In this document: positions 1 through 64,000 of the stretch, in pieces
Layout of the letters: every line of letters begins with the position of its first letter
Numbering within the stretch: the stretch's first letter is position 1
Assembly (NCBI RefSeq): GCF_000372725.1
Contig: NW_005201551.1
Location: forward strand, 156,520-220,519
Origin: Emiliania huxleyi CCMP1516
Taxonomy: Eukaryota
Length of the DNA: 64,000 nucleotides
Reading direction: 5' to 3'
Program-made: the position numbers and the translations under genes
The notes under the pieces: model-generated
Databases searched by the model: none
What the model saw: only the letters and a program-made list of their open reading frames with translations
What the model was told of the DNA's origin: nothing

Positions 1-62
1 CCCCCCCCAACGGGGCCGCGAAGGGCGCCCGAGTCGAAGGCGCGGAGCCACCCAAGGCGCGG

Positions 63-790
63 GTGGGCGCGGGCTGCGCGGCGACGAGGTGGTGGACGCG
101 ATCCGACGCGCGGGCGTGGTTTTGCTGCCGGTCCACCTCGACGTCGCACGCCGCCAGGCGCGGCTGGTGGCGGCGCACGCCGCCCTCGACGCCAAGTACC
201 GAGAGGACAAGAAGACGTCGGTACTATTTCTTCGACAAGACTGGCCGGGCCTACCGCATCTACAACCCGAGAGGGCTGCACCCGGCGCATACATACCTTC
301 CGCTTACCGAATGGAGCTCGCGCAGCAATCTTCTACAACACGCTCAGCGCCGATACTCCGCGACGATTCACCATTCGGCCTGGAGGGAGATGCATGCGGC
401 GGCGGGCCGCGCAGGGAGGAGGGAGCAGGTGCGGTTTGTCTCGGCGAGCCAGTTCGGCGCGGGCGCGTTTTTGAACGCGATCCCGACCCGCGCGCACTTC
501 CGTCTGCCCTCGTACGTGCTGCGCTTCGCGCTGCAGCGCCGCTTCGGATTACACCTGTCGATGATGACGGACGTCATGGCGGACGGCATCTACAGCCAGC
601 ACGGTCTGCCCTTTGACGCCCTTGGCGACGTGGCGCAGAACGACGGCGCGGCGGGCCACCAGACGCGGCACAAGGAGGTCCTCCTGGACCTTGTCGAGCT
701 GCTGCGGGGCAAGCTGGGGCGCGGCGCGGTGGAGCACGAGTTTCACTGCGAGCACAGCACTACGACGGGGAAAGCGGTTGGGGGAGGGAA
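63..790 (+). mobile_element. Fragment of a CRE/R2-like (RLE-type) non-LTR retrotransposon ORF, C-terminal region
   Basis: Translation 'GAGAFLNAIP...FRLPSYVLRFALQRRFGL...DALGDVA...QTRHKEV' resembles the post-RT / pre-endonuclease segment of CRE-like elements. Recognised by eye; the fragment is truncated. Confidence 0.6.
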
Positions 791-1153
791 TGTTGATTTG
801 CACAAACGGGAATCCTGAATCTTTTTTAGTCAGCTACCTTATGGCGCATCCTGGGCGCTGGGGCCGCGCTCTCCCCACTCCCGGTCTCCCGTCCATCCCC
901 AGACCCCACCATCCCGTCGGCGTCGCGCGGGCCTGCGTAGACCGTAGTGTTAGCTGAGTTACCAGCGAGCGAGCGGAGAGGCCGGCGCGCAACGTACAAA
1001 GTTATCGCGCGGCGTCGCGCTGCCATGCCGCGACAGCCGACCCTCCCCCGCGCCCTGGGGGCTGGCGGGCGACCGGGGGTGGGGAGAGCGCGGCCCCGGC
1101 GGCCCGGCTGCGCCCTGGGGCCGCTGCCTCCTGTTGCTTCTGGATTCGCGTTT

Positions 1154-1942
1154 NNNNNNNNNNNNNNNNNNNNNNNNNNNNNNNNNNNNNNNNNNNNNNN
1201 NNNNNNNNNNNNNNNNNNNNNNNNNNNNNNNNNNNNNNNNNNNNNNNNNNNNNNNNNNNNNNNNNNNNNNNNNNNNNNNNNNNNNNNNNNNNNNNNNNNN
1301 NNNNNNNNNNNNNNNNNNNNNNNNNNNNNNNNNNNNNNNNNNNNNNNNNNNNNNNNNNNNNNNNNNNNNNNNNNNNNNNNNNNNNNNNNNNNNNNNNNNN
1401 NNNNNNNNNNNNNNNNNNNNNNNNNNNNNNNNNNNNNNNNNNNNNNNNNNNNNNNNNNNNNNNNNNNNNNNNNNNNNNNNNNNNNNNNNNNNNNNNNNNN
1501 NNNNNNNNNNNNNNNNNNNNNNNNNNNNNNNNNNNNNNNNNNNNNNNNNNNNNNNNNNNNNNNNNNNNNNNNNNNNNNNNNNNNNNNNNNNNNNNNNNNN
1601 NNNNNNNNNNNNNNNNNNNNNNNNNNNNNNNNNNNNNNNNNNNNNNNNNNNNNNNNNNNNNNNNNNNNNNNNNNNNNNNNNNNNNNNNNNNNNNNNNNNN
1701 NNNNNNNNNNNNNNNNNNNNNNNNNNNNNNNNNNNNNNNNNNNNNNNNNNNNNNNNNNNNNNNNNNNNNNNNNNNNNNNNNNNNNNNNNNNNNNNNNNNN
1801 NNNNNNNNNNNNNNNNNNNNNNNNNNNNNNNNNNNNNNNNNNNNNNNNNNNNNNNNNNNNNNNNNNNNNNNNNNNNNNNNNNNNNNNNNNNNNNNNNNNN
1901 NNNNNNNNNNNNNNNNNNNNNNNNNNNNNNNNNNNNNNNNNN
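1154..1942. other. Assembly gap (N run)
   Basis: Run of N. Confidence 1.
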
Positions 1943-2185
1943 CCCCCCCCCCCCCCCTCGGGGAGGAAAAAACCCCCCGGCCCCCTTTCGGGGGTGCCCC
2001 CCCCCGCCCCAAAAATAAACACCCAACCCAACCGGCCATCAACCCACCAAACCCGCAACCGGGGGGGCCCGCACCGGGGCTGCGCGTCATTTTCGCCAGC
2101 CGCAGGGTCTGTTGCTCTCTGCCGTGCTCGCGCGGCGGTCCCGCCGGGCCCCGCGCCCTCGCCGCCCGGCCGGGGCTGGAGAGGC

Positions 2186-3490
2186 TCAGCAGAGGTGGAT
2201 GCCGCGCTCCTCGCACACGGCCACCAGCTCAGGCTGCTCCTTGTTGTCCACCATGAGCAACTGCACGCGAGGGGAGGTGCGATGAGCATTGGGCGGGGGG
2301 AGGGGCGAGTGGCGAGGGGGGGCGTCTCGCGCCTTCAGGCTCGGGGCGGCCCCCTCCTTGAGGGCGGCGGCCAGCGCCTTGCAGCCCTCGTCGCCAATCT
2401 TGTTGCTGTGGAGAGAGAGCTCCTCGAGCCGCGGCGCTGCCCCCTCCTTGCCGAGGGCGGCGGCCAGCGCCTTGCAGCCCTCGTCGCCAATCTCGTTGCC
2501 GAAGAGCTGGAGCTTCTCGAGCCGCGGCGCTGCCCCGCTCGCGAGGACCTCCGCCAGCTGCGCCGCCTCCGCGTCGCCCCAGCCGAGCTGGACGTAGAGC
2601 AGCTCGGTCGCCTTGCCAAACTGCTCCTCGAAGGCGGCCTCGTACAACCCCTTCACCAGCGGCTTGTCGTCCTTGCCGTTGGTGAAGCTCTTCGACTCCA
2701 GCTCCGCCGCGAACGCAGACGGCAGCAGCGGAGGGCGCCGGCCGCCGTCCTGGGTGCAGTCGGCTCGGAGGCTGTAGTACTCGTACTCCTTGCCGTCGTG
2801 CATCTTGCCGAGGTCGAGCGAGAGGTCGCCGTTCTTGGTCAGGCTGGCCCAAGAGCTCTCGGTGTAGCACCAGCCGCGGTCAAAGTACATGGCCACGTTG
2901 GTGCCCTCGGCCTGATCCTCCGCCTTGTGGCCGTCCGGAAAGGAGGTCAGCCGCAGCACGTATGTGTACGGGTGGGAGTAGAGCGTGCCGAGGCAGCCCA
3001 GCCCCTGCTTGAAGAGCGCGTTCTGCTCGTCGGTGCGCATGACGCGGTTGGCGGGGTCGGGGTGCTGGTGCAGCGAGCCGAAGTCCCAAAAGACGCCGAG
3101 CCGCGTGATCGTGCCGTAATTGTCAGTGAGCAGGGCCTTGAGCGCCCTCGCGACGCGGGCGAGGTTGGCTCCGCGCGGGTCGGGGTGGTCCTTGGTCAGC
3201 CACGGGTAGGAGAGCGCGGCGACTGGAAGCTCATACTTGGTCGCCTCGACGAGGTCGGCGAGGGAGAGGAAGGCCTCTTTGGGCAGCGCCTGGCGGTGGT
3301 TGAGGACGCCGCCCGCCCCGGCGTGGCTGATGATCCACTGCGCGTCGAGGAGGGCGACGGCGCCGCTCGCAAGGACCGGCTCCAGGTCGCCGCCACCGAG
3401 CTCGCGCCACCGCTTCAGCTTCTCCTTGTCCACTCTCCTTGTCCACGCCGAGGCACGTCTCTTCTCAAACCACGCGCGCATGGACAGCAT
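2186..3490 (-). CDS. HET-like (heterokaryon incompatibility/TIR-like) domain + RNI-type LRR protein, copy 1; one GC-AG intron at 2261-2332
   Basis: Motifs VAALSYPW, VFWDFGSLHQ, LYSH and YFDRGWCYTE occur in HET-domain order. They are followed by LRRs 'LEKLQLFGNEIGDEGCKALAAAL' and 'LEELSLHSNKIGDEGCKALAAAL'. The start is uncertain (ATG at 3490 or 3481). Confidence 0.8.
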   Translation of the reverse strand: MLSMRAWFEKRRASAWTRRVDKEKLKRWRELGGGDLEPVLASGAVALLDAQWIISHAGAGGVLNHRQALPKEAFLSLADLVEATKYELPVAALSYPWLTKDHPDPRGANLARVARALKALLTDNYGTITRLGVFWDFGSLHQHPDPANRVMRTDEQNALFKQGLGCLGTLYSHPYTYVLRLTSFPDGHKAEDQAEGTNVAMYFDRGWCYTESSWASLTKNGDLSLDLGKMHDGKEYEYYSLRADCTQDGGRRPPLLPSAFAAELESKSFTNGKDDKPLVKGLYEAAFEEQFGKATELLYVQLGWGDAEAAQLAEVLASGAAPRLEKLQLFGNEIGDEGCKALAAALGKEGAAPRLEELSLHSNKIGDEGCKALAAALKEGAAPSLKARDAPPRHSPLPPPNAHRTSPRVQLLMVDNKEQPELVAVCEERGIHLC

Positions 3491-4067
3491 CGCGATGGTG
3501 CTCAACAGCGGCTCGGACAGCGGCGGCCCGCCCAAACGTGAGCTCTGAGCTGAGGGCGTGTCGCGATTAAGGCGGGGTACTTGTACAAAAAGGACTAACA
3601 TACGGAAATGTGAGTGTGTGTGTGCACATACGGAAATGTTCGACTTAGGCTTAGGCCAAGCCTCTCTAACTTTAAACACGGACGGCGTCGACACCAGCTG
3701 TGCTCTATCCACTTTCGCACGCAGCCGCCGCCGCGATAGCAATAGCGCAACTGTTAGGCCCCAAATTAACGTTTGACAACCCTAGCGCGTGGTGTGTAGG
3801 CGTGTATAGGCTCAGGACTGTCAGCGCAGCGCGCCGTTTGAGTGAGGTGGGGCGGGATGGCGAAGAGAGAGATAGTGTCAGTAGCGGAGGAGTATGTTGG
3901 GAGGCCGTCTGGGTCTAGCTCGGCGCTGCCGTCGGTCGCGAGGCCAGTGACGTAAGCTGAAGAAATCTCGGGGACGGTGGGGTCTGATATGATTGGGTGA
4001 TGAATGACGGAGGAGATGCGAATTTGGGAGGGTATGGCTTCACTAGTCGTTGGAGTTAGCCGAATGA

Positions 4068-4577
4068 TCACGCGCGCGTGCAGTCGAACAGGATAAGGGA
4101 GGCACCTTTGCGACGCCGCGAATCCAGTCGATCTGCGCGCACGGCGGTAGAGCGAGGGTCGAGTCGATCGGCGTCCAGATGTCGTTCTGCAGGTCCTGAT
4201 ATGGCGCCTCCGGGTCGCAGCGGCTCTTGTGGTGCGCGTCGCGTACCAGTGGCGTGACGTTCTGAAGCCGGCGTAGCTGGCATTCGATGGACTGCACCGA
4301 GGCAAGCCTGCAGCTGCGTCTCCGCCTCCTCGCGCTCGTCGCAGGATCCACAGATCAGTCGGAGGTCGTCGAGAGCGTCGAGTCTTTTGAGAACCTTTTT
4401 CCATCGCCACTTGATTGCATCTTTGCTTCGTTTGGTGGCGGATTCAAACGGCCACTGCTCTGCCACCTTTGGCAACGAGATGCCGTCTCGGACGTGGCGC
4501 AGCAGCACGAAGGCATCCATCTCCGGACGCCACGGGACGGCGCTGTGCTTTGATCGGCCGGATGCGTGGACGGCCAT
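4068..4577 (-). pseudogene. Myb/SANT-like domain fragment inside a repeat-rich region
   Basis: 'PWRPEMDAFVL...LPKVAEQW...KRSKDAIKWRWKKVLK' has Myb-like W spacing. Confidence 0.4.
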
Positions 4578-4927
4578 GAGGCTGCGACGCAGAGCACCGG
4601 GAAGAGGTGAAATGTAGTCCTCTAACTTTAAACACGGACGGCGTCGACACCAGCTGTGCTCTATCTATCCACTTTCGCACGCAGCCCGCCGCCGCGAGCG
4701 TCCATTGGCTGATCTTGCCAAGGCCGGCACGAGCCTCGAGCTCCTCGCAACGATCCGTACGCCAAGCATCTCGCGGAGTGGCGCGACGTCGAGCTGCCTC
4801 GGTGGCAGAAGGAGCTCGAGCAGTGGGAGGCAAGCGATCAGGCGCTCCCAGCACCGAAACCGCGCCCACCACCGACGGTGAAGAGCAAGGGTCTGCAGCC
4901 CACTCCGCAGCGAGAGGCGGCATACGA
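4560..4927 (+). repeat. Dispersed repeat family A (inverted copy at 11218-11587; partial direct copy at 3663-3730)
   Basis: Near-identical 'ctctaactttaaacacggacggcgtcgacaccagctg...gcggcatacga' seen by direct comparison. Confidence 0.9.
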
Positions 4928-5524
4928 GGCGGCGAAGGCCGAGCACACGCCGTTGAATAACCGCTATAGGGAGGCAAAGGCCGGCCGCAGGGCCAAGCAG
5001 ATGGCTGCAGTGTTTTTTGCAGTCGATGCGGTGCGGGATGACCGAGTGGGGGGGAGGTCCCGCCTCCACGGCCGCTCGAATCTCGTCCGGGTTCAGCCGT
5101 CGCTTGGCCATTGGGCGGAGCTGGGGGTGCAAACGACCGAAACCGTGGGACGCGGCCGGACGCAAACGGGTGGCGGTGGGACTTATAGGGTTAGACGTGC
5201 ACACTCACTTCAACCTCGGGTTCCTCGCATCTTCCTACCTCTCCGCTCTCGCATGCGCACGCCCCGCTCAATCGGTGCCTGTCTTTGTTTTTTTTTTTTG
5301 AAATCTAGTGGGCGTCGTGTACCGCTCCTTTGGGAAGCCGATCAGGCGCGTTATGCCGCTCTCTTTCCCTGCTTTTGCTCACAGCCCTCTCCCGCCCACC
5401 CGCTGCACTCGCGAGTGGTACATCGCCACTGGGCCCACGGGCGCGCACCCCGCAACATTCCCGCCCGCCTGCAAACCGCTCGCCGCACCACCCGACTGCA
5501 CTCGCTCGCGGATTTGCAGCAGGC

Positions 5525-7364
5525 ATGATGCAATCTTTGGCCCAGCCTGTCCCGCTGCCCTCATCACTGCTGCCGCCTCGCAGGTGGTCAGGCGGTGACG
5601 CGCTGTACGCAATCGCTTGCAACATCAGGATGCTGGCTGTCCCGTCCAAGCCGCCCCCGTCAAAGCAATATCTGAACCAGCTTCGCCTCCACAAGGCCGC
5701 GCCGGCGCCCATCCAGGTCGCAGTGTCATCGGGCACCGTCCCGTGGCCCGATCTGGTTGTGCAGGCCCGCCTTAGCCCGCCCATCCCGCACCGCTGCTCC
5801 CCTTTGCCCTCACCTCACTTTGCTGCCGCCTCGCAGGCGGGCCCAGCGGTGAGCGCGCTGTACGTAATCGCGCTGCTGCTCTCCGCACCCATCTACCTCG
5901 TCTACTATCTCCTCGACAAGTTCATCTTCCCGATCTTCCTCTACGCATTCGAGGCCATAGCGCGCACACCGTGCCTAAACGCCACAGCGCACAGTGAGGT
6001 GCTTCCGGGCGACGGCTGCGCCTTCATCACCGGCGCGGACAGTGGCATCGGCAAGGAGATCGCGCTCGACCTCGCGAATCGCGGCTTCGACCTCGTCATC
6101 ACCTCGCACAACGAGGAGCACGGGGAGGAGGTGCAACGCGAGATCGCGGCCAAGTACCCACAGATCAAGGTAATTCGACAGGACGCATGCATACTGTGTG
6201 TTGCTTGGCGGCGCATCTCGGTGACACTGAACTGTGTCTTGCCAGGTGAAGTACTTTGCGGCCGACCTGGCCGCGCCCGACGCGGCAACACACGTCTACG
6301 AGGAGATCTTCCCGTTGCTGCCGGATTGGTGCCAGGACGTCTCGATCCTGGTCAACGACGCCGGCGTTGGCTACTACGGCGCCTTTGTGAACGTGCCGAC
6401 GAAGAAGCTGCAGATGATGGTGCAGCTCAACAACAACACCCCGGCGCGCGGCTGTATGCGTAGCGCCGAGGTAGCGCCGAGTCGTGTGTAGCCACCGCGA
6501 GGAGCGAGCTCGACCTCGGTAGCAACACGCCTGGCCGTGATGTACCTCGAAATCTCTCTTGGCAGGTCGGCCTGATGAGCTACTTCCTCGAAGGGATGAT
6601 GGCGCGGAAGCGCGGCATGGTCCTCAACCTCGGCCCGCGCCAGTCGCGAGGATGTCGGGCGGGGCGGCGGCGTGTCTCGAGGTGAGAGGTGGGGCGCGAT
6701 GTCACCCGTAGGCTCGATCCAAAGCTTCGACCCAGGCCCGGCCGAGGCCACCTACGGAGCGACCAAGGCCTACTGTTGCCAGTTCTACTCCTCTTTCGCG
6801 CAGACCCCGTGACTCGAGAGGGTCGGCTCGTCTCCCTCAGGCCTTTCTGCTCAGCATCTCACGCGCGATGCACTACGAGCTTCGTTCCACCGGCATCTCC
6901 GTCACCGCCGCGTGCCCCGGATTCACGCACAGATGCCATCCAGAGACGACTCTCTAAACGGCACACCTCTTCACACTGCCGACGCGCTGTGAACAGGCAG
7001 ACGAGCTTTTGGAAGCCAGACGAGGAGCCGCTCGGCGCCAAGATCCCCTGCTTGCTGCAGCAGGCCGCGCCGTGCGCCGCCCAGTGCGTCGAGGGCATGT
7101 TTGCACGCAAGCCGTGCGCCCCCCCCCCCCCCCCTGCCCCCTCCTTGCACCCCTCTGCTTGGCATGCCATACTCTTTCCCATCCTCGCGTTGGCTGCCCG
7201 CTCTCCCTAGCTACGACTCTATAGCCCGCGGCCGCAGGTATGTCGTCACCGGCAACGTCGGCGGGCTATTCAACCGGTTCCTCGTCACCGTCGGCCAGAT
7301 GAACTCGGAGGACTTTGGGTGCTGGTTCGTCAACACGCTCTGGCGCCTCCCAAAGAAGGTATAG
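5525..7364 (+). CDS. Multi-exon short-chain dehydrogenase/reductase (17beta-HSD / 3-ketoacyl-CoA reductase-like) with N-terminal TM helix
   Basis: FITGADSGIGKEIA (TGxxxGxG), ILVNDAGVG and ATYGATKA (YxxxK) lie in successive exons. GT-AG intron at 6170-6245 and several GC-AG introns. Stop after LWRLPKKV. Start uncertain. Confidence 0.85.
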
Positions 7365-7775
7365 TCTCCGCACATAGACGGAGCGAGCGGCTTCCCGGGG
7401 CAGTTTGGAGCCGCGACGCCGGCGGGCGGGCGCTCCTGACCTCGGTGGTACTCGTAAGTCGTGCGTGTATGAACCGCACACTACGGCTTTAACCGTGTGT
7501 ATGCGAGCCTCTCCTGTGCATGTATCCCTCTGAGCTCTGTTTACTGCGACAGACGACACTAGCCTCTTCACTTGCCTCGCACACACTATATACTGCAGCG
7601 ACAGAGGCATAGATTCTCAAGCCTCGACGATCGTGTTATAATCATCATTCTGTTCTAAGCTTCTACGACCTGCCGCGCGTACACATTAAGAGATTAGAGA
7701 ACTGAGAACAAGATGAAGATTACGGCTCTAAGAAACACCTCGCGTGGCCATCTAGCTCCGCGAGAGCGCCGTCTC

Positions 7776-9642
7776 TCAGACGCAAACGACCGCCTGGGCG
7801 GTCGGGGCGGACGGCTCGCGCGCGGACCGCGCCTCACGCCCCTTGCGGCGGCCCAAATCTCGCGCGCCCTCGATCCGCTCGACGAGCTCCGGGTCTCGCC
7901 GGCGGAGGACGTGGTCCGCCTAGGGAGGGAGGGGGGGGCATGGGACAGTCGCGGCGTCGTGCGGAGCGCGTGTGAGTGGTCCGCCTCGGCGTAGCAGATT
8001 AGCAGCGTGCGCGTGCTGGTCAGGAGCGGCGACAAGCCGACCGAAACGACCGGCACAGCGAGCGCCGCGGCGAGCGCGTAGCGGCGCGGCAGCGGCAACA
8101 TCACCCAGATCGCCTGCGTCTGGCCGTGGTGGCCGAGGGCGGCGGCGAGGGCGGCACACATGGCGAGCGTGACGAGGAGGCATCCTGCGGTGGCGAGCCA
8201 GACCACGGGCGAGACGAGTAGGATGTTGGCGGCGACGTCCATGCCCGCCTTCTTGACGAGCCTATTGGTGGACGCGTCGTGGACGTGTCCGTGGACGAGT
8301 CTTGCACGCGCTCCCGGCGACGGGGGTCCCCGACGAGCGCCCGATGACGGCGCGGCCCGAGGCGAGGAAGGAGCGGCCGTACAGGCCGGTGTAGACGAGC
8401 GCCCACTCGTTGAAGGCCTCGGCCGCGCGCTTGATCGCGTCGAGCACGCAGTCGACGCAGCAATTGACGAGCTTGAGCGGCAGCCCCAGCGGGACGCAGT
8501 TGCTCATCCGCCTGTACTTGAGCTGCTTGAGCGTCGCGACGAGTGCCTGCACGACCGCCACCACGAGCGTTCCGAAGCAGATCGAGCCGAAGCAGGTCGT
8601 CATCGCCCGGAGCAGCGCGTTGGACACGACGGGCTTCAGCAGCAGGCCGACGCAAGGCGCTGGCGCTGCCATCGTCTCTGGCACAAAGACCCACGCGCCG
8701 ATTGCGCCGGCCGCGGTGACGTCGGAGACGCCCTTGCACACGTTTTGGCCCCAGTACAGCGAGAGGAGGAGGAGAAAGTAGACGGCAGCGCAGATGGCCG
8801 TCACCTCGCCAGAGGTGTACCTCGCCTCCGCGCCCTCGCCCCACTGCTGGTAGAAGTCGTCCCAGAGGTGCTCGACCACGCGCTGGATTACGTAGACGGC
8901 AAAAGGAAGCCACAGAAGAAACCAGCATGTCGCAGCGAGTGCCGAGCCGTACGCCACCTGAATAAGAGAGGTCACACGGCGTTCAGAGTGCGCAAGGCCC
9001 GGTGCGCGTGGGTGAGCACAGTGCACGCGCGGCCACCGTGATGAGGCCCGGCATCTCGAGCAGCAGCGCCGCAGATTTGGACAGCAGCGCGGCGCTGGTA
9101 TCGATCCGCCACCGGAGGAGGTAGACGCTGAGGAATATGGCGCCTCCGACCAGAGCGACGCCGAAGCCCAGGTTCGACCCGTACTCCTCCGCATAGCCAA
9201 GCTTATTGGGGCCGGCGGCGTCGGCGGCAGCAGCGACTCCGAAAGCCACGAGCGTACTGGGCACCGCAAAGAGCGTCACGTACAGCAGGCGGAGCGCCTG
9301 CGTCTCAAGCACGAGCACGAAGCAGTGCACAAACGCGAATGAAGTGCAGAGCGAGAGGGCGAGCGCTAGCGCAAGGTCGCGAGCTTGGTGGTGTTCGAAC
9401 GCCGCCTCGCCGAGGTAGCTTTCGGCGCCGAGGAAGGGCGAACCAACCCACACGACCGCAATCACGTGAGCGAGGAAGAGCCAGATTGCCCACGCGTCGC
9501 GAAGCGGCAGCGCGTCGGTCTCGTCCATTCTCAAAAAGGAGCTGTGCGCTCGCTTCCGTCGAACGGCTGCCTGCAGCTTCACGACGCCGCGCATGACGGT
9601 CTTCTCGTGGTCTGAGGCAGAGGCCCGGCTGCGAAAGAGCAT
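7776..9642 (-). CDS. Choline transporter-like (CTL/SLC44) protein, multi-exon
   Basis: Motifs 'RDAWAIWLFLAH', 'RAMTTCFGSICFGTLVVAVVQAL', 'FNEWALVYTGLYGRSFLASGR' and 'TLLICYAE', with many TM segments. Last intron at 7920-7984. Confidence 0.85.
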
Positions 9643-9695
9643 GGAGGGATTGACGTGAGAGCGAGCCTCGACAGCGCCTGATACTCGAGTATCTC

Positions 9696-10065
9696 TCGAG
9701 GTTCTCGAGGTGGATATCCTTTGGCCGCGTTGGGTAGCGAGGATTGGTGTAACCCGAGCCACGGAGGCGTGTTTTCTGACGGCCGACCGTCAGTGCACGG
9801 AGTTGCCCCTTCTCCGACTGCCCCGGCTAGTTCCCGAGGTCGCGCGGGAGTGACCCCTGCGTCCCCCGAGACCTAGCGCGGGTGGGTTGGAGGGGGCTCG
9901 CCCCGTTCCTCCCCATCGGGCCGCGTGAGCGGCCACGCCTCGCAGATTCGTTTTTCGCGCCTGGGTCAGGCGCGCGGGGCATCCCCCGGGTCGCTCGACC
10001 AGCGATCCGAAGAGTGGCCGCTATGCGAAGGAAAGAGTGGGGGCCTCGGGGTACGCCTCCGTCCG
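9696..10065 (-). mobile_element. Dispersed repeat family B, likely the 3' end of a retroposon (other copies at 22961-23061, 44637-44693, 61620-61975)
   Basis: All four copies share the boundary 'tcgaggttctcgaggtggatatcctttggccgcgttgggtagcgagg' and differ in length at the other end. Confidence 0.75.
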
Positions 10066-10071
10066 GCAGAA

Positions 10072-10260
10072 CCGGCACTTAAAAGAATTTTATCCGAATG
10101 CTCCCAGCAAACTCCCTCGCACAACACTGGGCACGGGACTGGGCGCACTGGCACTAACACAGGTACACTTAAAAGAACTTTACAACCCAACTCCCTCGCA
10201 CGACACCGGGTACGGACTGGCACTGCAAAGGCGACGGCTTAGAAGCCGTCGCCCTCTCAG
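10072..10260 (-). repeat. Repeat matching the putative 3'UTR of the RLE-type retroelement at 32690-33000, internally duplicated
   Basis: The reverse complement of 'gtgtacctgtgttagtgccagtgcgc...gtgcgagggagttt' (32871-32931) occurs at about 10110-10168. Confidence 0.7.
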
Positions 10261-11117
10261 ATGCCGTCGCGTGTGAGTGAGTATTCTTGATACGAAACCA
10301 CGACGACACACACCAGTCGACTCGCATCGGTTGCCTCCATGAACGGCGGAGCTATTCTCGCGTCCACACCACACCTGGCTCCAACGTGGACACGCCCATA
10401 GCTGGGGACACTACTAGGTCACGCATGGCATCAGAAGTTTTATCTCTGGGCCCCGAAAGGCATCTCTAGCAGCGTCGTTACGCATGTGAAGGCGTCGTCG
10501 GAATGGTAGTCAGGCGGATGGTCGAATCCGCGAGCACCGTGGTGCTCGCCGAGAGGACCATCCCCATCATCCTCCGACTCCATCCCCTCCCCCCCCCCGT
10601 CGCTCCCGCCGCGCCCCCCGCCGGCGCCCGTCGCGGGACTTCCTGCCCCCCCCCCGCCAGCGCCGCGGGCCGGGCCGCTCCGCAACTCCTCCAGGTCCCC
10701 CTCAAAGAGGAGGACCCGCCCCTCCCTCACCGAATCCTCCCATCCCGGGAATGTGGGACACCGCAAACAGAACCGCGCCCCGCGTCCCAGCAGCTCAATC
10801 TCTCCCGCTCCCCTGGAGCAGGCGGACATCGCTTCCAGGGAGGGGGGCGCACTTCTACTCACACCACATGCTAGGGGGGGGGGGTCCCGACCCCCCCAGC
10901 ACCTTCACCACATGCTAGGGGGGGGGGTCGTGGCCGAGGACCCCCCCAGAGACTCGTGGTCAGGCCCTCCGGGCCCTTGATTTTACGCCTCATTTCGCAG
11001 TATTTTCGAGGGGGAAATCATCCTTTGGAGCTACATGAGCCTTGAGACTGGTCAGATTCCCCAAGATATTGGACGTTCAGCCACGATTTCACAACTTTGG
11101 GGGCAAAATCGGCTCTC

Positions 11118-11217
11118 NNNNNNNNNNNNNNNNNNNNNNNNNNNNNNNNNNNNNNNNNNNNNNNNNNNNNNNNNNNNNNNNNNNNNNNNNNNNNNNNNNN
11201 NNNNNNNNNNNNNNNNN
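11118..11217. other. Assembly gap (N run)
   Basis: Run of N. Confidence 1.
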
Positions 11218-11587
11218 TCGTATGCCGCCTCTCGCTGCGGAGTGGGCTGCAGACCCTTGCTCTTCACCGTCGGTGGTGGGCGCGGTTTCGGTGCTGGGAG
11301 CGCCTGATCGCTTGCCTCCCACTGCTCGAGCTCCTTCTGCCACCGAGGCAGCTCGACGTCGCGCCACTCCGCGAGATGCTTGGCGTACGGATCGTTGCGA
11401 GGAGCTCGAGGCTCGTGCCGGCCTTGGCAAGATCAGCCAATGGACGCTCGCGGCGGCGGGCTGCGTGCGTAAGTTGATAGATAGAGCTCAGCTGGTGTCG
11501 ACGCCGTCCGTGTTTAAAGTTAGAGGTCTACATTTCACCTCTTTACCGGTGCTCTGCGTAGCAGCCTGCATGGTCCGTCCACACATG
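11218..11587 (-). repeat. Repeat family A, inverted copy
   Basis: Reverse complement of 4560-4927; its end is hidden by the gap. Confidence 0.9.
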
Positions 11588-13164
11588 CCGGGGGGGGGGA
11601 TCCGACCCCCGTCAGGGGGTGTCCGGCAAGGTAGGGGGGGGGTCCCGACCCCCCCAGAGGCTTCACCACATGCTAGGGGGGGGGTGGGGCGTGAGTAGAA
11701 GTGCGCCCCCCTCCCTGGAAGCGATGTCCGCCTGCTCTTCGACGACGTCGTCAACTGGCCGGTGGTCTTTCAGTGTGGTGAGGTGGGTTTCGTGACCGAG
11801 CGTCGATTGGCCTGTACGAGGGTTTCCGGCAACCCAGAGGGAAACCAGAGGGTCCCCAGCACTTTGCGTTTCCGGAGGTTTCCAGGGAAACCAGAGGGTG
11901 TTTGGTGCTCCATTCTGTTTCCTTGTCTGTCGTGTGAATCGTGCGTGTGCGAGAGCCTTTTGTTGTGAAATTCTGTTTCTCTCGAGTTTCCCTCGGGAAA
12001 CTCGCGAGTTTCCCTGAGTCTGAGAGCTGGTCTGGGGCAAAATCTGGGGCAAAATTGAGGAAATCGGCACGATACCCAGGTATTTTCCAGGTATACCGGG
12101 GTTTTCCAGGTATACCCGCAAAATACCCGGTATTTTGCCGATTTTGGCCCCAAAACAGCCTCAGACACGGCTCAGAGCCCCCCCAAAATGACAAATTCCA
12201 CGGAGTTTCCCCGGGGTTTCCCGAGGAAACTAGAGGGTGTTGTAGGGAAACAAGCAGGAAACACGGAAAGGAAACCAGGTAGGGTGCGAGAGGAAACCCT
12301 CGTACAGGCCAAAGCGTCGATGCCGCCTTACTTACCTGTTCCCCGCTGGCGCGACCCCGCGCCGGCCAGCGGAGCAATTGCCCGCTCAGTCACCACCCCC
12401 GCCGGCGCGACGCGATCCGATCGGCGCCGCCACCGACGGGGCCGCCGGCACGGAGTGCATTCTCCGTCGTTGCCGGTCGGGGTGTTGGTCGGGACATGGG
12501 CGACGCGACCTCTGCTCGGACCAAGAAAAATGAAAGCACGTGTGAAAAGTGAGAACGGAGTAGAGACGGTGCAGACGGTGCAGGCTCATTTCTGGAATCG
12601 TGTGTCCCCGAAGAAGCGGTCGAAAGCGCGTGTGAAATGTGAGAACCGAGTGGAGGCAGACGGATCAGAGACGTGCCGACAGCCTCCATCATCAGCCTCT
12701 GGAATGTCGCTCGCCCTGGACGCTGCGGAGCTCGCCAAGCTGCCCCCGCCGGAGGTCGACTCGGTCGAGAGCTCGCCCGTCGAGAGCTGCGACGAAGAGT
12801 ACGAGCGCTCCGCGGTCGCCGCGCTGATCGTGCTCAGCAGCCTCGCCGAGCAGCACGCGACCGCGCAGGGGGTGGTGCCGTGCCGCCGCACGCCGTCGAC
12901 GGAGTGGGAGTCGGCAGGCTCGCAGTCTGACTCGCCGCGCGTCGTTCGGCGCAAGCTGGGGGACGGTGCGGCCGCCTCTGCCCTCTGCAGCCGCGGCGAT
13001 GCGCAGACGCTCAAACACTCAAACCGCATCCAGCCGAGCCCTGCGCTGGTTCGGCGCCGCGCACGCGCACCGGCGGCCCGACGGCGTTCCCGCCCACGTC
13101 GCAGGCGGCTTCGCCCCCGGCGCACGCTTCCAGTGCCGGTATGGTACCGGCTCGATTTGTCCAG

Positions 13165-13227
<63 letters not shown>

Positions 13228-13228
13228 C

Positions 13229-13886
13229 NNNNNNNNNNNNNNNNNNNNNNNNNNNNNNNNNNNNNNNNNNNNNNNNNNNNNNNNNNNNNNNNNNNNNNNN
13301 NNNNNNNNNNNNNNNNNNNNNNNNNNNNNNNNNNNNNNNNNNNNNNNNNNNNNNNNNNNNNNNNNNNNNNNNNNNNNNNNNNNNNNNNNNNNNNNNNNNN
13401 NNNNNNNNNNNNNNNNNNNNNNNNNNNNNNNNNNNNNNNNNNNNNNNNNNNNNNNNNNNNNNNNNNNNNNNNNNNNNNNNNNNNNNNNNNNNNNNNNNNN
13501 NNNNNNNNNNNNNNNNNNNNNNNNNNNNNNNNNNNNNNNNNNNNNNNNNNNNNNNNNNNNNNNNNNNNNNNNNNNNNNNNNNNNNNNNNNNNNNNNNNNN
13601 NNNNNNNNNNNNNNNNNNNNNNNNNNNNNNNNNNNNNNNNNNNNNNNNNNNNNNNNNNNNNNNNNNNNNNNNNNNNNNNNNNNNNNNNNNNNNNNNNNNN
13701 NNNNNNNNNNNNNNNNNNNNNNNNNNNNNNNNNNNNNNNNNNNNNNNNNNNNNNNNNNNNNNNNNNNNNNNNNNNNNNNNNNNNNNNNNNNNNNNNNNNN
13801 NNNNNNNNNNNNNNNNNNNNNNNNNNNNNNNNNNNNNNNNNNNNNNNNNNNNNNNNNNNNNNNNNNNNNNNNNNNNNNNNNNNNNN
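13229..13886. other. Assembly gap (N run) preceded by a poly-T tract
   Basis: Run of N. Confidence 1.
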
Positions 13887-14158
13887 GGGGGGGGGGGGGG
13901 GCGCCCGTCCTGCGGCCGCATGCTGATCCCCATGCGACTACGCCCATGGGCATGTTTGGTCTGGGTTTGCGTTGCGCGCGCACTAGTCCAGGCGCGCGGC
14001 GTCCCGCATGGATTTGCACGTATGTATTGAGACGGAGTCTTACGCCTTAAGGCGGGCGGGCTTGCCGCGACACGCGTCGCGTGGAAAAGAGAAATGACTG
14101 GTGCCTTAGCGCGGCCGCGTAGCCGACCGACCCTCCCATCGGACGGTCTTGGAGCGCC

Positions 14159-17529
<3,371 letters not shown>

Positions 17530-17629
17530 NNNNNNNNNNNNNNNNNNNNNNNNNNNNNNNNNNNNNNNNNNNNNNNNNNNNNNNNNNNNNNNNNNNNNNN
17601 NNNNNNNNNNNNNNNNNNNNNNNNNNNNN
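17530..17629. other. Assembly gap (N run)
   Basis: Run of N. Confidence 1.
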
Positions 17630-18893
17630 GAGAAGGTCAGGTGAACTTCTCCACACACACAGAAGGTGTGGTGGGGCAGGGCCAGGCTAGTCCCTCGCGT
17701 CTCCACGTCTAGACGACACAGCGGGCTCCTCGCCGCCAAACTAGCTGTGAACAGCGTCTCTACACACCTCTAGCTGTGAACAAGTGTGCCGCACCTTCTC
17801 GCCGCCAAACTAGCTGTGAACAGCGTCTCTTCACACCTCTAGCTGTGAACAGGTGTGCCGCACCTCCTCGCCGCCAAACTAGCTGTGAACAGCGTCTCTT
17901 CACACACCTAGCTGTGAACAGGTGTGCCGCACCTCCTCGCCGCCAAAGACCCACGAGAGGAACTGGGCGCCTAGATCTCGCGTCATCTCGCGTCATCTCG
18001 CGTCATCTCGCGTCATCTCGCGTCATCTCGTCCGCGAATCGCAGAGAGGGACTGCGCGCAGTAGACGCCCGTCTCGGCGAGGGCGGAGCAGGAGCCGGCG
18101 CCTAACCTCGGGGATACTCTCGGGTATCATCTCGGGTCTAGTCTCGGCGAGGGCGGAGCAGGAGCCGGCGCCGTCGTTCTGGCAAAAGGAGACGTGGGCA
18201 GACGTCACGTCTCCGATGGCGCCTGACGACGGGGCTCGGAGGAGTCTCGGAGGTGTGTCGGAGGAGTCTCGGAGGAGTGTCGGAGGTGTCTCGGAGGTGT
18301 GTCGGAGGTGTGTCGGAGTTGTGTCGGAGGTGTGTCGGAGGTGTCTCGGAGGAGTGTCGGAGGAGTGTGTCGGAGGTGTGTCGGAGGTATGTCGGAATTG
18401 GCTCGGGAGCGTCTAGGAGGGCGCCGGAGGAGAGCAGCTCGCGCAGCGCCCGCATCGCCGGGAAGAAGCGGCTCCACACGCCGTGCAGGAAGAAGAGCCC
18501 GCGCTCCCGCGCGAGCGCGAGCACCTCCGCCGCCTCTGCCGCCGTCGGCGCCATGCTCTTCTCGCAGAGAACCGCCTTGCCCGCACGCAGGCAGAGCAGC
18601 GAGTCGGAGACGTGGCGCGTCGACGGCGTCGCGACGTACACCACGTCGACGGCGGGGTCGGCAACCAGCGCCTCGTACGAGCCGTGCGCACACGCGCCCA
18701 CTAGCCCGAGCTCCGCCGCAAACGCCGCCGCGCGATCCCCGCTCCGCGAGCCAACGGCGACGACTTCGGCGTCGCCTCGCATGGAGGTGAGGACGCGGCC
18801 AAAGTCGGAGGCGATGCTGCCCGTGCCGAGAATGCCCCAGCGGACCGGACGCCGCTCCTCTGCCACAACAGACACGAGAAAGAGCGCGAACAT
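17630..18893 (-). CDS. Gfo/Idh/MocA family oxidoreductase (dihydrodiol dehydrogenase-like), multi-exon, 3' end lost in a gap
   Basis: 'VRWGILGTGSIA', 'HGSYEALVADPAVDVVYVATP', 'GKAVLCEK' and 'WSRFFPA'. Introns at 18223-18424 and 18102-18171. Confidence 0.88.
17731..17947. repeat. Tandem repeat, 69-bp period, about 3 units, intronic
   Basis: 'cgccgccaaa' recurs at 17731, 17800, 17869 and 17938. Confidence 0.92.
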
Positions 18894-18999
18894 GGACAGT
18901 CCGATTAATAAAATGAACTCGAGGGCACGGGACGCGGCACAAACGGGGCACAAACGCCAGGCTACAAAGACGGGGAGGCACGTAGTGACGCAGGGGAGT

Positions 19000-19300
19000 C
19001 TAGGCGACGGCGGCGTCCTCCGACGCCGCGGCGAGCCTGAGCTCGGTCGCAATCTCTTCCGCCGCCGCGAGCTGCAGCGCGACTGACATGCGCTGGGCCT
19101 GCAGCGACAGCCACGACCGCGTCGACCAGCTCGCCTCGTCCTCGTGCTGCCGCTTCGAGAGCTTGTTGCGCACCTTGTCCTTCATCTGGTAGAACAGCCG
19201 TTTGACCGCGTTGCACCACCCGCCGAAGGTTTCGAACAGGTACATCTGCACGTCGGTGTCCGAGCGCGAGAGGGCGTGCGCGTAGTCCGCCTTCTTGGAC
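19000..19300 (-). mobile_element. 3' fragment of an RLE-type non-LTR retrotransposon
   Basis: 'KKADY...MYLFETFGGW...SWLSLQAQRMSVALQ' matches the C-terminal half of restriction-like endonucleases of CRE/R2-type elements. Confidence 0.7.
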
Positions 19301-19345
19301 AGTCCGAAAAACGAATTTACGCAGTTTGATGGAAAAAGAGGGGGA

Positions 19346-19560
19346 TGAAGGTTGCAGCGAGAAGCGGCGAGAGACTGCGAAAAGAGATACGAAGAGGCAG
19401 ACTCCCCAGGGTGGGCGACGGCTAGCGCATCACACTCTCCTCTCCTTAAAATCCCTGTGTGGTGGCGGCGTGGTGCCGTTCTCCCATCCCTCCCTTGGGT
19501 TGTGTGTTTTCTTTCTTTCTTTTTACGTCCCTTGGGTTGTCTGTTTTCTTTCTTTCTTTC
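19346..19560 (+). mobile_element. Family C LINE-like element, short 5'-truncated copy with a duplicated (TTTC)n tail
   Basis: Near-identical to 51797-51970. The ORF ends ...RLPRVGDG*. Confidence 0.8.
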
Positions 19561-20301
19561 TGCACGCCCGGCGAGGTGGCGGGGGCGAGGTAGCGGGCGG
19601 CCACTAGGCCCGGAGCCAGCGCACTGCCACCGCGTCCCGCAGCGTGACATCCACCAGGTTCTTGTATTCCAGTGCGATCTTGTTTTCCCAGCTGGACGTT
19701 CGCCCTTGGGTATGCACCAGCAGGCGATCGCTCATGACCTCCCACGGGGCCCACCCCTTGGCGTGGTACATGTCAACCCATCTCACTAGGCCCAGCCCGA
19801 CAAGCCCCCTCGAGAAGACGACTCCCGGCCGCTCCCACACCACGCACCCCCCCCCGTCATCGGGTGCTCTCCATAGACGCCGATCCAGCGGCCAGCCGAC
19901 TTGTGTGTACTTGTTACGTGAAAACCCGCTGGGACCCGGACGCCAGCAGCCCAAGCGATGGGGGACAAGCACAGACTAGCCGTCGTCCACGTCGTCCCTC
20001 GGGTCCCTGCTGCTCCTGATCTGTTCGTGATTTGGATACTTGTCGCCACGTCTCCGGACCATATCTTTTTCGTGGTGCGCCTGTGTCCCTTGGTATTGCT
20101 AAAAATATATCCCGACCGCCACTATCGGAAAAGCACACTGGCACGGCCCGCCGCCTGCCGCCCGTGATGCGGGTTATTAGAGAAACAGAACACCCAGAGA
20201 GCGCGCGCACGCACACAAACAAAACGAAAGGATGACGGGCCAATGGCCAATAAATAAGAAGTCCGTAAGGCCTCCAAAATTCTTTAACTTCAGGCGCCGT
20301 A

Positions 20302-22224
20302 ATGTCGTCTTCTCCAGAGGCGTACAACACATACATGTCCCTCGGGGCGAGGAGCACCGCTGGCGTGATGAGCCGGCGCGCCGAGTACGGACGCGAAGAG
20401 CGGCGATGGCGGGGCGAGTCGCGACGGCGGTCGCGATCGCGTGAGCCGCGGGGCGACGAGCGTTGGCAAGGTGAGCAATGGCCGCACCATGACGGGCGGC
20501 AACACGAGCGGCGCGGCTACAACGACGCTTGGTGCGGAGGTCGCGAGCAGCGATGGCACGATGAGTCACAATGGCCCGATGAGCGCGAGCAACGGCCGCA
20601 TCATGACGGGCGGCATGACGAGCGACGCGGCTACGATGAACGTCGGTGCAGAGGCGAGCGCGAGCGCGGCTGGCACGATCGGCGCGATCACGATCCCAGG
20701 CGCGACCGACGCGGCGAGGGGCAGCCTCGGCACAGCGATGGCCGGGTGGGACCGCCCATGCACGGAGTGCAAGGACGCGACGAGCAGCAGAGCCGTCGCG
20801 ACGCACATGAGCGCCCCTCGTCTAGCGGCTCTGCTGCCGGTCAGCTCAACGCTAAGCAGCTCAGCAGCCACATCTCAAATGCTGGCAGCGCTGACGCATT
20901 GCTCGCGCTCTTTTCTGCCCACAGCGCGAACTTGAACCACATCCACGCTGCGAACCTGTGGAACAAACTGGGCAAGCAGCGCATCGAGCGGTGGCACGAG
21001 GAGCGGCTTGAGCAGCTGGTGCAGCGCACGCTTGACCTCGTCGCGTCATGCGAAGCACGCAATCTGGCGAACATCGCCCACGGCGTGGCAAAGTGCGGCC
21101 TGCAAGTAGGGGTTGTGCGTTCGCTGTACACGGCGGTGGCGGAGGCGGCGGTGCGCGGGGGGCTGGCTGGCTTCGACCCTCAGGCCCTAGCCAACACGGT
21201 GTGGGCGTATGCGACGGCGGGCGTGGCTGCAGACGCGCTGTACGAGGCGGTGGCGGAGGCGGCGGTGCGCAGCGGGCTGGCTGGCTTCATGCCTCAGAAC
21301 GTGGTCAACACGGTGTGGGCGTATGCGACGGCGGGCGTGGCTGCGGACGCGCTGTACGCGGCGGTGGCGGAGGTGGCGGTGCGCGGCGGGCTGGCTGGCT
21401 TCAAGCCTCAGGACCTGGCCAACACGGTGTGGGCGTATGCGACGGCGGGCGTGGCTGCAGACGCGCTGTACGCGGCGGTGGCGGAGGCGGCGGTGCGCGG
21501 CGGGCTGGCTGGCTTCAAGCCTCAGAACCTGGCCAACACGATGTGGGCGTATGCGACGGCGGGCGTGGCTACGGACGCGCTGTACGCGGCGGTGGCGGAG
21601 GTGGCGGTGCGCGGCGGGCTGGCCGGCTTTACGCCTCAGAACCTGGCGAGCACAGTGTGGGCGTATGCGACGGCGGGCCATTACCACCAGGCATTGCTTG
21701 CCGAGTGCTCGCGCGTGATCAGCGACTCGCTCGCGCGGGATCCGTCGAGGTGGAGCGAGGAGGACCGCCGTCAGCTGCACCAGTGGCAGCTCTGGCTCTC
21801 CCTTGAGCGAGGAGCAGACGGGCAGCAGCACCTCCTCTCCGATTCACAGCGCCAGCTCTGTCGCGACGCCATGCAACACACGCAAGTGACGATATCGCGC
21901 TTGCAGCGCTCGGTTGCAGCTGCCCTCGCCTCCGTCCAGTCTGGCTTCGAGGAGGAGTATCTCGAGCCGCGCACCGGCTACTCGCTCGACCTGGCGCTGC
22001 CCTCGTCACGCGTCGCGGTCGAGGTGGATGGCCCCTCTCACTTCCTGCTGCCCGACGGCCGGGGCGTACGCAAACCCAATGGGCCAACGCTGCTCAAGCG
22101 GCGCCTCCTCACGGCGGCTGGCTGGAGGGTGATCAGCGTTCCATTCTACGAGTGGAACGGCTTTGCGACAGCCAATGGGCAGCAGACCTATCTGGAGAGG
22201 GCGGTCGCTCCGCTCTTGGGCTAG
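20302..22224 (+). CDS. Intronless OPR-like 38-aa repeat protein with C-terminal RAP domain
   Basis: Five near-identical 38-aa (114-bp) units 'GLAGFxPQxLANTVWAYATAG...'. RAP motif 'GYSLDLA...VAVEVDGPSHF...KRRLLTAAGWRVISVPFYEW'. The true start may be downstream. Confidence 0.9.
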   Translation: MSSSPEAYNTYMSLGARSTAGVMSRRAEYGREERRWRGESRRRSRSREPRGDERWQGEQWPHHDGRQHERRGYNDAWCGGREQRWHDESQWPDEREQRPHHDGRHDERRGYDERRCRGERERGWHDRRDHDPRRDRRGEGQPRHSDGRVGPPMHGVQGRDEQQSRRDAHERPSSSGSAAGQLNAKQLSSHISNAGSADALLALFSAHSANLNHIHAANLWNKLGKQRIERWHEERLEQLVQRTLDLVASCEARNLANIAHGVAKCGLQVGVVRSLYTAVAEAAVRGGLAGFDPQALANTVWAYATAGVAADALYEAVAEAAVRSGLAGFMPQNVVNTVWAYATAGVAADALYAAVAEVAVRGGLAGFKPQDLANTVWAYATAGVAADALYAAVAEAAVRGGLAGFKPQNLANTMWAYATAGVATDALYAAVAEVAVRGGLAGFTPQNLASTVWAYATAGHYHQALLAECSRVISDSLARDPSRWSEEDRRQLHQWQLWLSLERGADGQQHLLSDSQRQLCRDAMQHTQVTISRLQRSVAAALASVQSGFEEEYLEPRTGYSLDLALPSSRVAVEVDGPSHFLLPDGRGVRKPNGPTLLKRRLLTAAGWRVISVPFYEWNGFATANGQQTYLERAVAPLLG

Positions 22225-22960
22225 TACTGTGCACACTGGCTCCCGTAGGGCGGCTCCCGTGGTGTGCCTGTGTTAGTCGAGGTCCTCCGTGTTCCTTTTA
22301 CCCATGTGTTAAATCCTTTTACCCGTGGTGTACCTTTATCCCCGTCCGCTCGTGCCTGCGAGCTGTGACCTGTGTCAGTGGCGCGGCTGGGTGCAGCGGC
22401 CGCGACAAGATGATGAGCCCCGGCGGCGCGGCACTCGAGGGGTGCCCTCTGCAGTGCAGTGCGCTTCAGAACGCGCAGGAGGGTAGAATCCTCCTCGAAC
22501 TTTTTCCAAAAGCGGCGGTCCGCGTCGGCCGTGCCGCCGAGCTGGTCGCCGGCTCGGCGAGACATGCTATGCACGCCCGCGCGCGTGGCGGTTGGTGTTG
22601 GGTCTGTTAGGTCCGCGACGAGCTCCGCTGACAGCACCAGTTCCTTCACCTCCTCCCACCGCCGCAGCCACCGCCCGCCGCCCAGAGCCCACAGGAAACG
22701 GTAAGCGCCGAGCCATCGAGGGCGTACCAACTTGCTCACCCAGCCTATCACTATATCCAAACCCGCCCCGCCTCCCGATTTCGCTGTGCCGTCTTTCCGA
22801 GCCGAGCCGTCCTCCGCCACGCCTCGTCAATCCATCCGCCGATATCGCCGACCCGCACCTTATCAATCAACCCATCAATCACCCTATGCCAAGCCTAGAT
22901 AATGCATACGAAGGACGACCAAACGACTGGGACACTAACGCGATGGGTGTGAGTGTGTTC

Positions 22961-23061
22961 TCGAGGTTCTCGAGGTGGATATCCTTTGGCCGCGTTGGGT
23001 AGCGAGGATTGGTGTGACGCGATCCACGCAGGCGTGGTTTCTGGCGGCCGACCGTCAGTGT
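22961..23061 (-). mobile_element. Repeat family B, about 100-bp copy
   Basis: Matches 9696-9796 and 61620-61720. Confidence 0.8.
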
Positions 23062-23659
23062 GTGTACTCTGCTGGAGGAATGGTTGGGCAGGTTACTCAG
23101 GGCACGATCCCGGCGTGAACACGACTAACTGACGGATCCGCTCCTGACAGTCGCACGCGCCGCGCTGCGGGGCGTACGACTGTCTTTGTTTGAAGTAAAA
23201 AGTCGAATCAGAGCGGTGTCGGCGCTGCCCTGAGTTTTCCTCCCACGGACCGCCCGTCCGGGACCGCTCCGGGACGCACGCCGGCGAAGCACCATCAAGC
23301 TGCTGTACGGCCCCGGCATCGCCTCCCCTGGCTTAGCTAGACTGGGAGATATTGTGCACATGTTGATCTCTACAATATATACACTGACACACTTTACCTC
23401 CCAGAGCTCGTCCCGGTCCGCCACGGCCATCCTCGGCCTCCGAAGGGCCCCCGGCCGCGGGCCCGCGGCGCGGTGCGGCGGCGTCACAAATCCGACGGCA
23501 GAGCACCGGGACGCGGTCGGGCGATCTGAGGTCCGACTAGGCGTATGGATTGCCCACCCAGGGCTATCACCTGGACCCATCAACAGGCGCCTGCGGCGCC
23601 GTGGTCAGGAGGTGTTGTTCACACCTGCCCAACCATTCGTGCAGCACAGTCAGTATGTG

Positions 23660-24047
23660 TGTATGGGTGGACGCAAGACGGGCGGGGTGACGGTCACACA
23701 GGAGCGACACACAGAACCACAAGACATGTCTAAACAAATAAATAGAGCAGACATCTCCTGGAGAGATGGGTGACGCACAAACCCGAGGGACAGCGCGCAC
23801 CCCGCTGCACTTGGAGCACTTGGAGTGCAGTTGGCAGCCTCACATCCAGGGCCGGGGAGCTAAGAAGCGCACCCAGCGGGCCGGATGATCGGGATCGGGT
23901 TGCGGGCAAGAGAGCCCTGGTAGGTAGAAAGGTGAAGAACAGCCAGGCTCGGACTGGACACCAACGCGGTATGGGTGGACGCAGGACGGATGATGACGAC
24001 ACGCACGAACGACACACAGACACAAACAAGCTCACAAGACACACAGA
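23660..24047 (-). repeat. Two fragments of family D (LINE-like 3'UTR variants)
   Basis: 23660-23726 matches about 35694-35757; 23919-24047 matches 27210-27336. Confidence 0.75.
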
Positions 24048-24911
24048 GCCCTAGACCGCCATTTTTCTTCTTTTTTTGAGAGCGCCTTCGTTGTTAATAG
24101 TACAAACCCAATGGTCCTCTGCGAGCGGTCCTTCGTTGCAGACGCACACACGCACACGCCGCGCCGCACCGCGCGCCCGCCCACCGCCCCGCCCAGGCGG
24201 GAAAGAGGTGGGGAGATGGGACAGCGAAGGAGGAGCACGAGCACGTATGGGAGGGTTCAGTAATGCGCCACGCTGCCCGGCGTTTCTCACTTTCCGGGAC
24301 AGCCCCGCCCTTGTGAGGCAGGAAAGTGACGGCTACCCCGTACGCCCTGCAGCTTGCTACCCCGACGCCGACCGCCCATTCTCCCCTCCTCGTTCCCGCC
24401 TCGAACTCTCCGGACCCCGACAAGCCGCCCGACGTTGGGCCTCTGCCCCGCACGCTCCCGCCCCTCTGCCCCTCACACACACCCAGGCCCGACATGCACA
24501 TACAAGACAAACCCGGCGTCCTGCTCTCAAAAGAAAAGAAAAAATGGGAAGGAGGAGACCAGCGGGGGAGACTCCCCGCCTATGCAACACCCCAGAGAGG
24601 GGCTGCCATCGCCGAAGCTGTGCCTAAGCATAACTCCCAAACCCGCAGCGGCCCGGGGGGCCTTGGGGGCAGCCTGCCGGACCGCTGTTGCACGGGGCCA
24701 AGCACCGGAAGATGAGTGGAATTGATGGATTGGGCTGTTGTCCGTGCCTCCCCTCTATACGTCAGAGTGAGACCTACGCCGCGCCGGGTAAGGAGCGCGC
24801 CCGGTCCTCGACGGAGCCGCGCGCCCCAAACGACCCAGGCGGCGAGTAGTCGTCCTCGAACCTTCGACTTGTAGTCGCCCGTGGTTAGCGCCCCTCCTCC
24901 CTCGCCCGTCC

Positions 24912-25545
24912 CTACTCGTACTGCTCTCGAGGCGCCCGCGGCATCTCGCCGCCCATCTTTGGCCACGCGTTGTAGTCGAAGATGGCGGCGTTGCGCCTCG
25001 CGACGATGGCCGAGTGCACTTGCAGGAAGCGCTTGCGCTCGCTACTGACCCGCCATCGTTCGCTGTCGGAGGACGCCTTAGCGGCCTTGATGTCGAAGTT
25101 GGTGTTGAACCACGTCGCCGCCTCGTGCCCGATGCCGCCGCGCGTGCTCGCCGCCCACGTCATAAAGTCGCAGTTTTTGGCGTCGCACGCCGCTGCCTTG
25201 GCCTTCCGCTTCGTCTCCTCGGCGTAGTCGGTGGCTAGGCGCTTGCCGCTCGCCAGCGGGCGCAGCTTGTCATGGTGCACCGCGGTGACGCACGTGCCGT
25301 CGTACACCACGGCGCGTGCCGACTCTGCATAGTTGCCGAAGACGCCGTCGCCCCGCTGGTACGGGTTGGTGTCCGGATCGTGCGCCCGCGTCGGGTCCCT
25401 GCAGCCGAGCCTCACTTCCATGACCTTTGCCGAGGCGCCGAAGGCGCGTGCGACGTTCGTGACGTGAGTGTTGAGGGATGCGTGCCCCGTGGCCAACCAG
25501 CCGCCGTAGTTGCATCCGTCCCAGTGCGTGCCGCTGCGGGAATCG
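24912..25545 (-). mobile_element. 5'-truncated CRE-like non-LTR retrotransposon: Zn-knuckle remnant + restriction-like endonuclease
   Basis: 'SGTHWDGC...GHASLN', 'QRGDGVF...VVYDGTCV', 'AEETKRKAK...FMTWAASTRGGIG' follow the PD-(D/E)xK RLE layout. Confidence 0.7.
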
Positions 25546-26754
25546 TGTGTCCCCCGAGTAGTTAGGCCTGTGTCCTACCCAAAGCATGAAAGAGTTTGGG
25601 ACAGCTGTGCACGGCGGCTGATGGCAAGCGCCGCCTTTGACCACGCAGAGCCGCCGCCTTTGACAACGAAGCCCGCCAATGCAGTCGCTCGTCGTCGAGT
25701 TCTCGCGGCGCGTGCGCGAGCCAGCACAAAATATGAGGGCGAGTGCAGGGGCCAGCCGCGCCACGCGCGGCCACGTGCACCTCCCAAGCCAACCGCCGCC
25801 TCCGCAGCACGACGGTGAGGCGAGCCTCGCAAACGACGCCGAGGGGGCAAAGGTAGCTCTCGCCGGGTGTGCCTCAGCGGCCGCGGGCGAGCAGGGCATG
25901 TGCGCGCCACGCGCCGCCGCTCGAGCCGGATCGTACGAGTCTCCCTCCCGCGGCTCGTTGCAGGAGAGCGGGTCGATCCGATGATGCTTGGTGAAGATGC
26001 TCGGTTGGCTCTCGCCAAATGTTTGTCCGACTCGACGTACGGCCCCGGGCGTCGGGCCGTGGCGGCGACGGCAGGCGTGCTCCAGCGCCGCCTCGTGCGC
26101 ACGCCCGCGCAGCGGCGGCGCCTCTGCACCACCCGAGTCGCCGCCCGGCCGAGCGAGGAGCAGAGAGATGACGAGTGACATGCTGATTCGGCAATCAAGA
26201 ATTTTTTTTCTTTTTTTGAGAGCCTTCGAGAAATGTCAAGCACTCCCTTTGCTGCCACTCATAAAATCGTTGGGTCGCTTCAGTTCACGAAGCGTGGGCC
26301 GACCCTCCGATTTTATGAGAAGAGAACAAAGGGAGTGAATATCAAGGCTATGTGTGAGACAGTGAGTATTCTTGCGAGGCACGATGCCGTCCGGCGCCTG
26401 GACACGCAGCAACTTCCCACCACGGAGGTTGGTGTGAGCGCGGGGGACGAGTGGGGGCGGGGGCTGCCAACGGAGAGGGCAGGCACGGCTCGGAGTCGGT
26501 GGACACGCGGGGAGGTCGCTGTTTTTTGCTGCCGCGGCCGCGCCGCGACCTCGCGTTTGTTTTGTTTGTTTTGTTTTGGCGCGGATGCAGCTGGCGCCGC
26601 CCCGCCGCCGCGGCGTCGGCGCCGCGATCTCCAGCAGCGAGCGGTGCAGGGCGGCTACCGACATGACAGTTGGCCACGGCGTCTGTTAAGCCCGGGCCCC
26701 GAAATCTCACAGTGGGGTGGTTCACAGCGATGTTTTTTCGGCGCGAAAACTTCG

Positions 26755-27145
26755 ATGTCGGTGACCCAGTGCTGCGCCTGCCTGTTGCCGATCGAGAGCG
26801 GCGAGACGCACTCGCTTATCGGCTGCGCCGGCGGGCACAGAATCCATAAGGACTGCCTGCGCGACTGGCAGCGCACAGACTGCGCGCGCGGGCTGCGGTG
26901 CCGCGCGCGCTGCCTCTGACGCTGCGTTGAGCGGCGGCGGCCGGCAAGCTGTGCCGTGCCCGACGTGCTGCATAAACGAAAAGGGCTTCGGCCACCTGGC
27001 CATCGGCAGCGACGACGACGACGTCGACGACGATTACGGCGGCGGCGGCGGCGGCGGCGGCGGTAGCGGCGGCGGCGGCGGCGAGGAGGAGGAGGGGGAG
27101 GAGGGAGAGGAGGTGGGCGGCGAGGAGAAGCCCACGCGCCACGCC
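26755..27145 (+). pseudogene. RING-H2 finger fragment (frameshifted or spliced), interrupted by repeats
   Basis: 'CCACLLPI...GCAGGHRIHKDCLRDW' is followed in another frame by 'VPCPTC'. Confidence 0.5.
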
Positions 27146-27201
27146 AAGGGAGGGATGGGAGGACGGCACGCCGCCACCACACATGGATTTTAAGGAGAGG
27201 A

Positions 27202-27457
27202 GTATGTATGTATGTAGGAAGGTGAAGAACAGTCAGGCTCGGACTGGACACCGACGCGGTATGGGTGGACGCTGGACAGATGATGACGACACGCACGAGC
27301 GACACACAGACACAAACAAGCTCACAAGACACACAGCCAGCGGGCTGCCACACATCCTGAGTGGGCGTACACATCACTCAGGCCGGAGAGGAGTGTGGTG
27401 CTAGCCGTCGCCCACCCTCGGGCGTCTACCACTTCCTATCTCTGTCCGCAGTTTCTC
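27202..27457 (-). mobile_element. Family D LINE-like 3' end: ORF terminus ...RRPRVGDG*, 3'UTR, (ATAC)n tail
   Basis: 27400-27457 is homologous to the family C ORF end; the UTR matches 23919-24047. Confidence 0.7.
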
Positions 27458-27609
27458 ACAGTGAGTATTCTTGATCTGCATCTTCTGCGCGCCGTATTTC
27501 TTTTTTGGAAAATCAAAGTTTCAAGGATGTACATTTGCGAATAACATCTCACTCACCGACAACACACACGTAGACAGAGAGAGCTTCACCTGGTTGCGTG
27601 AGCGAGTGA

Positions 27610-28551
27610 AAGAAAGAAAGAAAGAAAACAGACAACCCAAGGGAGGGATGGGAGGACGGCACGCCGCCACCACAGAGGGATTTTAAGGAGAGGAGTGTGA
27701 TGCGCTAGCCGTCGCCCACCCTAGGGAGTCTGCCTCTTCCTATCTCTTTTCGCAGTCTCTCGCCGATTCTCGCTGCAACCTTCATGCCACCTCGCGTCCG
27801 TCCCACTCTCGTCGTTCTCTCCCTTGTCACTTCCTCCTCTGTCGCGTCATTCTCTTCTGCCTCGTCCTGCGCCGCCGCCGCCTGCCGTTCCCTTGTTCTC
27901 TCGGCTTCTTTCGCCTTTCGGCGCAGCTCCGCCCTCCTTGCTGCATATCCTGGCCCCTCGAGTCTATCGAGCTCCCCTCGCGCAAGGACCACATTTCTGA
28001 CTCCCACTCCGATCATTTGCCTCCAGGTCATGTTGTTGCTCAGGTCCACTCTCTCTTCGAACACTCGTGCCTCTACGGATGATGCCGGCGCTGGGGTCCC
28101 CTTCGGATGCATCGTGACATCTGACAACTGAATTTCCACTGGTTCGTCCTCCTCGGAGTCATCTTCCCCGTCCTCCTTCCGTTCGGCTCTTCGCTCGGTA
28201 CGTTCGGTGTGGCTCACCCTCCATGCCGTGAACAGGCGCTTTATCCACCCTATATTCTTCTCTCGTTCCTCTGCCCGTGCCTTGGTCTTGTCGTTGTTTC
28301 GCACCCATGTCTGTATGGCAATCGAGGCTGCCTTCCCCACTACCTGTAGTTCACTCGTCACCTCTCCCGCGAGCTCCCTTCTCTTTCTTTCGGGTATGGA
28401 GTCCGTGAGTGCGGGTAGCGTGCAGGCAATCACGGGCGCTATTTTGTCGTACTCCTCTTCGGCGAGCGCTCCAAATCTAGACCCTTTCGCCTTTAAGGAG
28501 GCTGCCCTCGCTCGTCTCAGGAATGTGGCGGTGTCTTTTGAGTCCGGCGCC
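27610..28551 (-). mobile_element. Family C LINE-like element, 5'-truncated, with 11-bp TSD
   Basis: Open C-terminal ORF ending RLPRVGDG*, 3'UTR and (TTTC)n tail. Flanked by the direct repeat TGAGCGAGTGA at 27599-27609 and 28552-28562. Confidence 0.85.
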
Positions 28552-28601
28552 TGAGCGAGTGAGCGCCTCCCTTCGCATGTTAGTGTATTTTTTTTCTCGC
28601 G

Positions 28602-30020
28602 ATGTCCACCCCGCCGCGCCGCTCGCGCCGCCTCGCCCGAGCCACAGACGCTCCCTCGCCCAGGACGCCGCCGCCCACCCGCCTCCTCGACCTCCCCACG
28701 GACCTCCTCGCGCGCGTCCTCTCTCACTTCCACAGCCCCATCGACATCGCTCGCGTCGCGGCCGTCTCGCTGCTCTTCCACGCCTCGCTTGCGCTGGAGG
28801 GCGTCCGCTTGTGGGCGCAAGGGCGCGGCTACGAGCTGCCGGCGCAGCCAGAGGATGAGAGCTGCGCCGTGCGGTGGCTGTGCTATTCGGCGCTGCTGCG
28901 CGAGTCCAACCCGCCGGCGAGGGTGGCGGCAGGCAATATGCACAGCGTCTTCATCGGCGGCGAGGGGCTCTCGTCGTGCGGCTGCGCGCCGCATCACATC
29001 CCAGGCCTCCTTGGCCATGGTGAGGGCGTGGCACGGCTCAACACGCCGACCCGCCTCCCGTCGACGCTGGGCGGCGAGCGCGCCGTGAGCGTGTCGGTTG
29101 GAGCATGGCACAGCCTCGCCCTCACCGGCGGCGGCGCCGTTTGGAGCTGGGGCCAGGGAGGCTTGGGTGCGCTGGGCCACGGTGACCAGCAGGGCCAATG
29201 GCAGCCGAAGAAGGTCGAGGCATTTGATCGCCGCATCGTCGCCGTTTCGGCGGGATGTCACAGCCTCGCCCTTACCGCCGACGGAGCCGTCTTAAGCTGG
29301 GGCTATGGCCATCTGGGCCACGGCGAGCTGCAGCTGCAGCTGCTGCCGAAGGAGATCGAGGCCTTGGCTGGGAGGCGCGTCGTCGCGGTCTCGGCGGGAG
29401 GAGGTCACAGCCTCGCCCTCACCGCCGACGGCAGTGTCTGGAGCTGGGGCTACGGTGGCTTCGGCCAGCTGGGCCACGGCGACGGACAGAACCAGCTGCT
29501 GCCCAAGAAGATCGAAGCCTTTGCTGACCAGCGCGTCGTCGCTGTGTCGGCTGGAAACGACCACGGTCTAGAGGACCACAGCTTCGCCCTAACCGCTGAC
29601 GGAGAGGTCTGGAGCTGGGGCAGTGGCGCATCTGGCAAGCTGGGCCACGGCAACTCGCTGCGGCAACTGCTGCCCAAGAAGGTCGAGGCCTTTGCTGGGC
29701 AGTGCGTCGTCGCTGTGTCGGCGGGAGTGCGTCGCGGCCTCGCCCTCACCGCCAACGGCAGCGTCTGGACCTGGGGCTTTGGAGGGCGAGGCCAGCTGGG
29801 CCACGGTGAGACGCAGGACCAGCTGCTGCCCAAGAAGATCGAGGCCTTGGCCGGCCAGCGCGACGTCGCTGTGTCGGCTGGAGGCGACCTCAGCTTCGCC
29901 CTCACCGCTGACGGCGCCGTCTTTGCCTGGGGCAGGGGCGACCTCGGCTGCCTAGGCCACGGAGAGGACCTGTCGGACCAGCTGCTGCCCAAGAAGATCG
30001 AGGCGTGGGTGCGGGACTGA
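28602..30020 (+). CDS. F-box + RCC1-repeat protein (intronless)
   Basis: F-box 'LLDLPTDLLARVLSHF...DIARVAAVSLLFH'. About 7 RCC1 repeats 'VAVSAGxxHSLALTADGxVWSWGxGxxGQLGHG'. Confidence 0.92.
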   Translation: MSTPPRRSRRLARATDAPSPRTPPPTRLLDLPTDLLARVLSHFHSPIDIARVAAVSLLFHASLALEGVRLWAQGRGYELPAQPEDESCAVRWLCYSALLRESNPPARVAAGNMHSVFIGGEGLSSCGCAPHHIPGLLGHGEGVARLNTPTRLPSTLGGERAVSVSVGAWHSLALTGGGAVWSWGQGGLGALGHGDQQGQWQPKKVEAFDRRIVAVSAGCHSLALTADGAVLSWGYGHLGHGELQLQLLPKEIEALAGRRVVAVSAGGGHSLALTADGSVWSWGYGGFGQLGHGDGQNQLLPKKIEAFADQRVVAVSAGNDHGLEDHSFALTADGEVWSWGSGASGKLGHGNSLRQLLPKKVEAFAGQCVVAVSAGVRRGLALTANGSVWTWGFGGRGQLGHGETQDQLLPKKIEALAGQRDVAVSAGGDLSFALTADGAVFAWGRGDLGCLGHGEDLSDQLLPKKIEAWVRD

Positions 30021-30466
30021 GGTCGCGGGCATCGTGCGGTGGTCGCGTAGAGACGCAGACGGCACCCGACCACGCAATGAAAGGAGCGCCCACAACTCGA
30101 GGTACAGTACGGATGTGACTGTGATCTGTGTCGAATGTCCCGGCCTCCCATCTCGAGCTCGCGAGGCGCTCGAGTCGAGACATACGTGGTTATGACTCAG
30201 ATCTCAGATTGCAATTATTGCGACATGCGCGAGTGTCCCAGTACCTCACTTTCCTGCTTCCTCTCTGCCGCCATAAACAAACAAACAAAAACGCACACCT
30301 CTACTGTGAGATGGGTAAAAAGGAACAGGTCCCCGCACTGCGCCCGCCGCCCGTGGCGCGTGCGCCGCGCCCGATCTTTGTGCAGGCCGTGGCCCGTGTG
30401 CTCCGTGCACGTGTGCGCACCTGCAGCCAGACGCGAGACGGTCCTCTAGACTCTTCGCTTTTCTAG

Positions 30467-32129
30467 GGTACCATACTTGACCCCCCCCCTTAAGGCGCCA
30501 CGTCTTTTCCTACCAACCCAGCGCCGATCTCGGCGGGGCGTCAGCGCCTCTCGGTGGGGCATCATGAGCTCACGGGGCTGCCCGACGGGGCAGGCCTCGT
30601 GCTGATGGACCCAGCCGAGGTGCCCGACCAGTCGGACCCGCGCCGACGCGCCGCGCGCGACCACCAGCCAGCTTGCCGGCCGGGACGAGCACGGTGCGTA
30701 GATCGCGCCGGCACTCTCCGGTCCATCCGGAATTTTGTCGTTCTAGTTAGCACTGCTGCTGCAGACAGGGCCCGCGCGACCCCATGCCCTTCCCATATCT
30801 CGTGTCCTGAGGCTTGGCGCCACCCCGGTGACCGCCCACAGGTGGCTGTTCGCGGGCGCGGCGAGCGTGCCGCTTGAGCGGACCAGGCTGAAGCCACCTC
30901 AGGACCCCACCTCGAGCCGGTGGCGCCACCCGCGACCCTGCCCGCCTTCGCCGCGCCAGCCGCCGGCTCGCTGCAGCCGCAGCGCGCGGTGCCCGACCAC
31001 CGACGCGCCCGCCCGCTCGCCTTCTCGCGCCGCCTCTCGGCGCGCAAAGCCGCTCACACACCGCGTACTCAGCCATCGGCGCGACATCACTCCCGCGCAG
31101 GCACCTCGCGACGGGTCGGCGCACTCGTGCGGCTCAACGCAGAACTACGGAGCGACCTCCGCCGCGGCTCGGCGCTGCCCATGGCAGCAACAGGTGCCGC
31201 CCCACCACCCGCCTGCTGCCTCTGCCTCTCTCAGCCATGCGACCCCTCCGCCAATGCACACCTCAAACGCGACGTCAGATCCCGCTGCTACTGGCAGCAT
31301 TCGCGGCGATGAGGCCTCCGCCAGCACTGATCATCACAAGTCGTCTGTTAAGCTACACGTTTTTGCCCTGTGCAGGTGAGCGGACCGCTGCAGCCATGGT
31401 GGAGCCGCGGGTCGGGTGAGGGAATGGCCTTTTGGCGCGGCGCTGCTATGTGCCTGCGCGCTCATGGCGCGTTCAGGGGTGCGCCTGCGGTGTGTAGACT
31501 GCGGGGCGCCGCGATAGCGCGGCGCCGACGATTGTGTCGCTCATTGTCACACCGTCGACACGGTCACAGTGTGTGTGCAGTGCGTCCACTCCGGCGACCG
31601 TGACGCCGTCGGTTCTCGCCTATACCGGCTAGTGTGGAGCTCTCAGTGTGGTTGCGTGTTTTACTAGTGATGCTGCACCAGGCGGCCTGTTTTTAGCAAA
31701 AAGCAGATACCACATCGCGTGTGGTCATCGAAAAACCGCATGTTCGCCCGTCTGGGACCTCTTCGTACGGCTCCAAAAACCGCTCCTTAACGACGGCTAC
31801 GCGGCCCGGCGGTCGATCTGCGCCTTCTCAGCGGTGGAGGGGATGTGGGAGGTACGTGCGGACCGCGTGGTGCTGCGATGGTTTGACGAGTGCGACTCCC
31901 AGCGTCGACTTTTCGACCCCACGGAGCCTCTGCTGCTTCGGGGGGGGGGGGGTCTGCAGACCACCCGGCCGAACTTCAGAGTCGCGGTGCTCCTCAAATA
32001 CCGCTCAAACGCCCACGATGTTGTGGAGGGGACATATGCTGATGATCCTGGCCCGATTGGTTTGCTCAGAAAGCTTCTGGGCGGTCGTTAAGGTTCGCTC
32101 CCCGCACACCGGCCCGGAAGTATCGTACC
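30467..32129. mobile_element. Putative non-autonomous DNA transposon with 12-13 bp TIRs and CTAG (or TA) TSD
   Basis: CTAG|GGTACCATACTT at 30463-30478 and AAGTATCGTACC|CTAG at 32118-32133 (1 mismatch). The same terminus recurs at 45261-45286. Confidence 0.55.
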
Positions 32130-32689
32130 CTAGACTTTACCGAATTCGAAACGAAAAGAAAGAGGCGGCGTGGTCACACTGAGACACTGACACACAGGCT
32201 GTTCACAACACGCAGTACAGTGCGAGGCGTGGCGATAGAAATCGGGGCCTCGGCATCCAGCAGCCGATTTCTGTTTCGGCGAGGGAAATCGGGCAAGCCA
32301 GCAGCCGATTTCTATAAGCGCGATTTCTGCCAAAATTTTCTTCGGCGCTGCGCGCCGTTCACTATAGTCCATATTATACGTACGAGTACACACTAAAAGG
32401 TTGCGCCTGATACGAATTCAATCTCCCCTCTTTGACTGCACTCCAAGTGCTCCAAGTGCTTTGAACCCACTAAAGCGTAAAGGTAGCGGCGGGTCGCACA
32501 AATATTCTCTCGTCATGCGCTTGCGTCCGCACCCACGGCCCACGCTGCAAGCATTCATTTATTTCGTGTGTGCGTGCTCGCTCGTGCGTGCGCCGACCGA
32601 CCGAACCAAATTCTGCTTCAATCAACAAACCCGTCGAGACGCTCTTCCACCTACAGTTGCTCCTCGCCTCGTCGCTCCGATCCCGCCTT

Positions 32690-33000
32690 TGGCGCCGTGA
32701 CTTGGACCACCAAGAGCTGGCTGGGGCTGCAGAAGCAGCGCATCTCAGTCGTTCTGCACACGGCCATCGCAGAGCAGGTCGTGAATGAGCTTGCCTGTGG
32801 CGGGGGTGGGCGGGTGCACGGAGCTAAGTGCCTCGCCACCCTCGCAGGAGTCGCTTAGGCGGCTCCCGTGGTGTACCTGTGTTAGTGCCAGTGCGCGCCA
32901 GTCCCGTGCCCAGTGTTGTGCGAGGGAGTTTTGTTGTAAAATTCTTTCTCTTTTTCGCACGACACTGGGCGTGCGAGGGAGTTTTGTTGTAAAATTCTCT
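32690..33000 (+). mobile_element. Extreme 3' end of an RLE-type retroelement (ORF tail + 3'UTR)
   Basis: 'TWTTKSWLGLQKQRISVVLH' is homologous to 'SWSTRSWLSLQAQRMSVALQ' at about 19080-19135. The UTR is shared with 10072-10260 and 22250-22278. Confidence 0.65.
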
Positions 33001-33214
33001 TTTTCCAAGATTCTTTTTCTCGCGAATGACCAGCTAAAGCCGCGTGATCCCAGGATACACCAAAGAATCCTTGCGCTCGCCGGTGTTGGCAACGGCTCCT
33101 GAGACGTGAGGTAGCGCCGCGGACCTCCGGCTCCTGCCGCGTGCTCGCGCCGCGCACCCACCGGCCGCCTCTCGCGCTGCCGCTTGGGACGTCGAGAATC
33201 CACTCTCGCTGCGC

Positions 33215-35541
33215 AATGGACCAGGGCGGAGTGGGGCAGCATGGACCAATACAGGCAAACGGGGAAGGGGGGGGGGGACTTTTGCCGCCAGCTGCCCAGC
33301 CCCTGCCGCATAGCGCGCATATTTCCTTTGCTCTCCCCTTGAGTTCCCGCAGCCAGCTGAGCCCGCCTCGCGCCCCTGCACATACTCCCTGCTCCATTTC
33401 GTGCCAGGCGCCCTCCGCAACGGCCCTCGCGGTGCTGGGCGCCGAGGCGCTCGGCTCCTCGCAGGGCGCGAGCCCCTGCAACCGCGCGCCCTCCGCCACC
33501 AGCGCCTCCGGCAGTGAGACATCGACAACCTCTTCACAGTCTTCGGACGGCACCGCGGACCTACCCGAGGTTGGCGCCGCGCCGTCGAGCTGCAGCGGTA
33601 CGTGCGTATGGGACCCAGCCACGGTCGGCGAGTCGAGCGAGACGCCGCTCGAGGACTACCTCGGCCGCGCCAGGCGCCCCTGGGGAGGGGCCCGGGGAGA
33701 GGGAGGGGGGAGAAGAGATCTCGCCCCGCGAATTAATGATTCTGTTTGGCCACGTGGCCCGCGCCAGGCGCCTTGGGGAGGGGCCGGGGAGAAGGAGGGG
33801 GGAGAAGAGATCTCGCCCCAAGATGAATACAATGAATGATTACTGTATTGGCCACCTCGCCCGCGCAGGCGCCCCCGGGGGGGGGGGGGGGGAGTATCGC
33901 TCCCCGAGATTGACATTAATAGAACTCTGTTATTACAACCGCAGGAGCGACCTCTCGGACTCCCGCCTGCGGAGCGTGTGGGAGGAGGCCGCCCTATCGG
34001 CCCTTCAGTCCAGCAAGGGAGACCACGCCGCGGCGCTGGCGGCCTTGCGGCTCGAGGAGCAGGCGGCGGCGGCGTCGCTCTTCTCTTCGGACGAGGTGGA
34101 TGAGCTCCGGTCGCTGCACGCGCGCTTCGGCGGCACCGACCTACGCCTCGTCACGAGGGCGCTCGGCGGGCGCCGCTCATTGGCCGAGGTCGTCGCGGCG
34201 GCATACAGATGTTTGCCTGCCCTGCGGAGAGACACGGACGTGGAGACGGTCTCGCTGCGTAGCCCACGCCAGCCGTCGCTTGCGCGGGCCTCCGTCGCGC
34301 GGGCCTCTGTCGACTCGCTCACCTCACTCGGCGCGATGATGGCGCACCGGCTGATCGAGGCTGCCCCCGCGGCCCTCTCCGTCGAGGCCGCCTCCGGCGA
34401 GTGGCTGCTCGCCGACTTGTGCGACGACGGCACGATTCTGCACTTGCCGGTCGATGGCGGCGTGCCGCAGCGATTTCGATCTCCCGGCGGGTTCGTCCGC
34501 TTCCTTCGCCCGTGGTTGAGCGCGGCTTCAGTGGAGGGGGGAAGCTGGACGGCGGTGCACTACAAGGGTTTGCCGCTCGACCTGATCCGCAAAGCCGCCA
34601 CCAGCGATGCAGACGCGTTGGGCGCGGTTGCCGCCGCCTCCGGTTCCCCCTCTGACGGCCGCGAGCCCACGCCACTCTCGCCCGGCGGCGCCGCCGCCAG
34701 CCAGCTTCGCCAAGCCTTACACGCCTCCTACCTGTTGGAGCGACGCACCGACGGCGCGCACGAACGATTGCTAGTGGACGACGCGGAGTTGGAGACGTAC
34801 GAAGTGGATTGCATCCTCGATCGCCGCCGCTCCAAACGCATGGACGGCGGAGCCTACGAGTACTTGGTATCGTGGGCGGGCTACGGCCCGGCGGACAATA
34901 CGTGGGAGCCGCGCGAATCCCTGCTGTGCCACGAATTGGTGGAGACGTTTGAGCTGGCGTTCGAGGCGCGTCGGCCCGCCGCCTCCCGCAGCCACGCCCG
35001 CCCCGCCGGCAACCGCGGTCGCGGTTCCTCGTCGCCGTGCCAGCCGAGGAGGCTTCCGAAAAAGAGGGAGCATGTTGCCAAGCGACGCGCCTCGCCGCCG
35101 CAGCCCTCCCGCGTGAGCAAGGCCGCGCGGGTGCCGGCGGTGGCGCCGGTCGTGGACCTCGTGGCGCTCGCAGCCAAGGAGCGGGAGGAGCAGCGCCGCC
35201 CTTGCATGTGCAGCGCGCCCTGCCGGCTGCAGCCGCTGATTGAGTCTGGTTGCATCGTGGCCGGCTCCCTCGCGCTCTCCGTGTGCATCAAGGGCGCGCT
35301 CACGTCCGCCGATGTGAGCGAGACCGGCGCGATCCGGCTCCCCTCCTCTTCGGGCGGCGGCGAGCTGCTCGAGCTCCAGACTCCATGCGCGCTGCTCCGC
35401 GTGGCACGCCGCCGCGCGGGCGTCGCCGTCGACAAGGGGCCGAGCGCCCGGACGACTGTGTTTTACAAGGGCGTCAGCCTCAACGCGCTTGCGCAGCCTG
35501 GCCAGGTGCGACGCGACCGCCGCAGCCGCGCGGCGACCTAA
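33215..35541 (+). CDS. Chromatin protein: ELM2/SANT-like + RAMA-like + chromodomain + second RAMA-like; GC-AG intron at 33674-33944
   Basis: Chromo: 'YEVDCILDRR...YEYLVSWAGYGPADNTWEPRESL'. SANT-like: 'FSSDEVDELRSLHARFGGTDLRLV'. RAMA-like: 'ADLCDDGTI...FRSPGGFV...WTAVHYKGLPLD' and 'ADVSETGAI...TTVFYKGVSLN'. Start uncertain. Confidence 0.8.
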
Positions 35542-35636
35542 ATAGGCGTGATCTGCGAACAATTGGTGTGCGGGGTGTTGTGTGCGTCGCCGCCGAGCCG
35601 CGTTTCCCTTTGTGCGCAGTGTTGATAGAGATCTGT

Positions 35637-35966
35637 TGATTGATTGATGGGAAGGCGAAACACAGTCCGACCAACGACTGGGACACCAGCGCGGTATGGG
35701 TGGACGCTAGACGGGCGGTGACGGTCACACAGGAGCGACACACAGAACCACAAGACAAGACACTCAGGCTAGCCTCAGCCAACGTGCGGCTGCCACACAT
35801 CCTGAGCGAACTCCCTAGTCGCCCGCGGCTGGACTCCATCCGGCACGCGTCGCTGGGCGCTCAGAGCCGCGTCCCCTGCTCGCCACCCCGACGCCCAAGG
35901 CGCCCGAGTCGAACGACAGGCGGCACGCGAAGACTGGTTGCAATCCCGCCGACCGCGAGGCCGCGG
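35637..35966 (-). mobile_element. Family D LINE-like 3' end with (ATCA)n tail
   Basis: Near-identical to 44945-45259; the ORF remnant ends ...GWSPAAGD*. Confidence 0.75.
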
Positions 35967-36255
35967 GATGATGTGTGCGTGGTCATGTAGTGGGTCTCGG
36001 AAGCTGGTAGAAACTCGATTGCGCGGATTGTGCATTCAGTGTTCGTCCTTACGCTTACCTTCTGCTTTTCTATCACATGATCGATTGCGGATTGGACGAT
36101 TTGCCTGCAGAGTCCGCGCGCGCTCTTTCTCCCCTTCTCCCCCCACCTCGATAGGAACTAGGAAAAACACTCTGCAGGACGCTTGCGGGGCCACGGGGGG
36201 GGTCACTCGATCCACCACGGCAAGTTCCTCGCGCCGATAAGTTTCGCGCCGAGGA

Positions 36256-37640
36256 TGGCAGCGCGTCGCAGTCAGAAGCCACGTGGCGCAGGCAAGGCCG
36301 ACGGAGGCAGCGGTGACGCAACCTGCAGCTCAGACAGCGAGCCCGCAAAATCGGCGCGCTGCAGCCACAGGTTGTGGGCTGCGATTGTTGCCTACCGAAG
36401 GTGCCGTCTGCCGACACAAATTGCCGACGCATACTCCCACACTTTGCTCGCACCAATCAGGCGAACGCGGAGGCTCGTGCGCCCGTGCCTCGTCTTTTGG
36501 GCGCTCGCGTCGCTCTGGATATTCGCCGTGCTTCGCATGCAGGGCGTCGCGGCACCAGCGGACCAGCTGTACCTCTCCGCCGGAGGTTCTGCGGCTGGCG
36601 GCACGCCCTAGATGCTTTAACCCGTGGCCGTTTGGTGCGCTTGGCGGCAGACTTGGGCGCGTTCCTTCTTACCGAGACTGTGCTCGTGGGTACATGCATC
36701 CGCTGCGAATAGGTATCACAAGCTGCTGGACAAGGCCAGCTGCCTCGCGCCGCTGCGGCGGAGCAAAGCGTTTGAGCGCGAGCTTGCGGATGAGTGCGAC
36801 GTCTCATAGAAGACTCGGAGAGTAACATCTAACATCTAGAAACCGGTGTGCTTGGCACACCGGTATGCTTTCGTTCCAAGTGATGTGAAGCCGCGAAGGG
36901 GATACATTTTCTCCGATCCCGTTGAATCCCTTTCCTTCCTCTTTACCTTTGTTTCTCTTGGGGGTGGGCCGGAGTGCGGAGAAATTCACACGCGCGGGGA
37001 GGTAAGGTGCCGGGTACTGTTTAGATGTACTCGGGGCGGGGTCTTTACGGGGTAACTATGTGGCTCTTCGAACATACTAGTACCCGATGGTCGACTGCGG
37101 ACGTTTTTTTTTCGACACGATGCAGGCATGTGGACCAAGCAAGCAAGCCAGCGACACCTCCCTCGGTCGGGGAGGCGCGCACCTGCTGCTTCCACCGATC
37201 CTGATTTATCAAACTTGGGAGGAAAGGACTGTTGGTTATCCGCTTGTGTTCGCCCTCCACTATGGATCCCAAGTGTATCAATCAAACTCATTCCAGCGAA
37301 TGAATGGACCGGGTTCGCTTTTTTGGCATTAGCGGCCCCATCGGCTTCTCGCCTAGCTTCTCGCACCTGGTCGCCGTAGCTATTGCTGGCCGCGATGTAC
37401 GATGGCGCATCGAGCAGGGCCCTTCCGCCTGTGCTGGGGACTGCGCTGGGAACAGAGCACGCGGAGCTCTTGCCGACATTGCAGTCGCCGCCGATTGGCA
37501 ACGCGAGAGCATTGCAGGCAGCACCTTGCGGGGTGATCTCAAGAGGCCTGCGCATGTGCTACGACAGACCTACGTCGACACCCGACTACGTCGCAAGCGC
37601 GGCTGCCTGCCGCGCCTCGTGCGAGGCGTGGCGGCCCTAG
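36256..37640 (+). CDS. Possible multi-exon hypothetical type II membrane protein
   Basis: Hydrophobic segment 'PCLVFWALASLWIFAVLRM' and several exon-like blocks. No family recognised. Confidence 0.3.
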
Positions 37641-37717
37641 ATGCAATGTGTGGGTCTCAGCCACTGTGACTGCTCGGCGGAGGGCGTGAGCATGGTATCC
37701 TCGAGTGAATTCCAACG

Positions 37718-38098
37718 ATGCTGATTCAGCCGATATGCCCACTCGTTCACCCTTGGAGTCCAACCTCGCACTCTGCTGGCCCACAGGAGTCAGCCAGCTG
37801 CGCCTACCATACGTACTGGCAGCCCAGTGGCTGGTGCCGTCAGGTGACACACACAGAGGACTCGCCGAGAGAATCCGAGATACATCCGCCGTTCCCCGCC
37901 AGCCCAACCGCTGCTAGAAGGCTCATCCGGATGCAGACTCGCACACCGGCGCCTCTGACCCGATCGTGCCCCCCCCACCCCAGACGGCGAGCTGCAATAT
38001 GCTCTGGCCAACGTCGTGCGCCAGCGGCTGCACGATCCAGGTCACCGCTGTCTGCAAAGCAGATGCATCGGTTGCGCTGCTGCCGCCGCCGCCGTCAC

Positions 38099-38161
<63 letters not shown>

Positions 38162-41100
38162 TGCCGCCGCCGCCGCCGCCACCGCCGTCACCACCCGGAC
38201 ATTGCCAAGCATGGTGCTCTAGCAATACCAACAGGCGCGCCGCTTGCTGCGCCTTCAACCCGCCACTCCCAGACCTCACCCTGCACGCTGCGTTAGACCG
38301 GGGTCCCTGCAATTGGCGCGATGGAGCCCTAACTCGATGCCCTTCCCCGCCATAGCTGGTCGAAGAAGTGCAACTGGGCCGGATGCCCCGCCTGCAGCGA
38401 CTGCTCCGCCGTCGCGAGGCAATCAACCGCCACGTGCAAAGCGCACTGCCCCTTCGAGAACTACCCGTGGGCTGTCAAGTTTGTCGCCAGGAGACCCCTA
38501 CAAGAAAGGTGCCAGTAGATACGTCCACCCCTCCTGATGCGTGTTTCAGGTGTACCTGGGCCGGCTGCAGTGGATGCTCTCCCGAATGCTCGGACTCGAG
38601 CTTGGCATCCACCCTGCCGCCTCCGTCACCCTCGCCCTCGGCGACGGGCGGCGCGTGCATGCCGCACTGCCCATTTGAGAAGCACCCATGGACCGTCAAG
38701 TGCGGATGGAAGGGCTGTAGTGGATGCGTGCCTGAGTGTGTCGCTCCTCCCTCCCCACCCCCCTCATCCTCACCTGCGCCGCCACCCCCCTCGCCCACAC
38801 CGCCTCCGTCGGCCTCCCCAACGCCACCACCATCACCCTCGTCGCCACCACCGTCACCCTCGTCGCCACCACCACCGCCCTCGTCACCGCCGCCGTCGCC
38901 AGGACCAGCGCCTCCCCCGCCGTCTGCCTCGCCGACTCCACCGTTGCCATCACTACCACCGCCGCCTTCGCCGCCTCTGCCCTCACCGATGCCCTCACCA
39001 CCACCACCCTCGCCCTCTCCGCCACCACCCTCACCCGTGCCGCCGCCGCCGCCGCTGGCGCCACCACCCTCGGCATTACCTTCACCCCCACCACTGCCCT
39101 CGCCGCCTCCGCACACCTCCCCGTCGCCACCGCCCCCATCCGCCTCCCCTTCCCCACCGCCCTCCGCCTCGCCGTTGCCTCCGCCTTCTGCATCCCCGAT
39201 GCCACCCTCCGCGTCACCGTCTCCACCGCCACCCAGCCCGGCGCCACCGTCTCCATCGCCTCCATCGCCGTCACCGCCCCCACCAACGCCCGCATACCCG
39301 GTTCAAATGTCGCCACCTCCATCAACGCCTCCCGTGGTCGTCGCTGACGACGATCTTGTGATGTGCTGCTTTGCCATGATTGCGAGCTGCCTGGCTTGCT
39401 CTGCCGGCGTGAGCGTGAGCGAGTACTGTGAGTCGAACCCAAAGGTTGATGGTTGCGAGGAGGCTTCTCCGCCGCCGTCGCCCAACCCGCCGGCATCGAT
39501 GAGCTGCAGCATTCCCGTCTCCACGCGGCCTCAAGAGTACTGCGCTGATCGGCCTCCGCTATGGCAAGGGGTTAAGCAAGGGGGCACGGCGGCGTGTAAG
39601 AAGTACTGCGAGGGCTTTCCCGGCTGCAAGTTCTTTGCGTCGTGGGCGGCAACCAGCTGGTGCTCGATACGCAGCGGACCGGGCGCTGGTGCGGGCTTCC
39701 CAGCTCTCTTTCAAAGCACCCTCTGCGAACAGGTGCCGGCTGGTCGCAAGCTGCGACCGGGTGTGGGAGTCGTCGACGGACGACATCGTCGCAATGGGAT
39801 GCGCGCTGGTCGCGCCTCGAGAGCCTCCGCCGCCCCCGTCGCTGCCACCGCCACCCGCAGACCCACCAGTCGAGTCCCCGTCACAGCCTCCACAACCGCC
39901 GCCCGGGCCCCCGCCTTCCCCGATGAACCTCCGCAACATCTTTTGGATCATCGCCGATGACCTCCGACCGCAGCTCGGCGTGTACGGCTCTCCGGAGATC
40001 AAGTCGCCCAACATCGACGCGCTGGCGGCCGACAGCACCCTCTTCGAGCGAGCGTACTGCCAGGTGCAGCCGCCCTCGATAGAGAAATGTGGCCCGTTGT
40101 GGACGCGGTTCATTGACCTCTGCTTGCACATGACGTGTGGAGTGGCAGGGCGCTTCCGTGGCTTTTGGTGAGGAGACCTCTACCTTTCGCCAACCATAGG
40201 TGCCCACTTGCGGTGCCTCGCGCGCGAGCATGTTGACTGGGCTGTATGCATCGCCGACCCGCTTCATCAACTTCAACACTCGCGCGGACCAGGACGCGGC
40301 CAACGTGCCAGATGTGGCGAAAACATTTCGGATGGCCGGGTGCAGCGCGTGGCGACAGGGTCACAGCATGGGCGAGACGTGATTGCCGCGACTCTGCGAT
40401 AGGTACAAGGCCATCTCCAACGGCAAGATCTACCACCACAGTGGCGACAACAAGGAGTCGTGGGACGAGGTCTGCGGTCACGACGCTGGCAGCATCGACG
40501 GACTGCCTTGTAACTACACCGCACGGCCAGGCTCGATGTGCTGGTGTGAGCTTCAGTCTGAGACAGCCATTGCCAAAAGCCGTTCCCTACGGCCCTCTTG
40601 CACCCCACTGTATCGTCTCCCTTCGAGTCCGCCCATTTCCTCCGGCCCTGGATTCAATTAACCCCCCCCCCTTTTCAACCAAGGCCCCCCCCCCCCCCCC
40701 TTTCCCCAACAGCATCTGGCCACAGAGAGGCCAAACCCGCAAGGGGCTCGCCAAGGCTACGGTCTGCCCTGCATTCGTGTCGGGTGGATTGATATGTAGC
40801 ACCTGTTCACAGCGAACACTGTAAGTAGGCCAACTCGGATGGATCGTTGGAGAACGAGCGGGAGAGTGGCAAGCAACTTCGGGCATACGTCAAGACACTG
40901 CAGGGCAGCGCACGCTTTCAGGCATGCCTCTGGTGCGAATCTCGCCGACATCTCGACAATCTCGGTTCAGCGTCAGCTTTGATCGTATCAGGCGAACGGA
41001 CAGGGCCAGTGCTTTGGGTGTGGCTGGCCCGCATGGAGTGGGACCGACGTGCACGACGACGGCCTTGTCGAGCGCGGCTACCCCGACGGCAAGATGGTTG

Positions 41101-42044
41101 TCAAGATCTTCAACGACCTCCGGGTCGCAAAAGTGGAGGCAAAGCCCTTCTTCATCACGTGCGGCTTCGTGCGGCCGCACCTTCCCTTTGTTGCGCCGCT
41201 AAGGGATTGGGAGGCGTACGAGAGGGCCGATGTTCAAGTGCCGCCGTGGGGCAACAACCGCATCGCCGAGGGGGCGCCCCCACGGGCACTGCACTACCGC
41301 GAGCTCGGCGTCTACGACGTTGGCACGAACCCCGTGACGGACAACTCAGGAGGGTACCTCATGCCCGAGTACGGGCTGGGCAATCCGCTCTCGGAGGAGA
41401 TCTCGCGCTCGCTTGTGCATGGCTACTACGCGACGGTAACCTACGTTGACCGGCTCGTTGGGCACGTCATTGGCGAACTCAAGTCACTCGAAATGTACGA
41501 CGAGACGATCATCGTCTTCAACAGTGACCACGGCTATCAGCTGGGCGAGCACGGCACGTGGTGCAAACACTCACTTTTCGAGACGTCGCTGCGCATCCCG
41601 CTCTTCATCAAGGCGCCGGGCATCGCCCCGTCGCGCGTGCCGGCGCTCGTGGAAAATGTCGACATATACCCCACCCTGCTCGACCTCGTCGGGATCGCAG
41701 CGCCACCGCACCTCCACGGCAAGAGTCTCGTTCCAGTCATGCGCGATCCCAGCGCACCCCACAAGGGCCCCGTCTTTGCCCGCTACCGCGACGGCGACTC
41801 GGTGCGCTTTCCGGACCTCGCGTACAGCGAGTATTGCCTGCGGAACTGTTGGTCTCCCGAGACCTGCTCTCAATACTGCGCGACTCCGCACCCCACCGAC
41901 CGCATGCTCTACGACCATACAATCGACCCCAACGAGGACCTCAACCGATGGAACACAGGGTGGAACCGATCGCAATACGCCGGGCAGATCCACGAGATGC
42001 GTGCCGCGCTCGACAGGCACCGGCGCGAGAGGGATCGCGCATAG
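37718..42044 (+). CDS. Cys-rich / Pro-rich (extensin-like) stalk fused to an iduronate-2-sulfatase-like S1 sulfatase, multi-exon
   Basis: 'NIFWIIADDLRP...SPNIDALA...FERAYCQ|VPTCGASRASMLTG', 'GFVRPHLPF' and 'SDHGYQLGEHGTWCKHSLFE'. A Pro-rich tract is in frame directly upstream. 5' extent uncertain. Confidence 0.8.
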
Positions 42045-42179
42045 CGCTTCGATCGGCGGCCGCTAGGAGAGAATATCTGGCCGAGAAGTCGTGCTTGGAG
42101 CTGTCAGTTTTCTTGTGGGGTGGGCAGGAACTCAAACTCTTGCGGGAGGCGGGGCGGGGAGGGGGGGGGGGTGCGCTTT

Positions 42180-42379
42180 GCGGATTGGTAGAGCTCAATC
42201 TTTTCAAGGAGGGGGCCGCCCCGAGCTTGAAGGCGCGAGACGCCCCCCCCTCGCCACTCGCCCCTCCCCCGCCCAATGCTCATAGCTCCTCCCCTCGCGT
42301 GCAGACGCTCGTCGTGGGCAACAAGGAGCAGCCTGAGCTGATGCCCGTGTGCGAGGAGCGCGGCATCAAGCTGTGCTGA
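42180..42379 (+). pseudogene. 3' fragment of a third HET-LRR family member
   Basis: 'KEGAAPSLK|intron|TLVVGNKEQPELMPVCEERGIKLC*' is homologous to the ends of the genes at 2186 and 60305, including the GC-AG intron. Confidence 0.8.
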
Positions 42380-42934
42380 GCCTCTCCAGCCGCGAGCGGC
42401 AACCAAGACCCTCGACGGGCGGCCCGCGGCAGAGTCCAGAGAGAGCTGGGGCCAGCGCGCGCAGCGGTCTCTATGGGGCTTATGCACATGCACATATACC
42501 GCTGAAGTGTTCGTCTCTGAGACCGAGAGAGGCTGATTCCGCTGGGAGTGCGTAATTTCTTTCGGTTGCCTCGATTTTAAAGCCCGCCCCGCGTGCTCGA
42601 TGCGCGTGAAGCCGTACACATGAGAGAGAGAGAGCGCGCGTAGGGCCCTTAATTAGGGGCCTAGAGAACACAAGTCACAACCCCCTCTCCCTTTTCTCCC
42701 AGTGTAAGCCGCAAAGCGTAAAGCTAAAGGTACCCGCCCCTGGGGGGCCCATTCTTCATACCCATGGGGGATTTTCCCCCAAACGGGACAGTACATGCCC
42801 CCCTGATGGGCATGGCATTTCCAGCAAGCCCCCCCCCCCCCCCCCCCAGCGTATGGGGCCATATCTTGAGAGATCCCCGCTGCGCTGCGCTCTCCTGGAG
42901 CGGACTGCCGACGCGACTAGCCTGCTCAACGCCT

Positions 42935-44550
42935 TCAGATGTCGCCGACAAACTCGGCGCCCTCCTTGGAGCGCTGCAGCCACTTTGCACAGTTGAGCGC
43001 CGTCGGCACGACGATGACGGCGCCCGCGGCGGCGCCGAGCAGTTCGTCGGAGACCTGGACGCCCGCGACGAGCGCGGGCAGGTACTTCGCGGCGTAGGCG
43101 AGGCCGCCCGAGAGCGCGAGCAGCTTTGCGAGGAAGGCGGCGTTGCCGTCCGCCGCCCACGCCTCGCCCAAGTCCTCCCACCCGACCAGTGCGGCGGCCT
43201 GCGACGGCGGCGGCGCAGCGGAAGCGGAAGCGGCGGCGGAAGCGGCGGCGGAAGCGGCGGCGGAAGCGGCGGCGGAAGCGGCGGCGGAAGCGGCGGCGGC
43301 AGAGGAGGCGGCGGACTCATCGGACGCTGGTGCAGACGCGGCGCCACCTTCTGATGGCGACTCGCCCCGGGCGGATGCTAGGAGGGCCGCCCAGGCGGCA
43401 GCTGCCTCGTCTGCGCCCGCCTGCCATGTCCAGCCACTGGCGAGTGCGAGGCGGAGGCAGGCGAGCGCCAGCGTGGTGTTGCCGACACACGTCATCGCCG
43501 CCTGCAGGAGATATGGGGAGATAAAGGGAGATGGGGGGAGAAAGGGGGAGAAAGGGGGAGATATGGGGAGATATGGGGAGATGCGGTATCGCCGCCTGCA
43601 GCGTGACGCACCACGCGATGGCGGGCGCCTGCAGGAGATATGGGGAGATATGGGGAGAGGTGGGGAGATGTGGGGAGAGATGGGGAGACGGCGGGCGCGT
43701 TGTAGAAGAGGTGGTACGTGCACGCGACAATCCCCGACGTGTGGAGCGGCAGCATGCCCCAGGTGACGCCTTTATTAATTAACGAGCGTTAATAATTACC
43801 ATTGCATTAATTAACGAGGCGCAGCATGCCCCACGTGACGCCTCTCCACCTGGGTTGTGCCACCGCGTCGGCGTACCGCCAGGCGAGCCCCATCGCCACA
43901 AGCCACTCCACCAGCGACGAGGTGTGAATGACCCACGTGGGCATCGACAGCGCGTTGGACGGCTCCGCGGGCCAAAGCCCGGCGGGCGCGTTGCCGATCC
44001 CGCCCAGCCAAGGCGTGTGCACCGAAGCCCCGCCGGAGGCAAAGACCGCCACCGCCGACAGCGCCGAGAGGGAACCGAGCGCGGTGGCGGCAGCGCGGAG
44101 CGACGCTTCGTCCGCCGCCGGAGCGCGCACGCCCTTCTCCTCCACGTCGATCGCGTCCCGAAACCCGAAGACGACGACGCAGTTGGTGATGGCGAGCAAC
44201 GACTCGGCCGATCCATGCAGCCAATCGGCGTCGGCGAGGCTGACGCCGAAGAGGGCACCAGCGCCAATCGCCGCCGGGATGGAGCCGAAGACGAAGGCCA
44301 GCAGGAAGGTGAGGCCAAATGTCACTCCCGGAGGCGCGCCAACCGTCGGGTGCTTTAGCCAGTACAGCATCGCCAGCCACGGAAAGAGCGAGGCGCCAAA
44401 CAGAGATCCGGCAAGCTCGTCAGCGGTCGAGGAGAGGGCTCCGCCGCCGTCGGCTAGCAGGAGGAGCTCTGGCGCGGCCAGCGTCACAGGGCCGGCACGC
44501 AACGGTGAGGTACTTGCCGGGCCAAGCCGAGGGAGCAACGGAGTGAGCAT
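42935..44550 (-). CDS. Ycf49-like membrane protein (DUF3593 + DUF2499); introns at 43770-43841, 43629-43698, 43502-43595
   Basis: 'LFGASLFPWLAMLYWL...DWLHGSAESLLAITN' and 'NALSMPTWVIHTSSLVEWLVAM'. The spliced product reads 'GMLPLHTSGIVACTYHLFYNAPAIAWCVTLQAAMTCVGN'. Confidence 0.88.
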
Positions 44551-44636
44551 GTGCTGCCGATGTGATGTCTCGAGGTCTCGGGATATCGGCTGGGAAAAAA
44601 GAAAAAGCGATGTTGTCCGTTTTCCTTCCTTCTTTT

Positions 44637-44693
44637 TCGAGGTTCTCGAGGTGGATATCCTTTGGCCGCGTTGGGTAGCGAGGATTGGTGTGA
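44637..44693 (-). mobile_element. Repeat family B, shortest copy
   Basis: Same terminal sequence as 9696, 22961 and 61620. Confidence 0.8.
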
Positions 44694-44944
44694 GGCTGAC
44701 TAGCTTTTGGTTGAAATAAAATGTCTGCGCTCCCGTAGTTCGCACTCGTTCCTCTGCGAGTCAACGCACAACGGACCGCAAGGCGCGAGACACACACAAC
44801 ACCCGTACTCTCCCGCACCATCTCCGTCGCTCGGTTGCTCAGCCATACCACCTCAGGGAGGCGGCCAGGGCTCTACATAGACTCGCTCGGTCGAAAGAGC
44901 CCCAGACAGATTGGCACCCATGCCTCTCTCTACATGTACATCTT

Positions 44945-45259
44945 TGTTTGATAGGCAGGCGAAACACAGTCCGACCAACGACTGGGACACCACCGCGGTA
45001 TGGGTGGACGCGGGACGGGCGGTGACGGTCACACAGGTGCGACACACAGAACCACAAGACAAGACACTCAGCCAACGTTGCTGCCACACCCATCCTGAGC
45101 GGACTCCCTAGTCACCCGCGGCCGGACTCCATCCGACACGCGTTGCTGGGCGCTCAGAGCCGCGTCCCCTGGCTCGCCACCCCGACGCTCAAGGCGCCCG
45201 AGTCGAACGACAGGCGGCACGCGAAGACTGGTTGCAATCCCGCCGACCGCCAGGCCGCG
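44945..45259 (-). mobile_element. Family D LINE-like 3' end
   Basis: Near-identical to 35650-35966. Confidence 0.75.
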
Positions 45260-45922
45260 AGGGGGGGGTCAAGTATGGTACCCTAGACCGGCCTGAACGA
45301 GGCGCAATTCGATGATATGCGGGACGTTTACGGGATTCAGCTCGCCCACGAGGACAAGTGTGCCATTCTTTTGGATCGGGCAGACCGCTTCGAGGCACTT
45401 GAGCACTTGAGCACTGGATAGGGTCGATTCCGCATGGTACGGGACCCCGTATTACAGGCGTAAGGCGGAGCTCCTCCAGATCTACCGCGACTGGGACAGT
45501 GCCGAGGTGGCACACACAGCACAACCGCATCCTCGATGAGTTTCAGCGACGCTCCGGTACCCTGGATGGTCGTGGGTATTATAGTGACCCATCATATGTG
45601 TATTATAGTGACCCATCTATGTGATACCAAAACAGGGCCGCGGGGGGCGTTGCTGGGGGGCCGCTAGAGAGGTGTCCGTTTTTATTTATTTATTTATTTT
45701 GGGGCCGCTGGAGGGCCGCTAGAAGGTTGCGGCGACGGCGGCGGCGGCTACGGCGGCGACGCCAACACAAAACCCCGGCGGCACCTCCGCCGCCGTCTCC
45801 GGCGACGTCGGCCGAGGCGGCGGCGGCAGGAGCCGCTTGTCGGGAGACCTCTGGTCGGCGGCCGCGGGCGCGGGGGGCGTCTGTGCTTTGCCGGCTTGTT
45901 GCGCGGCGGCCGCCCGGCGGCG

Positions 45923-45957
<35 letters not shown>

Positions 45958-46729
45958 ATCGTTGCCGACGTGTCGCATCTTTGCCGGCAGAGGCGCGGGC
46001 GGCTGCACTGTGGGGGGGGTACCGAGCAGTGCACGGCCGCTCCCCTGCTGTGATACACGAGACCCAGGTCCACGCACCCTCCATTTGCATAACCCGCGCC
46101 CCAAAACATCAAGACATGCCAGCCCCCTGCTCTCCACGGTGGTCATTGACACACACGTCACATGGTCACCCCCGCCCTAGCGATATGTCCACCGGGCGCC
46201 GCTCCAACAGCACATCGAGCCGCCCGCCGCCCGCCCCGCCAGTGCTCGCGCTCACCTCGCAGACGCGCGCGGCGACCCTCCGCCCTCGCTGCCCTCCCGC
46301 TGCGAGTCCTGCAGCAGCGCCGTCCCCTGAGGAAAGGAAGGCACGGTGAGGCAAGGTGAGGGAAGGGAAGGTGAGGCAAGGCAAGGGAAGCTTCTCCACA
46401 CACACGAGGTGGTGGGGCAAGCGCGGCATTGGAAGTGCAAGGCCCGGTGCGCGTGGGTGGGCGGTGTGAGCGGTGTGAGCGGTGTGCGAGTGAGTGATTG
46501 TCTCTGCGTCTGTGTGCTGTGTGCCTCGCCGCCCTCCTCGTCCTCCTCCGATGGAACCTCGGTGTACGAAGGGCCAAACAGCGGCAGCCGAGACCACTGG
46601 CAGAGCAGCGCCTAAAAACGAGTCAACGCGGCCTTACGGGACATGGATCAGCGGCAGCCGAGACCACTCGCAGAGCAGCGCCGCGCACGCGCAGTCGACG
46701 GCCGCGCCGCACGCGCCACGCCGCCGCAC

Positions 46730-49700
46730 CTAGTTAAATTTAATCCGCGATTCGCCGCGCCGAACTCTGAACTGGCCGCACGCGCCGCGCCGCCGCCGCA
46801 CCCACGCCGAAGTCTCGTCGACGACGAGGCAGAGGCAGACGGCGGAGACGATCGCGAGGCAGCCGCCTGATATGGGGAGATGTGGGGAGATGCGGGGAGA
46901 TGCGGGGAGGTATGGGGAGGTATGGGGAGAGATGAGCTGGCCGCTCTCTGGGGATTCGGCATCTGGAGACGTGGGGAGATATGGGGAGGTATGGGGAGGT
47001 ATGGGGAGATGTGGGGAGGTATGGGGAGATATGGGGAGGTATGGGGAGGTATGGGGAGATGTGGGGAGGTATGGGGAGATATGGGGAGGTATGGGGAGAT
47101 ATGGGGAGATGTGGGGAGACGTGGGGAGATATGGGGAGGTATGGGGAGGGATGCAGATTCGTCATCTACACAAGCGCCGGTGGAGACCATCAACGTCTCC
47201 ATCCCCGCCTCCTCGAGCAGCCACCCGCCAACCACAGGCCCAAAGACCTACACGTATGAGTCGCTCCTCGCTGGAACCAGCTATGAATCAGCGGCCAGCC
47301 GCCCGCCGCCGGCCCGAAGACCTGCCCGAACCGGTCGATGGAGCCGGCCAGGCCCTGCATCACCCCTTGCTCCACCGGCACGTGCCTGCGGGAGGTTGCG
47401 GGAGATTGCGGGAGATTGCGGGAGGTTGCGGGAGGTTGCGGGAGGTTGCGGGAGGTTGCGGGAGATTGCGGGAGGTTGCGGGAGGTTGCGGGAGGTTGCG
47501 GGAGGTTGCGGGAGGTTGCGGGAGATTGCGGGAGATGTGGCCGGGGGGTTTTGTATTTGCCTCCGCCCACTAGCTCCCGGCTGTCTCTCGGCGGCATCTC
47601 GGCGGCATCTGGAGCATCTCGGCTGCATCTCAGCTGCATCTCGGCTGCCTCCCGGCTGCCTCTCGGCTGCCTCCCAGCTGCTTCCCGGCTGTGTCTCTCG
47701 GCTGCCTCTCGGCTGCATCTCGGCTGCATCTCGTCTGCCTCTCGGCTGCCTCTCGTCTGCATCTCGGCTGCATCTCGGCTGCATCTCGGCTGCATCTCGG
47801 CTGCATCTCGGCTGCATCTCGTCTGCATCTCGGCTGCATCTCACGAGAAGAGCGTCGAGATGCACGGCACGGCCAGCCCGTACCCCAGCGAGATGAGTCC
47901 GAGGCAGGGGACGAGGGAGGCGACCTAATTAATTAACTAGGCGCCCCCTCTTAATTCATTAGATGAGTCCGAGGCAGGGGACGAGGGAGGCGACCTAATT
48001 AATTAATTCGGCGCCCCCTCTTAATTCATTAGATGAGTCCGAGGCAGGGGACGAGGGAGGCGACCTAATTAATTAATTAGGCGCCCCCTCTTAATTCATT
48101 AGATGAGTCCGAGGCAGGGGACGAGGGAGGCGACCTAATTAATTAACTAGGCGCCCCCTCTTAATTCATTAGATGAGTCCGAGGCAGGGGACGAGGGATG
48201 CGACCTAATTAATTAATTAGGCGCCCCCTCTTAATTCATTAGATGAGTCCGAGGCAGGGGACGAGGGATGCGACCTAATGAATTAATTAGGCGCCCCCTC
48301 TTAATTCATTAGATGAGTCCGAGGCAGGGGACGAGGGAGGCGACCTAATCAATTAATTCGGCGCCCCCTCTTAATTCATTAGTTTGGCTGAGGCAGGGGA
48401 CGAGGGATGCGACCGAGGCGACGGCCGCAAGGCCCGCGTAGCCGAGCGATGTGCATGCCATGGCCAGCACGAGCGTGCGCTGCTCGCCCAGGGACCCGTT
48501 GATGACGCGCACGAGCACGCCCTGCACGAACATGCCTCCCACGCCCATCGCAGAGACGGCGAACCCAACCTGAGAGAGGGGTGTGTGGGGGGAGAGACGG
48601 GAGATATGGAGAGACGTGGCTCCCACGCCCCATCGCAGAGACGGCGAACCCAACCTGAGAGAGGGGTGTGTGGGGGGAGAGAGACGGGAGAGATGGAGAG
48701 ACATGGCTCCCACGCCCCATCGCAGAGACCGGCGAACCCAACCTGAGCGACGCGGGCGCCCCAACTGATTCATCCTTCACCCCCCCCACCCCACCCACCC
48801 ACACCCACACCTCGCAAAGACCATCTAGGCCTCGAGATAGGGGGAGATAGGGGGAGATAGGGGGAGATAGGGGGGAGATAGGGGGAGATAGGGGGAGATA
48901 GGGGGAGATAGGGGGGAGATGGGGGGAGATGGGGGGAGAGAGGGGGAGAGAGGGGGAGATAGGGGGAGAGAGGGGCACCTCCTTTGGCCCAAAGTCGAGC
49001 GCCTCCTCGCACAGGTACGGGAAGTTGGACCTAAAAAGAAGTCTACGATGCCGACACAATTCTTTTCTAGGTAAAGCACAGGTACGGGAAGTTGGACTTG
49101 TACGCCGCGAAGGCGAAGCGGAAGAAGAAGTTGAGCGCGAGCAGCGGCACCACGTTGAACTTTGCGAGGTAGCTTAGCCTGCGCGCTGAACACGCCGACA
49201 TGAGGGCGGGAAGACTTCTCGTCTACCTTGCCCAGAGCGCGCACACTAGCGCCCGCGCGCTGAGTACGCCGACATGAGGGCGGGAAAACGGTACTTGTGC
49301 AGCGTCTTCAGAGCACCGCGTGAATACGGGGGGGGGGGGGGGGGGCGACTACAGTTGAATACGGCTGAATACGGCCGAGTACGGCGGAGTGCGTGTCCTC
49401 TCGAGCGCTGGTTGGAGCACAAGAACACGTCTTCCGCTTCTAGGTGGTACGCGCAGCAGCCACAGGCTGCGCGCGCCGCGGCCACACGGCCCGCAGTTCT
49501 CGAGCACCGACGAGCCTTCGTCAAGCAGACACCCGGGGTCGGGGCGGGAGATGCCATCTCGCGCTGTGTGCTCAGATCTCCCCACACCTCCCCCCATCTC
49601 CCCCCATCTCCCCAGATCTCCCCCGATCTGGCGCAGCGTGCTCGCAGCACCGTGTGGAGACGAGGGGTGGGAGGACGGTGAGTACACTCTTGAGTACGGC

Positions 49701-50049
49701 CGAGTAGCGGCGGAGTGCGCGTGCCCTCTGGAGCGCTGGTTGGGAGACATGAATGCGTGCTCCGCCGCGAGATATGGGGAGATACGGGGAGACCTGGGGA
49801 GATATGTTTCGCTTCTAGGCCGACGATCCTCCGCCGGACGCGAGATATGGGGAGATATGGGGAGATATGGCGAGATCTGGCGAGATATGGGGAGATCTGG
49901 GGAGATATGGGGAGATCTAGGGCCGACGATCCTCCGCCGGACGCGACCTCGACGCGAACGTACTTGACGCCGTGGTCGTACTTGTGGCCGCCGGGTCGAT
50001 GCGCAACGCCAGTGCCTCCTCCTCCTCCACCACCACCACCACCGCCGCC

Positions 50050-50096
<47 letters not shown>

Positions 50097-51543
50097 TGCC
50101 TCCGCCACCTTTGCCGCCTCCGCCGCCGCCGCTTCCGCCCTCGCCCGTCGACCGCTCCATCTGCACTGGGGGCGTGGGGCTGGCTGCCGAGGGCTGCCTG
50201 GAGAGGTTTGCGGAAGACGACTGCCGCGAGAGGCGAGAGTCGATCAGCCTGTTCACAGCGGGAGGTGTGAAGAGCCGCCGTTCACACCTCACCACCGAGT
50301 CGGAGCTGCCGAGGCACTTCTCGTCCGGCTGCCAGAGCGCGCACACTAGAGCCCCGGAGATGAAGATTGCGCAAGCGACCAGCGCGCACACGCGCTTGCC
50401 GCCGAGCGCCGTCGCGCCTAGCGGCCGGGGGAGGGGTAGCTGACCTTTGGCCGTCGCGAGGCACCAGCGGCCTGCTCTTTTCACGCGCATCTACGCTCTT
50501 GGCGCTGCGCTACGCGTGTTGCGTGCGCAGCGGTGCGGCAGTCAGTCTTGGCTGCAGCGCAGCGGACCTCGGCTGCATCCCGCGCCTTGCAGCAGCGCCG
50601 GCGCAAACTCCGAGACATCTCCCCATATCTCCCCATCTCTCCCCATATCCCGCGCCTTGCAGCAGCGCCGGCGCAAACTCCGAGACGGCGCCGCCAATGA
50701 GAGGGCCGAGGATGAGAGCGCCTGCGGGCGTGGCGTCAGGGTTAGGGCTGGGGTTAGGGTTAGGGTCAGGGTTAGGGTTAGGGTTAGGGTTAGGGTCAGG
50801 ATTAGGGGTAGGCTTAGGGTTGGGCTTAGGGTCAGGGTCAGGGTCAGGGCCAGGGTAGGGTCTGGGAAGGGTTAGGGATAGGGTAGGGTCTGGGATAGGG
50901 TTAGGGTTAGGGTAGGGTCAGGGTCAGGGTCAGGGTAGGGTCTGGGATAGGGTTAGGGATAGAGCGCCGTTGAGGGTGACACCCATCAGCCCAAAGGTGC
51001 CTAAGGCGGACGCGCACGGGCATGCGTCAGCCTCAGCGCGTCGGTGAGGCGACCATCATGCGGCAGCTTGCTGCCCGTCCGCTTGTCCTTACTGGTAGTG
51101 TCAGCAAAGTACGCGCGGAACAGGGCGATCTGGAAGCCGGATCCGGTGATGACGCGCGCGGCGAGCATCATCGGGTAGGAGGAGGAGAGGCCGAGCAGCA
51201 GGCAGCCCGCTGCAGACACCAGCAGCGACACGAAGATGACGTTCCGCCGGCCGAGCGAGTCGGAGAGCGCGCCGAGCAGCGGCGAGAGGATCGTCTGGCT
51301 CATCCAGGTGGCGGACTGGAGGACGCCGTAGGCGGAGCGGGAGTAGCCCATCTCGCGCACTAGGAAGGGAAGCACCGGCACCAGCACCGTCTGGCCCAGC
51401 TGCGCCAGCAGGATGATCATGTACGGCCCGCACATGAACGTCGCCGGCCCGCAGGCGCCGGGGTGCCAGCCCTTGGCGATGCCCATCGGCAGGTGGATGG
51501 TGACGGGCACCCATATCTCCTCGGCGCCGCCGCCGGCCGCCAT
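46730..51543 (-). CDS. Major facilitator superfamily transporter (TetA/DHA1-like) with many repeat-filled introns
   Basis: 'SPLLGALSDSLGRRNV' (MFS motif A), 'RAYFADTT', 'ILGPLIGG', 'NFFFRFAFAAYKSNF' and 'EQGVMQGLAGSIDRFGQVFGP'. Exact 3' end uncertain. Confidence 0.85.
47892..48414. repeat. Intronic tandem array, 70-bp period, 7 units (exon copy + TTAA-rich spacer)
   Basis: 'agatgagtccgaggcagggg' recurs at 47891, 47961, 48031, 48101, 48171, 48241 and 48311. Confidence 0.97.
50735..50960 (+). repeat. Interstitial telomere-like (TTAGGG/TCAGGG)n tract inside an MFS intron
   Basis: Degenerate hexamer repeats gggtta/gggtca. Confidence 0.92.
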
Positions 51544-51653
51544 CGCCGCAGGTGGTTCAGCCGACTCGGAGAAACAGCCTCTCGCGGCGTCTCCTTGGTC
51601 TGCCCTCGGCGTGCACGCGTCGAAGGAAGAAAAACCGGAAAGCCCACAACCGG

Positions 51654-51972
51654 AGTTGCGCCGAGAGGCGAAAGAAGCCGCGAGAACAAGGGACCGGCAG
51701 GCGGCGGCGTCGCAGGACGAGGCAGAAGAGAACGACGCGACAGAGGAGGAAGTGACAAGGGAGAGAACGACGAGAGTGGGACGGCCGCGAGGTGGCATGA
51801 AGGTTGCAGCGAGAAGCGGCGAGAGACTGCGAAAAGAGATACGAAGAGGCAGACTCCCCAGGGTGGGCGACGGCTAGCGCATCACACTCTCCTCTCCTTA
51901 AAATCCCTGTGTGGTGGCGGCGTGCCGTTCTCCCATCCCTCCCTTGGGTTGTGTGTTTTCTTTCTTTCTTTT
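51654..51972 (+). mobile_element. Family C LINE-like element, 5'-truncated, with 11-bp TSD
   Basis: Homologous to 27610-27930 (reverse) with a (TTTC)n tail. Flanked by CCCACAACCGG at 51643-51653 and 51973-51983. Confidence 0.87.
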
Positions 51973-52194
51973 CCCACAACCGGGCCCTTCCTTTTTTTGA
52001 GCAGGTGTGCCGCCGCGCGAGCGACGCTCCGAGATCGCCCGAGATAGCGCGGCGCGGCCCCGAGATCGCCCGAGATAGCGCGAGATCGCCCGAGATCGCG
52101 CGGCGCGGCCCGAGGAAAGGTGGATGGGCTGGGAGCGAGGGGGCGGAAGTGTGCAGTGCGGTAGATGGTCAGTCGAGGCGCGTGAGCCGGACTT

Positions 52195-53500
52195 GTGGGC
52201 CGGACGGCTTTCATTTCTCTCTGCGTTGTTGAGCCAGGACTCAACATACTCGTTCTGTCGCCGTCCCAAATTGTCACTCCCCTTTCTCCCTGGACCGACG
52301 AGCTCAACGAGTTCACGACGGGCCCAAACATGATCACCGGCACGTGCGGCGACCGCGGCCAGTTCTTTCTCGGCACCGGAGAGCACAAGAAATGCGAGGA
52401 GTTCGAGGTTGCGGTCCGCTTCTCGAGCGCAAAGATCAGGGTCCCAGGCTGGACGATCAAGGTGGCCGCCGCGCCAGTCTGGGGTCGCATCAGTGGCCCG
52501 CGTCACCGGCTCGACGTGTCGCTGCACGCGCACGGGGACGAGGCGGCGCTGCCCCAGACCCACGGCTTGATCGGACAGTCGTTCGGCTGGCGGGCGGCGC
52601 GCGACGGCAAACGCGACCTCTACCCGACGGAAGGGCGCTTCCGCACGTCGGCGATGGCGGAGGGTGCCATCGAGGGCAACGCGGCGATGTACGAGCTGCC
52701 CGGTCCGCTGGCGACCGAGTTTCCCTTCTCGCGCTTTCGCGAGGCAAGGCAAGTGGCGATGCTGTCCTTCCCGCCCAGCGACGCAACGCTGGACGCCTCG
52801 TCAACGGACCTGGTCGCCGGGGCGGCGAACGCACCTCGCGCCGAGCGCAGGCTCGCCGAGGAGGGGGATTTGTGCGCGCCGCCGTCGGCTCCCCCCCAAC
52901 CGACTTCGTTCCAATCGGAGTGCAACTGTGACTTTTACAGTGCCGAGCAGTGCAGCTCCCTCCTCTCGGGGCACGGGCACGGGAGGATGGAGTGCATCGC
53001 TCTCTGCTGCACGCCTCCGCCTGCCCCGCCGACGCCACTGCCGCCGCCGCCCGCGCCTTCGCCACCCTCGCCGCCGCCGCCGTCCGCCTCGCCCTCGCCG
53101 CCGCCGCCGTCCGCCTCGCCCTCGCCGCCGCCGCCGTCCGCCTCGCCCTCGCCGCCGCCGCCGTCCGCCTCGCCCTCGCCGCCGCCGCCGTCCGCCTCGC
53201 CCTCGCCGCCGCCGCCGTCCGTCTCGCTGCCGCCGCCGTCGCCCTCGCCGCCGCCGCCGTCGGCCTGCGCAGAAATGACGTGCACCAGACCTCCATTCCA
53301 GAACGTACAGAATTGCGCAGGTCTGATCGACTTTTTAAGTACAAGCCCCACTTGTGGCTACAATCAGGTCGATCCCTGGGAGATGCATCGTGCAATGTGC
53401 ATATGCCTAGGGCAGTTTGAACCGAATTCTTGCACTCCCGCTAAGCCCCAGGGCTGCCAGGAGTGCCTCGGCTGCGTTTATCCACCCCCGCCGCGCCGCA

Positions 53501-53531
<31 letters not shown>

Positions 53532-54739
53532 GGTGACGGCGGCGGCGGCGCCGCCGCCCCCTCCGCCGCCGCCGCCGCCGCCGTCACCGCCGCCGCCGCC
53601 GCCGCCGCAACCGCCGCCGCCGCCGCCAGGCCTTTACGCAATTGGCGGCTGGCTGCAAATTTCTGTGCCCAGAAATTTAGCCACGAAAATGACATACTTC
53701 TCGAGGAATGGCGGCGTTGATTGGAAACGGCTGCCCGAGATGGCAACAGCTCGGATGATGTTCGCGATGGCGGTGGACAATGACAATAAGAAGATTTACG
53801 TCGCCGGCGGCACCGATGGCGGAGGCGGCGCGCTGCCTGGCGCCGAGGCGCCACCCGCAGCCTCATGCCCCTCTCGCCCGCCCCCCCTCTTCTCAAGCTA
53901 TCGGCACCCCCGTGCCGGTAGGGTGTGACACGACCCTCCACTCATTCCACTCTGCTGACTCAGGCCACACCCTCGGCAGGTACTCGACACTGCCACCAAC
54001 ACTTGGTCAAGGCTTCCGAACTTGCCTCAGGACTCGCAAACCACACACGGGTACATCTGGGCCTACGCTGGTGCGTTCGAAAGCAACACCTTCTGGGAAC
54101 ACTCAGAAACAAAATCAACGAAACTTCAAAGCGCTTTCGTACCGCCCAGGCGATACCGAGTGGAGCACCGAGAGTGGCATCGAAAACTACGTGAGAAGCG
54201 AAGTGGGGCAGGGGCCGCATTACAGCTGCGGCAACGCTGTGGGGCACAACGGGAAGATCTATTTGCTTGGCTGGGACAGCAGTACGCCGGAGATTATTAT
54301 CTACGATGTTGACAGCAAGCAAATGTCGCTCGGACCTAAGGATCCGGAGGGCCCACGCAAATCTTTTGCAATGGGCATTTTCGACGGTGCCATCTTCATC
54401 GCGGGTGGGTCAACGTACGTCGGGGGGAACCCTTCTAACCAGTTCATTTCGTCTGTCTATCGCCTGGAGGTTGGAGGCGACGAGTGGCAGCGGATGGCTC
54501 CCATGCCAGGCACCACCGCCCATGGGGGCTACTATGGGGCTGCGGAGGCGAGTGCTGAGGTAGAGGGCAAATGGTGGGTTCGATTTAGAGACGACCAGCA
54601 GAATGTTCTTGGGAAGGTCTGGGTTTACGATGGCAGATGGAAAATTGGTGGCAACTACCCTGGAAAAGTAGGAGATCACTATAGCGACGACTATGGCACC
54701 AATGGCGAATGGAACTGCGTACAGTTTGCGACGGTGTGA
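52195..54739 (+). CDS. Modular protein: HGLIGQS-type (root-cap/VWD-like) domain, Pro-rich linkers, Cys-rich modules and C-terminal Kelch repeats; probable intron about 53850-54130
   Basis: 'THGLIGQSF...SAMAEGAIEG', (SPSPPPPSA)n, and Kelch motifs 'WKRLPEM...KIYVAGG', 'GKIYLLG', 'AIFIAGG...WQRMAPMP'. Start uncertain. Confidence 0.65.
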
Positions 54740-55512
54740 GTGCCTGAAACGAACGAATTTGAAAAACGTGTGTGACGTGGTGCGGAGCGCGGCAGCGCGC
54801 CCACATGCGCACCCGTTGCCGTGTGCCCGTCGGTCCCGATGCGCATCTTTCTTGACGTGTGAGTGTTCGTTGCTTGTTGTGAGCGTGCAGACCCCCTACC
54901 CACATACATGGTGCCGTGCTCTAAGCCGGTTGTGCGCGCAGGGCAGTGTTGAACTGCTGCGTATACCAGCCCCACAAAAGGTCCGAACCCAGTCGCGTAA
55001 GCTCACTACAGGACAGTCAGTTCAGAGACGGCCTCCCGCCGTGGGTCTTTAAAAACTCCGGCCCTCAGAACCCTAGGGGTACCCTCTAAGTCCACATACT
55101 GGGGAGTGATCCCACGCCCCGCAGAGCGGCGTCGCGGCGTGTGTGGGGGGCGCGCTCATCTGAAGGGGGGGGGGGGGGGATTGTGGCGTACGGCTAAAAA
55201 AATGCTATGGCCTATGGCTCAGATTTGGTTTCAGGACCACAAAAATCAAAACGGAGAACGGGTCTGGCCACGCAGCCTTCGCTGTGGGGTCATCGTAAAG
55301 GTAGCTCATGAGGTAGGTTACGACGATGCGGACGAGAGACGTGCGGCCCGCAACACACACGAGCGCGCAAGCCTGCGCTGGCTCCAGAGAAGGGAAGCTC
55401 CATATCTGGTGCTCCGGCCGGGCACTAGGGCCACGCCGCCTAGTCAACATGCGAGAGGGCGCGCCCGCTCTCCCGGCGCGGGGGTCACGTTTCTGCCGCC
55501 TGCGCGGGCTCG

Positions 55513-57900
55513 TCACAACCGCTGACTGCTCGCGCGCAGGCTCGACTTTTGCGGCGCGCCATCCATGTCGACAACCATAGTGCCGTCCATGTCCATGTCC
55601 TGCACCGACGCACCGCGCCCGTGGCCGGCGCCGCAGCAGGCGACGGAGCGGCAGAAGGTCGGGCAGCCCGGCTGCTTGCCGACGCCGCCGTGCACGATCT
55701 GGACGGCGATGGCGCTGGGCATGTACAGGAAGAGGAGCGCCGCGCAGAGGAGGAAGCCAAAGCCGCCCGCGACATAGAGCGTCGCCGAGAGGCTCTCGAG
55801 CGAGTCAAGGGCGGCGTCGACGTCAGCGCTCACCCACGCGCAGTCGGAGAGGAGCAGCGCGTCGTCGACGGCGCCGTCGAGCGCGGCGACCAGCGAGCCG
55901 GTGAGGGCCCTGAGGTTGGAGCTGGCTGCGTTGAAGGTCTCGGTGAGGATGGCAACCTCGCTCGACACGACCGCGGCATCGGTCTGGAGGTCGTCGATGG
56001 TGGCTCTGACTTCGTCGCACATCTGCTTCGCCGTCTTGCCGTATGCGGGTATGACGTTGTCGGTGTATACGGAGTCGCAGGTCGGCCGGGGATCCACCCC
56101 GTTGCACAAGATGCCATTGCACGGCTTGCAGCCGCCACACCAACATTCGTCGGCACCACCGCAGGTGTTGTCATCGGCGCAGTAGTCGTTGCCGCTCTGG
56201 CCCTCGGCGGGGCAGGGCAGCCCAAAGTCGGCGGGCTCCTTGCCGGCGAGATAGTCCCCAAACTCGTCGACAACGCTCGCCTCAGAGATGTTGAAGCCCT
56301 GCGTCACGTCCACCTCGCCGAGCGTCTCGTTGAGCGCGGTGATGTTGGCGCGGATCGTCGCCACGCTAAAGGGCAAGCCAAAGGTGGATAGCAGCACATC
56401 GAGCAGGCTGCCCGCGTCTGACGACCAGCACGTCTCGAGCACGGCGTCGGCCAGCCAGCACGAGGCGTCGGCCGAAGCCGTCGTCGGCTCGGACAGTCGG
56501 CGGCTGGCCGGCGGCAGCAGGTCATTCGCGAGCGAGCCGAGGGTGGCGAGGTCGAGCCCCTCTGGAAGCTGGATGGTGGGCGGCGCGCTGCCGAGCACGC
56601 CGCACACGCTCGTGCCGTTGAAGGTGGAGGCGAAGTCGGTGGGGCCGTCCGCCGTGAGACCGCGCACGACCACGAGCGCGTCGTTTGTGGCGGTGGTTGC
56701 GGCGATCAGCAGCGCGCCGGCGATGAAGAGGGCGAAGGCGACGATGCCGGCGCAGACCCACGAGAGGCCGAGGAGCTGGACGCCGCAGCCTGCGCAGCAG
56801 CAGCGGCGCTTGTCCTTGGTGAAGGCGGCGGCGGGCGCGGCGACCAGCAGGGAGAGCGTGACGAGGACGAGCGGGAGGATGAAGAGGGCGAGGCCGACAA
56901 GGAAGGAGGCGAGATTGAGCGAGAGGTCGGACAGCCCTGCGGGCAAGTCGCTCGGCGGCGGAGGGCCGTCCGGCGTCGGCCAGGCGAGGTTGAGCAGGGC
57001 CCCGACGGTGTAGTCGCCGATGGTGGCGCTGCCATAGTCTCCGATCGCGTCGACCGCTTCAGTGACAAAGTCCTCTGCGGCATCGAGCGCCTCGGCCGCC
57101 GCAGCCAGGGCATCGTCGACCGAGACGAGCGCCGTGGCCGCCGAGTCCAGCGCCGGAAGAACGTCATCGTTGAGGTCCTCGCACACGTCCTTGGCCGGCT
57201 GGAGGCGGCCGATTAGATCGGCGTAGTCGTCGGCAGGAAGATACTCTTTTAGACCCGCGATGGTTGCGTTGATGTCCCCGAGCGTGTCGCAGGTGCGGAC
57301 GGCGCCGGTGGAGAGGGAGGAGAGCGTCGCGCTGAAGGTTTGTGCGCTCTCGTTTGCCTGGTCAAAGCTGCTCGCCAGGGTGTTCAGGCTCGACTCTGCG
57401 ACGCTAACGAGCTTCGCGGTGTCATTCAGAAGCTGATCGGCGGCGCAGGCCGACGCTTGTCCGGCGGGAGAGAGGTCAGAGACTGCGACGACGCCGATCG
57501 CGCAGGCGACGAGGATGCAGAGCGAGAGCACCGGGAAGCAGCAGTTGGCCATCAGGCGCGTGGTCCTGCGCGGGCCGTAGAAGTCTCCCGGCGCGCAGCA
57601 TTTGTGCGCGCGGCAGCGGGCGATCCAGAGCGGAAAACAGCAGACAAGCACCAGCAGCGCGACGGCGAGGCCAGGAATGACGACCGGCAGGAGGTTGGTG
57701 CCGTAGGTGCGCAGCACGTCAACCACGTCCGCCTCGCCCTCCTCTGGCAGCAGCTCCCGGAGCGCGACGCGGAACTCTTCGGCGTGCTCAACAGAGACGG
57801 CGCGAGAGGTGAGCGTGCTGAGGCGGAGATCCGGCGCAGGGCACATGGCCGCCGACCAGGCATCAACGGGGTAGTCGTCGGAAGAGGAGGAGAGCGGCAT
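55513..57900 (-). CDS. Intronless multi-pass membrane protein, prominin/tweety-like topology
   Basis: Long ORF with about five hydrophobic helices flanked by Cys clusters (RCRAHKCC, RRCCCAGC) and two large helical loops. The family call is tentative. Confidence 0.7.
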   Translation of the reverse strand: MPLSSSSDDYPVDAWSAAMCPAPDLRLSTLTSRAVSVEHAEEFRVALRELLPEEGEADVVDVLRTYGTNLLPVVIPGLAVALLVLVCCFPLWIARCRAHKCCAPGDFYGPRRTTRLMANCCFPVLSLCILVACAIGVVAVSDLSPAGQASACAADQLLNDTAKLVSVAESSLNTLASSFDQANESAQTFSATLSSLSTGAVRTCDTLGDINATIAGLKEYLPADDYADLIGRLQPAKDVCEDLNDDVLPALDSAATALVSVDDALAAAAEALDAAEDFVTEAVDAIGDYGSATIGDYTVGALLNLAWPTPDGPPPPSDLPAGLSDLSLNLASFLVGLALFILPLVLVTLSLLVAAPAAAFTKDKRRCCCAGCGVQLLGLSWVCAGIVAFALFIAGALLIAATTATNDALVVVRGLTADGPTDFASTFNGTSVCGVLGSAPPTIQLPEGLDLATLGSLANDLLPPASRRLSEPTTASADASCWLADAVLETCWSSDAGSLLDVLLSTFGLPFSVATIRANITALNETLGEVDVTQGFNISEASVVDEFGDYLAGKEPADFGLPCPAEGQSGNDYCADDNTCGGADECWCGGCKPCNGILCNGVDPRPTCDSVYTDNVIPAYGKTAKQMCDEVRATIDDLQTDAAVVSSEVAILTETFNAASSNLRALTGSLVAALDGAVDDALLLSDCAWVSADVDAALDSLESLSATLYVAGGFGFLLCAALLFLYMPSAIAVQIVHGGVGKQPGCPTFCRSVACCGAGHGRGASVQDMDMDGTMVVDMDGAPQKSSLRASSQRL

Positions 57901-60304
57901 GCTGCGCCACGCGGTTGGTGGGTCCGCTACAGCGTGAGCGCGTCTCGGGGTTGAGCACCTCGACCTCGTGGAGTAAGGAAGACACGTATGACAAAAAGAA
58001 ATTTTACGGCAAGAGTGGTGCTCTTGGGAAGAGGTTCCTCCTTTCCGCTCCCCCCCCGCAAGGCGCGAGACACACACACACACGGCGTGCCCGCACATGG
58101 GGAAATGTGGACGGATTCCAGCGACCTGCTGCACGCCGTCACCCCGGGCAGCGGCCTCCGTGGTGCATCTCCGTGGTGCTGTGCAACCACGAGTGGGCCG
58201 AGACGCGCGTGCGCCCCGAGGACGGAGGCCGCGTGTTGGTGTAGTGTTGATTTATATACACAACACTACTCAGCCCCATGTTACGCCGCCGCCACCACGC
58301 GGCCTCCCGGCCATCTATCTTGTGGATCCCACCTGAGCCCACTCGCGGTGCGAAGGCTCCTAATGCGGCAACTGAGCCCGCAAGGGTAGGGCACTCAGGG
58401 AGAGGTTATGTTGGATAATATGTTGTGTTGTGGCGTACTGCTGTGCAGCTGGCGCAGCGAGCCCTGCCACGGCTCGTCGTCGAGATTGGTCGGTGGGTGG
58501 TGCCTGTAACAGCTGAGGCAGGGAGACTGCCTGTGAGTAGCGCAGCCGCGCGGTCGCCCGAGGATTTGGGATGACTAGGTAGAGAGACAGGTACGACCGT
58601 ACCTGGGTATGGCGAAGGCTGGTGGCTAGGGTTAGCTGGGCGCGCACGGCGAGTCCAGTCACATTGCCGCCCCGCAACAGCGATATGAGTGGTCTCTCAG
58701 TGCGCGCTCTGCGTCCCTAGAACGTAGCGTGGCGTTGGTGCTGAAGCAATAAAATGGTACTATATGAGGCGGTGAAGCGCATTGGTCGTCAATTTTGCAA
58801 GCCCGGGCTTGCAAAGCCGTTCGAAGCGCCTGATTCGAGCGAGTGGAGGCAGGTTCGAGACCCGGTGGGGGGGTTTGGGGGGGTCGCCCGTCGCCCATCG
58901 GACCATCAAGGGATCCATCAAATCGATCGAATCTGGTCGACATCTGGTCGACATCTGGCGCGGCTGGTGCCGGCCGCTGCGTCAGAATTTTTTTTGTGCT
59001 GGGCACAGGGATGGTTGTGCCGGGCCGCCCCCGCGAGAGAAACTCGTCAGTAAAACTCTCTGGCGGCCCGGCTGTCTGAGGCTGGCACGCAGTGGCAAAA
59101 GCCCGCGGCTCGTCGCCAAGGAGTTACGAAGTTTTGGGTGTGTGGTGGTGGGGGGGGGGGGGGTCACGAGGTTCGAGGACCGAGCGACCGCGCGCGCACC
59201 CCCCCCCTCGCCTACTGAGTACTGTCCTCTCATCCACGGAACTACAACTAGCGCGGGAGAGCTTCCTGCTGTTTTATGCACATGTGTGTACGCGCTCGCG
59301 AGTACTCAGTGGCGCTGTGTGACGCCGTCCACTCGGCGGGATCGCAGCTGCCTCTGCGCGTCCTGGGGAGGTACATTTGTTGCGCGCCGGAGACGACTCG
59401 ACGTCGCTGAGATCGGAGATCAAGCTCTGACAGGTCGCACGTCGCTCCTTTGACAACGACGTGACTCACCCGTGCAGATCACATCAGGACACGGTCTCGA
59501 CGCGCTCGGTACGACGCCTGCGACCCGTCTCGGGTCAGGTGGCACGACGCTCATCGCGCCTACCAGCGCTGCCGTACAGATTGCCACGACGAGGTCGAGC
59601 ACGCTTCTATACGCTCGCCGAGCCTTCCTTTCCATCCCATTAGGCAGCCTGGGAACGGTGGCGGTCAGAGGCAAAGCCTACGAGGGGTGGTGGAACCACA
59701 TGTCACGGCTACTGCCGGCTCGACGCCACGTCCCCACGATAGCCTCCGAAGGCTGACTTTGCGGCACCATCATCGGACGATGTCGACGAGTTGGGTCGCT
59801 CTCGCGGTAGCCAGATGACCTCCCATGCTAGTACCATCGGCTAGGGCCGCAGGGAGCGCGGGGGAGGGCGCTGGGAGCAACACGGAGCTCCGTTGGAGAC
59901 GTTTTCAAGATTAGCGTGTCAGAGTGAAATGGAACTAGCCTTTGGGGTTTGAAGAAGCGCGCTCTGTACTGAAGAAGCGCGCACTGTACTGTCGCCCCCC
60001 AGGCCACCACGCCCCAGCTGTGCGCATGACCGAGGTTTCCGTTTCAGGCGTGTACCATGTACAGATGTGTGTAGAGTGTACCACTGCACAACTCAGCGTC
60101 AGCCGTGCTGCCACCACCGGACCCCCCCCCCCCCCCCCGCCCGCGCCCCCCGCCCCCTCCCACCCCACCCCACCCCGCCCCTCCCGCCGCCCACCCTCCC
60201 ATCAACACTCCACCGCAGCCGCAGGGTCTGTTGCTCTCTGCCGTGCTCGCGCGGCGGTCCCGCCGGGCCCCGCGCCCTCGCCGCCCGGCCGGGGCTGGAG
60301 AGGC

Positions 60305-61484
60305 TCAGTAGAGGCTGATACCGCGCTCCTCGCACACGGCCACCAGCTCAGGCTGCTTGTTGCCCACCCAGAGCACCTGCACGCGAGAAGAGGTGCGACG
60401 AGCATTGGGCGAGAGAGGGGCGTGTGGCGAGGGGGGCGTCTGGCGCCTTCAAGCTCGGGGCGGCCCCCTCCTTGAGGGCGGCGGCCAGCGCCTTGCAGCC
60501 CTCGTCGCCAATCTTGTTGCCGTTGAGATAGAGCGTCTCGAGCCGCGGCGCTGCCCCGCTCGCGAGGACCTCCGCCAGCTGCGCCGCCTCCGCGTCGCCC
60601 CAGCCGAGGTTGATGTAGTGCAGCTCGGTCGCCTTGCCAAACTGCTCCTTGAAGGCGGCCTCGTACAGCTGCTTCACCAGCGGCTTGTCGTCCTTGCCGT
60701 TGGTGAAGCTCTTCGTCTCCAGCTCCGCCGCAAACGCAGACGGCAGCAGCGGAGGGCGCCGGCCGCCGTCCTGGATGCAGTCGTTGGTGAGGCTGATGAA
60801 GCCGTACTCCTTGCCGGCGCGCATCTTGCCGAGGTCGAGGGAGAGGTCGCCGGCCTTTGTCAGGCTGGCCCAGCTGGCCTCGGTGTAGCACCAGCCGCGG
60901 TCAAAGTACTTGGCCACGTTGGTGCCCTCGGCCTGATCCTCCGCCTTGTGGCCGTCCGGGAAGGAGGTCAGCCGCAGCACCCAAGTGTGCTGGTGGGAGT
61001 AGAGCGTGCCGAGGCAGCCCAAACCCTCCTTGAAGAGCGCGTTCTGCTTCTTGGTGCGCATGACGCCGTTGGGGGGGTCGGGGTGCTGGTGGAGCGAGCC
61101 GAAGTCCCAAAAGACGCCGAGCCGCGTGATGAAGTAATTCGCTAGCAGGGCCTTGAGCGCCCTCGCGACGCGGGCGAGGTTGGCTCCGCGCGGGTCGGGG
61201 TGGTCCTTGGTCAGCCACGGGTAGGAGAGCGCAGCGACGGGAAGCCAGTCATACTCGGTGGTCGCCTCGATGAGGTCGGCGAAAGAGAGGAAGGCCTCTT
61301 TGGGCAGCGCCTGGCGGTGGGTGAGGACGCCGCCCGCCTCGGCGTGGCGGATGATCCACTGCGCGTCGAGGAGGGCGGCGGCGCCGCTCTCGAGGACACG
61401 CTCCAGGTCGCCGCCGCCGCGCTTGCGCCACAGCTCCAGCTTCTCCTCGTAGGCCAGGCCCGGCTTGCTCGTGCCGCAGCCCAT
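60305..61484 (-). CDS. HET-like domain + LRR protein, copy 2; N-terminal MGCGTS acylation motif; GC-AG intron at 60377-60446
   Basis: Highly similar to 2186-3490. Splicing the 70-nt GC-AG intron restores the homologous C-terminus VLWVGNKQPELVAVCEERGISLY*. Confidence 0.85.
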
Positions 61485-61619
61485 CGCTTCGCCTGCCTGT
61501 GTAAGGCCGATCGACTTTGAGCACCTGTCAACAGCGGCTCGGGCAGCGGCCGCGGCCGCAAACGTGAGCTGAGGGCGTGTCAAGATTGTTTGAGGATTGT
61601 TTGCGATTTTGGTTGAATC

Positions 61620-61975
61620 TCGAGGTTCTCGAGGTGGATATCCTTTGGCCGCGTTGGGTAGCGAGGATTGGTGTGACGCGATCCACGCAGGCGTGTTTTC
61701 TGGCGGCCGACCGTCAGTGCACGGAGTTGCCCCTTCTCCGACTGCCCCGGCTAGTTCCCGAGTTTCGCGGGAGTGACCCCATGCGTCAAACCCGAGACCT
61801 AGCGCGGGTGGGTTGGAGGGGGCTCGCCCCGTTCCTCCCCATCGGGCCGCGTGAGCGGCCACGCCTCGCAGATTCGTTTTCGCGCCTGGGTCAGGCGCGC
61901 GGGGCATCCCCCGGGTCGCTCGACCAGCGATCCGAAGAGTGGCCGCTATGCGAAGGAAAGAGCGGGGCCCTCGAC
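61620..61975 (-). mobile_element. Repeat family B, long copy
   Basis: Near-identical to 9696-10060. Confidence 0.85.
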
Positions 61976-63223
61976 GCCTCAGTCCGGCCCTCCGAGGGGG
62001 GAAGGGAAGTGCGGGGTCCCCACGGGCGCCTCAGTTCGGCCCTCCCGAGGGGGGGAGGGGAGCAAGGGGGTGGGGGGATCGGGGTGGTGGGGAGGAGTCT
62101 CGGGTTTCATGTGGCTAATACTTGCCCTTTCGGGGAATGGCCTCGGCCTGGCGAGTCCAGCTCAACCTGACTTCTTCCCCCCCTCCCTCGAGGCAGCAAG
62201 TAGGCAGCGAGAGGAGGTCTCGAGCGCCTATATGAAGGTATGTGAGATGGTGATGGGAATGCGAGCCAAAAATCGGCGAGGAAGCGGCACCGGCGGCACT
62301 CCGGCAGCTTGTCGTCGCCGGTGTCAGCTGAGGCGAACGTTGCGGCTGACTTCCCGTCGCAGCCCGGCGACTGCAGCTGGCGTGCCTGGATGAGCCGGTC
62401 GACGGCATCGGCATGCGGCACCTTGAGCAAAGTGAGCTCCGCTTTGAGCGCCTTGACGCTCAGTCGTCCGGTGTCCAGCTCGGCGGCGCGCATGAGTGTT
62501 GCCGCGTGAGACGCCGGACAGCGGCAGGAGCCAAACGAGAGCGCAGGGCGTGTCACGAAGGAACGCACGAAACTTCCAAGGTCGCAAAAAGTGGAACCCC
62601 CCCCCCCCCCCCCCACCACCACACACCACGCGTCCGGGTCCCAGCGGGTTTTCACGTAACAAGTACACACCACGTACTCTAGGACGTGTCACGTACGGCT
62701 TTAGGACGCACGCAACTTGACCCCCGCAAGGCGCGCGATACACACGTGGTGGTGTGGACCGTCCCTTCGAGACCATACGCCATACCCGTCACGACACCAT
62801 ACCCCTCAAAAAGTTGGAAGCTGAAGCTCGCGCCGCAACGTAGAGCTAGACCTGCTAGAGGGCGCGGTGCGTCCTAAAATCTAAAATCCGAGGATTAAGG
62901 ATTCAGGCATCGCTTCAGTGAGGCCAAAGTGAGTGTATGGATGTGTGAGAACGGTACGGGACACGAGCGGGAGGCACGCGGACCAACTCGTCGGTGACTC
63001 TGCTGCAGGCCACGCCGTTTCAGAATTTTTCTCAGCGTGAGCGAGACGTGGAAGAGTGCCACCGTCGGGTAGGACGGGTCGGCCCGGAGTATCAGAGTAG
63101 CCGATGTGAGGCTACCAACCGCACTCCAAGGACCAAGTGCTCCATCCAGAACATAGACGGCACGAGTACTGACTACGACGGTTCCTGAATTCCCCGGCGC
63201 CCCTCCCCGCCCGGCGCCCCCCC

Positions 63224-64000
63224 TCACCCCTCGCCCCTCACCGGCTGGCAGAGCAGCTCCGCGTCCGACTCCGAGTTTGCCACCATCGCGAGCACGTATC
63301 CGTGGCACTGCAGCGGCACGCAGAAACACCCGAGCGTCTTGCCGCGCAGGTCGCGCCGCGCCTGCGGAGCCGCGAAAAGAGGTGTGAACCTGTCGGCAGG
63401 TGTGAACGGCGCCTCTTGCCGCGCAGGTCCCCCGCCGCGCCTCCGCCCGCATCGCCGCACGCTCCGGTGCCATCAGCCAGCTGGCGTACTGCCGAATCAC
63501 GGACCCGCGGCTCGCGCCTCCCCCAATCGAGAAGGGGTGAGTTAGTTAATAGAGGTGAAGGGGAATTGATTCATCAACCCCCCCCCCCCCCCTCCCCTCC
63601 CCTCCACCCCCGAGAACGGGCTGATTAGCAAATGGGAACTCAACAACTAGTTGATAATAACGAGCGCGCCTCCCCCCAGCGAGAACGAGTGAACTAGCAA
63701 ATGCGAATGCAATAACTAATCGATGAAGGAGCGCGCCTCCCCCCATCGAGAACGGGTTCCCCCACCCCCACTTGTGGTGCCCCCCCGACGCGCTCTTCCC
63801 CTTCGGCGCCTATTAATTGATGGCAATAGCTCATTACACCTATTAATTAATGGCAATAGCTCTTCCCCTTCGGCGCCGCGTCCGGCCGGCCGACGTACAC
63901 CTATTAATTAATGCCAATGAACTAGCTCATTAAGCTCTTCCTCGTTGGTGGAGACGGGGGAGGCGTGGGGGGGGTCGGAGACGGAAGCCGAGTCAGAGGC
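63224..64000 (-). CDS. DUF4326-like protein, multi-exon, 5' end outside the window
   Basis: 'WGNPFS', 'IRQYASWL' and 'LRGKTLGCFCVPLQCHGYVL'. Intron at 63362-63440. Confidence 0.7.

What the first reader, a model, noticed from the sequence alone, without database searches (positions are those of the whole stretch)
2186..3490. HET-like effector fused directly to LRRs: candidate algal immune or allorecognition receptor family
Seen: two full paralogues 58 kb apart (2186-3490 and 60305-61484) plus a fragment (42180-42379). They have ALSYPW / FWDFGSLHQ / RGWCYTE motifs followed by RNI-type LRRs, with no NACHT/NB-ARC P-loop visible. Established: fungal HET domains (PF06985) are TIR-related cell-death effectors, usually part of NLR-like proteins. 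Inference: a minimal sensor-effector family expanded in this alga, possibly acting in virus defence or programmed cell death.
Basis: partly seen in the sequence, partly recalled or inferred. Interest (0 to 1): 0.75.

Follow-up and report, generated by a model that had tools for sequence, protein, structure and literature searches.

The report
Fast-evolving algal TIR-like LRR receptors
These are two intact, spliced genes of a large, previously unclassified family in a bloom-forming coccolithophore alga that join a predicted TIR-like enzyme domain directly to a few leucine-rich repeats whose exposed positions are under strong positive selection, so they are likely immune receptors that would detect viruses or other invaders without the ATPase switch of classical NLR receptors.

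The parts
2186..3490 (-). Copy 1 gene: exon 1 3490-2333, intron 2332-2261, exon 2 2260-2186; 410 aa after splicing
   Evidence: exact 72-nt skip with CT..GC ends in run X14, and an exact 157-nt piece over the start codon
2615..3418 (-). Copy 1 N-terminal domain (aa 25-292), no Pfam family; its TIR/NDT-like core is about aa 88-244 (window 2759-3229)
   Evidence: model pLDDT 96.8; structure matches span model residues about 60-225; no Pfam hit
2858..2860 (-). Glu211 of RGWCYTE, predicted catalytic glutamate, in helix 206-215 after the third core strand
   Evidence: 99% conserved in 137 sequences; secondary structure; catalytic role inferred from TIR enzymes
2333..2614 (-). Copy 1 LRR region: one degenerate and two canonical 31-aa RI-type repeats with hypervariable, positively selected exposed positions (aa 296-301, 326-331)
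2261..2332 (-). GC-AG intron of copy 1 (72 nt, in frame, so it is hidden inside the open frame)
60305..61484 (-). Copy 2 gene: exon 1 61484-60447, intron 60446-60377, exon 2 60376-60305; 369 aa after splicing
   Evidence: zero depth over 60369-60435 in 3 of 4 runs and an exact 99-nt piece at 60810-60908
61464..61484 (-). MGCGTSK N-terminus of copy 2, a predicted myristoylation/palmitoylation signal (motif meaning recalled); copy 1 lacks it
   Evidence: sequence; MG..C in 25 of 45 Met-starting close homologues and in 20 of 128 representatives against 0.79 expected
60630..61481 (-). Copy 2 N-terminal TIR-like domain
   Evidence: family profile match, E 3e-124
60447..60635 (-). Copy 2 LRR region: one degenerate and one canonical repeat
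42180..42394 (+). 5'-truncated relic: end of the last LRR, intron, last exon and 15 bp of 3' flank; no TIR-like domain

Best explanation
These are intact, spliced members of an expanded gene family that fuses a predicted TIR-like domain directly to a short, positively selected LRR array, and they are likely intracellular immune sensor-effectors that work without a nucleotide-binding switch. Proposed working: (1) shown: the family multiplies as gene-sized units and diversifies the exposed LRR positions and several loops of the N-terminal domain while conserving the core. (2) Inferred: those variable positions form the surface that binds a foreign, fast-evolving ligand such as a viral or bacterial protein. 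(3) Inferred: many members, including copy 2, are held on the inner face of a membrane by N-terminal acylation. (4) Inferred: binding relieves inhibition or clusters the protein and switches on a TIR-type N-glycosidase centred on Glu211, which cleaves NAD+ or a related nucleotide. (5) Inferred: the result is NAD+ loss and death of the infected cell, or an ADP-ribose-type signal. My odds per step: TIR/NDT-superfamily fold 0.9, nucleotide-cleaving enzyme 0.7, recognition of a biological antagonist 0.75.
Against: No enzymatic activity, ligand or phenotype is shown. Structure scores are low: Foldseek gives nothing at E<=0.001 (best 0.19) and Z never exceeds 5.3, a level the tool says may reflect only a common arrangement; the top rows are deoxyribosyltransferases, not TIRs. 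No Pfam HET or TIR hit in any scan. None of 36 family gene ids is found in the supplementary table of genes changing during EhV infection and resistance (positive control), although that study used another strain and best-hit labels. Only 1-2 canonical LRRs are present, a small surface for a receptor, and 11 of the 16 sites called positively selected lie in the N-terminal domain, several in indel-rich loops where alignment is unreliable. The selection set is only 8 sequences, about half of the informative site pairs are incompatible at any distance, and I fixed the LRR positions after seeing the entropy profile. Copy 1 lacks the acylation motif. The bacterial context rests on two loci. How fungal HET domains kill is itself unknown.
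Confidence: 0.6

Rival explanations
1. Targeted enzyme rather than receptor: the LRR and variable loops pick a foreign substrate, and the TIR/NDT-like domain directly modifies or cleaves it (base exchange, ADP-ribose transfer or removal) without killing the cell.
For: The best structure rows are nucleoside deoxyribosyltransferases. Variable or selected sites flank the glutamate (209, 212) and sit at the third core strand (175, 177). The LRR array is very short.
Against: Deoxyribosyltransferase and TIR rows are tied within 1 Z unit. Separate lineage expansions with swapped accessory domains (EF-hand, Sel1, ubiquitin, ankyrin, kinase) suit a signalling or effector module at least as well.
Confidence: 0.17
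2. Self/non-self (allorecognition or mating) determinants, as in fungal het genes.
For: Resemblance to HET-type domains and rapid diversification of a C-terminal specificity part, as in het-B.
Against: Dozens of paralogues in clusters rather than a few balanced alleles. Even in fungi only 4 of 132 Podospora HET genes act in incompatibility. Vegetative cell fusion is not known to me in this alga (recalled). No partner gene was seen among the neighbours scanned.
Confidence: 0.06
3. Non-immune membrane or calcium signalling enzymes (for example producing an ADP-ribose messenger) whose expansion reflects environmental sensing.
For: EF-hand fusions in 5 of 46 homologues scanned; acylation-like N-termini; expression in several runs and studies; no family id among infection-regulated genes.
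Against: Omega well above 1 on the LRR face is hard to explain without a changing biological opponent.
Confidence: 0.12
4. Selfish or neutral repeat cargo: copies are multiplied passively and are decaying.
For: A truncated relic lies in the same window, an interspersed repeat starts about 130 bp upstream of copy 2, and some database models are partial or broken.
Against: Shared DNA ends within about 100 bp of the coding sequence in the close loci compared. The core is under purifying selection (omega 0.12), the intron is kept and spliced, and copy-specific pieces occur in expressed-type runs.
Confidence: 0.03

Closest known systems
Fungal HET-domain proteins (Pfam PF06985), especially NBD-less het-B/BH of Podospora anserina (PMC10890737)
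   Same: N-terminal TIR-related domain of similar size (about 270 aa here, 220-240 aa for HET per PMC12881547), conserved glutamate, lineage-specific expansion, variable C-terminal specificity domain without an NBD
   Different: No Pfam HET hit. The sensor is an RI-type LRR, not a lectin fold or WD/TPR/ANK repeats behind a NACHT. Acylation-like N-terminus. Occurs in algae and other protists.
Plant TNL receptors and animal NLRs
   Same: TIR-like effector at the N-terminus; C-terminal LRRs with positively selected exposed positions; apparently clustered, fast-turnover family
   Different: No NB-ARC/NACHT; only 1-2 canonical LRRs in the window copies (0-11 in close homologues); the domain is not detected by TIR profiles and has extra N- and C-terminal helices
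G. huxleyi TIR proteins induced in EhV infection and resistance (PMC12489294)
   Same: Same organism group; same order of three sequence boxes ending in the glutamate
   Different: Those were found by Pfam TIR profiles, are TIR-only or membrane-spanning, and are stated to carry no NBS or LRR. This family is not among them by gene id.
TIR NADases and nucleoside 2'-deoxyribosyltransferases (SARM1, SpbK, SPARTA TIR-APAZ, NDT)
   Same: Best structural neighbours of the core (about 100-125 aligned residues, rmsd 3.3-4.8); glutamate predicted in the equivalent helix
ROCO-LRR candidate immune receptors of brown algae (PMC11378527; search listing only)
   Same: Diversified LRR repertoire proposed as algal immune receptors
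   Different: GTPase switch and exon shuffling there; a TIR-like domain, no NTPase and LRRs within one exon here

Membership tests
HET domain (PF06985) | Match to the Pfam HET profile | tested here: not met
   0 of 2 window proteins at E<=1, 0 of 53 alignment members at E<=5, 0 of 46 at E<=0.01, 0 of 17 at E<=3, 0 of 3 at E<=1
HET domain (PF06985) | Three conserved blocks spanning the TIR betaA to alphaC region | tested here: inconclusive
   Three boxes in order in 100 of 138 representatives. PMC4986451 section 16 describes three blocks, but its figure was not visible and the HET motifs are recalled. No HET sequence could be obtained for a profile-profile test.
HET domain (PF06985) | Domain sufficient to induce cell death | not testable with these tools
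   needs expression assay
TIR/STIR clan (Pfam TIR, TIR_2, SEFIR and kin) | Match to a Pfam TIR-clan profile | tested here: not met
   no such family listed
TIR/NDT structural superfamily | Flavodoxin-like alpha/beta core | tested here: inconclusive
TIR/NDT structural superfamily | Conserved glutamate in the helix after the third strand | tested here: met
   E211 99% in 137 sequences, in helix 206-215 after strand 177-180; the residue-level superposition was not printed by the tools
TIR NADases | NAD+ cleavage on self-assembly | not testable with these tools
   needs biochemistry
NLR/STAND receptors | Central NACHT or NB-ARC P-loop NTPase | tested here: not met
   No Walker A in either copy; a Walker-A-like string in 2 of 214 domain-spanning homologues, neither with a Pfam NTPase hit
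NLR/STAND receptors | C-terminal repeat sensor under diversifying selection | tested here: met
RI-type LRR | Pfam LRR_6 repeats with beta-alpha units | tested here: met
   31-aa spacing in 32 of 42 intervals; best PDB sequence hits are ribonuclease inhibitors

The most novel reading that the evidence does not exclude
A widespread, unrecognised class of NBD-less 'resistance genes' in marine algae: membrane-anchored TIR-like NADase-LRR receptors, independently expanded in haptophytes and dinoflagellates, whose variable surfaces recognise giant-virus proteins gene-for-gene and so set the strain-specific host range of EhV that shapes coccolithophore bloom collapse.
Probability: 0.25. Interest if true: 0.9.

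Novelty: new variant of a known kind. Interest (0 to 1): 0.7.

Why it matters
How microalgae detect giant viruses, and why resistance is strain-specific, is an open question. The 2025 study of G. huxleyi resistance found TIR genes but stated that they carry no LRR or NBS (PMC12489294, section 20). This family escapes Pfam and is labelled 'hypothetical' or NLR-like in databases, yet shows the evolutionary signature of pathogen receptors. It supplies concrete, testable candidates (alleles, a glutamate mutant, an acylation mutant). It also defines an unclassified TIR-like domain with 2,587 clusters at 50% identity, which could help settle how HET-like domains work.

Tried and rejected
Whole-genome census: no genome held, so counts are lower bounds from capped hit lists. 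Folding the whole protein: Foldseek hits were all LRR proteins, so the domain was refolded alone. PDB sequence search with the domain profile: 1 hit, E 0.42, unrelated; with the bacterial relative: 3 chance hits. ESM Atlas: only unnamed haptophyte clusters at 0.91-0.92 and no named cluster. PADLOC and NCBIfam: nothing meaningful for the window domain. Viral relatives: none in phage records, IMG/VR or BFVD at E<=0.001; plasmids gave none with the window core. Prokaryotes: 1 of 29 pattern candidates in GTDB and 1 of 401 genomes of that phylum. Attempts to obtain a real HET sequence for a profile-profile comparison failed: 0 of 401 genomes and 0 viral matches to a recalled motif. Homodimer prediction with NAD gave no verdict (score 0.00, alignment not used); it is no evidence either way. 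The run search listed no holder on record as RNA; one polyA run was added by species label and laid. Simple counting gave a gene-wide omega of 0.91, but the codon-frequency-aware fit gave 0.33 because GC3 is 93%, so I rejected the counted ratios (about 5) in favour of the ML value 3.3. Fusions to ECM29 and XPB helicase (P0124, P0125) are single records and probably merged gene models; not used. Earlier scan notes: nothing found.

Full report
Observation. The window is about 65% G+C with assembly gaps. The named close relatives of the finding's protein are Emiliania (Gephyrocapsa) huxleyi models, the best at 80-85% identity, so the source is that alga or a very close relative; no whole genome was held. 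Each has a GC-AG intron near the 3' end, which gives 410 and 369 residues and restores a shared C-terminal cap. The piece at 42180-42379 is a plus-strand relic of the last LRR end, intron and last exon. A profile of the domain finds only two places in the six frames of the window.

Real genes, not cargo. A polyA run laid on copy 1 gave 156 reads, 147 fitting only in part (paralogues), nearly all in the orientation of the spliced reads, with joints at the donor site. Contigs of run X14, whose type is not on record but which shows spliced joints, contain the exact 72-nt skip and an exact 157-nt piece across the start codon. On copy 2 the intron bin is empty in 3 of 4 runs, and an exact 99-nt piece covers 60810-60908. 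This shows family-level transcription and splicing, and makes expression of these copies or near-identical ones likely; it says nothing on level. Against 79 metagenome loci, shared DNA with the window copies ends within about 100 bp of the coding sequence, apart from interspersed repeats shared by L007 and copy 2's upstream region.

Family and range. The capped lists name 36 EMIHUDRAFT models and 2 further UniRef E. huxleyi clusters at 90% identity (only the best 120 of 178 and of 408 hits were shown). Equal contig lengths suggest local clusters of 4, 3, 3 and 2 models. The domain alone hits 2,587 clusters at 50% identity (best 150 seen). In a tree of 213 domains, 29 of 30 E. huxleyi-labelled sequences (both window copies counted) form one clade of 75 tips with support 1.0, the other 46 being unnamed; Isochrysis (3 of 3) and Prorocentrum (6 of 6, with 4 unnamed) form their own clades. 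Of 214 domain-spanning proteins, 176 have at least one canonical LRR behind the domain and 2 have a Walker-A-like string. A Pfam scan of 46 mostly long homologues found EF-hand, Sel1, ubiquitin, ankyrin and kinase partners but no NACHT or NB-ARC. Two bacterial relatives were found: one in a Thermoanaerobaculia genome about 850 bp from MAD4 and MAD3 anti-phage genes, and one on a Pseudanabaena plasmid between vWA/AAA and TPR genes.

Selection. Among 51 close proteins, 8 of the 10 exposed LRR positions have 2.4-3.8 bits of entropy in a nearly constant scaffold, and loops of the N-terminal domain vary as much. For codon tests I kept 11 of 79 loci with long, stop-free, non-duplicate matches and used the 6 that are over 78% identical to copy 1, plus the two window copies. 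With codon-frequency correction, omega is 3.3 at the 10 xxLxLxx codons, 0.12 in the core and 0.33 elsewhere; M2a beats M1a by 102.6 and sites, 5 in the LRRs and 11 in the domain. Homoplasy is high, but pairwise estimates exceed 1 in 28 of 28 pairs (1.97 for the two window copies), and 40 recombining simulations with neutral LRR sites never exceeded 1.7. Caveats: few sequences, mixed strains, positions fixed after seeing the entropy profile, and unreliable alignment in indel-rich loops.

Membrane signal. Copy 2 begins MGCGTSK. An MG..C start occurs in 25 of 45 close Met-starting homologues and in 20 of 128 distant representatives, against 0.79 expected from composition. Reading this as myristoylation plus palmitoylation is recalled knowledge. 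Copy 1 lacks it, and neither copy has a transmembrane-strength segment.

Link to infection. None of 36 family ids appears in the supplementary workbook of the EhV time course (control). Four regulated genes there carry LRR_6; one (best hit EMIHUDRAFT_231496) rises about 6.8 log2 units in three comparisons, and I could not tell whether it belongs to this family. That study used another strain and best-hit labels, and receptors need not be induced, so this is weak evidence against a virus-induced role.

Mechanism and rivals. Shown: architecture, splicing, expansion, purifying selection on the core and positive selection on exposed positions. Inferred: ligand binding by the variable surface, membrane anchoring, activation of a Glu211-dependent N-glycosidase, and a death or signalling outcome. 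I give 0.6 to an immune sensor-effector, 0.17 to a targeted enzyme acting on foreign substrates, 0.12 to non-immune signalling, 0.06 to allorecognition and 0.03 to cargo.

Literature seen. PMC4986451: passages and section 16; it already reports HET homologues in Haptophyceae, including one E. huxleyi protein. PMC12489294: passages, section 20, searches of the xlsx supplement and its last part; the PDF supplement was not read and the txt file could not be read. PMC10890737, PMC10197012, PMC9153377, PMC12881547, 10.64898/2026.09.21.753143 and 10.64898/2026.10.11.758280: passages only. 10.64898/2026.04.30.722052: passages and section 5; its closed supplement may list members of this family among uncharacterised TIR clades, which would lower novelty. 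PMC11378527: listing only. Ten full-text searches showed no description of this TIR-like-LRR family in what I read; subscription journals are mostly outside the library.

Verdict. A real, expressed, rapidly diversifying family with an unclassified TIR-like domain fused to a minimal LRR. It is a new variant of TIR/HET sensor-effectors, not a Pfam HET member and not an NLR. Function is inferred but directly testable. Interest 0.7.

Noticed in passing
window 61618-61988 (also 9694-10067, 22959-23060, 44637-44696): Interspersed repeat starting about 130 bp upstream of copy 2, heavily covered by polyA reads with many loose ends, so it is embedded in many transcripts.
   Followed up: partly
window 1-800 (+): Open frames resembling the C-terminal end of a non-LTR retrotransposon protein (recalled resemblance; no Pfam hit), next to an assembly gap.
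   Followed up: partly
window 28584-30020 (+): F-box plus RCC1 repeats, another repeat-based substrate-recognition architecture; not tested for diversification.
   Followed up: no
window 20269-22224 (+): RAP-domain/FAST-like protein with internal 114-bp repeats.
   Followed up: no
window 33361-35541 (+): RAMA domain plus chromodomain in one frame, a possible chromatin or modified-DNA reader.
   Followed up: no
window 40983-42044 (+): Sulfatase gene ending about 135 bp before the relic fragment.
   Followed up: no
L080 4821-5870 (+) and 6718-8648 (-): Bacterial relative of the domain beside MAD4 and MAD3 of a MADS anti-phage locus; a candidate undescribed defence gene.
   Followed up: partly
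L082 4593-5732 (+): Pseudanabaena plasmid protein WP_126390537.1 with the same three boxes, flanked by vWA, AAA ATPase and TPR genes.
   Followed up: partly
L009 324-758 and L015 212-646; L040; L045: A second, divergent (29%) copy of the domain upstream of the main gene in L009 and L015, and two copies within about 3 kb in L040 and L045; possible paired or tandem genes.
   Followed up: no
window 3664-3736, 4620-4697, 11448-11525: Short dispersed repeat upstream of copy 1, part of a 370-bp repeat shared by 4558-4927 and 11218-11591.
   Followed up: no

Follow-up and report, generated by a model that had tools for sequence, protein, structure and literature searches.

The Ycf49-like gene and its three introns

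The window, by which we mean the whole GC-rich, 64,000-nt stretch of Emiliania huxleyi DNA that was analysed, carries on its minus strand a Ycf49-like gene whose four exons (44550-43842, 43769-43699, 43628-43596 and 43501-42935) encode a protein of 459 aa (Table 1). Its three introns sit at codons 237, 261 and 272 of the protein, and each begins with a copy of the start of the exon that follows. The next exon is copied in the first 21 nt of intron 1 with one mismatch, AG preceding, and in the first 9 nt of intron 2, and in intron 3 the splice point lies inside the repeat. The last 22 nt of introns 2 and 3 are identical. An earlier note on this DNA, made from the letters alone, had reported this exon-start copy at the head of all three introns, and we recovered all three repeat pairs at the same positions.

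The three introns are real spliced introns with RNA support, and the junctions drawn in the earlier note agree with the transcripts. Precisely 72, 70 and 94 nt are absent from contigs of three runs from three studies, namely X11 (RNA), X14 (a poly-A metatranscriptome) and X5 (RNA by guess), the corresponding joints being 43762>43835 (present in X11, X14 and X5), 43619>43690 and 43493>43588. The DNA-like run X6 shows none of the three joints, and its contigs cross the intron boundaries. At 43762 the RNA carries the variant base of the downstream repeat copy, in line with the GC...AG register. Every joint of the introns defined from transcripts in the window fits G[CT]...AG, and those of the Ycf49-like gene are GC...AG. 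When the spliced protein was aligned with 18 homologues picked from the 120 listed, all three junctions were gap-free; the nearest named homologue is that of Prymnesium parvum, with 74% identity. Close homologues are full-length proteins on contigs of 8-45 kb (gene caller unrecorded), which suggests that the orthologues in relatives are intron-free.

Table 1. Positions of the genes, introns, repeat copies and arrays discussed in the text, numbered from the first letter of the window.
Feature	Position	Strand	Description
Ycf49-like gene (DUF3593 + DUF2499)	42935..44550	-	Pfam match, open spliced frame, gap-free homologue alignment
Ycf49-like intron 1	43770..43841	-	72 nt, GC...AG, AT-rich filler
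Ycf49-like intron 2	43629..43698	-	70 nt, GC...AG, 10-mer repeat filler
Ycf49-like intron 3	43502..43595	-	94 nt, GC...AG, 10-mer repeat filler
Donor-side repeat copy, intron 1	43821..43843	-	partner 43749-43771; 23 nt, 1 mismatch
Donor-side repeat copy, intron 2	43690..43698	-	partner 43620-43628; 9 nt exact
Donor-side repeat copy, intron 3	43588..43601	-	partner 43494-43507; 14 nt exact, of which 6 nt precede the splice point and 8 nt follow it
MFS-gene intron	46612..46681	-	70 nt: 33-nt exon copy (1 mismatch) and filler
MFS-gene intron	46730..46801	-	72 nt: ~26-nt exon copy with small indel and filler of single-copy depth; joint 46718>46791
CTL (choline-transporter-like) gene intron	7920..7984	-	65 nt, AG + 9-nt repeat; X1 contig pieces
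Short-chain dehydrogenase intron	6927..6996	+	70 nt, GC donor, decayed family-A module; joint 6926>6997 in X12 and X1
Family-A intron candidate (HGH1-like)	17277..17343	+	67 nt: 27-nt exon copy (1 mismatch) and 40-nt module
Oxidoreductase intron candidate	18102..18171	-	70 nt, 31-nt exact exon copy
MFS intron candidate	49031..49097	-	67 nt, 22-nt exact exon copy, GT donor
MFS intron candidate	50722..50967	-	246 nt, 7-nt exon copy, telomere-like CCCTAA filler
Intron candidate (DUF4326 gene)	63362..63440	-	79 nt; filler with antisense family-A module pieces
Secondary event	50577..50686	-	40-nt duplication across predicted donor, antisense 10-mer filler, period 70
Tandem array	47891..48414	-	70-nt unit (exon copy and AT-rich filler) x7.5
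Similar tandem arrays	16274-16443 and 17726-17947		69 nt

Exon-start repeats elsewhere in the window

Sixteen introns of the window could be defined from transcripts: three in the Ycf49-like gene, three in an MFS gene, seven in a short-chain dehydrogenase gene and three in the CTL gene, the latter from contig pieces of X1, a run of unrecorded kind. Twelve of them are 65-79 nt long. Six of the sixteen open with a clear copy of the exon that follows, namely the four that the earlier note had named and two MFS introns (~26 and 33 nt). The other ten have no clear repeat, the match to the next exon being only 1-4 nt in the seven short-chain dehydrogenase introns. Outside the earlier list a long repeat is thus found in two of 12 transcript-defined introns, and the next-exon repeat at the intron start is not universal in the window. 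When introns and exons of the same 16 introns were paired without regard to position, at least 4 exact bases were shared by 4.6% of the unmatched pairs, and the occurrence of the repeat among the 16 exceeds chance. Of the two additional MFS introns, that at 46612..46681 has its joint (46599>46670) in X11 and X5 and a filler depth of 10.8 in X6, consistent with a single copy.

A repeat of this kind had been claimed in the earlier note for six sites in unrelated genes, and it is present at all six. Measured from intron position +1, the exact match is 9 nt in the CTL intron, 21 nt at 17277-17343 and 8 nt at 63362-63440, where a decayed exon copy with a small indel extends over ~25 nt. The status of the six as spliced introns is uneven: the CTL intron is indicated by pieces of one X1 contig, and for the five candidates at 17277, 18102, 49031, 50722 and 63362 removal gives a plausible open frame. 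The further claim that removing each intron restores a conserved frame accordingly holds for the Ycf49-like gene, where the alignment with 18 homologues is gap-free, and is reduced to a plausible open frame for these five. Arrays in which whole units are repeated in tandem have periods of 67-73 nt.

Shared and unique fillers

Between the exon copy and the 3′ splice site lies a filler, and several kinds recur within the window: a module ending GCTGTGAACAG, arrays of 10-11-mers, AT-rich TTAATTAA stretches and telomere-like repeats. The fillers of the Ycf49-like gene are dispersed repeats, with a summed depth in X6 of 25,569 in the bin of the 10-mer filler and 298 in the AT-rich bin against 8-10 in the flanks (summed depth does not equal copy number). 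The two MFS fillers have X6 depths of ~8-11, near single copy. The earlier statement that the filler differs each time therefore had to be given up, since at least 124 metagenome loci carry one and the same 40-nt module and the Ycf49-like fillers are dispersed; many fillers are unique, although some are shared. Among 55 fillers other than the module (non-A), compared with a 162-kb sample, 38 lack both a local match of at least 14 nt and a match of at least 16 nt in other loci, 13 are recurrent and 9 have local matches. Non-A duplication-plus-filler events span 58-80 nt in 34 of 41 cases, in a set that was found via the repeat and sorted into heuristic classes with some rows misclassed. Relative to the gene strand the 10-11-mer arrays run either way, a regex search giving 32 hits in one orientation and 25 in the other. 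A pattern search with the module gave no match in viral contigs and prokaryote genomes, and no locus was found in viral contigs with the Ycf49-like protein of a relative.

A 40-nt module family in metagenome loci

The module, which defines family A, allowed intron structure to be studied at many loci. Copies were chosen in metagenome contigs by the inner filler pattern alone, independently of the repeat, which gave at least 124 loci; among the matches listed, 93 of 119 copies were kept, those near a contig end, duplicates and 26 in a tandem context having been removed. A copy of the downstream sequence lies upstream of the module with a score of at least 10 in 54 of these 93 listed copies, against 0.0005 in cross-locus shuffles, and 69 of the 93 lie above the 99th null percentile when gaps are allowed. 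The exon-start match suggested in the earlier note thus stands far above its shuffled controls (0.05%) in copies picked for their filler.

In the set scoring at least 8 (n = 59, among the matches listed) the unit measures 68.3±4.0 nt, with a range of 59-78, and the duplicate 8-42 nt (mean 23.3, SD 7.8), so that the variable repeat length noted earlier is seen within a single family. The clean junctions (34 of 50) give a module of 40±3 nt, a duplicate of 28±5.5 nt and a total of 67±4 nt, and module length does not follow duplication length (r = -0.09). The SD of the total length, 3.8-4.0, is tighter than in four simulations with a lower bound only (SD 5.9-8.1). This near-constant total length, and the bias towards coding, sense-strand sites described below, had been overlooked in the earlier note. 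No clear base preference is seen at the far end of the duplicated stretch.

By eye, direct repeats of 11 nt can be seen at the termini of the module consensus and a hairpin inside it; it has no terminal inverted repeats, and the module carries no poly(A) or constant tail. Rfam searches of eight loci gave 28 matches, all below the gathering score, and no common RNA fold was found in six window introns, with five of six z-scores within ±1. In most family-A introns the exon copy starts in register at intron position +1 and traces of an older donor are absent; for the most part the 3′ splice site comes from the module and the 5′ site from the duplicate. Because the search pattern included the 3′ end of the module, a constant 3′ end is built into the set of sense copies. 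Among antisense copies, again by eye, the terminal AG is intact in three, although it is not an acceptor there (L043, L086 and L102), and five are truncated or fragmentary. The near-fixed size and the intact antisense ends of the module are element-like. The short-chain dehydrogenase intron at 6927-6996, a decayed member, is the only module-bearing intron with transcript support for splicing of the whole unit.

Three other readings of these units were considered and set aside. A module broadly truncated at its 5′ end had been suggested by a correlation of -0.88 between the duplicate and the remainder, which was partly a measuring effect, and clean junctions give 40±3 nt. Movement of whole parent introns with foreign 5′ ends was rejected since low-scoring copies are, by eye, mostly decayed duplications. 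Breaks in methylated linkers found no backing, the duplicated stretch having no excess of CpG (0.134, with 0.132-0.166 in the flanks).

Coding context and splice donors

Among the matches listed, 89 of 93 module copies are followed by GC, GT or GA, the downstream flank scores as sense coding in 72 of 91 as opposed to 30 of 400 intergenic controls, and after collapsing, the sense strand has the higher score at 55 of 59 sites; the coding score comes from a model trained on six window genes, with controls that are its training data. From random breaks with later selection one would expect numerous copies in non-coding DNA, an expectation that assembly bias toward unique coding DNA may soften.

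The donors of the 59 copies are GC in 26, GT in 25, GA in 5 and other in 3. The base before the donor is G in 53 of 59 and AG precedes it in only 19 of 59, and there is little donor information beyond G|G[CT]. In the coding sequence of the window GGC outnumbers GGT by 221 to 65, and family-A sites use GC in 45 and GT in 39, with GT favoured approximately threefold per available site. GC donors nevertheless make up around half because donors come from exon sequence, and the proposal that a duplicated G|GC accounts for the excess of GC donors is borne out to the extent that donors are recruited from duplicated exon sequence, about half of them GC. The proportion of GC donors in E. huxleyi has been given as 56-65% and ascribed to genome GC content, in passages that make no mention of junction repeats (PMC4028052). 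Donors borrowed from GC-rich exons offer a testable source for this unexplained majority.

Origin of the introns

We infer with high confidence that these introns are gains, made by duplication plus filler whatever the route. As to the route, we favour repair of staggered double-strand breaks that captured templated filler, followed by a splicing filter, and give this explanation an even chance. Opposite-strand nicks some 8-40 nt apart in an exon would be opened and both overhangs filled in, which would duplicate the stretch between the nicks, and a filler of about 35-60 nt would be copied through microhomology, the template being a repeat already present in another intron, a neighbouring intron or a piece of unique DNA. 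Such an insertion would survive in an exon only if the first copy started G|GY or G|GA and could act as donor, if a final AG were supplied by the filler or the repeat, and if the unit reached ~60 nt. Splicing would then drop one copy together with the filler and restore the protein exactly. Later the intronic copy would decay, recombination between the paired copies could raise the number of units, and existing introns could receive new rounds of duplication plus filler.

Several features of the junctions and fillers resemble those left by repair. In 50 junctions, 18 are direct, with a mean overlap of 3.4 nt against 0.7 nt in simulations, and 32 have 1-23 extra bases. The identical 22-nt ends of Ycf49-like introns 2 and 3 and the two orientations of the 10-11-mer arrays belong with these signs. 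One filler in locus L030 is a 44-nt inverted copy of the next intron's module, private bases included; two mirror-image introns (L043 and L025) have a 3′ end that copies the upstream exon and an antisense filler, and fragments of the module are iterated at other periods in L043, L072 and L077. Duplication plus filler has also struck existing splice sites, in the window at 50577 and 15151 and in L005, L072 and L085, and the few such events that were measured are 62, 63, 70, 70, 73, 84 and 103 nt long. The pointer to staggered-break repair in the earlier note is therefore partly upheld, by the variable, long duplications and the repair-like signs, but plain repair leaves the coding and sense bias and the near-constant length unexplained. 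Because of the sense-coding bias, the intact module ends and the tight length, a transcription- or RNA-linked step is possible.

RNA-templated insertion is the main rival because module copies sit in coding exons on the sense strand. A reverse transcriptase would use or make a nick at G|GY and, starting at the terminal AG, copy a template that could be a short non-autonomous RNA or the 3′ part of an intron already spliced out, and a second-strand nick 20-35 nt away would produce a long, variable duplication, as in target-primed reverse transcription. Insertion of non-LTR elements and SINEs by that process gives variable target duplications, a fixed 3′ end and 5′ junctions with microhomology or extra bases. 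Like such insertions, the units described here combine a variable, long duplication with a fixed element end, which is the 3′ splice site; unlike them, they showed no tail, no broad 5′ truncation and no tRNA-like head, and are far shorter. Any intron end could serve as RNA template, and therefore both module families and unique fillers would be expected. The strong coding and sense bias and the intact module end of the three antisense copies also fit, as does the supplement of a survey of introners, in which 74-86% of the listed E. huxleyi introners lie in genes compared with a genic share of 40% (PMC9860276). Against it, the module keeps its length whatever the size of the duplication, lacks a poly(A) or constant tail and gave no Rfam match at the gathering score in eight loci, and low-scoring copies look by eye like decayed duplications in the main, not like foreign 5′ ends of parent introns. 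Inverted local copying, iterated fragments and 10-11-mer arrays running both ways are also simpler to explain at the DNA level, and on balance we regard insertion from RNA as a serious but unlikely route.

A true short mobile element, that is, an introner of an unusual class made up of the 40-nt module and its kin and mobilised by an enzyme of its own that would leave a stagger of 20-35 nt, seems improbable. The module is conserved, nearly fixed in length and present in at least 124 loci, the element would bring the 3′ splice site while the duplication provided the 5′ site, an arrangement also described for Polarella classes 4, 5, 6, 8 and 10 (10.1101/2020.10.14.339549), and E. huxleyi families appear in the supplements of introner surveys; unique fillers would then represent old or low-copy families. 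This reading is at odds with a duplication whose length is not fixed, a consensus free of terminal inverted repeats, ragged 5′ junctions, and the same geometry in introns with many unrelated and unique fillers.

Less probable again is the remodelling of old introns, in which the positions would be ancient and the exon copy would have been written into the 5′ end later by slippage or local duplication. Secondary duplication-plus-filler events do strike existing splice sites, and many introns of the same length have no repeat. Furthermore, no empty-site allele was found: DNA runs X6, X7 and X9, from two studies, have none at the 13 joints listed and extend through the three CTL introns, no cross-locus empty site was found for 59 queries, and an all-against-all comparison of loci gave no presence/absence pair, its 20 spanning matches being self-matches caused by the repeat. 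The lack of an empty allele, like the ten of 16 transcript-defined introns without a clear repeat, counts against break repair as well. The only variation seen is in unit copy number, locus L076 having one extra unit relative to window 17277-17343. Remodelling is opposed by the in-register start of the copy at intron +1 with no older donor left in most family-A introns, and by the full-length related proteins on contigs of 8-45 kb, for which the gene caller is unrecorded. Finally, although the window has gaps and many tandem repeats and direct repeats at a joint are a known signature of reverse-transcriptase template switching, such switching or assembly duplication is very unlikely and can be dismissed, given exact skips in three studies, a GC...AG register that the retained variant base fits, joints that are all G[CT]...AG, restoration of a conserved gap-free protein, and the same structures in independent DNA runs and metagenome contigs.

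Comparison with known routes of intron gain

On present evidence the intron architecture is real, RNA-supported and widespread, and is a variant of known routes of intron gain, not a new category. A close parallel for break repair is found in Daphnia pulex, where 33 neointrons with exon-end repeats of 4-12 bp have been ascribed to staggered double-strand breaks (PMC4202315), and a handful of similar introns is described in Drosophila (PMC2809761). As in Daphnia, the end of the adjacent exon is repeated at the far end of the intron, the source of the inserted sequence is often unidentifiable and secondary insertions follow. In contrast to the short Daphnia repeats, those described here measure 8-42 nt and average close to 25 nt in the majority of a large family. 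Many fillers are shared, the total length stays around 68 nt, and the GC, GT or GA donor is provided by the duplicate. Direct repeats in the vicinity of splice sites are also described in a wide survey whose taxa, as presented, do not include haptophytes (PMC11782384).

Introners of Micromonas, Aureococcus, Symbiodinium and Polarella have fixed duplications of 3-9 nt and often terminal inverted repeats (PMC9860276; 10.1101/2020.10.14.339549; PMC11282704). The present introns share with them a repeated sequence that makes introns in many genes, both orientations, GC and GA donors, and a 3′ AG from the element with a 5′ site from the target duplication. However, the element of an introner corresponds to approximately the whole intron, whereas here about 40% of the intron is a locus-specific duplicate and the filler varies, so that what is shared between the introns of many unrelated genes is the filler only. 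In place of the fixed 3-9 nt duplication and terminal inverted repeats of a DNA-transposon introner, we found duplications of 8-42 nt (n = 59) and no such inverted repeats.

Introns arising by tandem genomic duplication resemble these in that a duplicated exon supplies a splice site and splicing restores the frame (PMC3443670). They differ in that here ~40 nt of foreign filler lies between the copies and is in most cases the source of the AG; both splice sites come from a duplicated AG|GY in a minority of loci (L001, L061 and L123). A full-text literature search, mostly outside subscription journals, returned no account of long exon-start duplications in haptophyte introns, and PMC10290126 and PMC13508280 had nothing bearing on these introns.

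The origin of spliceosomal introns is a long-standing question, and break repair as a source has so far rested on a few dozen cases with short repeats. One lineage now appears to hold many young introns with a long and measurable footprint. We also raise, as a rather doubtful suggestion, an undescribed gene-directed process that would cut exons with a stagger of 20-35 nt, write the 3′ portion of an existing intron into the cut, probably by way of RNA, until a set size of around 68 nt is reached, and would have made most introns of the lineage. If this process were true, it would explain the GC-donor majority and the repeat-filled introns; introns would copy their own acceptor halves, and each new donor would be borrowed exon sequence.

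Introner families listed for E. huxleyi

Emiliania is not named in the main texts of two introner surveys, PMC9860276 and PMC12130899, and Emiliania huxleyi is listed in the supplements of both. Tables 5-6 of PMC9860276 give five families with 653 copies and mean lengths of 70, 70, 37, 37 and 37, the 37-nt families having 54-57% GC and the duplication being entered as '?' or absent. Dataset S2 of PMC12130899 gives three families of class Unknown or LTR with automatic duplication calls of 2-4 nt, one of them annotated '10bp terminal direct repeats'. The published survey asks that similarity begin within 10 intronic bases of each end, and most duplicate-bearing introns would therefore be missed; the introns described here thus form a class that a search for whole-intron similarity would largely miss or mis-bound. 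Within the module, an inner GT...AG segment is 37 nt long in 64 of 70 copies and has 55.6% GC, and the listed 37-nt families are probably this module with a mis-set 5′ boundary, a match made by length and GC and not by sequence. If the inner 37 nt alone were spliced out, 37 of 48 copies would suffer a frameshift, and the long duplicate therefore probably belongs to the true intron. Gene models are predicted to contain systematic errors, in the form of 37-nt calls inside introns of ~68 nt.

Module copies in inverted and antisense orientation

At L030 (1200-1365, minus strand), one of the metagenome-contig loci found by the inner pattern of the recurrent 40-nt filler module, two neighbouring introns are separated by 31 nt of exon, and in one of them the filler reproduces the adjoining intron's module over 44 nt in inverted form. 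Antisense module fragments, iterated as a 16-mer and a 13-mer, make up the filler of two neighbouring intron candidates of 68 and 69 nt at a second such locus (L043, approximately 463-680); both candidates are of the mirror type, with the end of the upstream exon copied at the intron 3′ end. On a single contig (L016), a module-bearing intron and its flanks occur as a tandem array and also as an inverted duplicate.

Donor sites, other fillers and long introns

The predicted donor was GA in 5 of the 59 module-bearing units with a repeat score of at least 8 (e.g. L021, L033, L061 and L109). These predicted donors resemble the GA donors reported from E. huxleyi and dinoflagellates, where a minority of introns have them.

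A further filler of approximately 23 nt is common to unrelated introns at 8958-9036 and 46327-46524 of the window (both minus strand), and represents another dispersed family because depth summed over the bin 46398-46515, which is not a copy number, was 7,128 in the DNA-like run X6. Telomere-like CCCTAA repeats, C-rich on the sense strand, serve as filler in the intron candidate at 50722-50967 and in L072. Long introns (47386-47842 and others) often carry G-rich GAGAT-type arrays by the donor and C-rich ATCTC-type arrays by the acceptor, and possible pairing between the two could shorten the effective intron length.

Neighbouring genes and repeats outside the introns

The remaining genes identified are ordinary neighbours; a Pfam search of the frames tried gave no confirmation of the names HGH1-like and DUF4326, which the earlier note assigns to other genes.

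Neighbouring genes in the window and the basis of their assignment
Gene	Window position	Basis
Leucine-rich-repeat genes (paralogous)	2189-3781 and 60351-62030	Pfam
RAP/FAST-domain gene	20269-22221	Pfam
F-box/RCC1 gene	28584-30017	Pfam
RAMA plus chromodomain gene	33361-35538	Pfam
Sulfatase gene	40983-42041	Pfam

In the short-chain dehydrogenase gene, approximately 50 nt around the first acceptor (5821-5871) recur 253 nt upstream (5568-5616), where the transcript contigs begin. Directly upstream of several genes lies a highly repeated, non-intronic element (9600-10500, 22950-23050, 44630-44700 and 61600-62000), for which the summed DNA depth, again not a copy number, exceeded 100,000 in DNA run X7 at 9600-9905.

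What the first reader, a model, noticed from the sequence alone, without database searches (positions are those of the whole stretch)
47892..48414. About 70-nt quantum: repeat-bounded introns and their tandem amplifications share one unit length
Seen: most single repeat-bounded introns measure 65-72 nt (65, 67, 67, 70, 70, 72), with outliers of 79 and 94. Arrays of [exon copy + filler] have periods of 70 (7 units here), 69 (16274/16343/16412) and 69 (17731-17938). In the first two arrays each unit carries its own AG acceptor followed by a decoy exon start that runs into TAA-rich sequence. Inference: either a minimal spliceable length or a chromatin-linked length constraint, followed by slippage or unequal crossover. 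Splicing must skip many decoy acceptors or proceed recursively.
Basis: partly seen in the sequence, partly recalled or inferred. Interest (0 to 1): 0.72.

Follow-up and report, generated by a model that had tools for sequence, protein, structure and literature searches.

The report
Self-copying 70-base introns with exon duplicates
In the bloom-forming alga Emiliania huxleyi many short introns consist of a copy of the neighbouring exon plus a filler shared with unrelated genes, together about 70 bases long, and this array is seven such units stacked in one intron, which likely records an ongoing way of making new introns by copying pieces of old ones into duplicated target sites.

Summary
The array is real: seven 69-70-nt units form one 489-nt GT-AG intron (47925-48413) of a minus-strand MFS transporter gene of Emiliania huxleyi; the head-to-tail junction is in 4 of 4 runs laid, and unit number appears to differ between samples. 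Each unit is a 33-nt copy of the next exon plus a 37-nt filler ending in AG, so every internal junction is AG|GT and any internal acceptor would regenerate the donor. The ~70-nt length holds beyond the window: 71 of 88 independent loci of one filler family carry a 14-47-nt copy of the downstream flank, 70 of them with a total of 59-85 nt (median 69), duplication and filler lengths compensating. Some fillers carry exon sequence captured from introns of unrelated genes. So the 'quantum' is one short intron, not a ruler for all introns (spliced lengths 168, 198, 311, 416 occur). E. huxleyi Introner families are already catalogued (Gozashti 2022, 2025 supplements) with target duplications unresolved or 2-4 bp; the long variable duplication, length compensation and carry-over were not found in what I could read. 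Recursive splicing and chromatin are untested. The scan's earlier notes held nothing on this DNA.

The parts
47925..48413 (-). 489-nt GT-AG intron made of seven stacked units (one of 69 nt, six of 70 nt)
   Evidence: Homologous MFS proteins align up to it and resume after it with the same residues repeated on both sides; GT..AG phase; RNA contig X11 stops matching at 48409 and X12 contigs end at 47925; the RNA joint itself was not printed
48382..48413 (-). 5'-most, decayed copy of the downstream exon start; supplies the GT donor
   Evidence: Sequence and unit table; other versions in runs X3 and X4
47925..47961 (-). 37-nt TAAT-rich filler of the last unit, ending in the terminal AG acceptor; the seven fillers differ at a few sites
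47892..47924 (-). True exon segment (33 nt) that is duplicated at the head of every unit
46326..51543 (-). Host gene: MFS_1 transporter with about 17 introns
   Evidence: Pfam MFS_1 7.5e-20; homologues 47-87% identical; 9 RNA joints inside it and one at its 3' end
46612..46681 (-). Single 70-nt GC-AG intron: 33-nt exon copy plus 37-nt filler
   Evidence: RNA joint skips 70
46730..46801 (-). 72-nt GT-AG intron with a decayed exon copy of about 25 nt
47248..47321 (-). 74-nt GT-AG intron with an old 32-nt exon copy
   Evidence: score 14.5, null maximum 12
49031..49097 (-). 67-nt GT-AG intron: perfect 22-nt exon copy plus 45-nt filler
50249..50317 (-). 69-nt GT-AG intron carrying filler family A, without a significant local exon copy
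   Evidence: RNA joint skips 69
50586..50655 (-). 70-nt insert whose 40-nt duplication holds both splice sites (AG|GC) around a 10-mer filler; predicted intron
   Evidence: not among the RNA joints shown
51001..51074 (-). 74-nt GC-AG intron without a significant exon copy
48530..48747 (-). Second array in the same gene, period 85-88, AG|GT at each junction
16276..16413 (+). Two 69-nt units (exon copy plus TAAT filler, AG|GC junctions) stacked behind a 10-mer intron in an HGH1-like gene
   Evidence: frame after the array matches homologue P0157 by eye
17277..17343 (+). Single 67-nt family A unit; two units at this locus in L020, one in L071
17726..17947 (-). Three 69-nt units with family A in antisense and a 15-nt copy of the upstream exon end, inside an intron of a xylose-dehydrogenase-like gene
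43770..43841 (-). 72-nt GC-AG unit with a 21-nt exon copy and TAAT filler in the neighbouring gene; 8 differences in 50 nt in run X3

Best explanation
The array is one intron built of seven copies of a short intron unit (exon copy plus filler) of a kind found across this genome, which likely arises when a staggered break or template switch duplicates 14-47 bases of exon and fills the gap with the 3' part of another intron, likely survives only if the result is a spliceable intron of about 60-80 bases, and is then likely amplified by unequal exchange between its long direct repeats. Steps shown: unit anatomy, strand, GT/GC/GA start of the duplicate, AG end of the filler, shared filler families in unrelated genes, captured foreign exon sequence, length compensation, differing unit numbers between samples. 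Steps inferred: (1) the break and templated fill (donor DNA entered at a short microhomology, often in register with the donor's 5' end, which would pass on the donor's ~69-nt length); (2) filtering by splicing; (3) amplification by unequal crossover or slippage, plus fresh insertions at existing AG|G junctions; (4) splicing of the array in one step or unit by unit, with the same final mRNA because each internal AG is followed by a GT in the same exon context.
For: Protein homology is continuous across the array with VASLVPCL on both sides. Junction in 4 of 4 runs; in X3 contig depths left 35, shared core 75, loop 37, exit 21.5 fit about one filler per haplotype with a perfect repeat, against seven in the window (depth ratios are a rough inference). 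71 of 88 unique family A loci have an upstream copy of the downstream flank scoring above the best of 150 mismatched pairs; lengths 59-85, median 69, plus one 134 (two units); duplicate starts GT 31, GC 29, GA 7, other 4; G before it in 58 of 71. In 28 mismatch-free duplications the total varies by sd 3.2 nt against 8.4 if independent, 0 of 20,000 permutations as tight. Five of 3,828 locus pairs share 13-33 nt upstream of the core that is local exon copy in one locus and foreign in the other (L060/L052, L103/L111, L093/L101, L098/L084, L010/L085), with a sixth pair (L088/L104) sharing a linker; null maximum 8 in 19,140; flanks otherwise unrelated. Four of these 6 pairs share the first 3-5 bases (p about 0.01); lengths are equal in 3 of 6. 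59 of 71 junctions read best as sense-strand coding, and only 3 of 71 inserts could be read through. Unit differences between samples at 3 loci (L020/L071, L067/L035, L076/L030) among 20 duplicate pairs. RNA confirms five 67-74-nt introns with or without copy plus a 69-nt family A intron.
Against: No empty (intron-free) DNA allele was shown: the L030/L076 difference is a second unit at an already intronic site and its direction is unknown; the joined form in X3 cannot be phased. No orthologue gene structures were available, so 'gain' rests on anatomy. 17 of 88 loci had no significant duplicate. The length compensation does not separate in-register copying from a two-sided length filter, and length similarity in the five non-whole pairs is not significant (p 0.11). 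The null for shared linkers did not include the family's own 3-7-nt consensus extension, so only scores of 13 or more were used. The loci were picked by an exact 26-nt match (young copies), come from five metagenome assemblies that may not be independent, and only L020 and L071 were shown to be this species. The RNA joint over the array was not printed. No enzyme was identified.
Confidence: 0.55

Rival explanations
1. RNA-templated insertion: an excised, debranched intron RNA is reverse-transcribed at a nick (target-primed, by a LINE-like or host enzyme), giving a fixed 3' end, a truncated 5' end with microhomology and a variable target duplication.
For: The filler ends exactly at AG in 71 of 88 loci; 5' ends vary and join at microhomologies; L084 leaves its donor at the AG although a 9-nt homology lies 6 nt further on; 59 of 71 are sense; units stack at existing junctions.
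Against: The 17726 array holds the family in antisense with 11 extra bases beyond the AG; L036 shares about 10 nt upstream of its donor unit's GT; some inserts take both splice sites from the duplication (50586-50655); precision and orientation also follow from selection.
Confidence: 0.22
2. Two steps: whole introns are inserted without duplication, as fungal and Micromonas introners are, and their 5' part is later overwritten in register from the spliced mRNA/cDNA or from an intron-free allele.
For: L052 is a whole 69-nt copy of the L060 intron with no duplicate; the 5' copy is perfect in X3 but decayed in the window and X4, and the reverse holds at 43770-43841, so the copy is re-homogenised from time to time; this predicts conserved length.
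Against: Whole copies are rare in the sample (1 clear, 1 partial among 88); it does not explain copies of the upstream exon at the intron's 3' end without a mirror process; no intron-free allele shown.
Confidence: 0.13
3. Purely local origin: tandem duplication of an exon piece with AG|GT (Rogers model), decay of part of it into low-complexity sequence, then minisatellite-type expansion.
For: Explains homogeneous arrays and inserts with both sites in the duplication; patchwork of variants among the seven units; the target filler's GC-rich middle pairs with the exon start (z -2.5, 2 of 200 shuffles), a hint of local templating.
Against: A 36-nt complex filler recurs at 88 unique loci and carries foreign exon sequence; stacked units with different fillers.
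Confidence: 0.06
4. A chromatin ruler (nucleosome or linker geometry) sets the ~70-nt unit, or a cut-and-paste MITE makes it.
For: Introner bias to linkers is reported for other algae (PMC9860276, section 8); some fillers have short inverted ends.
Against: Duplication length is variable (14-47) rather than fixed and short; 5 of 6 folded units are no more stable than shuffles; units of 85-94 occur; no chromatin data tested.
Confidence: 0.04

Closest known systems
Introner families catalogued in E. huxleyi CCMP1516 (Gozashti 2022, PMC9860276, Supplementary Tables 5-6; Gozashti 2025, PMC12130899, file sd07)
   Same: Same species; 5 families, 653 copies, average lengths 70, 70, 37, 37, 37 (2022); 3 families in 2025, one of about 70 nt noted '10bp terminal direct repeats, co-opt 5' carry 3'', which fits family A's core. 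Probably overlapping sets (sequences not seen).
   Different: Target duplication listed as '?' or 'N' (2022) or 2-4 bp or NA (2025), mechanism unknown or LTR-like; no record seen of 14-47-nt variable duplications, length compensation, captured exon sequence or stacking.
DNA-transposon Introners (Symbiodinium, Aureococcus, Chrysochromulina; PMC9860276 section 7)
   Same: One splice site carried, the other co-opted from the duplicated target; precise removal.
   Different: There the duplication is 3-9 bp and fixed, often with terminal inverted repeats; here it is long and variable and the element's 5' end is not fixed.
Intron gain by tandem genomic duplication of AG|GT and by double-strand-break repair with direct repeats in Daphnia (as reviewed in PMC3443670)
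   Same: Exon duplication supplies splice sites; direct repeats flank an inserted filler.
   Different: Here the filler belongs to dispersed families copied from other introns, the repeats are tens of bases, and the process is genome-wide.
Fungal introner-like elements and sister stwintrons (PMC8469720; PMC3443670)
   Same: Introns that resemble each other across unrelated genes; two-step excision known for stwintrons; RNA-templated repair proposed.
   Different: Those integrate seamlessly with no flanking duplication.
Recursive (ratchet) splice sites, AG|GT zero-length exons (recalled; search listing only)
   Same: Each internal junction is an acceptor followed at once by a donor.
   Different: Known cases subdivide very long introns; here the steps would be 70 nt and arise from unit duplication. 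Use of these sites is untested.
Non-LTR retrotransposon target-primed insertion (recalled)
   Same: Fixed 3' end, truncated 5' end with microhomology, variable duplication.
   Different: No poly(A) or simple tail, no coding partner found, and total length is nearly constant.

Membership tests
Introner (intron-generating mobile element, broad sense) | Similar intron sequence at many unrelated loci | tested here: met
   Family A core at 88 unique loci with unrelated flanks. For the target array's own TAAT filler only loose motif sharing was seen.
Introner (intron-generating mobile element, broad sense) | Spliced out precisely from exonic context | tested here: met
   RNA joint for the family A intron 50249-50317 and other units; 59 of 71 sense coding junctions; homology across the array
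Introner (intron-generating mobile element, broad sense) | Similarity reaches both intron ends | tested here: not met
   5' 14-47 nt is locus-specific exon copy in 71 of 88; met only by L052/L060
Introner (intron-generating mobile element, broad sense) | Empty site in an allele or orthologue | tested here: inconclusive
   Unit-level presence/absence in L076 versus L030 at an already intronic site; joined form in DNA run X3 cannot be phased
MITE / cut-and-paste DNA transposon Introner | Short fixed target-site duplication (3-9 bp) | tested here: not met
   14-47 nt, variable
MITE / cut-and-paste DNA transposon Introner | Terminal inverted repeats and fixed ends | tested here: inconclusive
   Semi-palindromic ends in some fillers, but 5' end variable; 1 of 6 folded units beat shuffles
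MITE / cut-and-paste DNA transposon Introner | Autonomous partner with matching ends | not testable with these tools
   No whole genome held
SINE / non-LTR retroposed element | Fixed 3' end, 5' truncation, variable duplication | tested here: met
   (3' end partly fixed by the search pattern)
SINE / non-LTR retroposed element | Structural-RNA-derived head, poly(A) or simple tail, LINE partner | not tested
   No tail seen in the 88 junctions printed; Rfam and partner searches not run
Tandem genomic duplication intron (Rogers type) | Intron is wholly a duplicate of adjacent exon with AG|GT in the repeat | tested here: not met
   Foreign filler of 26-57 nt present; both sites from the repeat only in some units
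Recursive splicing | AG|GT junctions inside the intron | tested here: met
   six internal junctions
Recursive splicing | Stepwise intermediates or lariats in nascent RNA | not testable with these tools
   The two raw-read runs did not cover the gene; contigs cannot phase a 35-nt repeat

The most novel reading that the evidence does not exclude
E. huxleyi introns propagate without a dedicated transposase: any ~69-nt intron can serve as template for a new one, entered in register through a few matching bases, so the 5' half is rewritten from each new target while the 3' half persists as a family core; the long direct repeat left behind lets units stack, expand and be lost, and AG|GT junctions make the stacks self-correcting in splicing. 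This would be a distinct, ongoing, genome-wide route of intron gain whose unit length is inherited.
Probability: 0.35. Interest if true: 0.85.

Novelty: new variant of a known kind. Interest (0 to 1): 0.64.

Why it matters
How new spliceosomal introns arise is a long-standing open question, and most catalogued Introner families have no assigned mechanism (about 72% per PMC12130899). Here each insertion keeps a readable record: the target copy, the switch point and sometimes the donor gene's exon. With public long-read genomes and Iso-Seq of this species, donor-recipient genealogies, DNA versus RNA templating, the lower and upper size limit of splicing, and 70-nt recursive splicing become directly testable. 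It may also explain why gene models in this genome are often wrong at intron boundaries (noted in PMC10290126): long repeats make junctions ambiguous, and searches that need similarity at both intron ends would miss most copies.

Tried and rejected
Plus-strand gene reading of the target array: rejected, homology and RNA joints are on the minus strand. Assembly artefact: rejected. Strict multiples of 70: rejected as a general rule. Raw RNA runs X18 and X20 gave no usable cover of the gene, only poly-G/C artefacts, so decoy use and recursion could not be counted. The tool skipped the array itself, and only the best-supported rows were shown (265 joints hidden). No whole genome was held. Family A had 0 matches in viral contigs. 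Folding gave no general hairpin signature (1 of 6). An unanchored search for copies carrying extra bases beyond the AG gave no clear case among the non-significant loci. P0154/P0155 did not give the spliced HGH1 protein past 14764. A possible different intron position in the Tisochrysis homologue P0040 was not used, because its source type is unclear. Papers not held: Read 2013 genome paper, two Huff papers; what I recall of them (10-11-bp repeats in introns, linker methylation) is unverified. Ten full-text searches (listings only) showed no paper on long exon duplications in haptophyte introns; supplements of Read 2013, the bioRxiv preprint, the cut part of the 2022 table, files 13-14 of the 2025 paper and the authors' GitHub files were not seen and may bear on novelty.

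Full report
Setting. The window is GC-rich eukaryotic DNA with N gaps. Two of its exons match Emiliania huxleyi proteins at 100% and 99%, so the organism is E. huxleyi or a very close relative. No whole genome was held.

Observation. The three arrays exist as described: periods 70, 69 and 69. The head-to-tail junction of the target array is present in contigs of 4 of 4 runs from 4 studies, so it is not an assembly artefact.

What the target array is. The host gene is an MFS transporter on the minus strand. Homologues align up to 48387 and again from 47924, with the peptide VASLVPCL on both sides. The only GT/GC/GA..AG phase is 47925-48413, 489 nt. It consists of a decayed 32-nt copy of the next exon's start plus a 37-nt TAAT-rich filler, then six units of a near-perfect 33-nt copy plus filler. 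Each filler ends in AG and each copy starts with GT, so the six internal junctions are acceptor and donor back to back. Splicing to any internal AG would rebuild the same exon-GT junction; this follows from the sequence, but whether it happens is untested. RNA contig X11 stops matching at 48409 and X12 contigs end at 47925, as expected for splicing, but the joint itself was not printed. Ten other joints in this gene were: 67, 69, 70, 72, 74, 74, 168, 198, 311 and 416 nt (15 of 280 joint rows shown). Of the six short ones, four have a significant exon copy and two (69, 74) do not. So about 70 nt is the size of a short intron here, and long introns are not generally multiples of it.

Variation between samples. 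In run X3 only four contigs were laid: left flank (depth 35), shared core (75), unit loop (37) and an exit to the upstream exon with a perfect copy (21.5). This fits about one filler per haplotype; an intron-free allele beside a two-unit allele cannot be excluded. X2 has at least three filler variants and the window's decayed copy; X4 has a differently decayed copy. Contig depth is only a rough guide. At 43770-43841 X3 differs from the window at 8 of 50 positions against 1 in the rest of a 498-nt contig; there the window's copy is the fresher one.

Beyond the window. A filler motif occurs six times at four window loci, one of them an RNA-confirmed 69-nt intron. Scanning metagenome contigs with its last 26 nt gave 116 loci. 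Of 126 matches, those too near a locus end (14) or followed by another unit (11) were set aside, leaving 103, or 88 after removing duplicates. In 71 of 88 the sequence just downstream of the filler's AG is repeated upstream, scoring above the best of 150 mismatched pairs. Duplications are 14-47 nt (median 27); totals are 59-85 nt (median 69) plus one double unit of 134; the copy starts GT, GC or GA in 67 of 71 and follows G in 58 of 71; lengths are spread evenly over the three frames. An ungapped scan to 300 nt found no long inserts other than multi-unit ones. In the 28 mismatch-free cases, total length has sd 3.2 against 8.4 expected if the parts were independent (0 of 20,000 permutations). 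A codon model trained on window exons of 71 junctions sense-strand coding (129 of 138 correct on its own training pieces), and only 3 of 71 inserts could be read through. Close repeats not involving this family also peak there: 33 of 61 at 60-80 nt, with TAAT, 10-mer, 11-mer and other fillers. Limits: young copies are favoured, five assemblies supplied the loci, and only L020 and L071 were matched to the window's species.

Copying between genes. In five pairs the sequence just 5' of the family core is a local exon copy at one locus and foreign at the other: L060/L052 (whole intron, no duplicate at the recipient), L103/L111, L093/L101, L098/L084, L010/L085; L088/L104 share a linker. Their flanks are otherwise unrelated. 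Recipient and donor share the first 3-5 bases in 4 of 6 pairs (p about 0.01); lengths are 69/69, 67/67, 71/71, 71/70, 66/72, 64/68, which for the five non-whole pairs is not significant (p 0.11). Among 20 duplicate locus pairs, three differ by a whole unit; in L076 a TAAT unit with a perfect 32-nt copy sits behind an older unit with a different filler and is absent in L030. L114 stacks three filler types behind the same copy. Stacks therefore grow both by amplification and by fresh insertion.

Other two arrays. The 16276-16413 units lie in an HGH1-like plus-strand gene with AG|GC junctions. The 17726 array lies inside an intron of a minus-strand dehydrogenase gene, with the family in antisense, a 15-nt copy of the upstream exon end, and 11 extra bases beyond the family's AG. 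After its last unit there is no donor, so that acceptor must be skipped.

Mechanism. Best supported (0.55): duplication at a staggered break or template switch, filled from another intron's 3' part, filtered by splicing, then amplified through the long direct repeats. An RNA template (0.22) explains the exact AG ends but not the antisense copy with extra bases. Seamless insertion followed by in-register overwrite (0.13) explains the whole copy and the re-homogenised copies. Purely local duplication and a chromatin or MITE ruler are weak. The length may be inherited from donors, imposed by splicing, or both; these data do not separate them.

Literature. PMC9860276: passages, sections 7, 8, 15, 23, outline and supplement rows read; it lists 653 Introners in five E. 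huxleyi families with duplications unresolved, and my motifs were not in the held, cut supplement. PMC12130899: passages and supplement rows; three families, one noted with 10-bp terminal direct repeats and a 2-bp duplication; its preprint, part 1 of 4 and a term search. PMC3443670, PMC8469720, PMC10290126, PMC2784329: passages only; the last reports two alleles differing by about 50 nt in an intron. Ten searches showed no description of the long duplications; several key papers are not held. Earlier scan notes gave nothing on this DNA.

Verdict. Observation confirmed, interpretation partly supported. The array is an amplified member of a genome-wide class of exon-copy-plus-filler introns: a new variant of Introner-type intron gain in a species where Introners were catalogued but not understood. 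Interest 0.64.

Noticed in passing
window 43770-43841: Run X3 differs at 8 positions within 50 nt of this intron but at 1 in the rest of a 498-nt contig; the exon copy is fresher in the window, the reverse of the target array, suggesting recurrent conversion or fast intron turnover.
   Followed up: partly
window 50738-50962: An intron of the MFS gene is filled with about 38 telomere-like AGGGTT-type hexamers, bounded by a 7-nt exon repeat.
   Followed up: no
window 46864-47842, 48834-48975, 49769-49916, 16008-17237, 18236-18396: Many introns are expanded by 10- and 11-nt tandem repeats, which change intron length in 10-11-nt steps between samples (window versus L020).
   Followed up: partly
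L114 (minus strand, 120-436): One intron stacks at least five units that share an exon-like head but carry three different filler types; L036 holds a copy of part of it in an unrelated gene.
   Followed up: partly
L030 versus L076, RasGEF-like gene by eye: The allele lacking the TAAT unit also has three changed bases at the exon start, possibly a scar of loss.
   Followed up: partly
window 49516-49931; family A loci: GA donors: one RNA-supported GA-AG phase in the MFS gene and 7 of 71 family A units; GC donors are as common as GT.
   Followed up: partly
window 2340-3490 and 60450-61490: Two intronless paralogous genes with leucine-rich-repeat-like ends on the minus strand, with a third fragment at 42200-42380; together with intronless repeat genes at 21000-22200 and 28600-30010 they lack the repeat-bounded introns of the conserved genes.
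   Followed up: no
window 19330-19530, 27700-27900, 51600-51950; 23660, 27230, 35690, 44960: Dispersed high-copy intergenic repeats (contig depth up to 350,000 in X3), probably transposon ends or remnants.
   Followed up: no
window 14770-14845, 33665-33945, 63540-63935: Further stacked TAAT-type units with periods 61-94 in other genes.
   Followed up: partly

What the first reader, a model, noticed from the sequence alone, without database searches (positions are those of the whole stretch)
50722..50967. Telomeric repeats as the filler of a direct-repeat-bounded intron
Seen: on the coding strand the intron starts G|GCGCTCT, runs directly into degenerate (CCCTAA/CCCTGA)n and ends CAG|GCGCTCT. 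Splicing gives 'GVTLNGALILGPLIGG'. Established: telomerase can add repeats at double-strand breaks. Inference: this intron may be a healed break. It hints that the other satellite fillers were also made by templated repeat synthesis.
Basis: partly seen in the sequence, partly recalled or inferred. Interest (0 to 1): 0.7.

Follow-up and report, generated by a model that had tools for sequence, protein, structure and literature searches.

The report
Telomere-repeat intron in a haptophyte alga
A transporter gene of a marine haptophyte alga has a 246-base intron, spliced out in RNA, that is made almost entirely of telomere-like repeats set between two copies of a short piece of the gene; it likely arose as a patched DNA break, one of many repeat-filled introns in these algae, with the repeats more likely copied from elsewhere than written on the spot by telomerase.

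Summary
Window 50722-50967 (minus strand) is a 246-nt GC-AG intron of a haptophyte MFS-transporter gene. RNA contigs skip exactly its length. 222 nt are 88% like (TTAGGG)n. The junction repeat is 8 bp exact, 13 bp with one gap, beyond a permuted null. A healed break is plausible. Telomerase as the direct writer is less so: the G-strand starts with 13 non-telomeric bases that supply the AG acceptor, has no in-register seed, and the gene's other duplication-bounded introns carry fillers telomerase cannot make. The feature is one of a class: 6 of 15 introns in this gene have exact junction repeats of 7 bp or more, and all 10 complete introns of a Phaeocystis-like orthologue locus end in C-strand telomere-type repeats. 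Best reading (0.5): a staggered break filled by a copied repeat array carrying its own acceptor. I found no paper describing this; this scan noted look-alikes on other DNA.

The parts
50722..50967 (-). Intron 2 of the MFS gene: 246 nt, GC donor, CAG acceptor, phase 1
   Evidence: Sequence; RNA contigs skip exactly this length; the only GY-AG placement consistent with the joint
50957..50968 (-). Donor-side copy of the duplicated exon segment; supplies the GC donor; its last two C's are shared with the repeat register
50710..50722 (-). Acceptor-side copy (start of exon 3 plus the G of AG); 8 bp exact and 12 of 13 with one gap against the donor-side copy
50736..50958 (+). Degenerate telomere-type tract, G-strand on +, C-strand on the coding strand; 14 TTAGGG, 8 TCAGGG, other variants; a 27-bp variant block occurs twice
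50723..50735 (-). 13-nt non-telomeric linker carrying the CAG acceptor; no other close copy in the window, no Rfam match
50735..50745 (-). Last two CTRAY branch-point-like motifs (24 and 18 nt from the 3' end), both downstream of the last decoy AG (28 nt from the 3' end); use as branch point is inferred
50968..51000 (-). Exon 2 (33 nt)
   Evidence: RNA joint 50997-51072 and piece arithmetic
50656..50721 (-). Exon 3 (66 nt)
46252..51543 (-). Host gene: MFS_1 transporter, 16 exons, 607-aa open frame after removing 15 introns; closest named relatives are Phaeocystis, Prymnesium and Diacronema proteins
50249..50290 (-). 3' end of intron 4: a ~40-bp module ending in AG, with 5 further copies elsewhere in the window (comparison case for copied filler)
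49031..49097 (-). Intron 7: 67 nt with a perfect 22-bp junction duplication and non-telomeric filler, at a position shared with the Phaeocystis-like orthologue (comparison case)

Best explanation
This is a real spliced intron, almost wholly telomere-like repeat, that likely arose when a staggered break in an exon was repaired by copying in the 3' end of an already degenerate CCCTAA-type array, probably another intron's end. Shown: splicing, the 8/13-bp duplication, the filler, and absence of an intron at this site in orthologues. Inferred steps: (1) a staggered cut leaves about 13-nt 3' overhangs; (2) the antisense 3' end primes synthesis on a DNA or RNA template that begins at an AG, so the filler's AG lands next to the downstream copy; (3) the new strand rejoins through a 2-nt GG/CC microhomology and gap filling duplicates the overhang; (4) the upstream copy starts with GC, which these algae accept as a donor, and the C-strand provides CTAAC/CTGAC branch-like motifs and a pyrimidine-rich end, so the insert is spliceable at once and the protein is unchanged; (5) slippage later amplified variant units. 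Telomerase may be the ultimate source of such arrays, but likely not of this copy.
For: RNA: 4 of 4 RNA runs laid (3 studies) fit removal of 246 nt: X11 and X13 by piece arithmetic, X16 by depth arithmetic, X12 by record length. Junction repeat beyond the null. Empty site: 14 of 18 related loci read straight through the site, 6 of them clearly genomic, including the intron-rich sister-clade locus L005. The AG is not in the duplicated segment (the exon ends ACG) and a perfect CCCTAA array has no G, so the acceptor must have come with the filler. The same architecture occurs with non-telomeric fillers: 6 of 15 introns have exact repeats of 7 bp or more, and in all 6 the repeat lies mostly downstream of the splice point. 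A shared ~40-bp module ends intron 4 and recurs 5 more times, each followed by GC or GT (GY frequency 0.17), once inside a ~27-bp duplication. In L005, 10 of 10 complete introns have C-strand units and 0 G-strand units in their last 60 nt, and 6 of 10 have junction duplications scoring 8 or more against a null maximum of 8.5 over 90 pairs. GC-AG introns are 56% of curated junctions in E. huxleyi (PMC4028052 passages).
Against: No template was found: the acceptor-bearing linker has no close second copy in the window, and no genome was available to search. No empty allele within the species was seen: 2 of 4 DNA runs show the intron at both ends, 2 are uninformative at this site, and L001 has the intron. 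The empty-site orthologues are distant (49-58% protein identity), and some have no introns at all. Filler divergence (about 12%) is compatible with one indel in the 13-bp duplication, so it cannot exclude a once-perfect telomerase product. Three of the first 8 window introns share positions with L005, so junction duplications need not mark intron birth. 10 of 15 introns have no CTRAY motif, so the branch-point benefit is not required. The downstream bias of the repeats could come from selection, and unverified repeats elsewhere in the window have AG|GY in their middle.
Confidence: 0.5

Rival explanations
1. Telomerase itself extended the antisense 3' overhang at a staggered break. End-joining added or later mutation made the 13-nt linker with the AG, and the array then decayed.
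For: The tract is 88% like (TTAGGG)n and meets the short-ITS cut-off of under 1 mismatch per unit (PMC7215372 passages). Haptophyte telomerase makes TTAGGG (PMC3622300). ITS insertions come with target duplications (3 of 66 simple duplications) and random additions (12 of 66) in horse. In L005, two G-strand tracts start just after an exon copy, as telomerase extension of the other overhang predicts. Earlier scan notes report short, purer cases in other genomes (unchecked).
Against: There are 0 in-register bases at the G-strand start, against 1 or more in 31 of 40 horse loci. The first added bases would include C's, which the template cannot write. The insert would be unspliceable until an AG arose at exactly this spot. 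It is 1 of 15 introns in the gene, and the rest share the architecture with non-telomeric fillers.
Confidence: 0.25
2. The intron was born earlier, as a short duplication-made intron or an ordinary one, and the telomere-like tract was inserted or grew inside it later by a secondary break or by slippage.
For: Secondary duplication-plus-satellite inserts inside existing introns are visible (window intron 3; L005 1746-1972). Three intron positions are shared with L005 and one also with L008. The 27-bp variant block is repeated, and L001 differs in unit pattern after 89 nt, so slippage is active. Interstitial telomeric tracts are pervasive in another coccolithophore (PMC13518057).
Against: The tract fills the intron almost edge to edge (222 of 246 nt) and merges directly into the donor-side exon copy. 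The position is empty in L005 and in 5 other genomic orthologues. The sister protein P0007 reads through the site and seems to come from genomic DNA (inferred from its ends; contig not seen).
Confidence: 0.2
3. The intron is a copy of an introner (an intron-generating transposon) whose body happens to be telomere-like.
For: Introners that carry the 3' splice site and take the 5' site from their target duplication are known (bioRxiv 2022.06.06.494994 passages), and the intron-4 module behaves like a dispersed family.
Against: Duplication lengths vary from 7 to over 30 bp among the gene's introns instead of being fixed. There is no second copy of this intron's non-repeat end in the window, and no terminal inverted repeat is apparent by eye.
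Confidence: 0.05

Closest known systems
Intron gain during staggered double-strand-break repair (Daphnia neointrons; PMC4202315 and PMC3443670, passages read)
   Same: New intron bounded by a short direct repeat of exon sequence (4-12 bp in Daphnia), with later internal duplications and introns at shared positions
   Different: The filler here is a telomere-type array on a fixed strand, the duplicated copy gives a GC donor while the filler gives the AG, and duplications reach 22 to over 30 bp. 'Telomer' does not occur in the main text of either paper.
Short interstitial telomeric sequences inserted at repaired breaks in mammals (PMC7215372, passages read)
   Same: More than 4 TTAGGG units with under 1 mismatch per unit, at an internal site, with a target duplication and an empty orthologous site
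   Different: In that study no human ITS lay in an exon and 31% lay inside existing introns. Here the ITS plus its duplication is the intron itself. The in-register seed typical of those ITSs is absent.
Introners that carry the 3' splice site and recruit the 5' site from the TSD (Symbiodinium type; bioRxiv 2022.06.06.494994, passages read)
   Same: Same division of labour between insert and duplication
   Different: No fixed TSD length, no terminal inverted repeats seen, simple-repeat body, no family copy found
GC-AG-rich introns and pervasive ITSs of haptophytes (PMC4028052, PMC13518057; passages read)
   Same: GC donor; interstitial TTAGGG tracts in a repeat-dense, intron-rich haptophyte genome
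   Different: In the passages seen, neither paper links the tracts to introns, to junction duplications or to intron origin

Membership tests
Spliceosomal (GC-AG) intron | Removed from RNA at GC...AG boundaries, restoring the frame | tested here: met
Spliceosomal (GC-AG) intron | Lariat formed at a branch-point adenosine | not testable with these tools
   Candidate CTRAY motifs at -24 and -18; only contigs, no lariat reads
Short interstitial telomeric sequence | At least 4 units of the species' telomere repeat with under 1 mismatch per unit, at an internal site | tested here: met
   About 37 units, 0.86 edits per unit; TTAGGG in haptophytes; the species itself was not named by any search
Short interstitial telomeric sequence | Empty orthologous site showing one-step insertion | tested here: inconclusive
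   Empty in 6 genomic but distant orthologues; no empty allele in close relatives seen
Telomerase-written ITS | Bases at the break in register with the repeat at the G-strand start | tested here: not met
   0 in-register bases; 13 non-telomeric nt first. The feature is statistical (31 of 40 in horse), so one miss lowers but does not exclude it
Telomerase-written ITS | Captured telomerase-RNA sequence beside the repeats (TERC-ITS) | tested here: inconclusive
   No Rfam match in 50300-51200; no haptophyte telomerase RNA was at hand
Intron gained by staggered DSB repair | Locus-specific direct repeat at the junctions above background | tested here: met
   8 bp exact against a null maximum of 6 in 210 pairs
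Intron gained by staggered DSB repair | Recent gain shown by presence/absence among close relatives | tested here: inconclusive
   Sister protein P0007 reads through, but its contig could not be fetched; distant loci are empty
Intron gained by tandem duplication of an AG|GY site | Both splice sites come from the duplicated AG|GY | tested here: not met
   The upstream exon ends ACG, and only 1 base is shared left of the splice point
Introner | Multiple end-to-end similar introns at unrelated sites | tested here: inconclusive
   None in the 64-kb window; no genome held
Introner | Fixed-length TSD and/or terminal inverted repeats | tested here: not met
   Junction repeats vary widely among the gene's introns; inverted ends judged by eye only

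The most novel reading that the evidence does not exclude
Haptophytes run a standing intron factory: staggered breaks in exons are patched by reverse transcription or templated copying of telomere-type and other repeat modules that end in AG, and the C-rich telomere strand doubles as a ready-made branch point and pyrimidine tract. Telomere repeats would then be a main raw material of new introns (nearly all introns of the Phaeocystis-like locus), a route to mass intron gain that needs no transposon.
Probability: 0.35. Interest if true: 0.8.

Novelty: new variant of a known kind. Interest (0 to 1): 0.52.

Why it matters
Where new introns come from is a long-standing question, and break repair is supported by few clear cases. 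Here an RNA-verified intron consists of little more than a target duplication and a telomere-type tract. The same design fills much of the gene, and all 10 complete introns in a Phaeocystis-like locus. Haptophyte genomes and many strains are already sequenced, so strand bias, seed register, duplication length and presence/absence can be counted over thousands of sites. That would directly test telomerase against templated copying as a source of introns. It also explains why interstitial telomere tracts hamper assembly and gene prediction in these algae.

Tried and rejected
Scans for telomere-type introns in other collections gave nothing usable. Viral contigs gave 1 locus (L019, not examined) and 0 loci. 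Genome contigs gave 2 loci: L021 looks like a chimeric contig end, and L020 was selected by the pattern and so was not counted for strand bias. The idea that the intron's 3' end is a decayed copy of the upstream exon end was rejected: 28% of 139 control 16-mers scored as well. The argument that the filler is too degenerate for the age of the duplication was rejected as too weak. A whole-window scan for direct repeats (80 pairs) could not be tied to splice sites without RNA and showed no clear side bias. The organism could not be named by look-up: 0 of 10 window ORFs were found exactly, and names were absent or withheld. 'Likely Emiliania/Gephyrocapsa huxleyi' rests on my recall of its GC content and 10-11-bp intron satellites and comes from no call. 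DNA runs X7 and X3 are uninformative at the target because the tool masks the repeat. The protein tree is the quick version; the careful search did not finish. PMC2784329 and PMC12130899 passages had nothing on this. The Nature 2013 E. huxleyi genome paper is not held; it and its supplement may describe repeat-filled introns. Three supplementary files of PMC12480563 were not searched.

Full report
1. Observation. Tandem Repeats Finder reports a 6-bp array of 38 copies there. The tract (50736-50958) has 14 perfect TTAGGG and 8 TCAGGG hexamers plus other variants, a longest perfect run of 4 units, and 193 of 220 identities to an ideal array. It holds 14 of the window's 17 TTAGGG/CCCTAA hexamers, and simulations put at most 3 in any 246 nt (30 runs). 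The junction repeat is 8 bp exact and 12 of 13 bp with one gap; its last two bases overlap the repeat register at the donor side.

2. Host gene and organism. Exon 1 matches Pfam MFS_1 (E 8e-20). The top 32 of 57 homologues are eukaryote-type proteins; those with names are Phaeocystis, Prymnesium and Diacronema. In a quick tree of 33 proteins, the window's protein is sister to P0007, and the pair groups with the Phaeocystis clade (support 100). The organism is therefore a haptophyte. That it is Emiliania/Gephyrocapsa huxleyi is my recall-based inference, which no call confirmed. TTAGGG is the telomere repeat in the haptophytes examined: telomerase assay in Pavlova (PMC3622300), and assemblies of G. 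huxleyi, P. globosa and C. leptoporus (passages read).

3. It is spliced. I laid 8 of the 17 listed runs, all as contigs. The tool masks 50733-50964, so the joint is read from arithmetic. The polyA metatranscriptome X13 has one contig with 101 letters between 50412 and 51072; 101 is the spliced length and 347 the retained one. X11 has 33 letters between 50718 and 51072, as expected. X16's depth in the two flanking bins equals one contig covering 50710-50718 and 50965-50985. X12's record length matches X11's. That is 4 of 4 RNA runs from 3 studies. DNA runs X6 and X10 have contigs entering the intron at both ends, and their depths leave no room for a joined contig; X7 and X3 cannot be read at this site. 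Locus L001, the same species, carries the first 94 nt of the intron and is identical to the window for 89 of them. No empty allele was seen within the species.

4. It is not an old conserved intron. Of 18 related loci, L001 has the intron, L009 and L010 enter a different long intron before the site, L018 is too short, and 14 read straight through. Six of the 14 are clearly genomic: L005, L008, L016 and L017 have introns elsewhere in the gene, and L002 and L015 lie on 11.8-kb and 46.8-kb contigs. The other 8 may be transcripts. These relatives are distant, and L002 and L015 have no introns in this gene, so loss is not excluded; L005, intron-rich and in the sister clade, is the best witness. P0007 reads through the site, and its ends suggest a genomic contig (it starts where L009 has an acceptor), but this is inference.

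5. It is one of a class. RNA joints and pieces define 15 introns, whose removal gives a 607-aa open frame; 12 come from listed joints or piece arithmetic placed exactly, and 3 from pieces plus homology. Exact junction repeats are 4, 8, 7, 1, 3, 2, 22, 4, 6, 1, 7, 4, 12, 13 and 3 bp; 0 of 210 mismatched pairs reach 7. In all 6 introns with 7 bp or more, the intron's 5' end copies the start of the next exon and at most 2 bases are shared upstream. In 10 of 15 introns the upstream exon does not end in AG, so the acceptor belongs to the filler. Fillers are decamer and 11-mer satellites, AT-rich blocks and shared modules. The module ending intron 4 recurs 5 more times, each followed by GC or GT, once inside a ~27-bp duplication. 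Only the target is telomeric. In L005, whose spliced protein is 98.7% identical over 306 aa to a Phaeocystis globosa protein, telomere-type filler is the rule: 43 CCCTAA against 6 TTAGGG on the coding strand. All 10 complete introns (8 checked by translation, 2 in the neighbouring gene inferred from sequence) have C-strand and no G-strand units in their last 60 nt, and 6 of 10 have duplications scoring 8 or more (null maximum 8.5 of 90). G-strand tracts there occur only in the 5' part of introns, followed by a second exon copy.

6. Mechanism. A staggered cut with 3' overhangs, extension from the antisense end, rejoining by microhomology and gap filling gives exactly copy-filler-copy (established geometry for staggered-break insertions; PMC4202315 and PMC7215372 passages). 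The open question is what wrote the filler. Telomerase would start at the acceptor side. There the strand ends in C's, which are out of register, and continues with 13 non-telomeric bases that create the CAG. A pure CCCTAA insert here would have no AG and in-frame stops. A copied 3' end of an existing repeat-filled intron solves this in one step and also accounts for the non-telomeric fillers of the neighbouring introns. Whether the template is DNA or RNA (excised intron, LINE-type reverse transcription) I cannot tell; LINEs are reported as abundant in Phaeocystis. The C-strand bias has a natural selective reading: CCCTAAC and CCCTGAC contain the CTRAY branch consensus (established knowledge), and the last two such motifs lie beyond the last decoy AG. 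Against this reading: no template was found; 10 of 15 introns lack CTRAY; three intron positions are shared with L005, one of them with a perfect 22-bp duplication, so either parallel gain occurred or duplications can be rewritten at old introns; and slippage has clearly reshaped the tract. My odds: copied filler 0.5, telomerase 0.25, later invasion of an older intron 0.2, introner 0.05.

7. Comparison and novelty. It works like break-repair intron gain (Daphnia) and like mammalian short ITSs. It meets the sequence definition of a short ITS, fails the in-register test for telomerase, fails the AG|GY-duplication model, and shows no introner family or fixed TSD. Ten full-text searches and passages of 12 papers (supplement searches) found GC-AG prevalence, pervasive ITSs and abundant simple repeats reported for haptophytes. 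They found no description of introns built from a duplication plus telomere repeats. I read passages only, no whole paper. The library lacks most subscription journals and the E. huxleyi genome paper, so absence from print is not established. This scan has noted similar telomere-repeat and satellite-filled introns in other genomes; these are unchecked AI notes and are not counted as support.

8. Verdict. A real, RNA-verified intron; a new variant of a known kind. The value lies less in this single locus than in the class it belongs to, which is countable in existing haptophyte genomes. Interest 0.52.

Noticed in passing
window 46325-46524: A contig of the DNA-type run X7 joins across the gene's last intron (depth 166, 28 letters on the short side) while X3 keeps it: possibly an intron presence/absence polymorphism among strains, or RNA in that run.
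   Followed up: no
window 50249-50290, 15309-15348, 17306-17343, 17746-17921: A ~40-bp module ending in AG and followed by GC/GT; contig depth over it is hundreds of times the flanks, suggesting a high-copy intron-end family, introner-like.
   Followed up: partly
window 47925-48413: Intron 9 is a 7.5-copy tandem array of a 70-bp unit made of a 24-bp exon copy plus an AT-rich block ending TAG; similar AT-rich blocks end other candidate introns (46730, 16275-16425, 14760-14845).
   Followed up: partly
window 49516-49931: Intron 5 has a GA donor (RNA joint), inside a near-perfect junction duplication with one mismatch at the second donor base.
   Followed up: partly
window 49633-49765 and 49299-49437: Introns 5 and 6 share a 142-nt segment at 72% identity.
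   Followed up: no
L005:1-3435: Phaeocystis-like locus in which every intron of two genes is filled with degenerate CCCTAA-type hexamers; three positions are shared with the window's gene.
   Followed up: yes
L009:6665-7220: An intron two codons upstream of the window's intron 1 that begins with decayed copies of the upstream exon, where the 96%-identical P0007 reads through: another apparently recent gain.
   Followed up: no
L020:880-965: A nearly pure CCCTAA tract between a GT donor-like and a CAG|GC acceptor-like site, in an otherwise uninterrupted-looking gene on a contig binned in an archaeal MAG (likely a mis-binned eukaryotic or algal-virus contig).
   Followed up: no
L021:1-60: Telomere-type repeats fused to a bacterial cyclophilin-like gene at the contig start; looks like a chimeric assembly join.
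   Followed up: no
window 50027-50145: A long GGC/GGT run lies inside exon 5 and encodes a poly-glycine loop absent from the aligned homologues.
   Followed up: no
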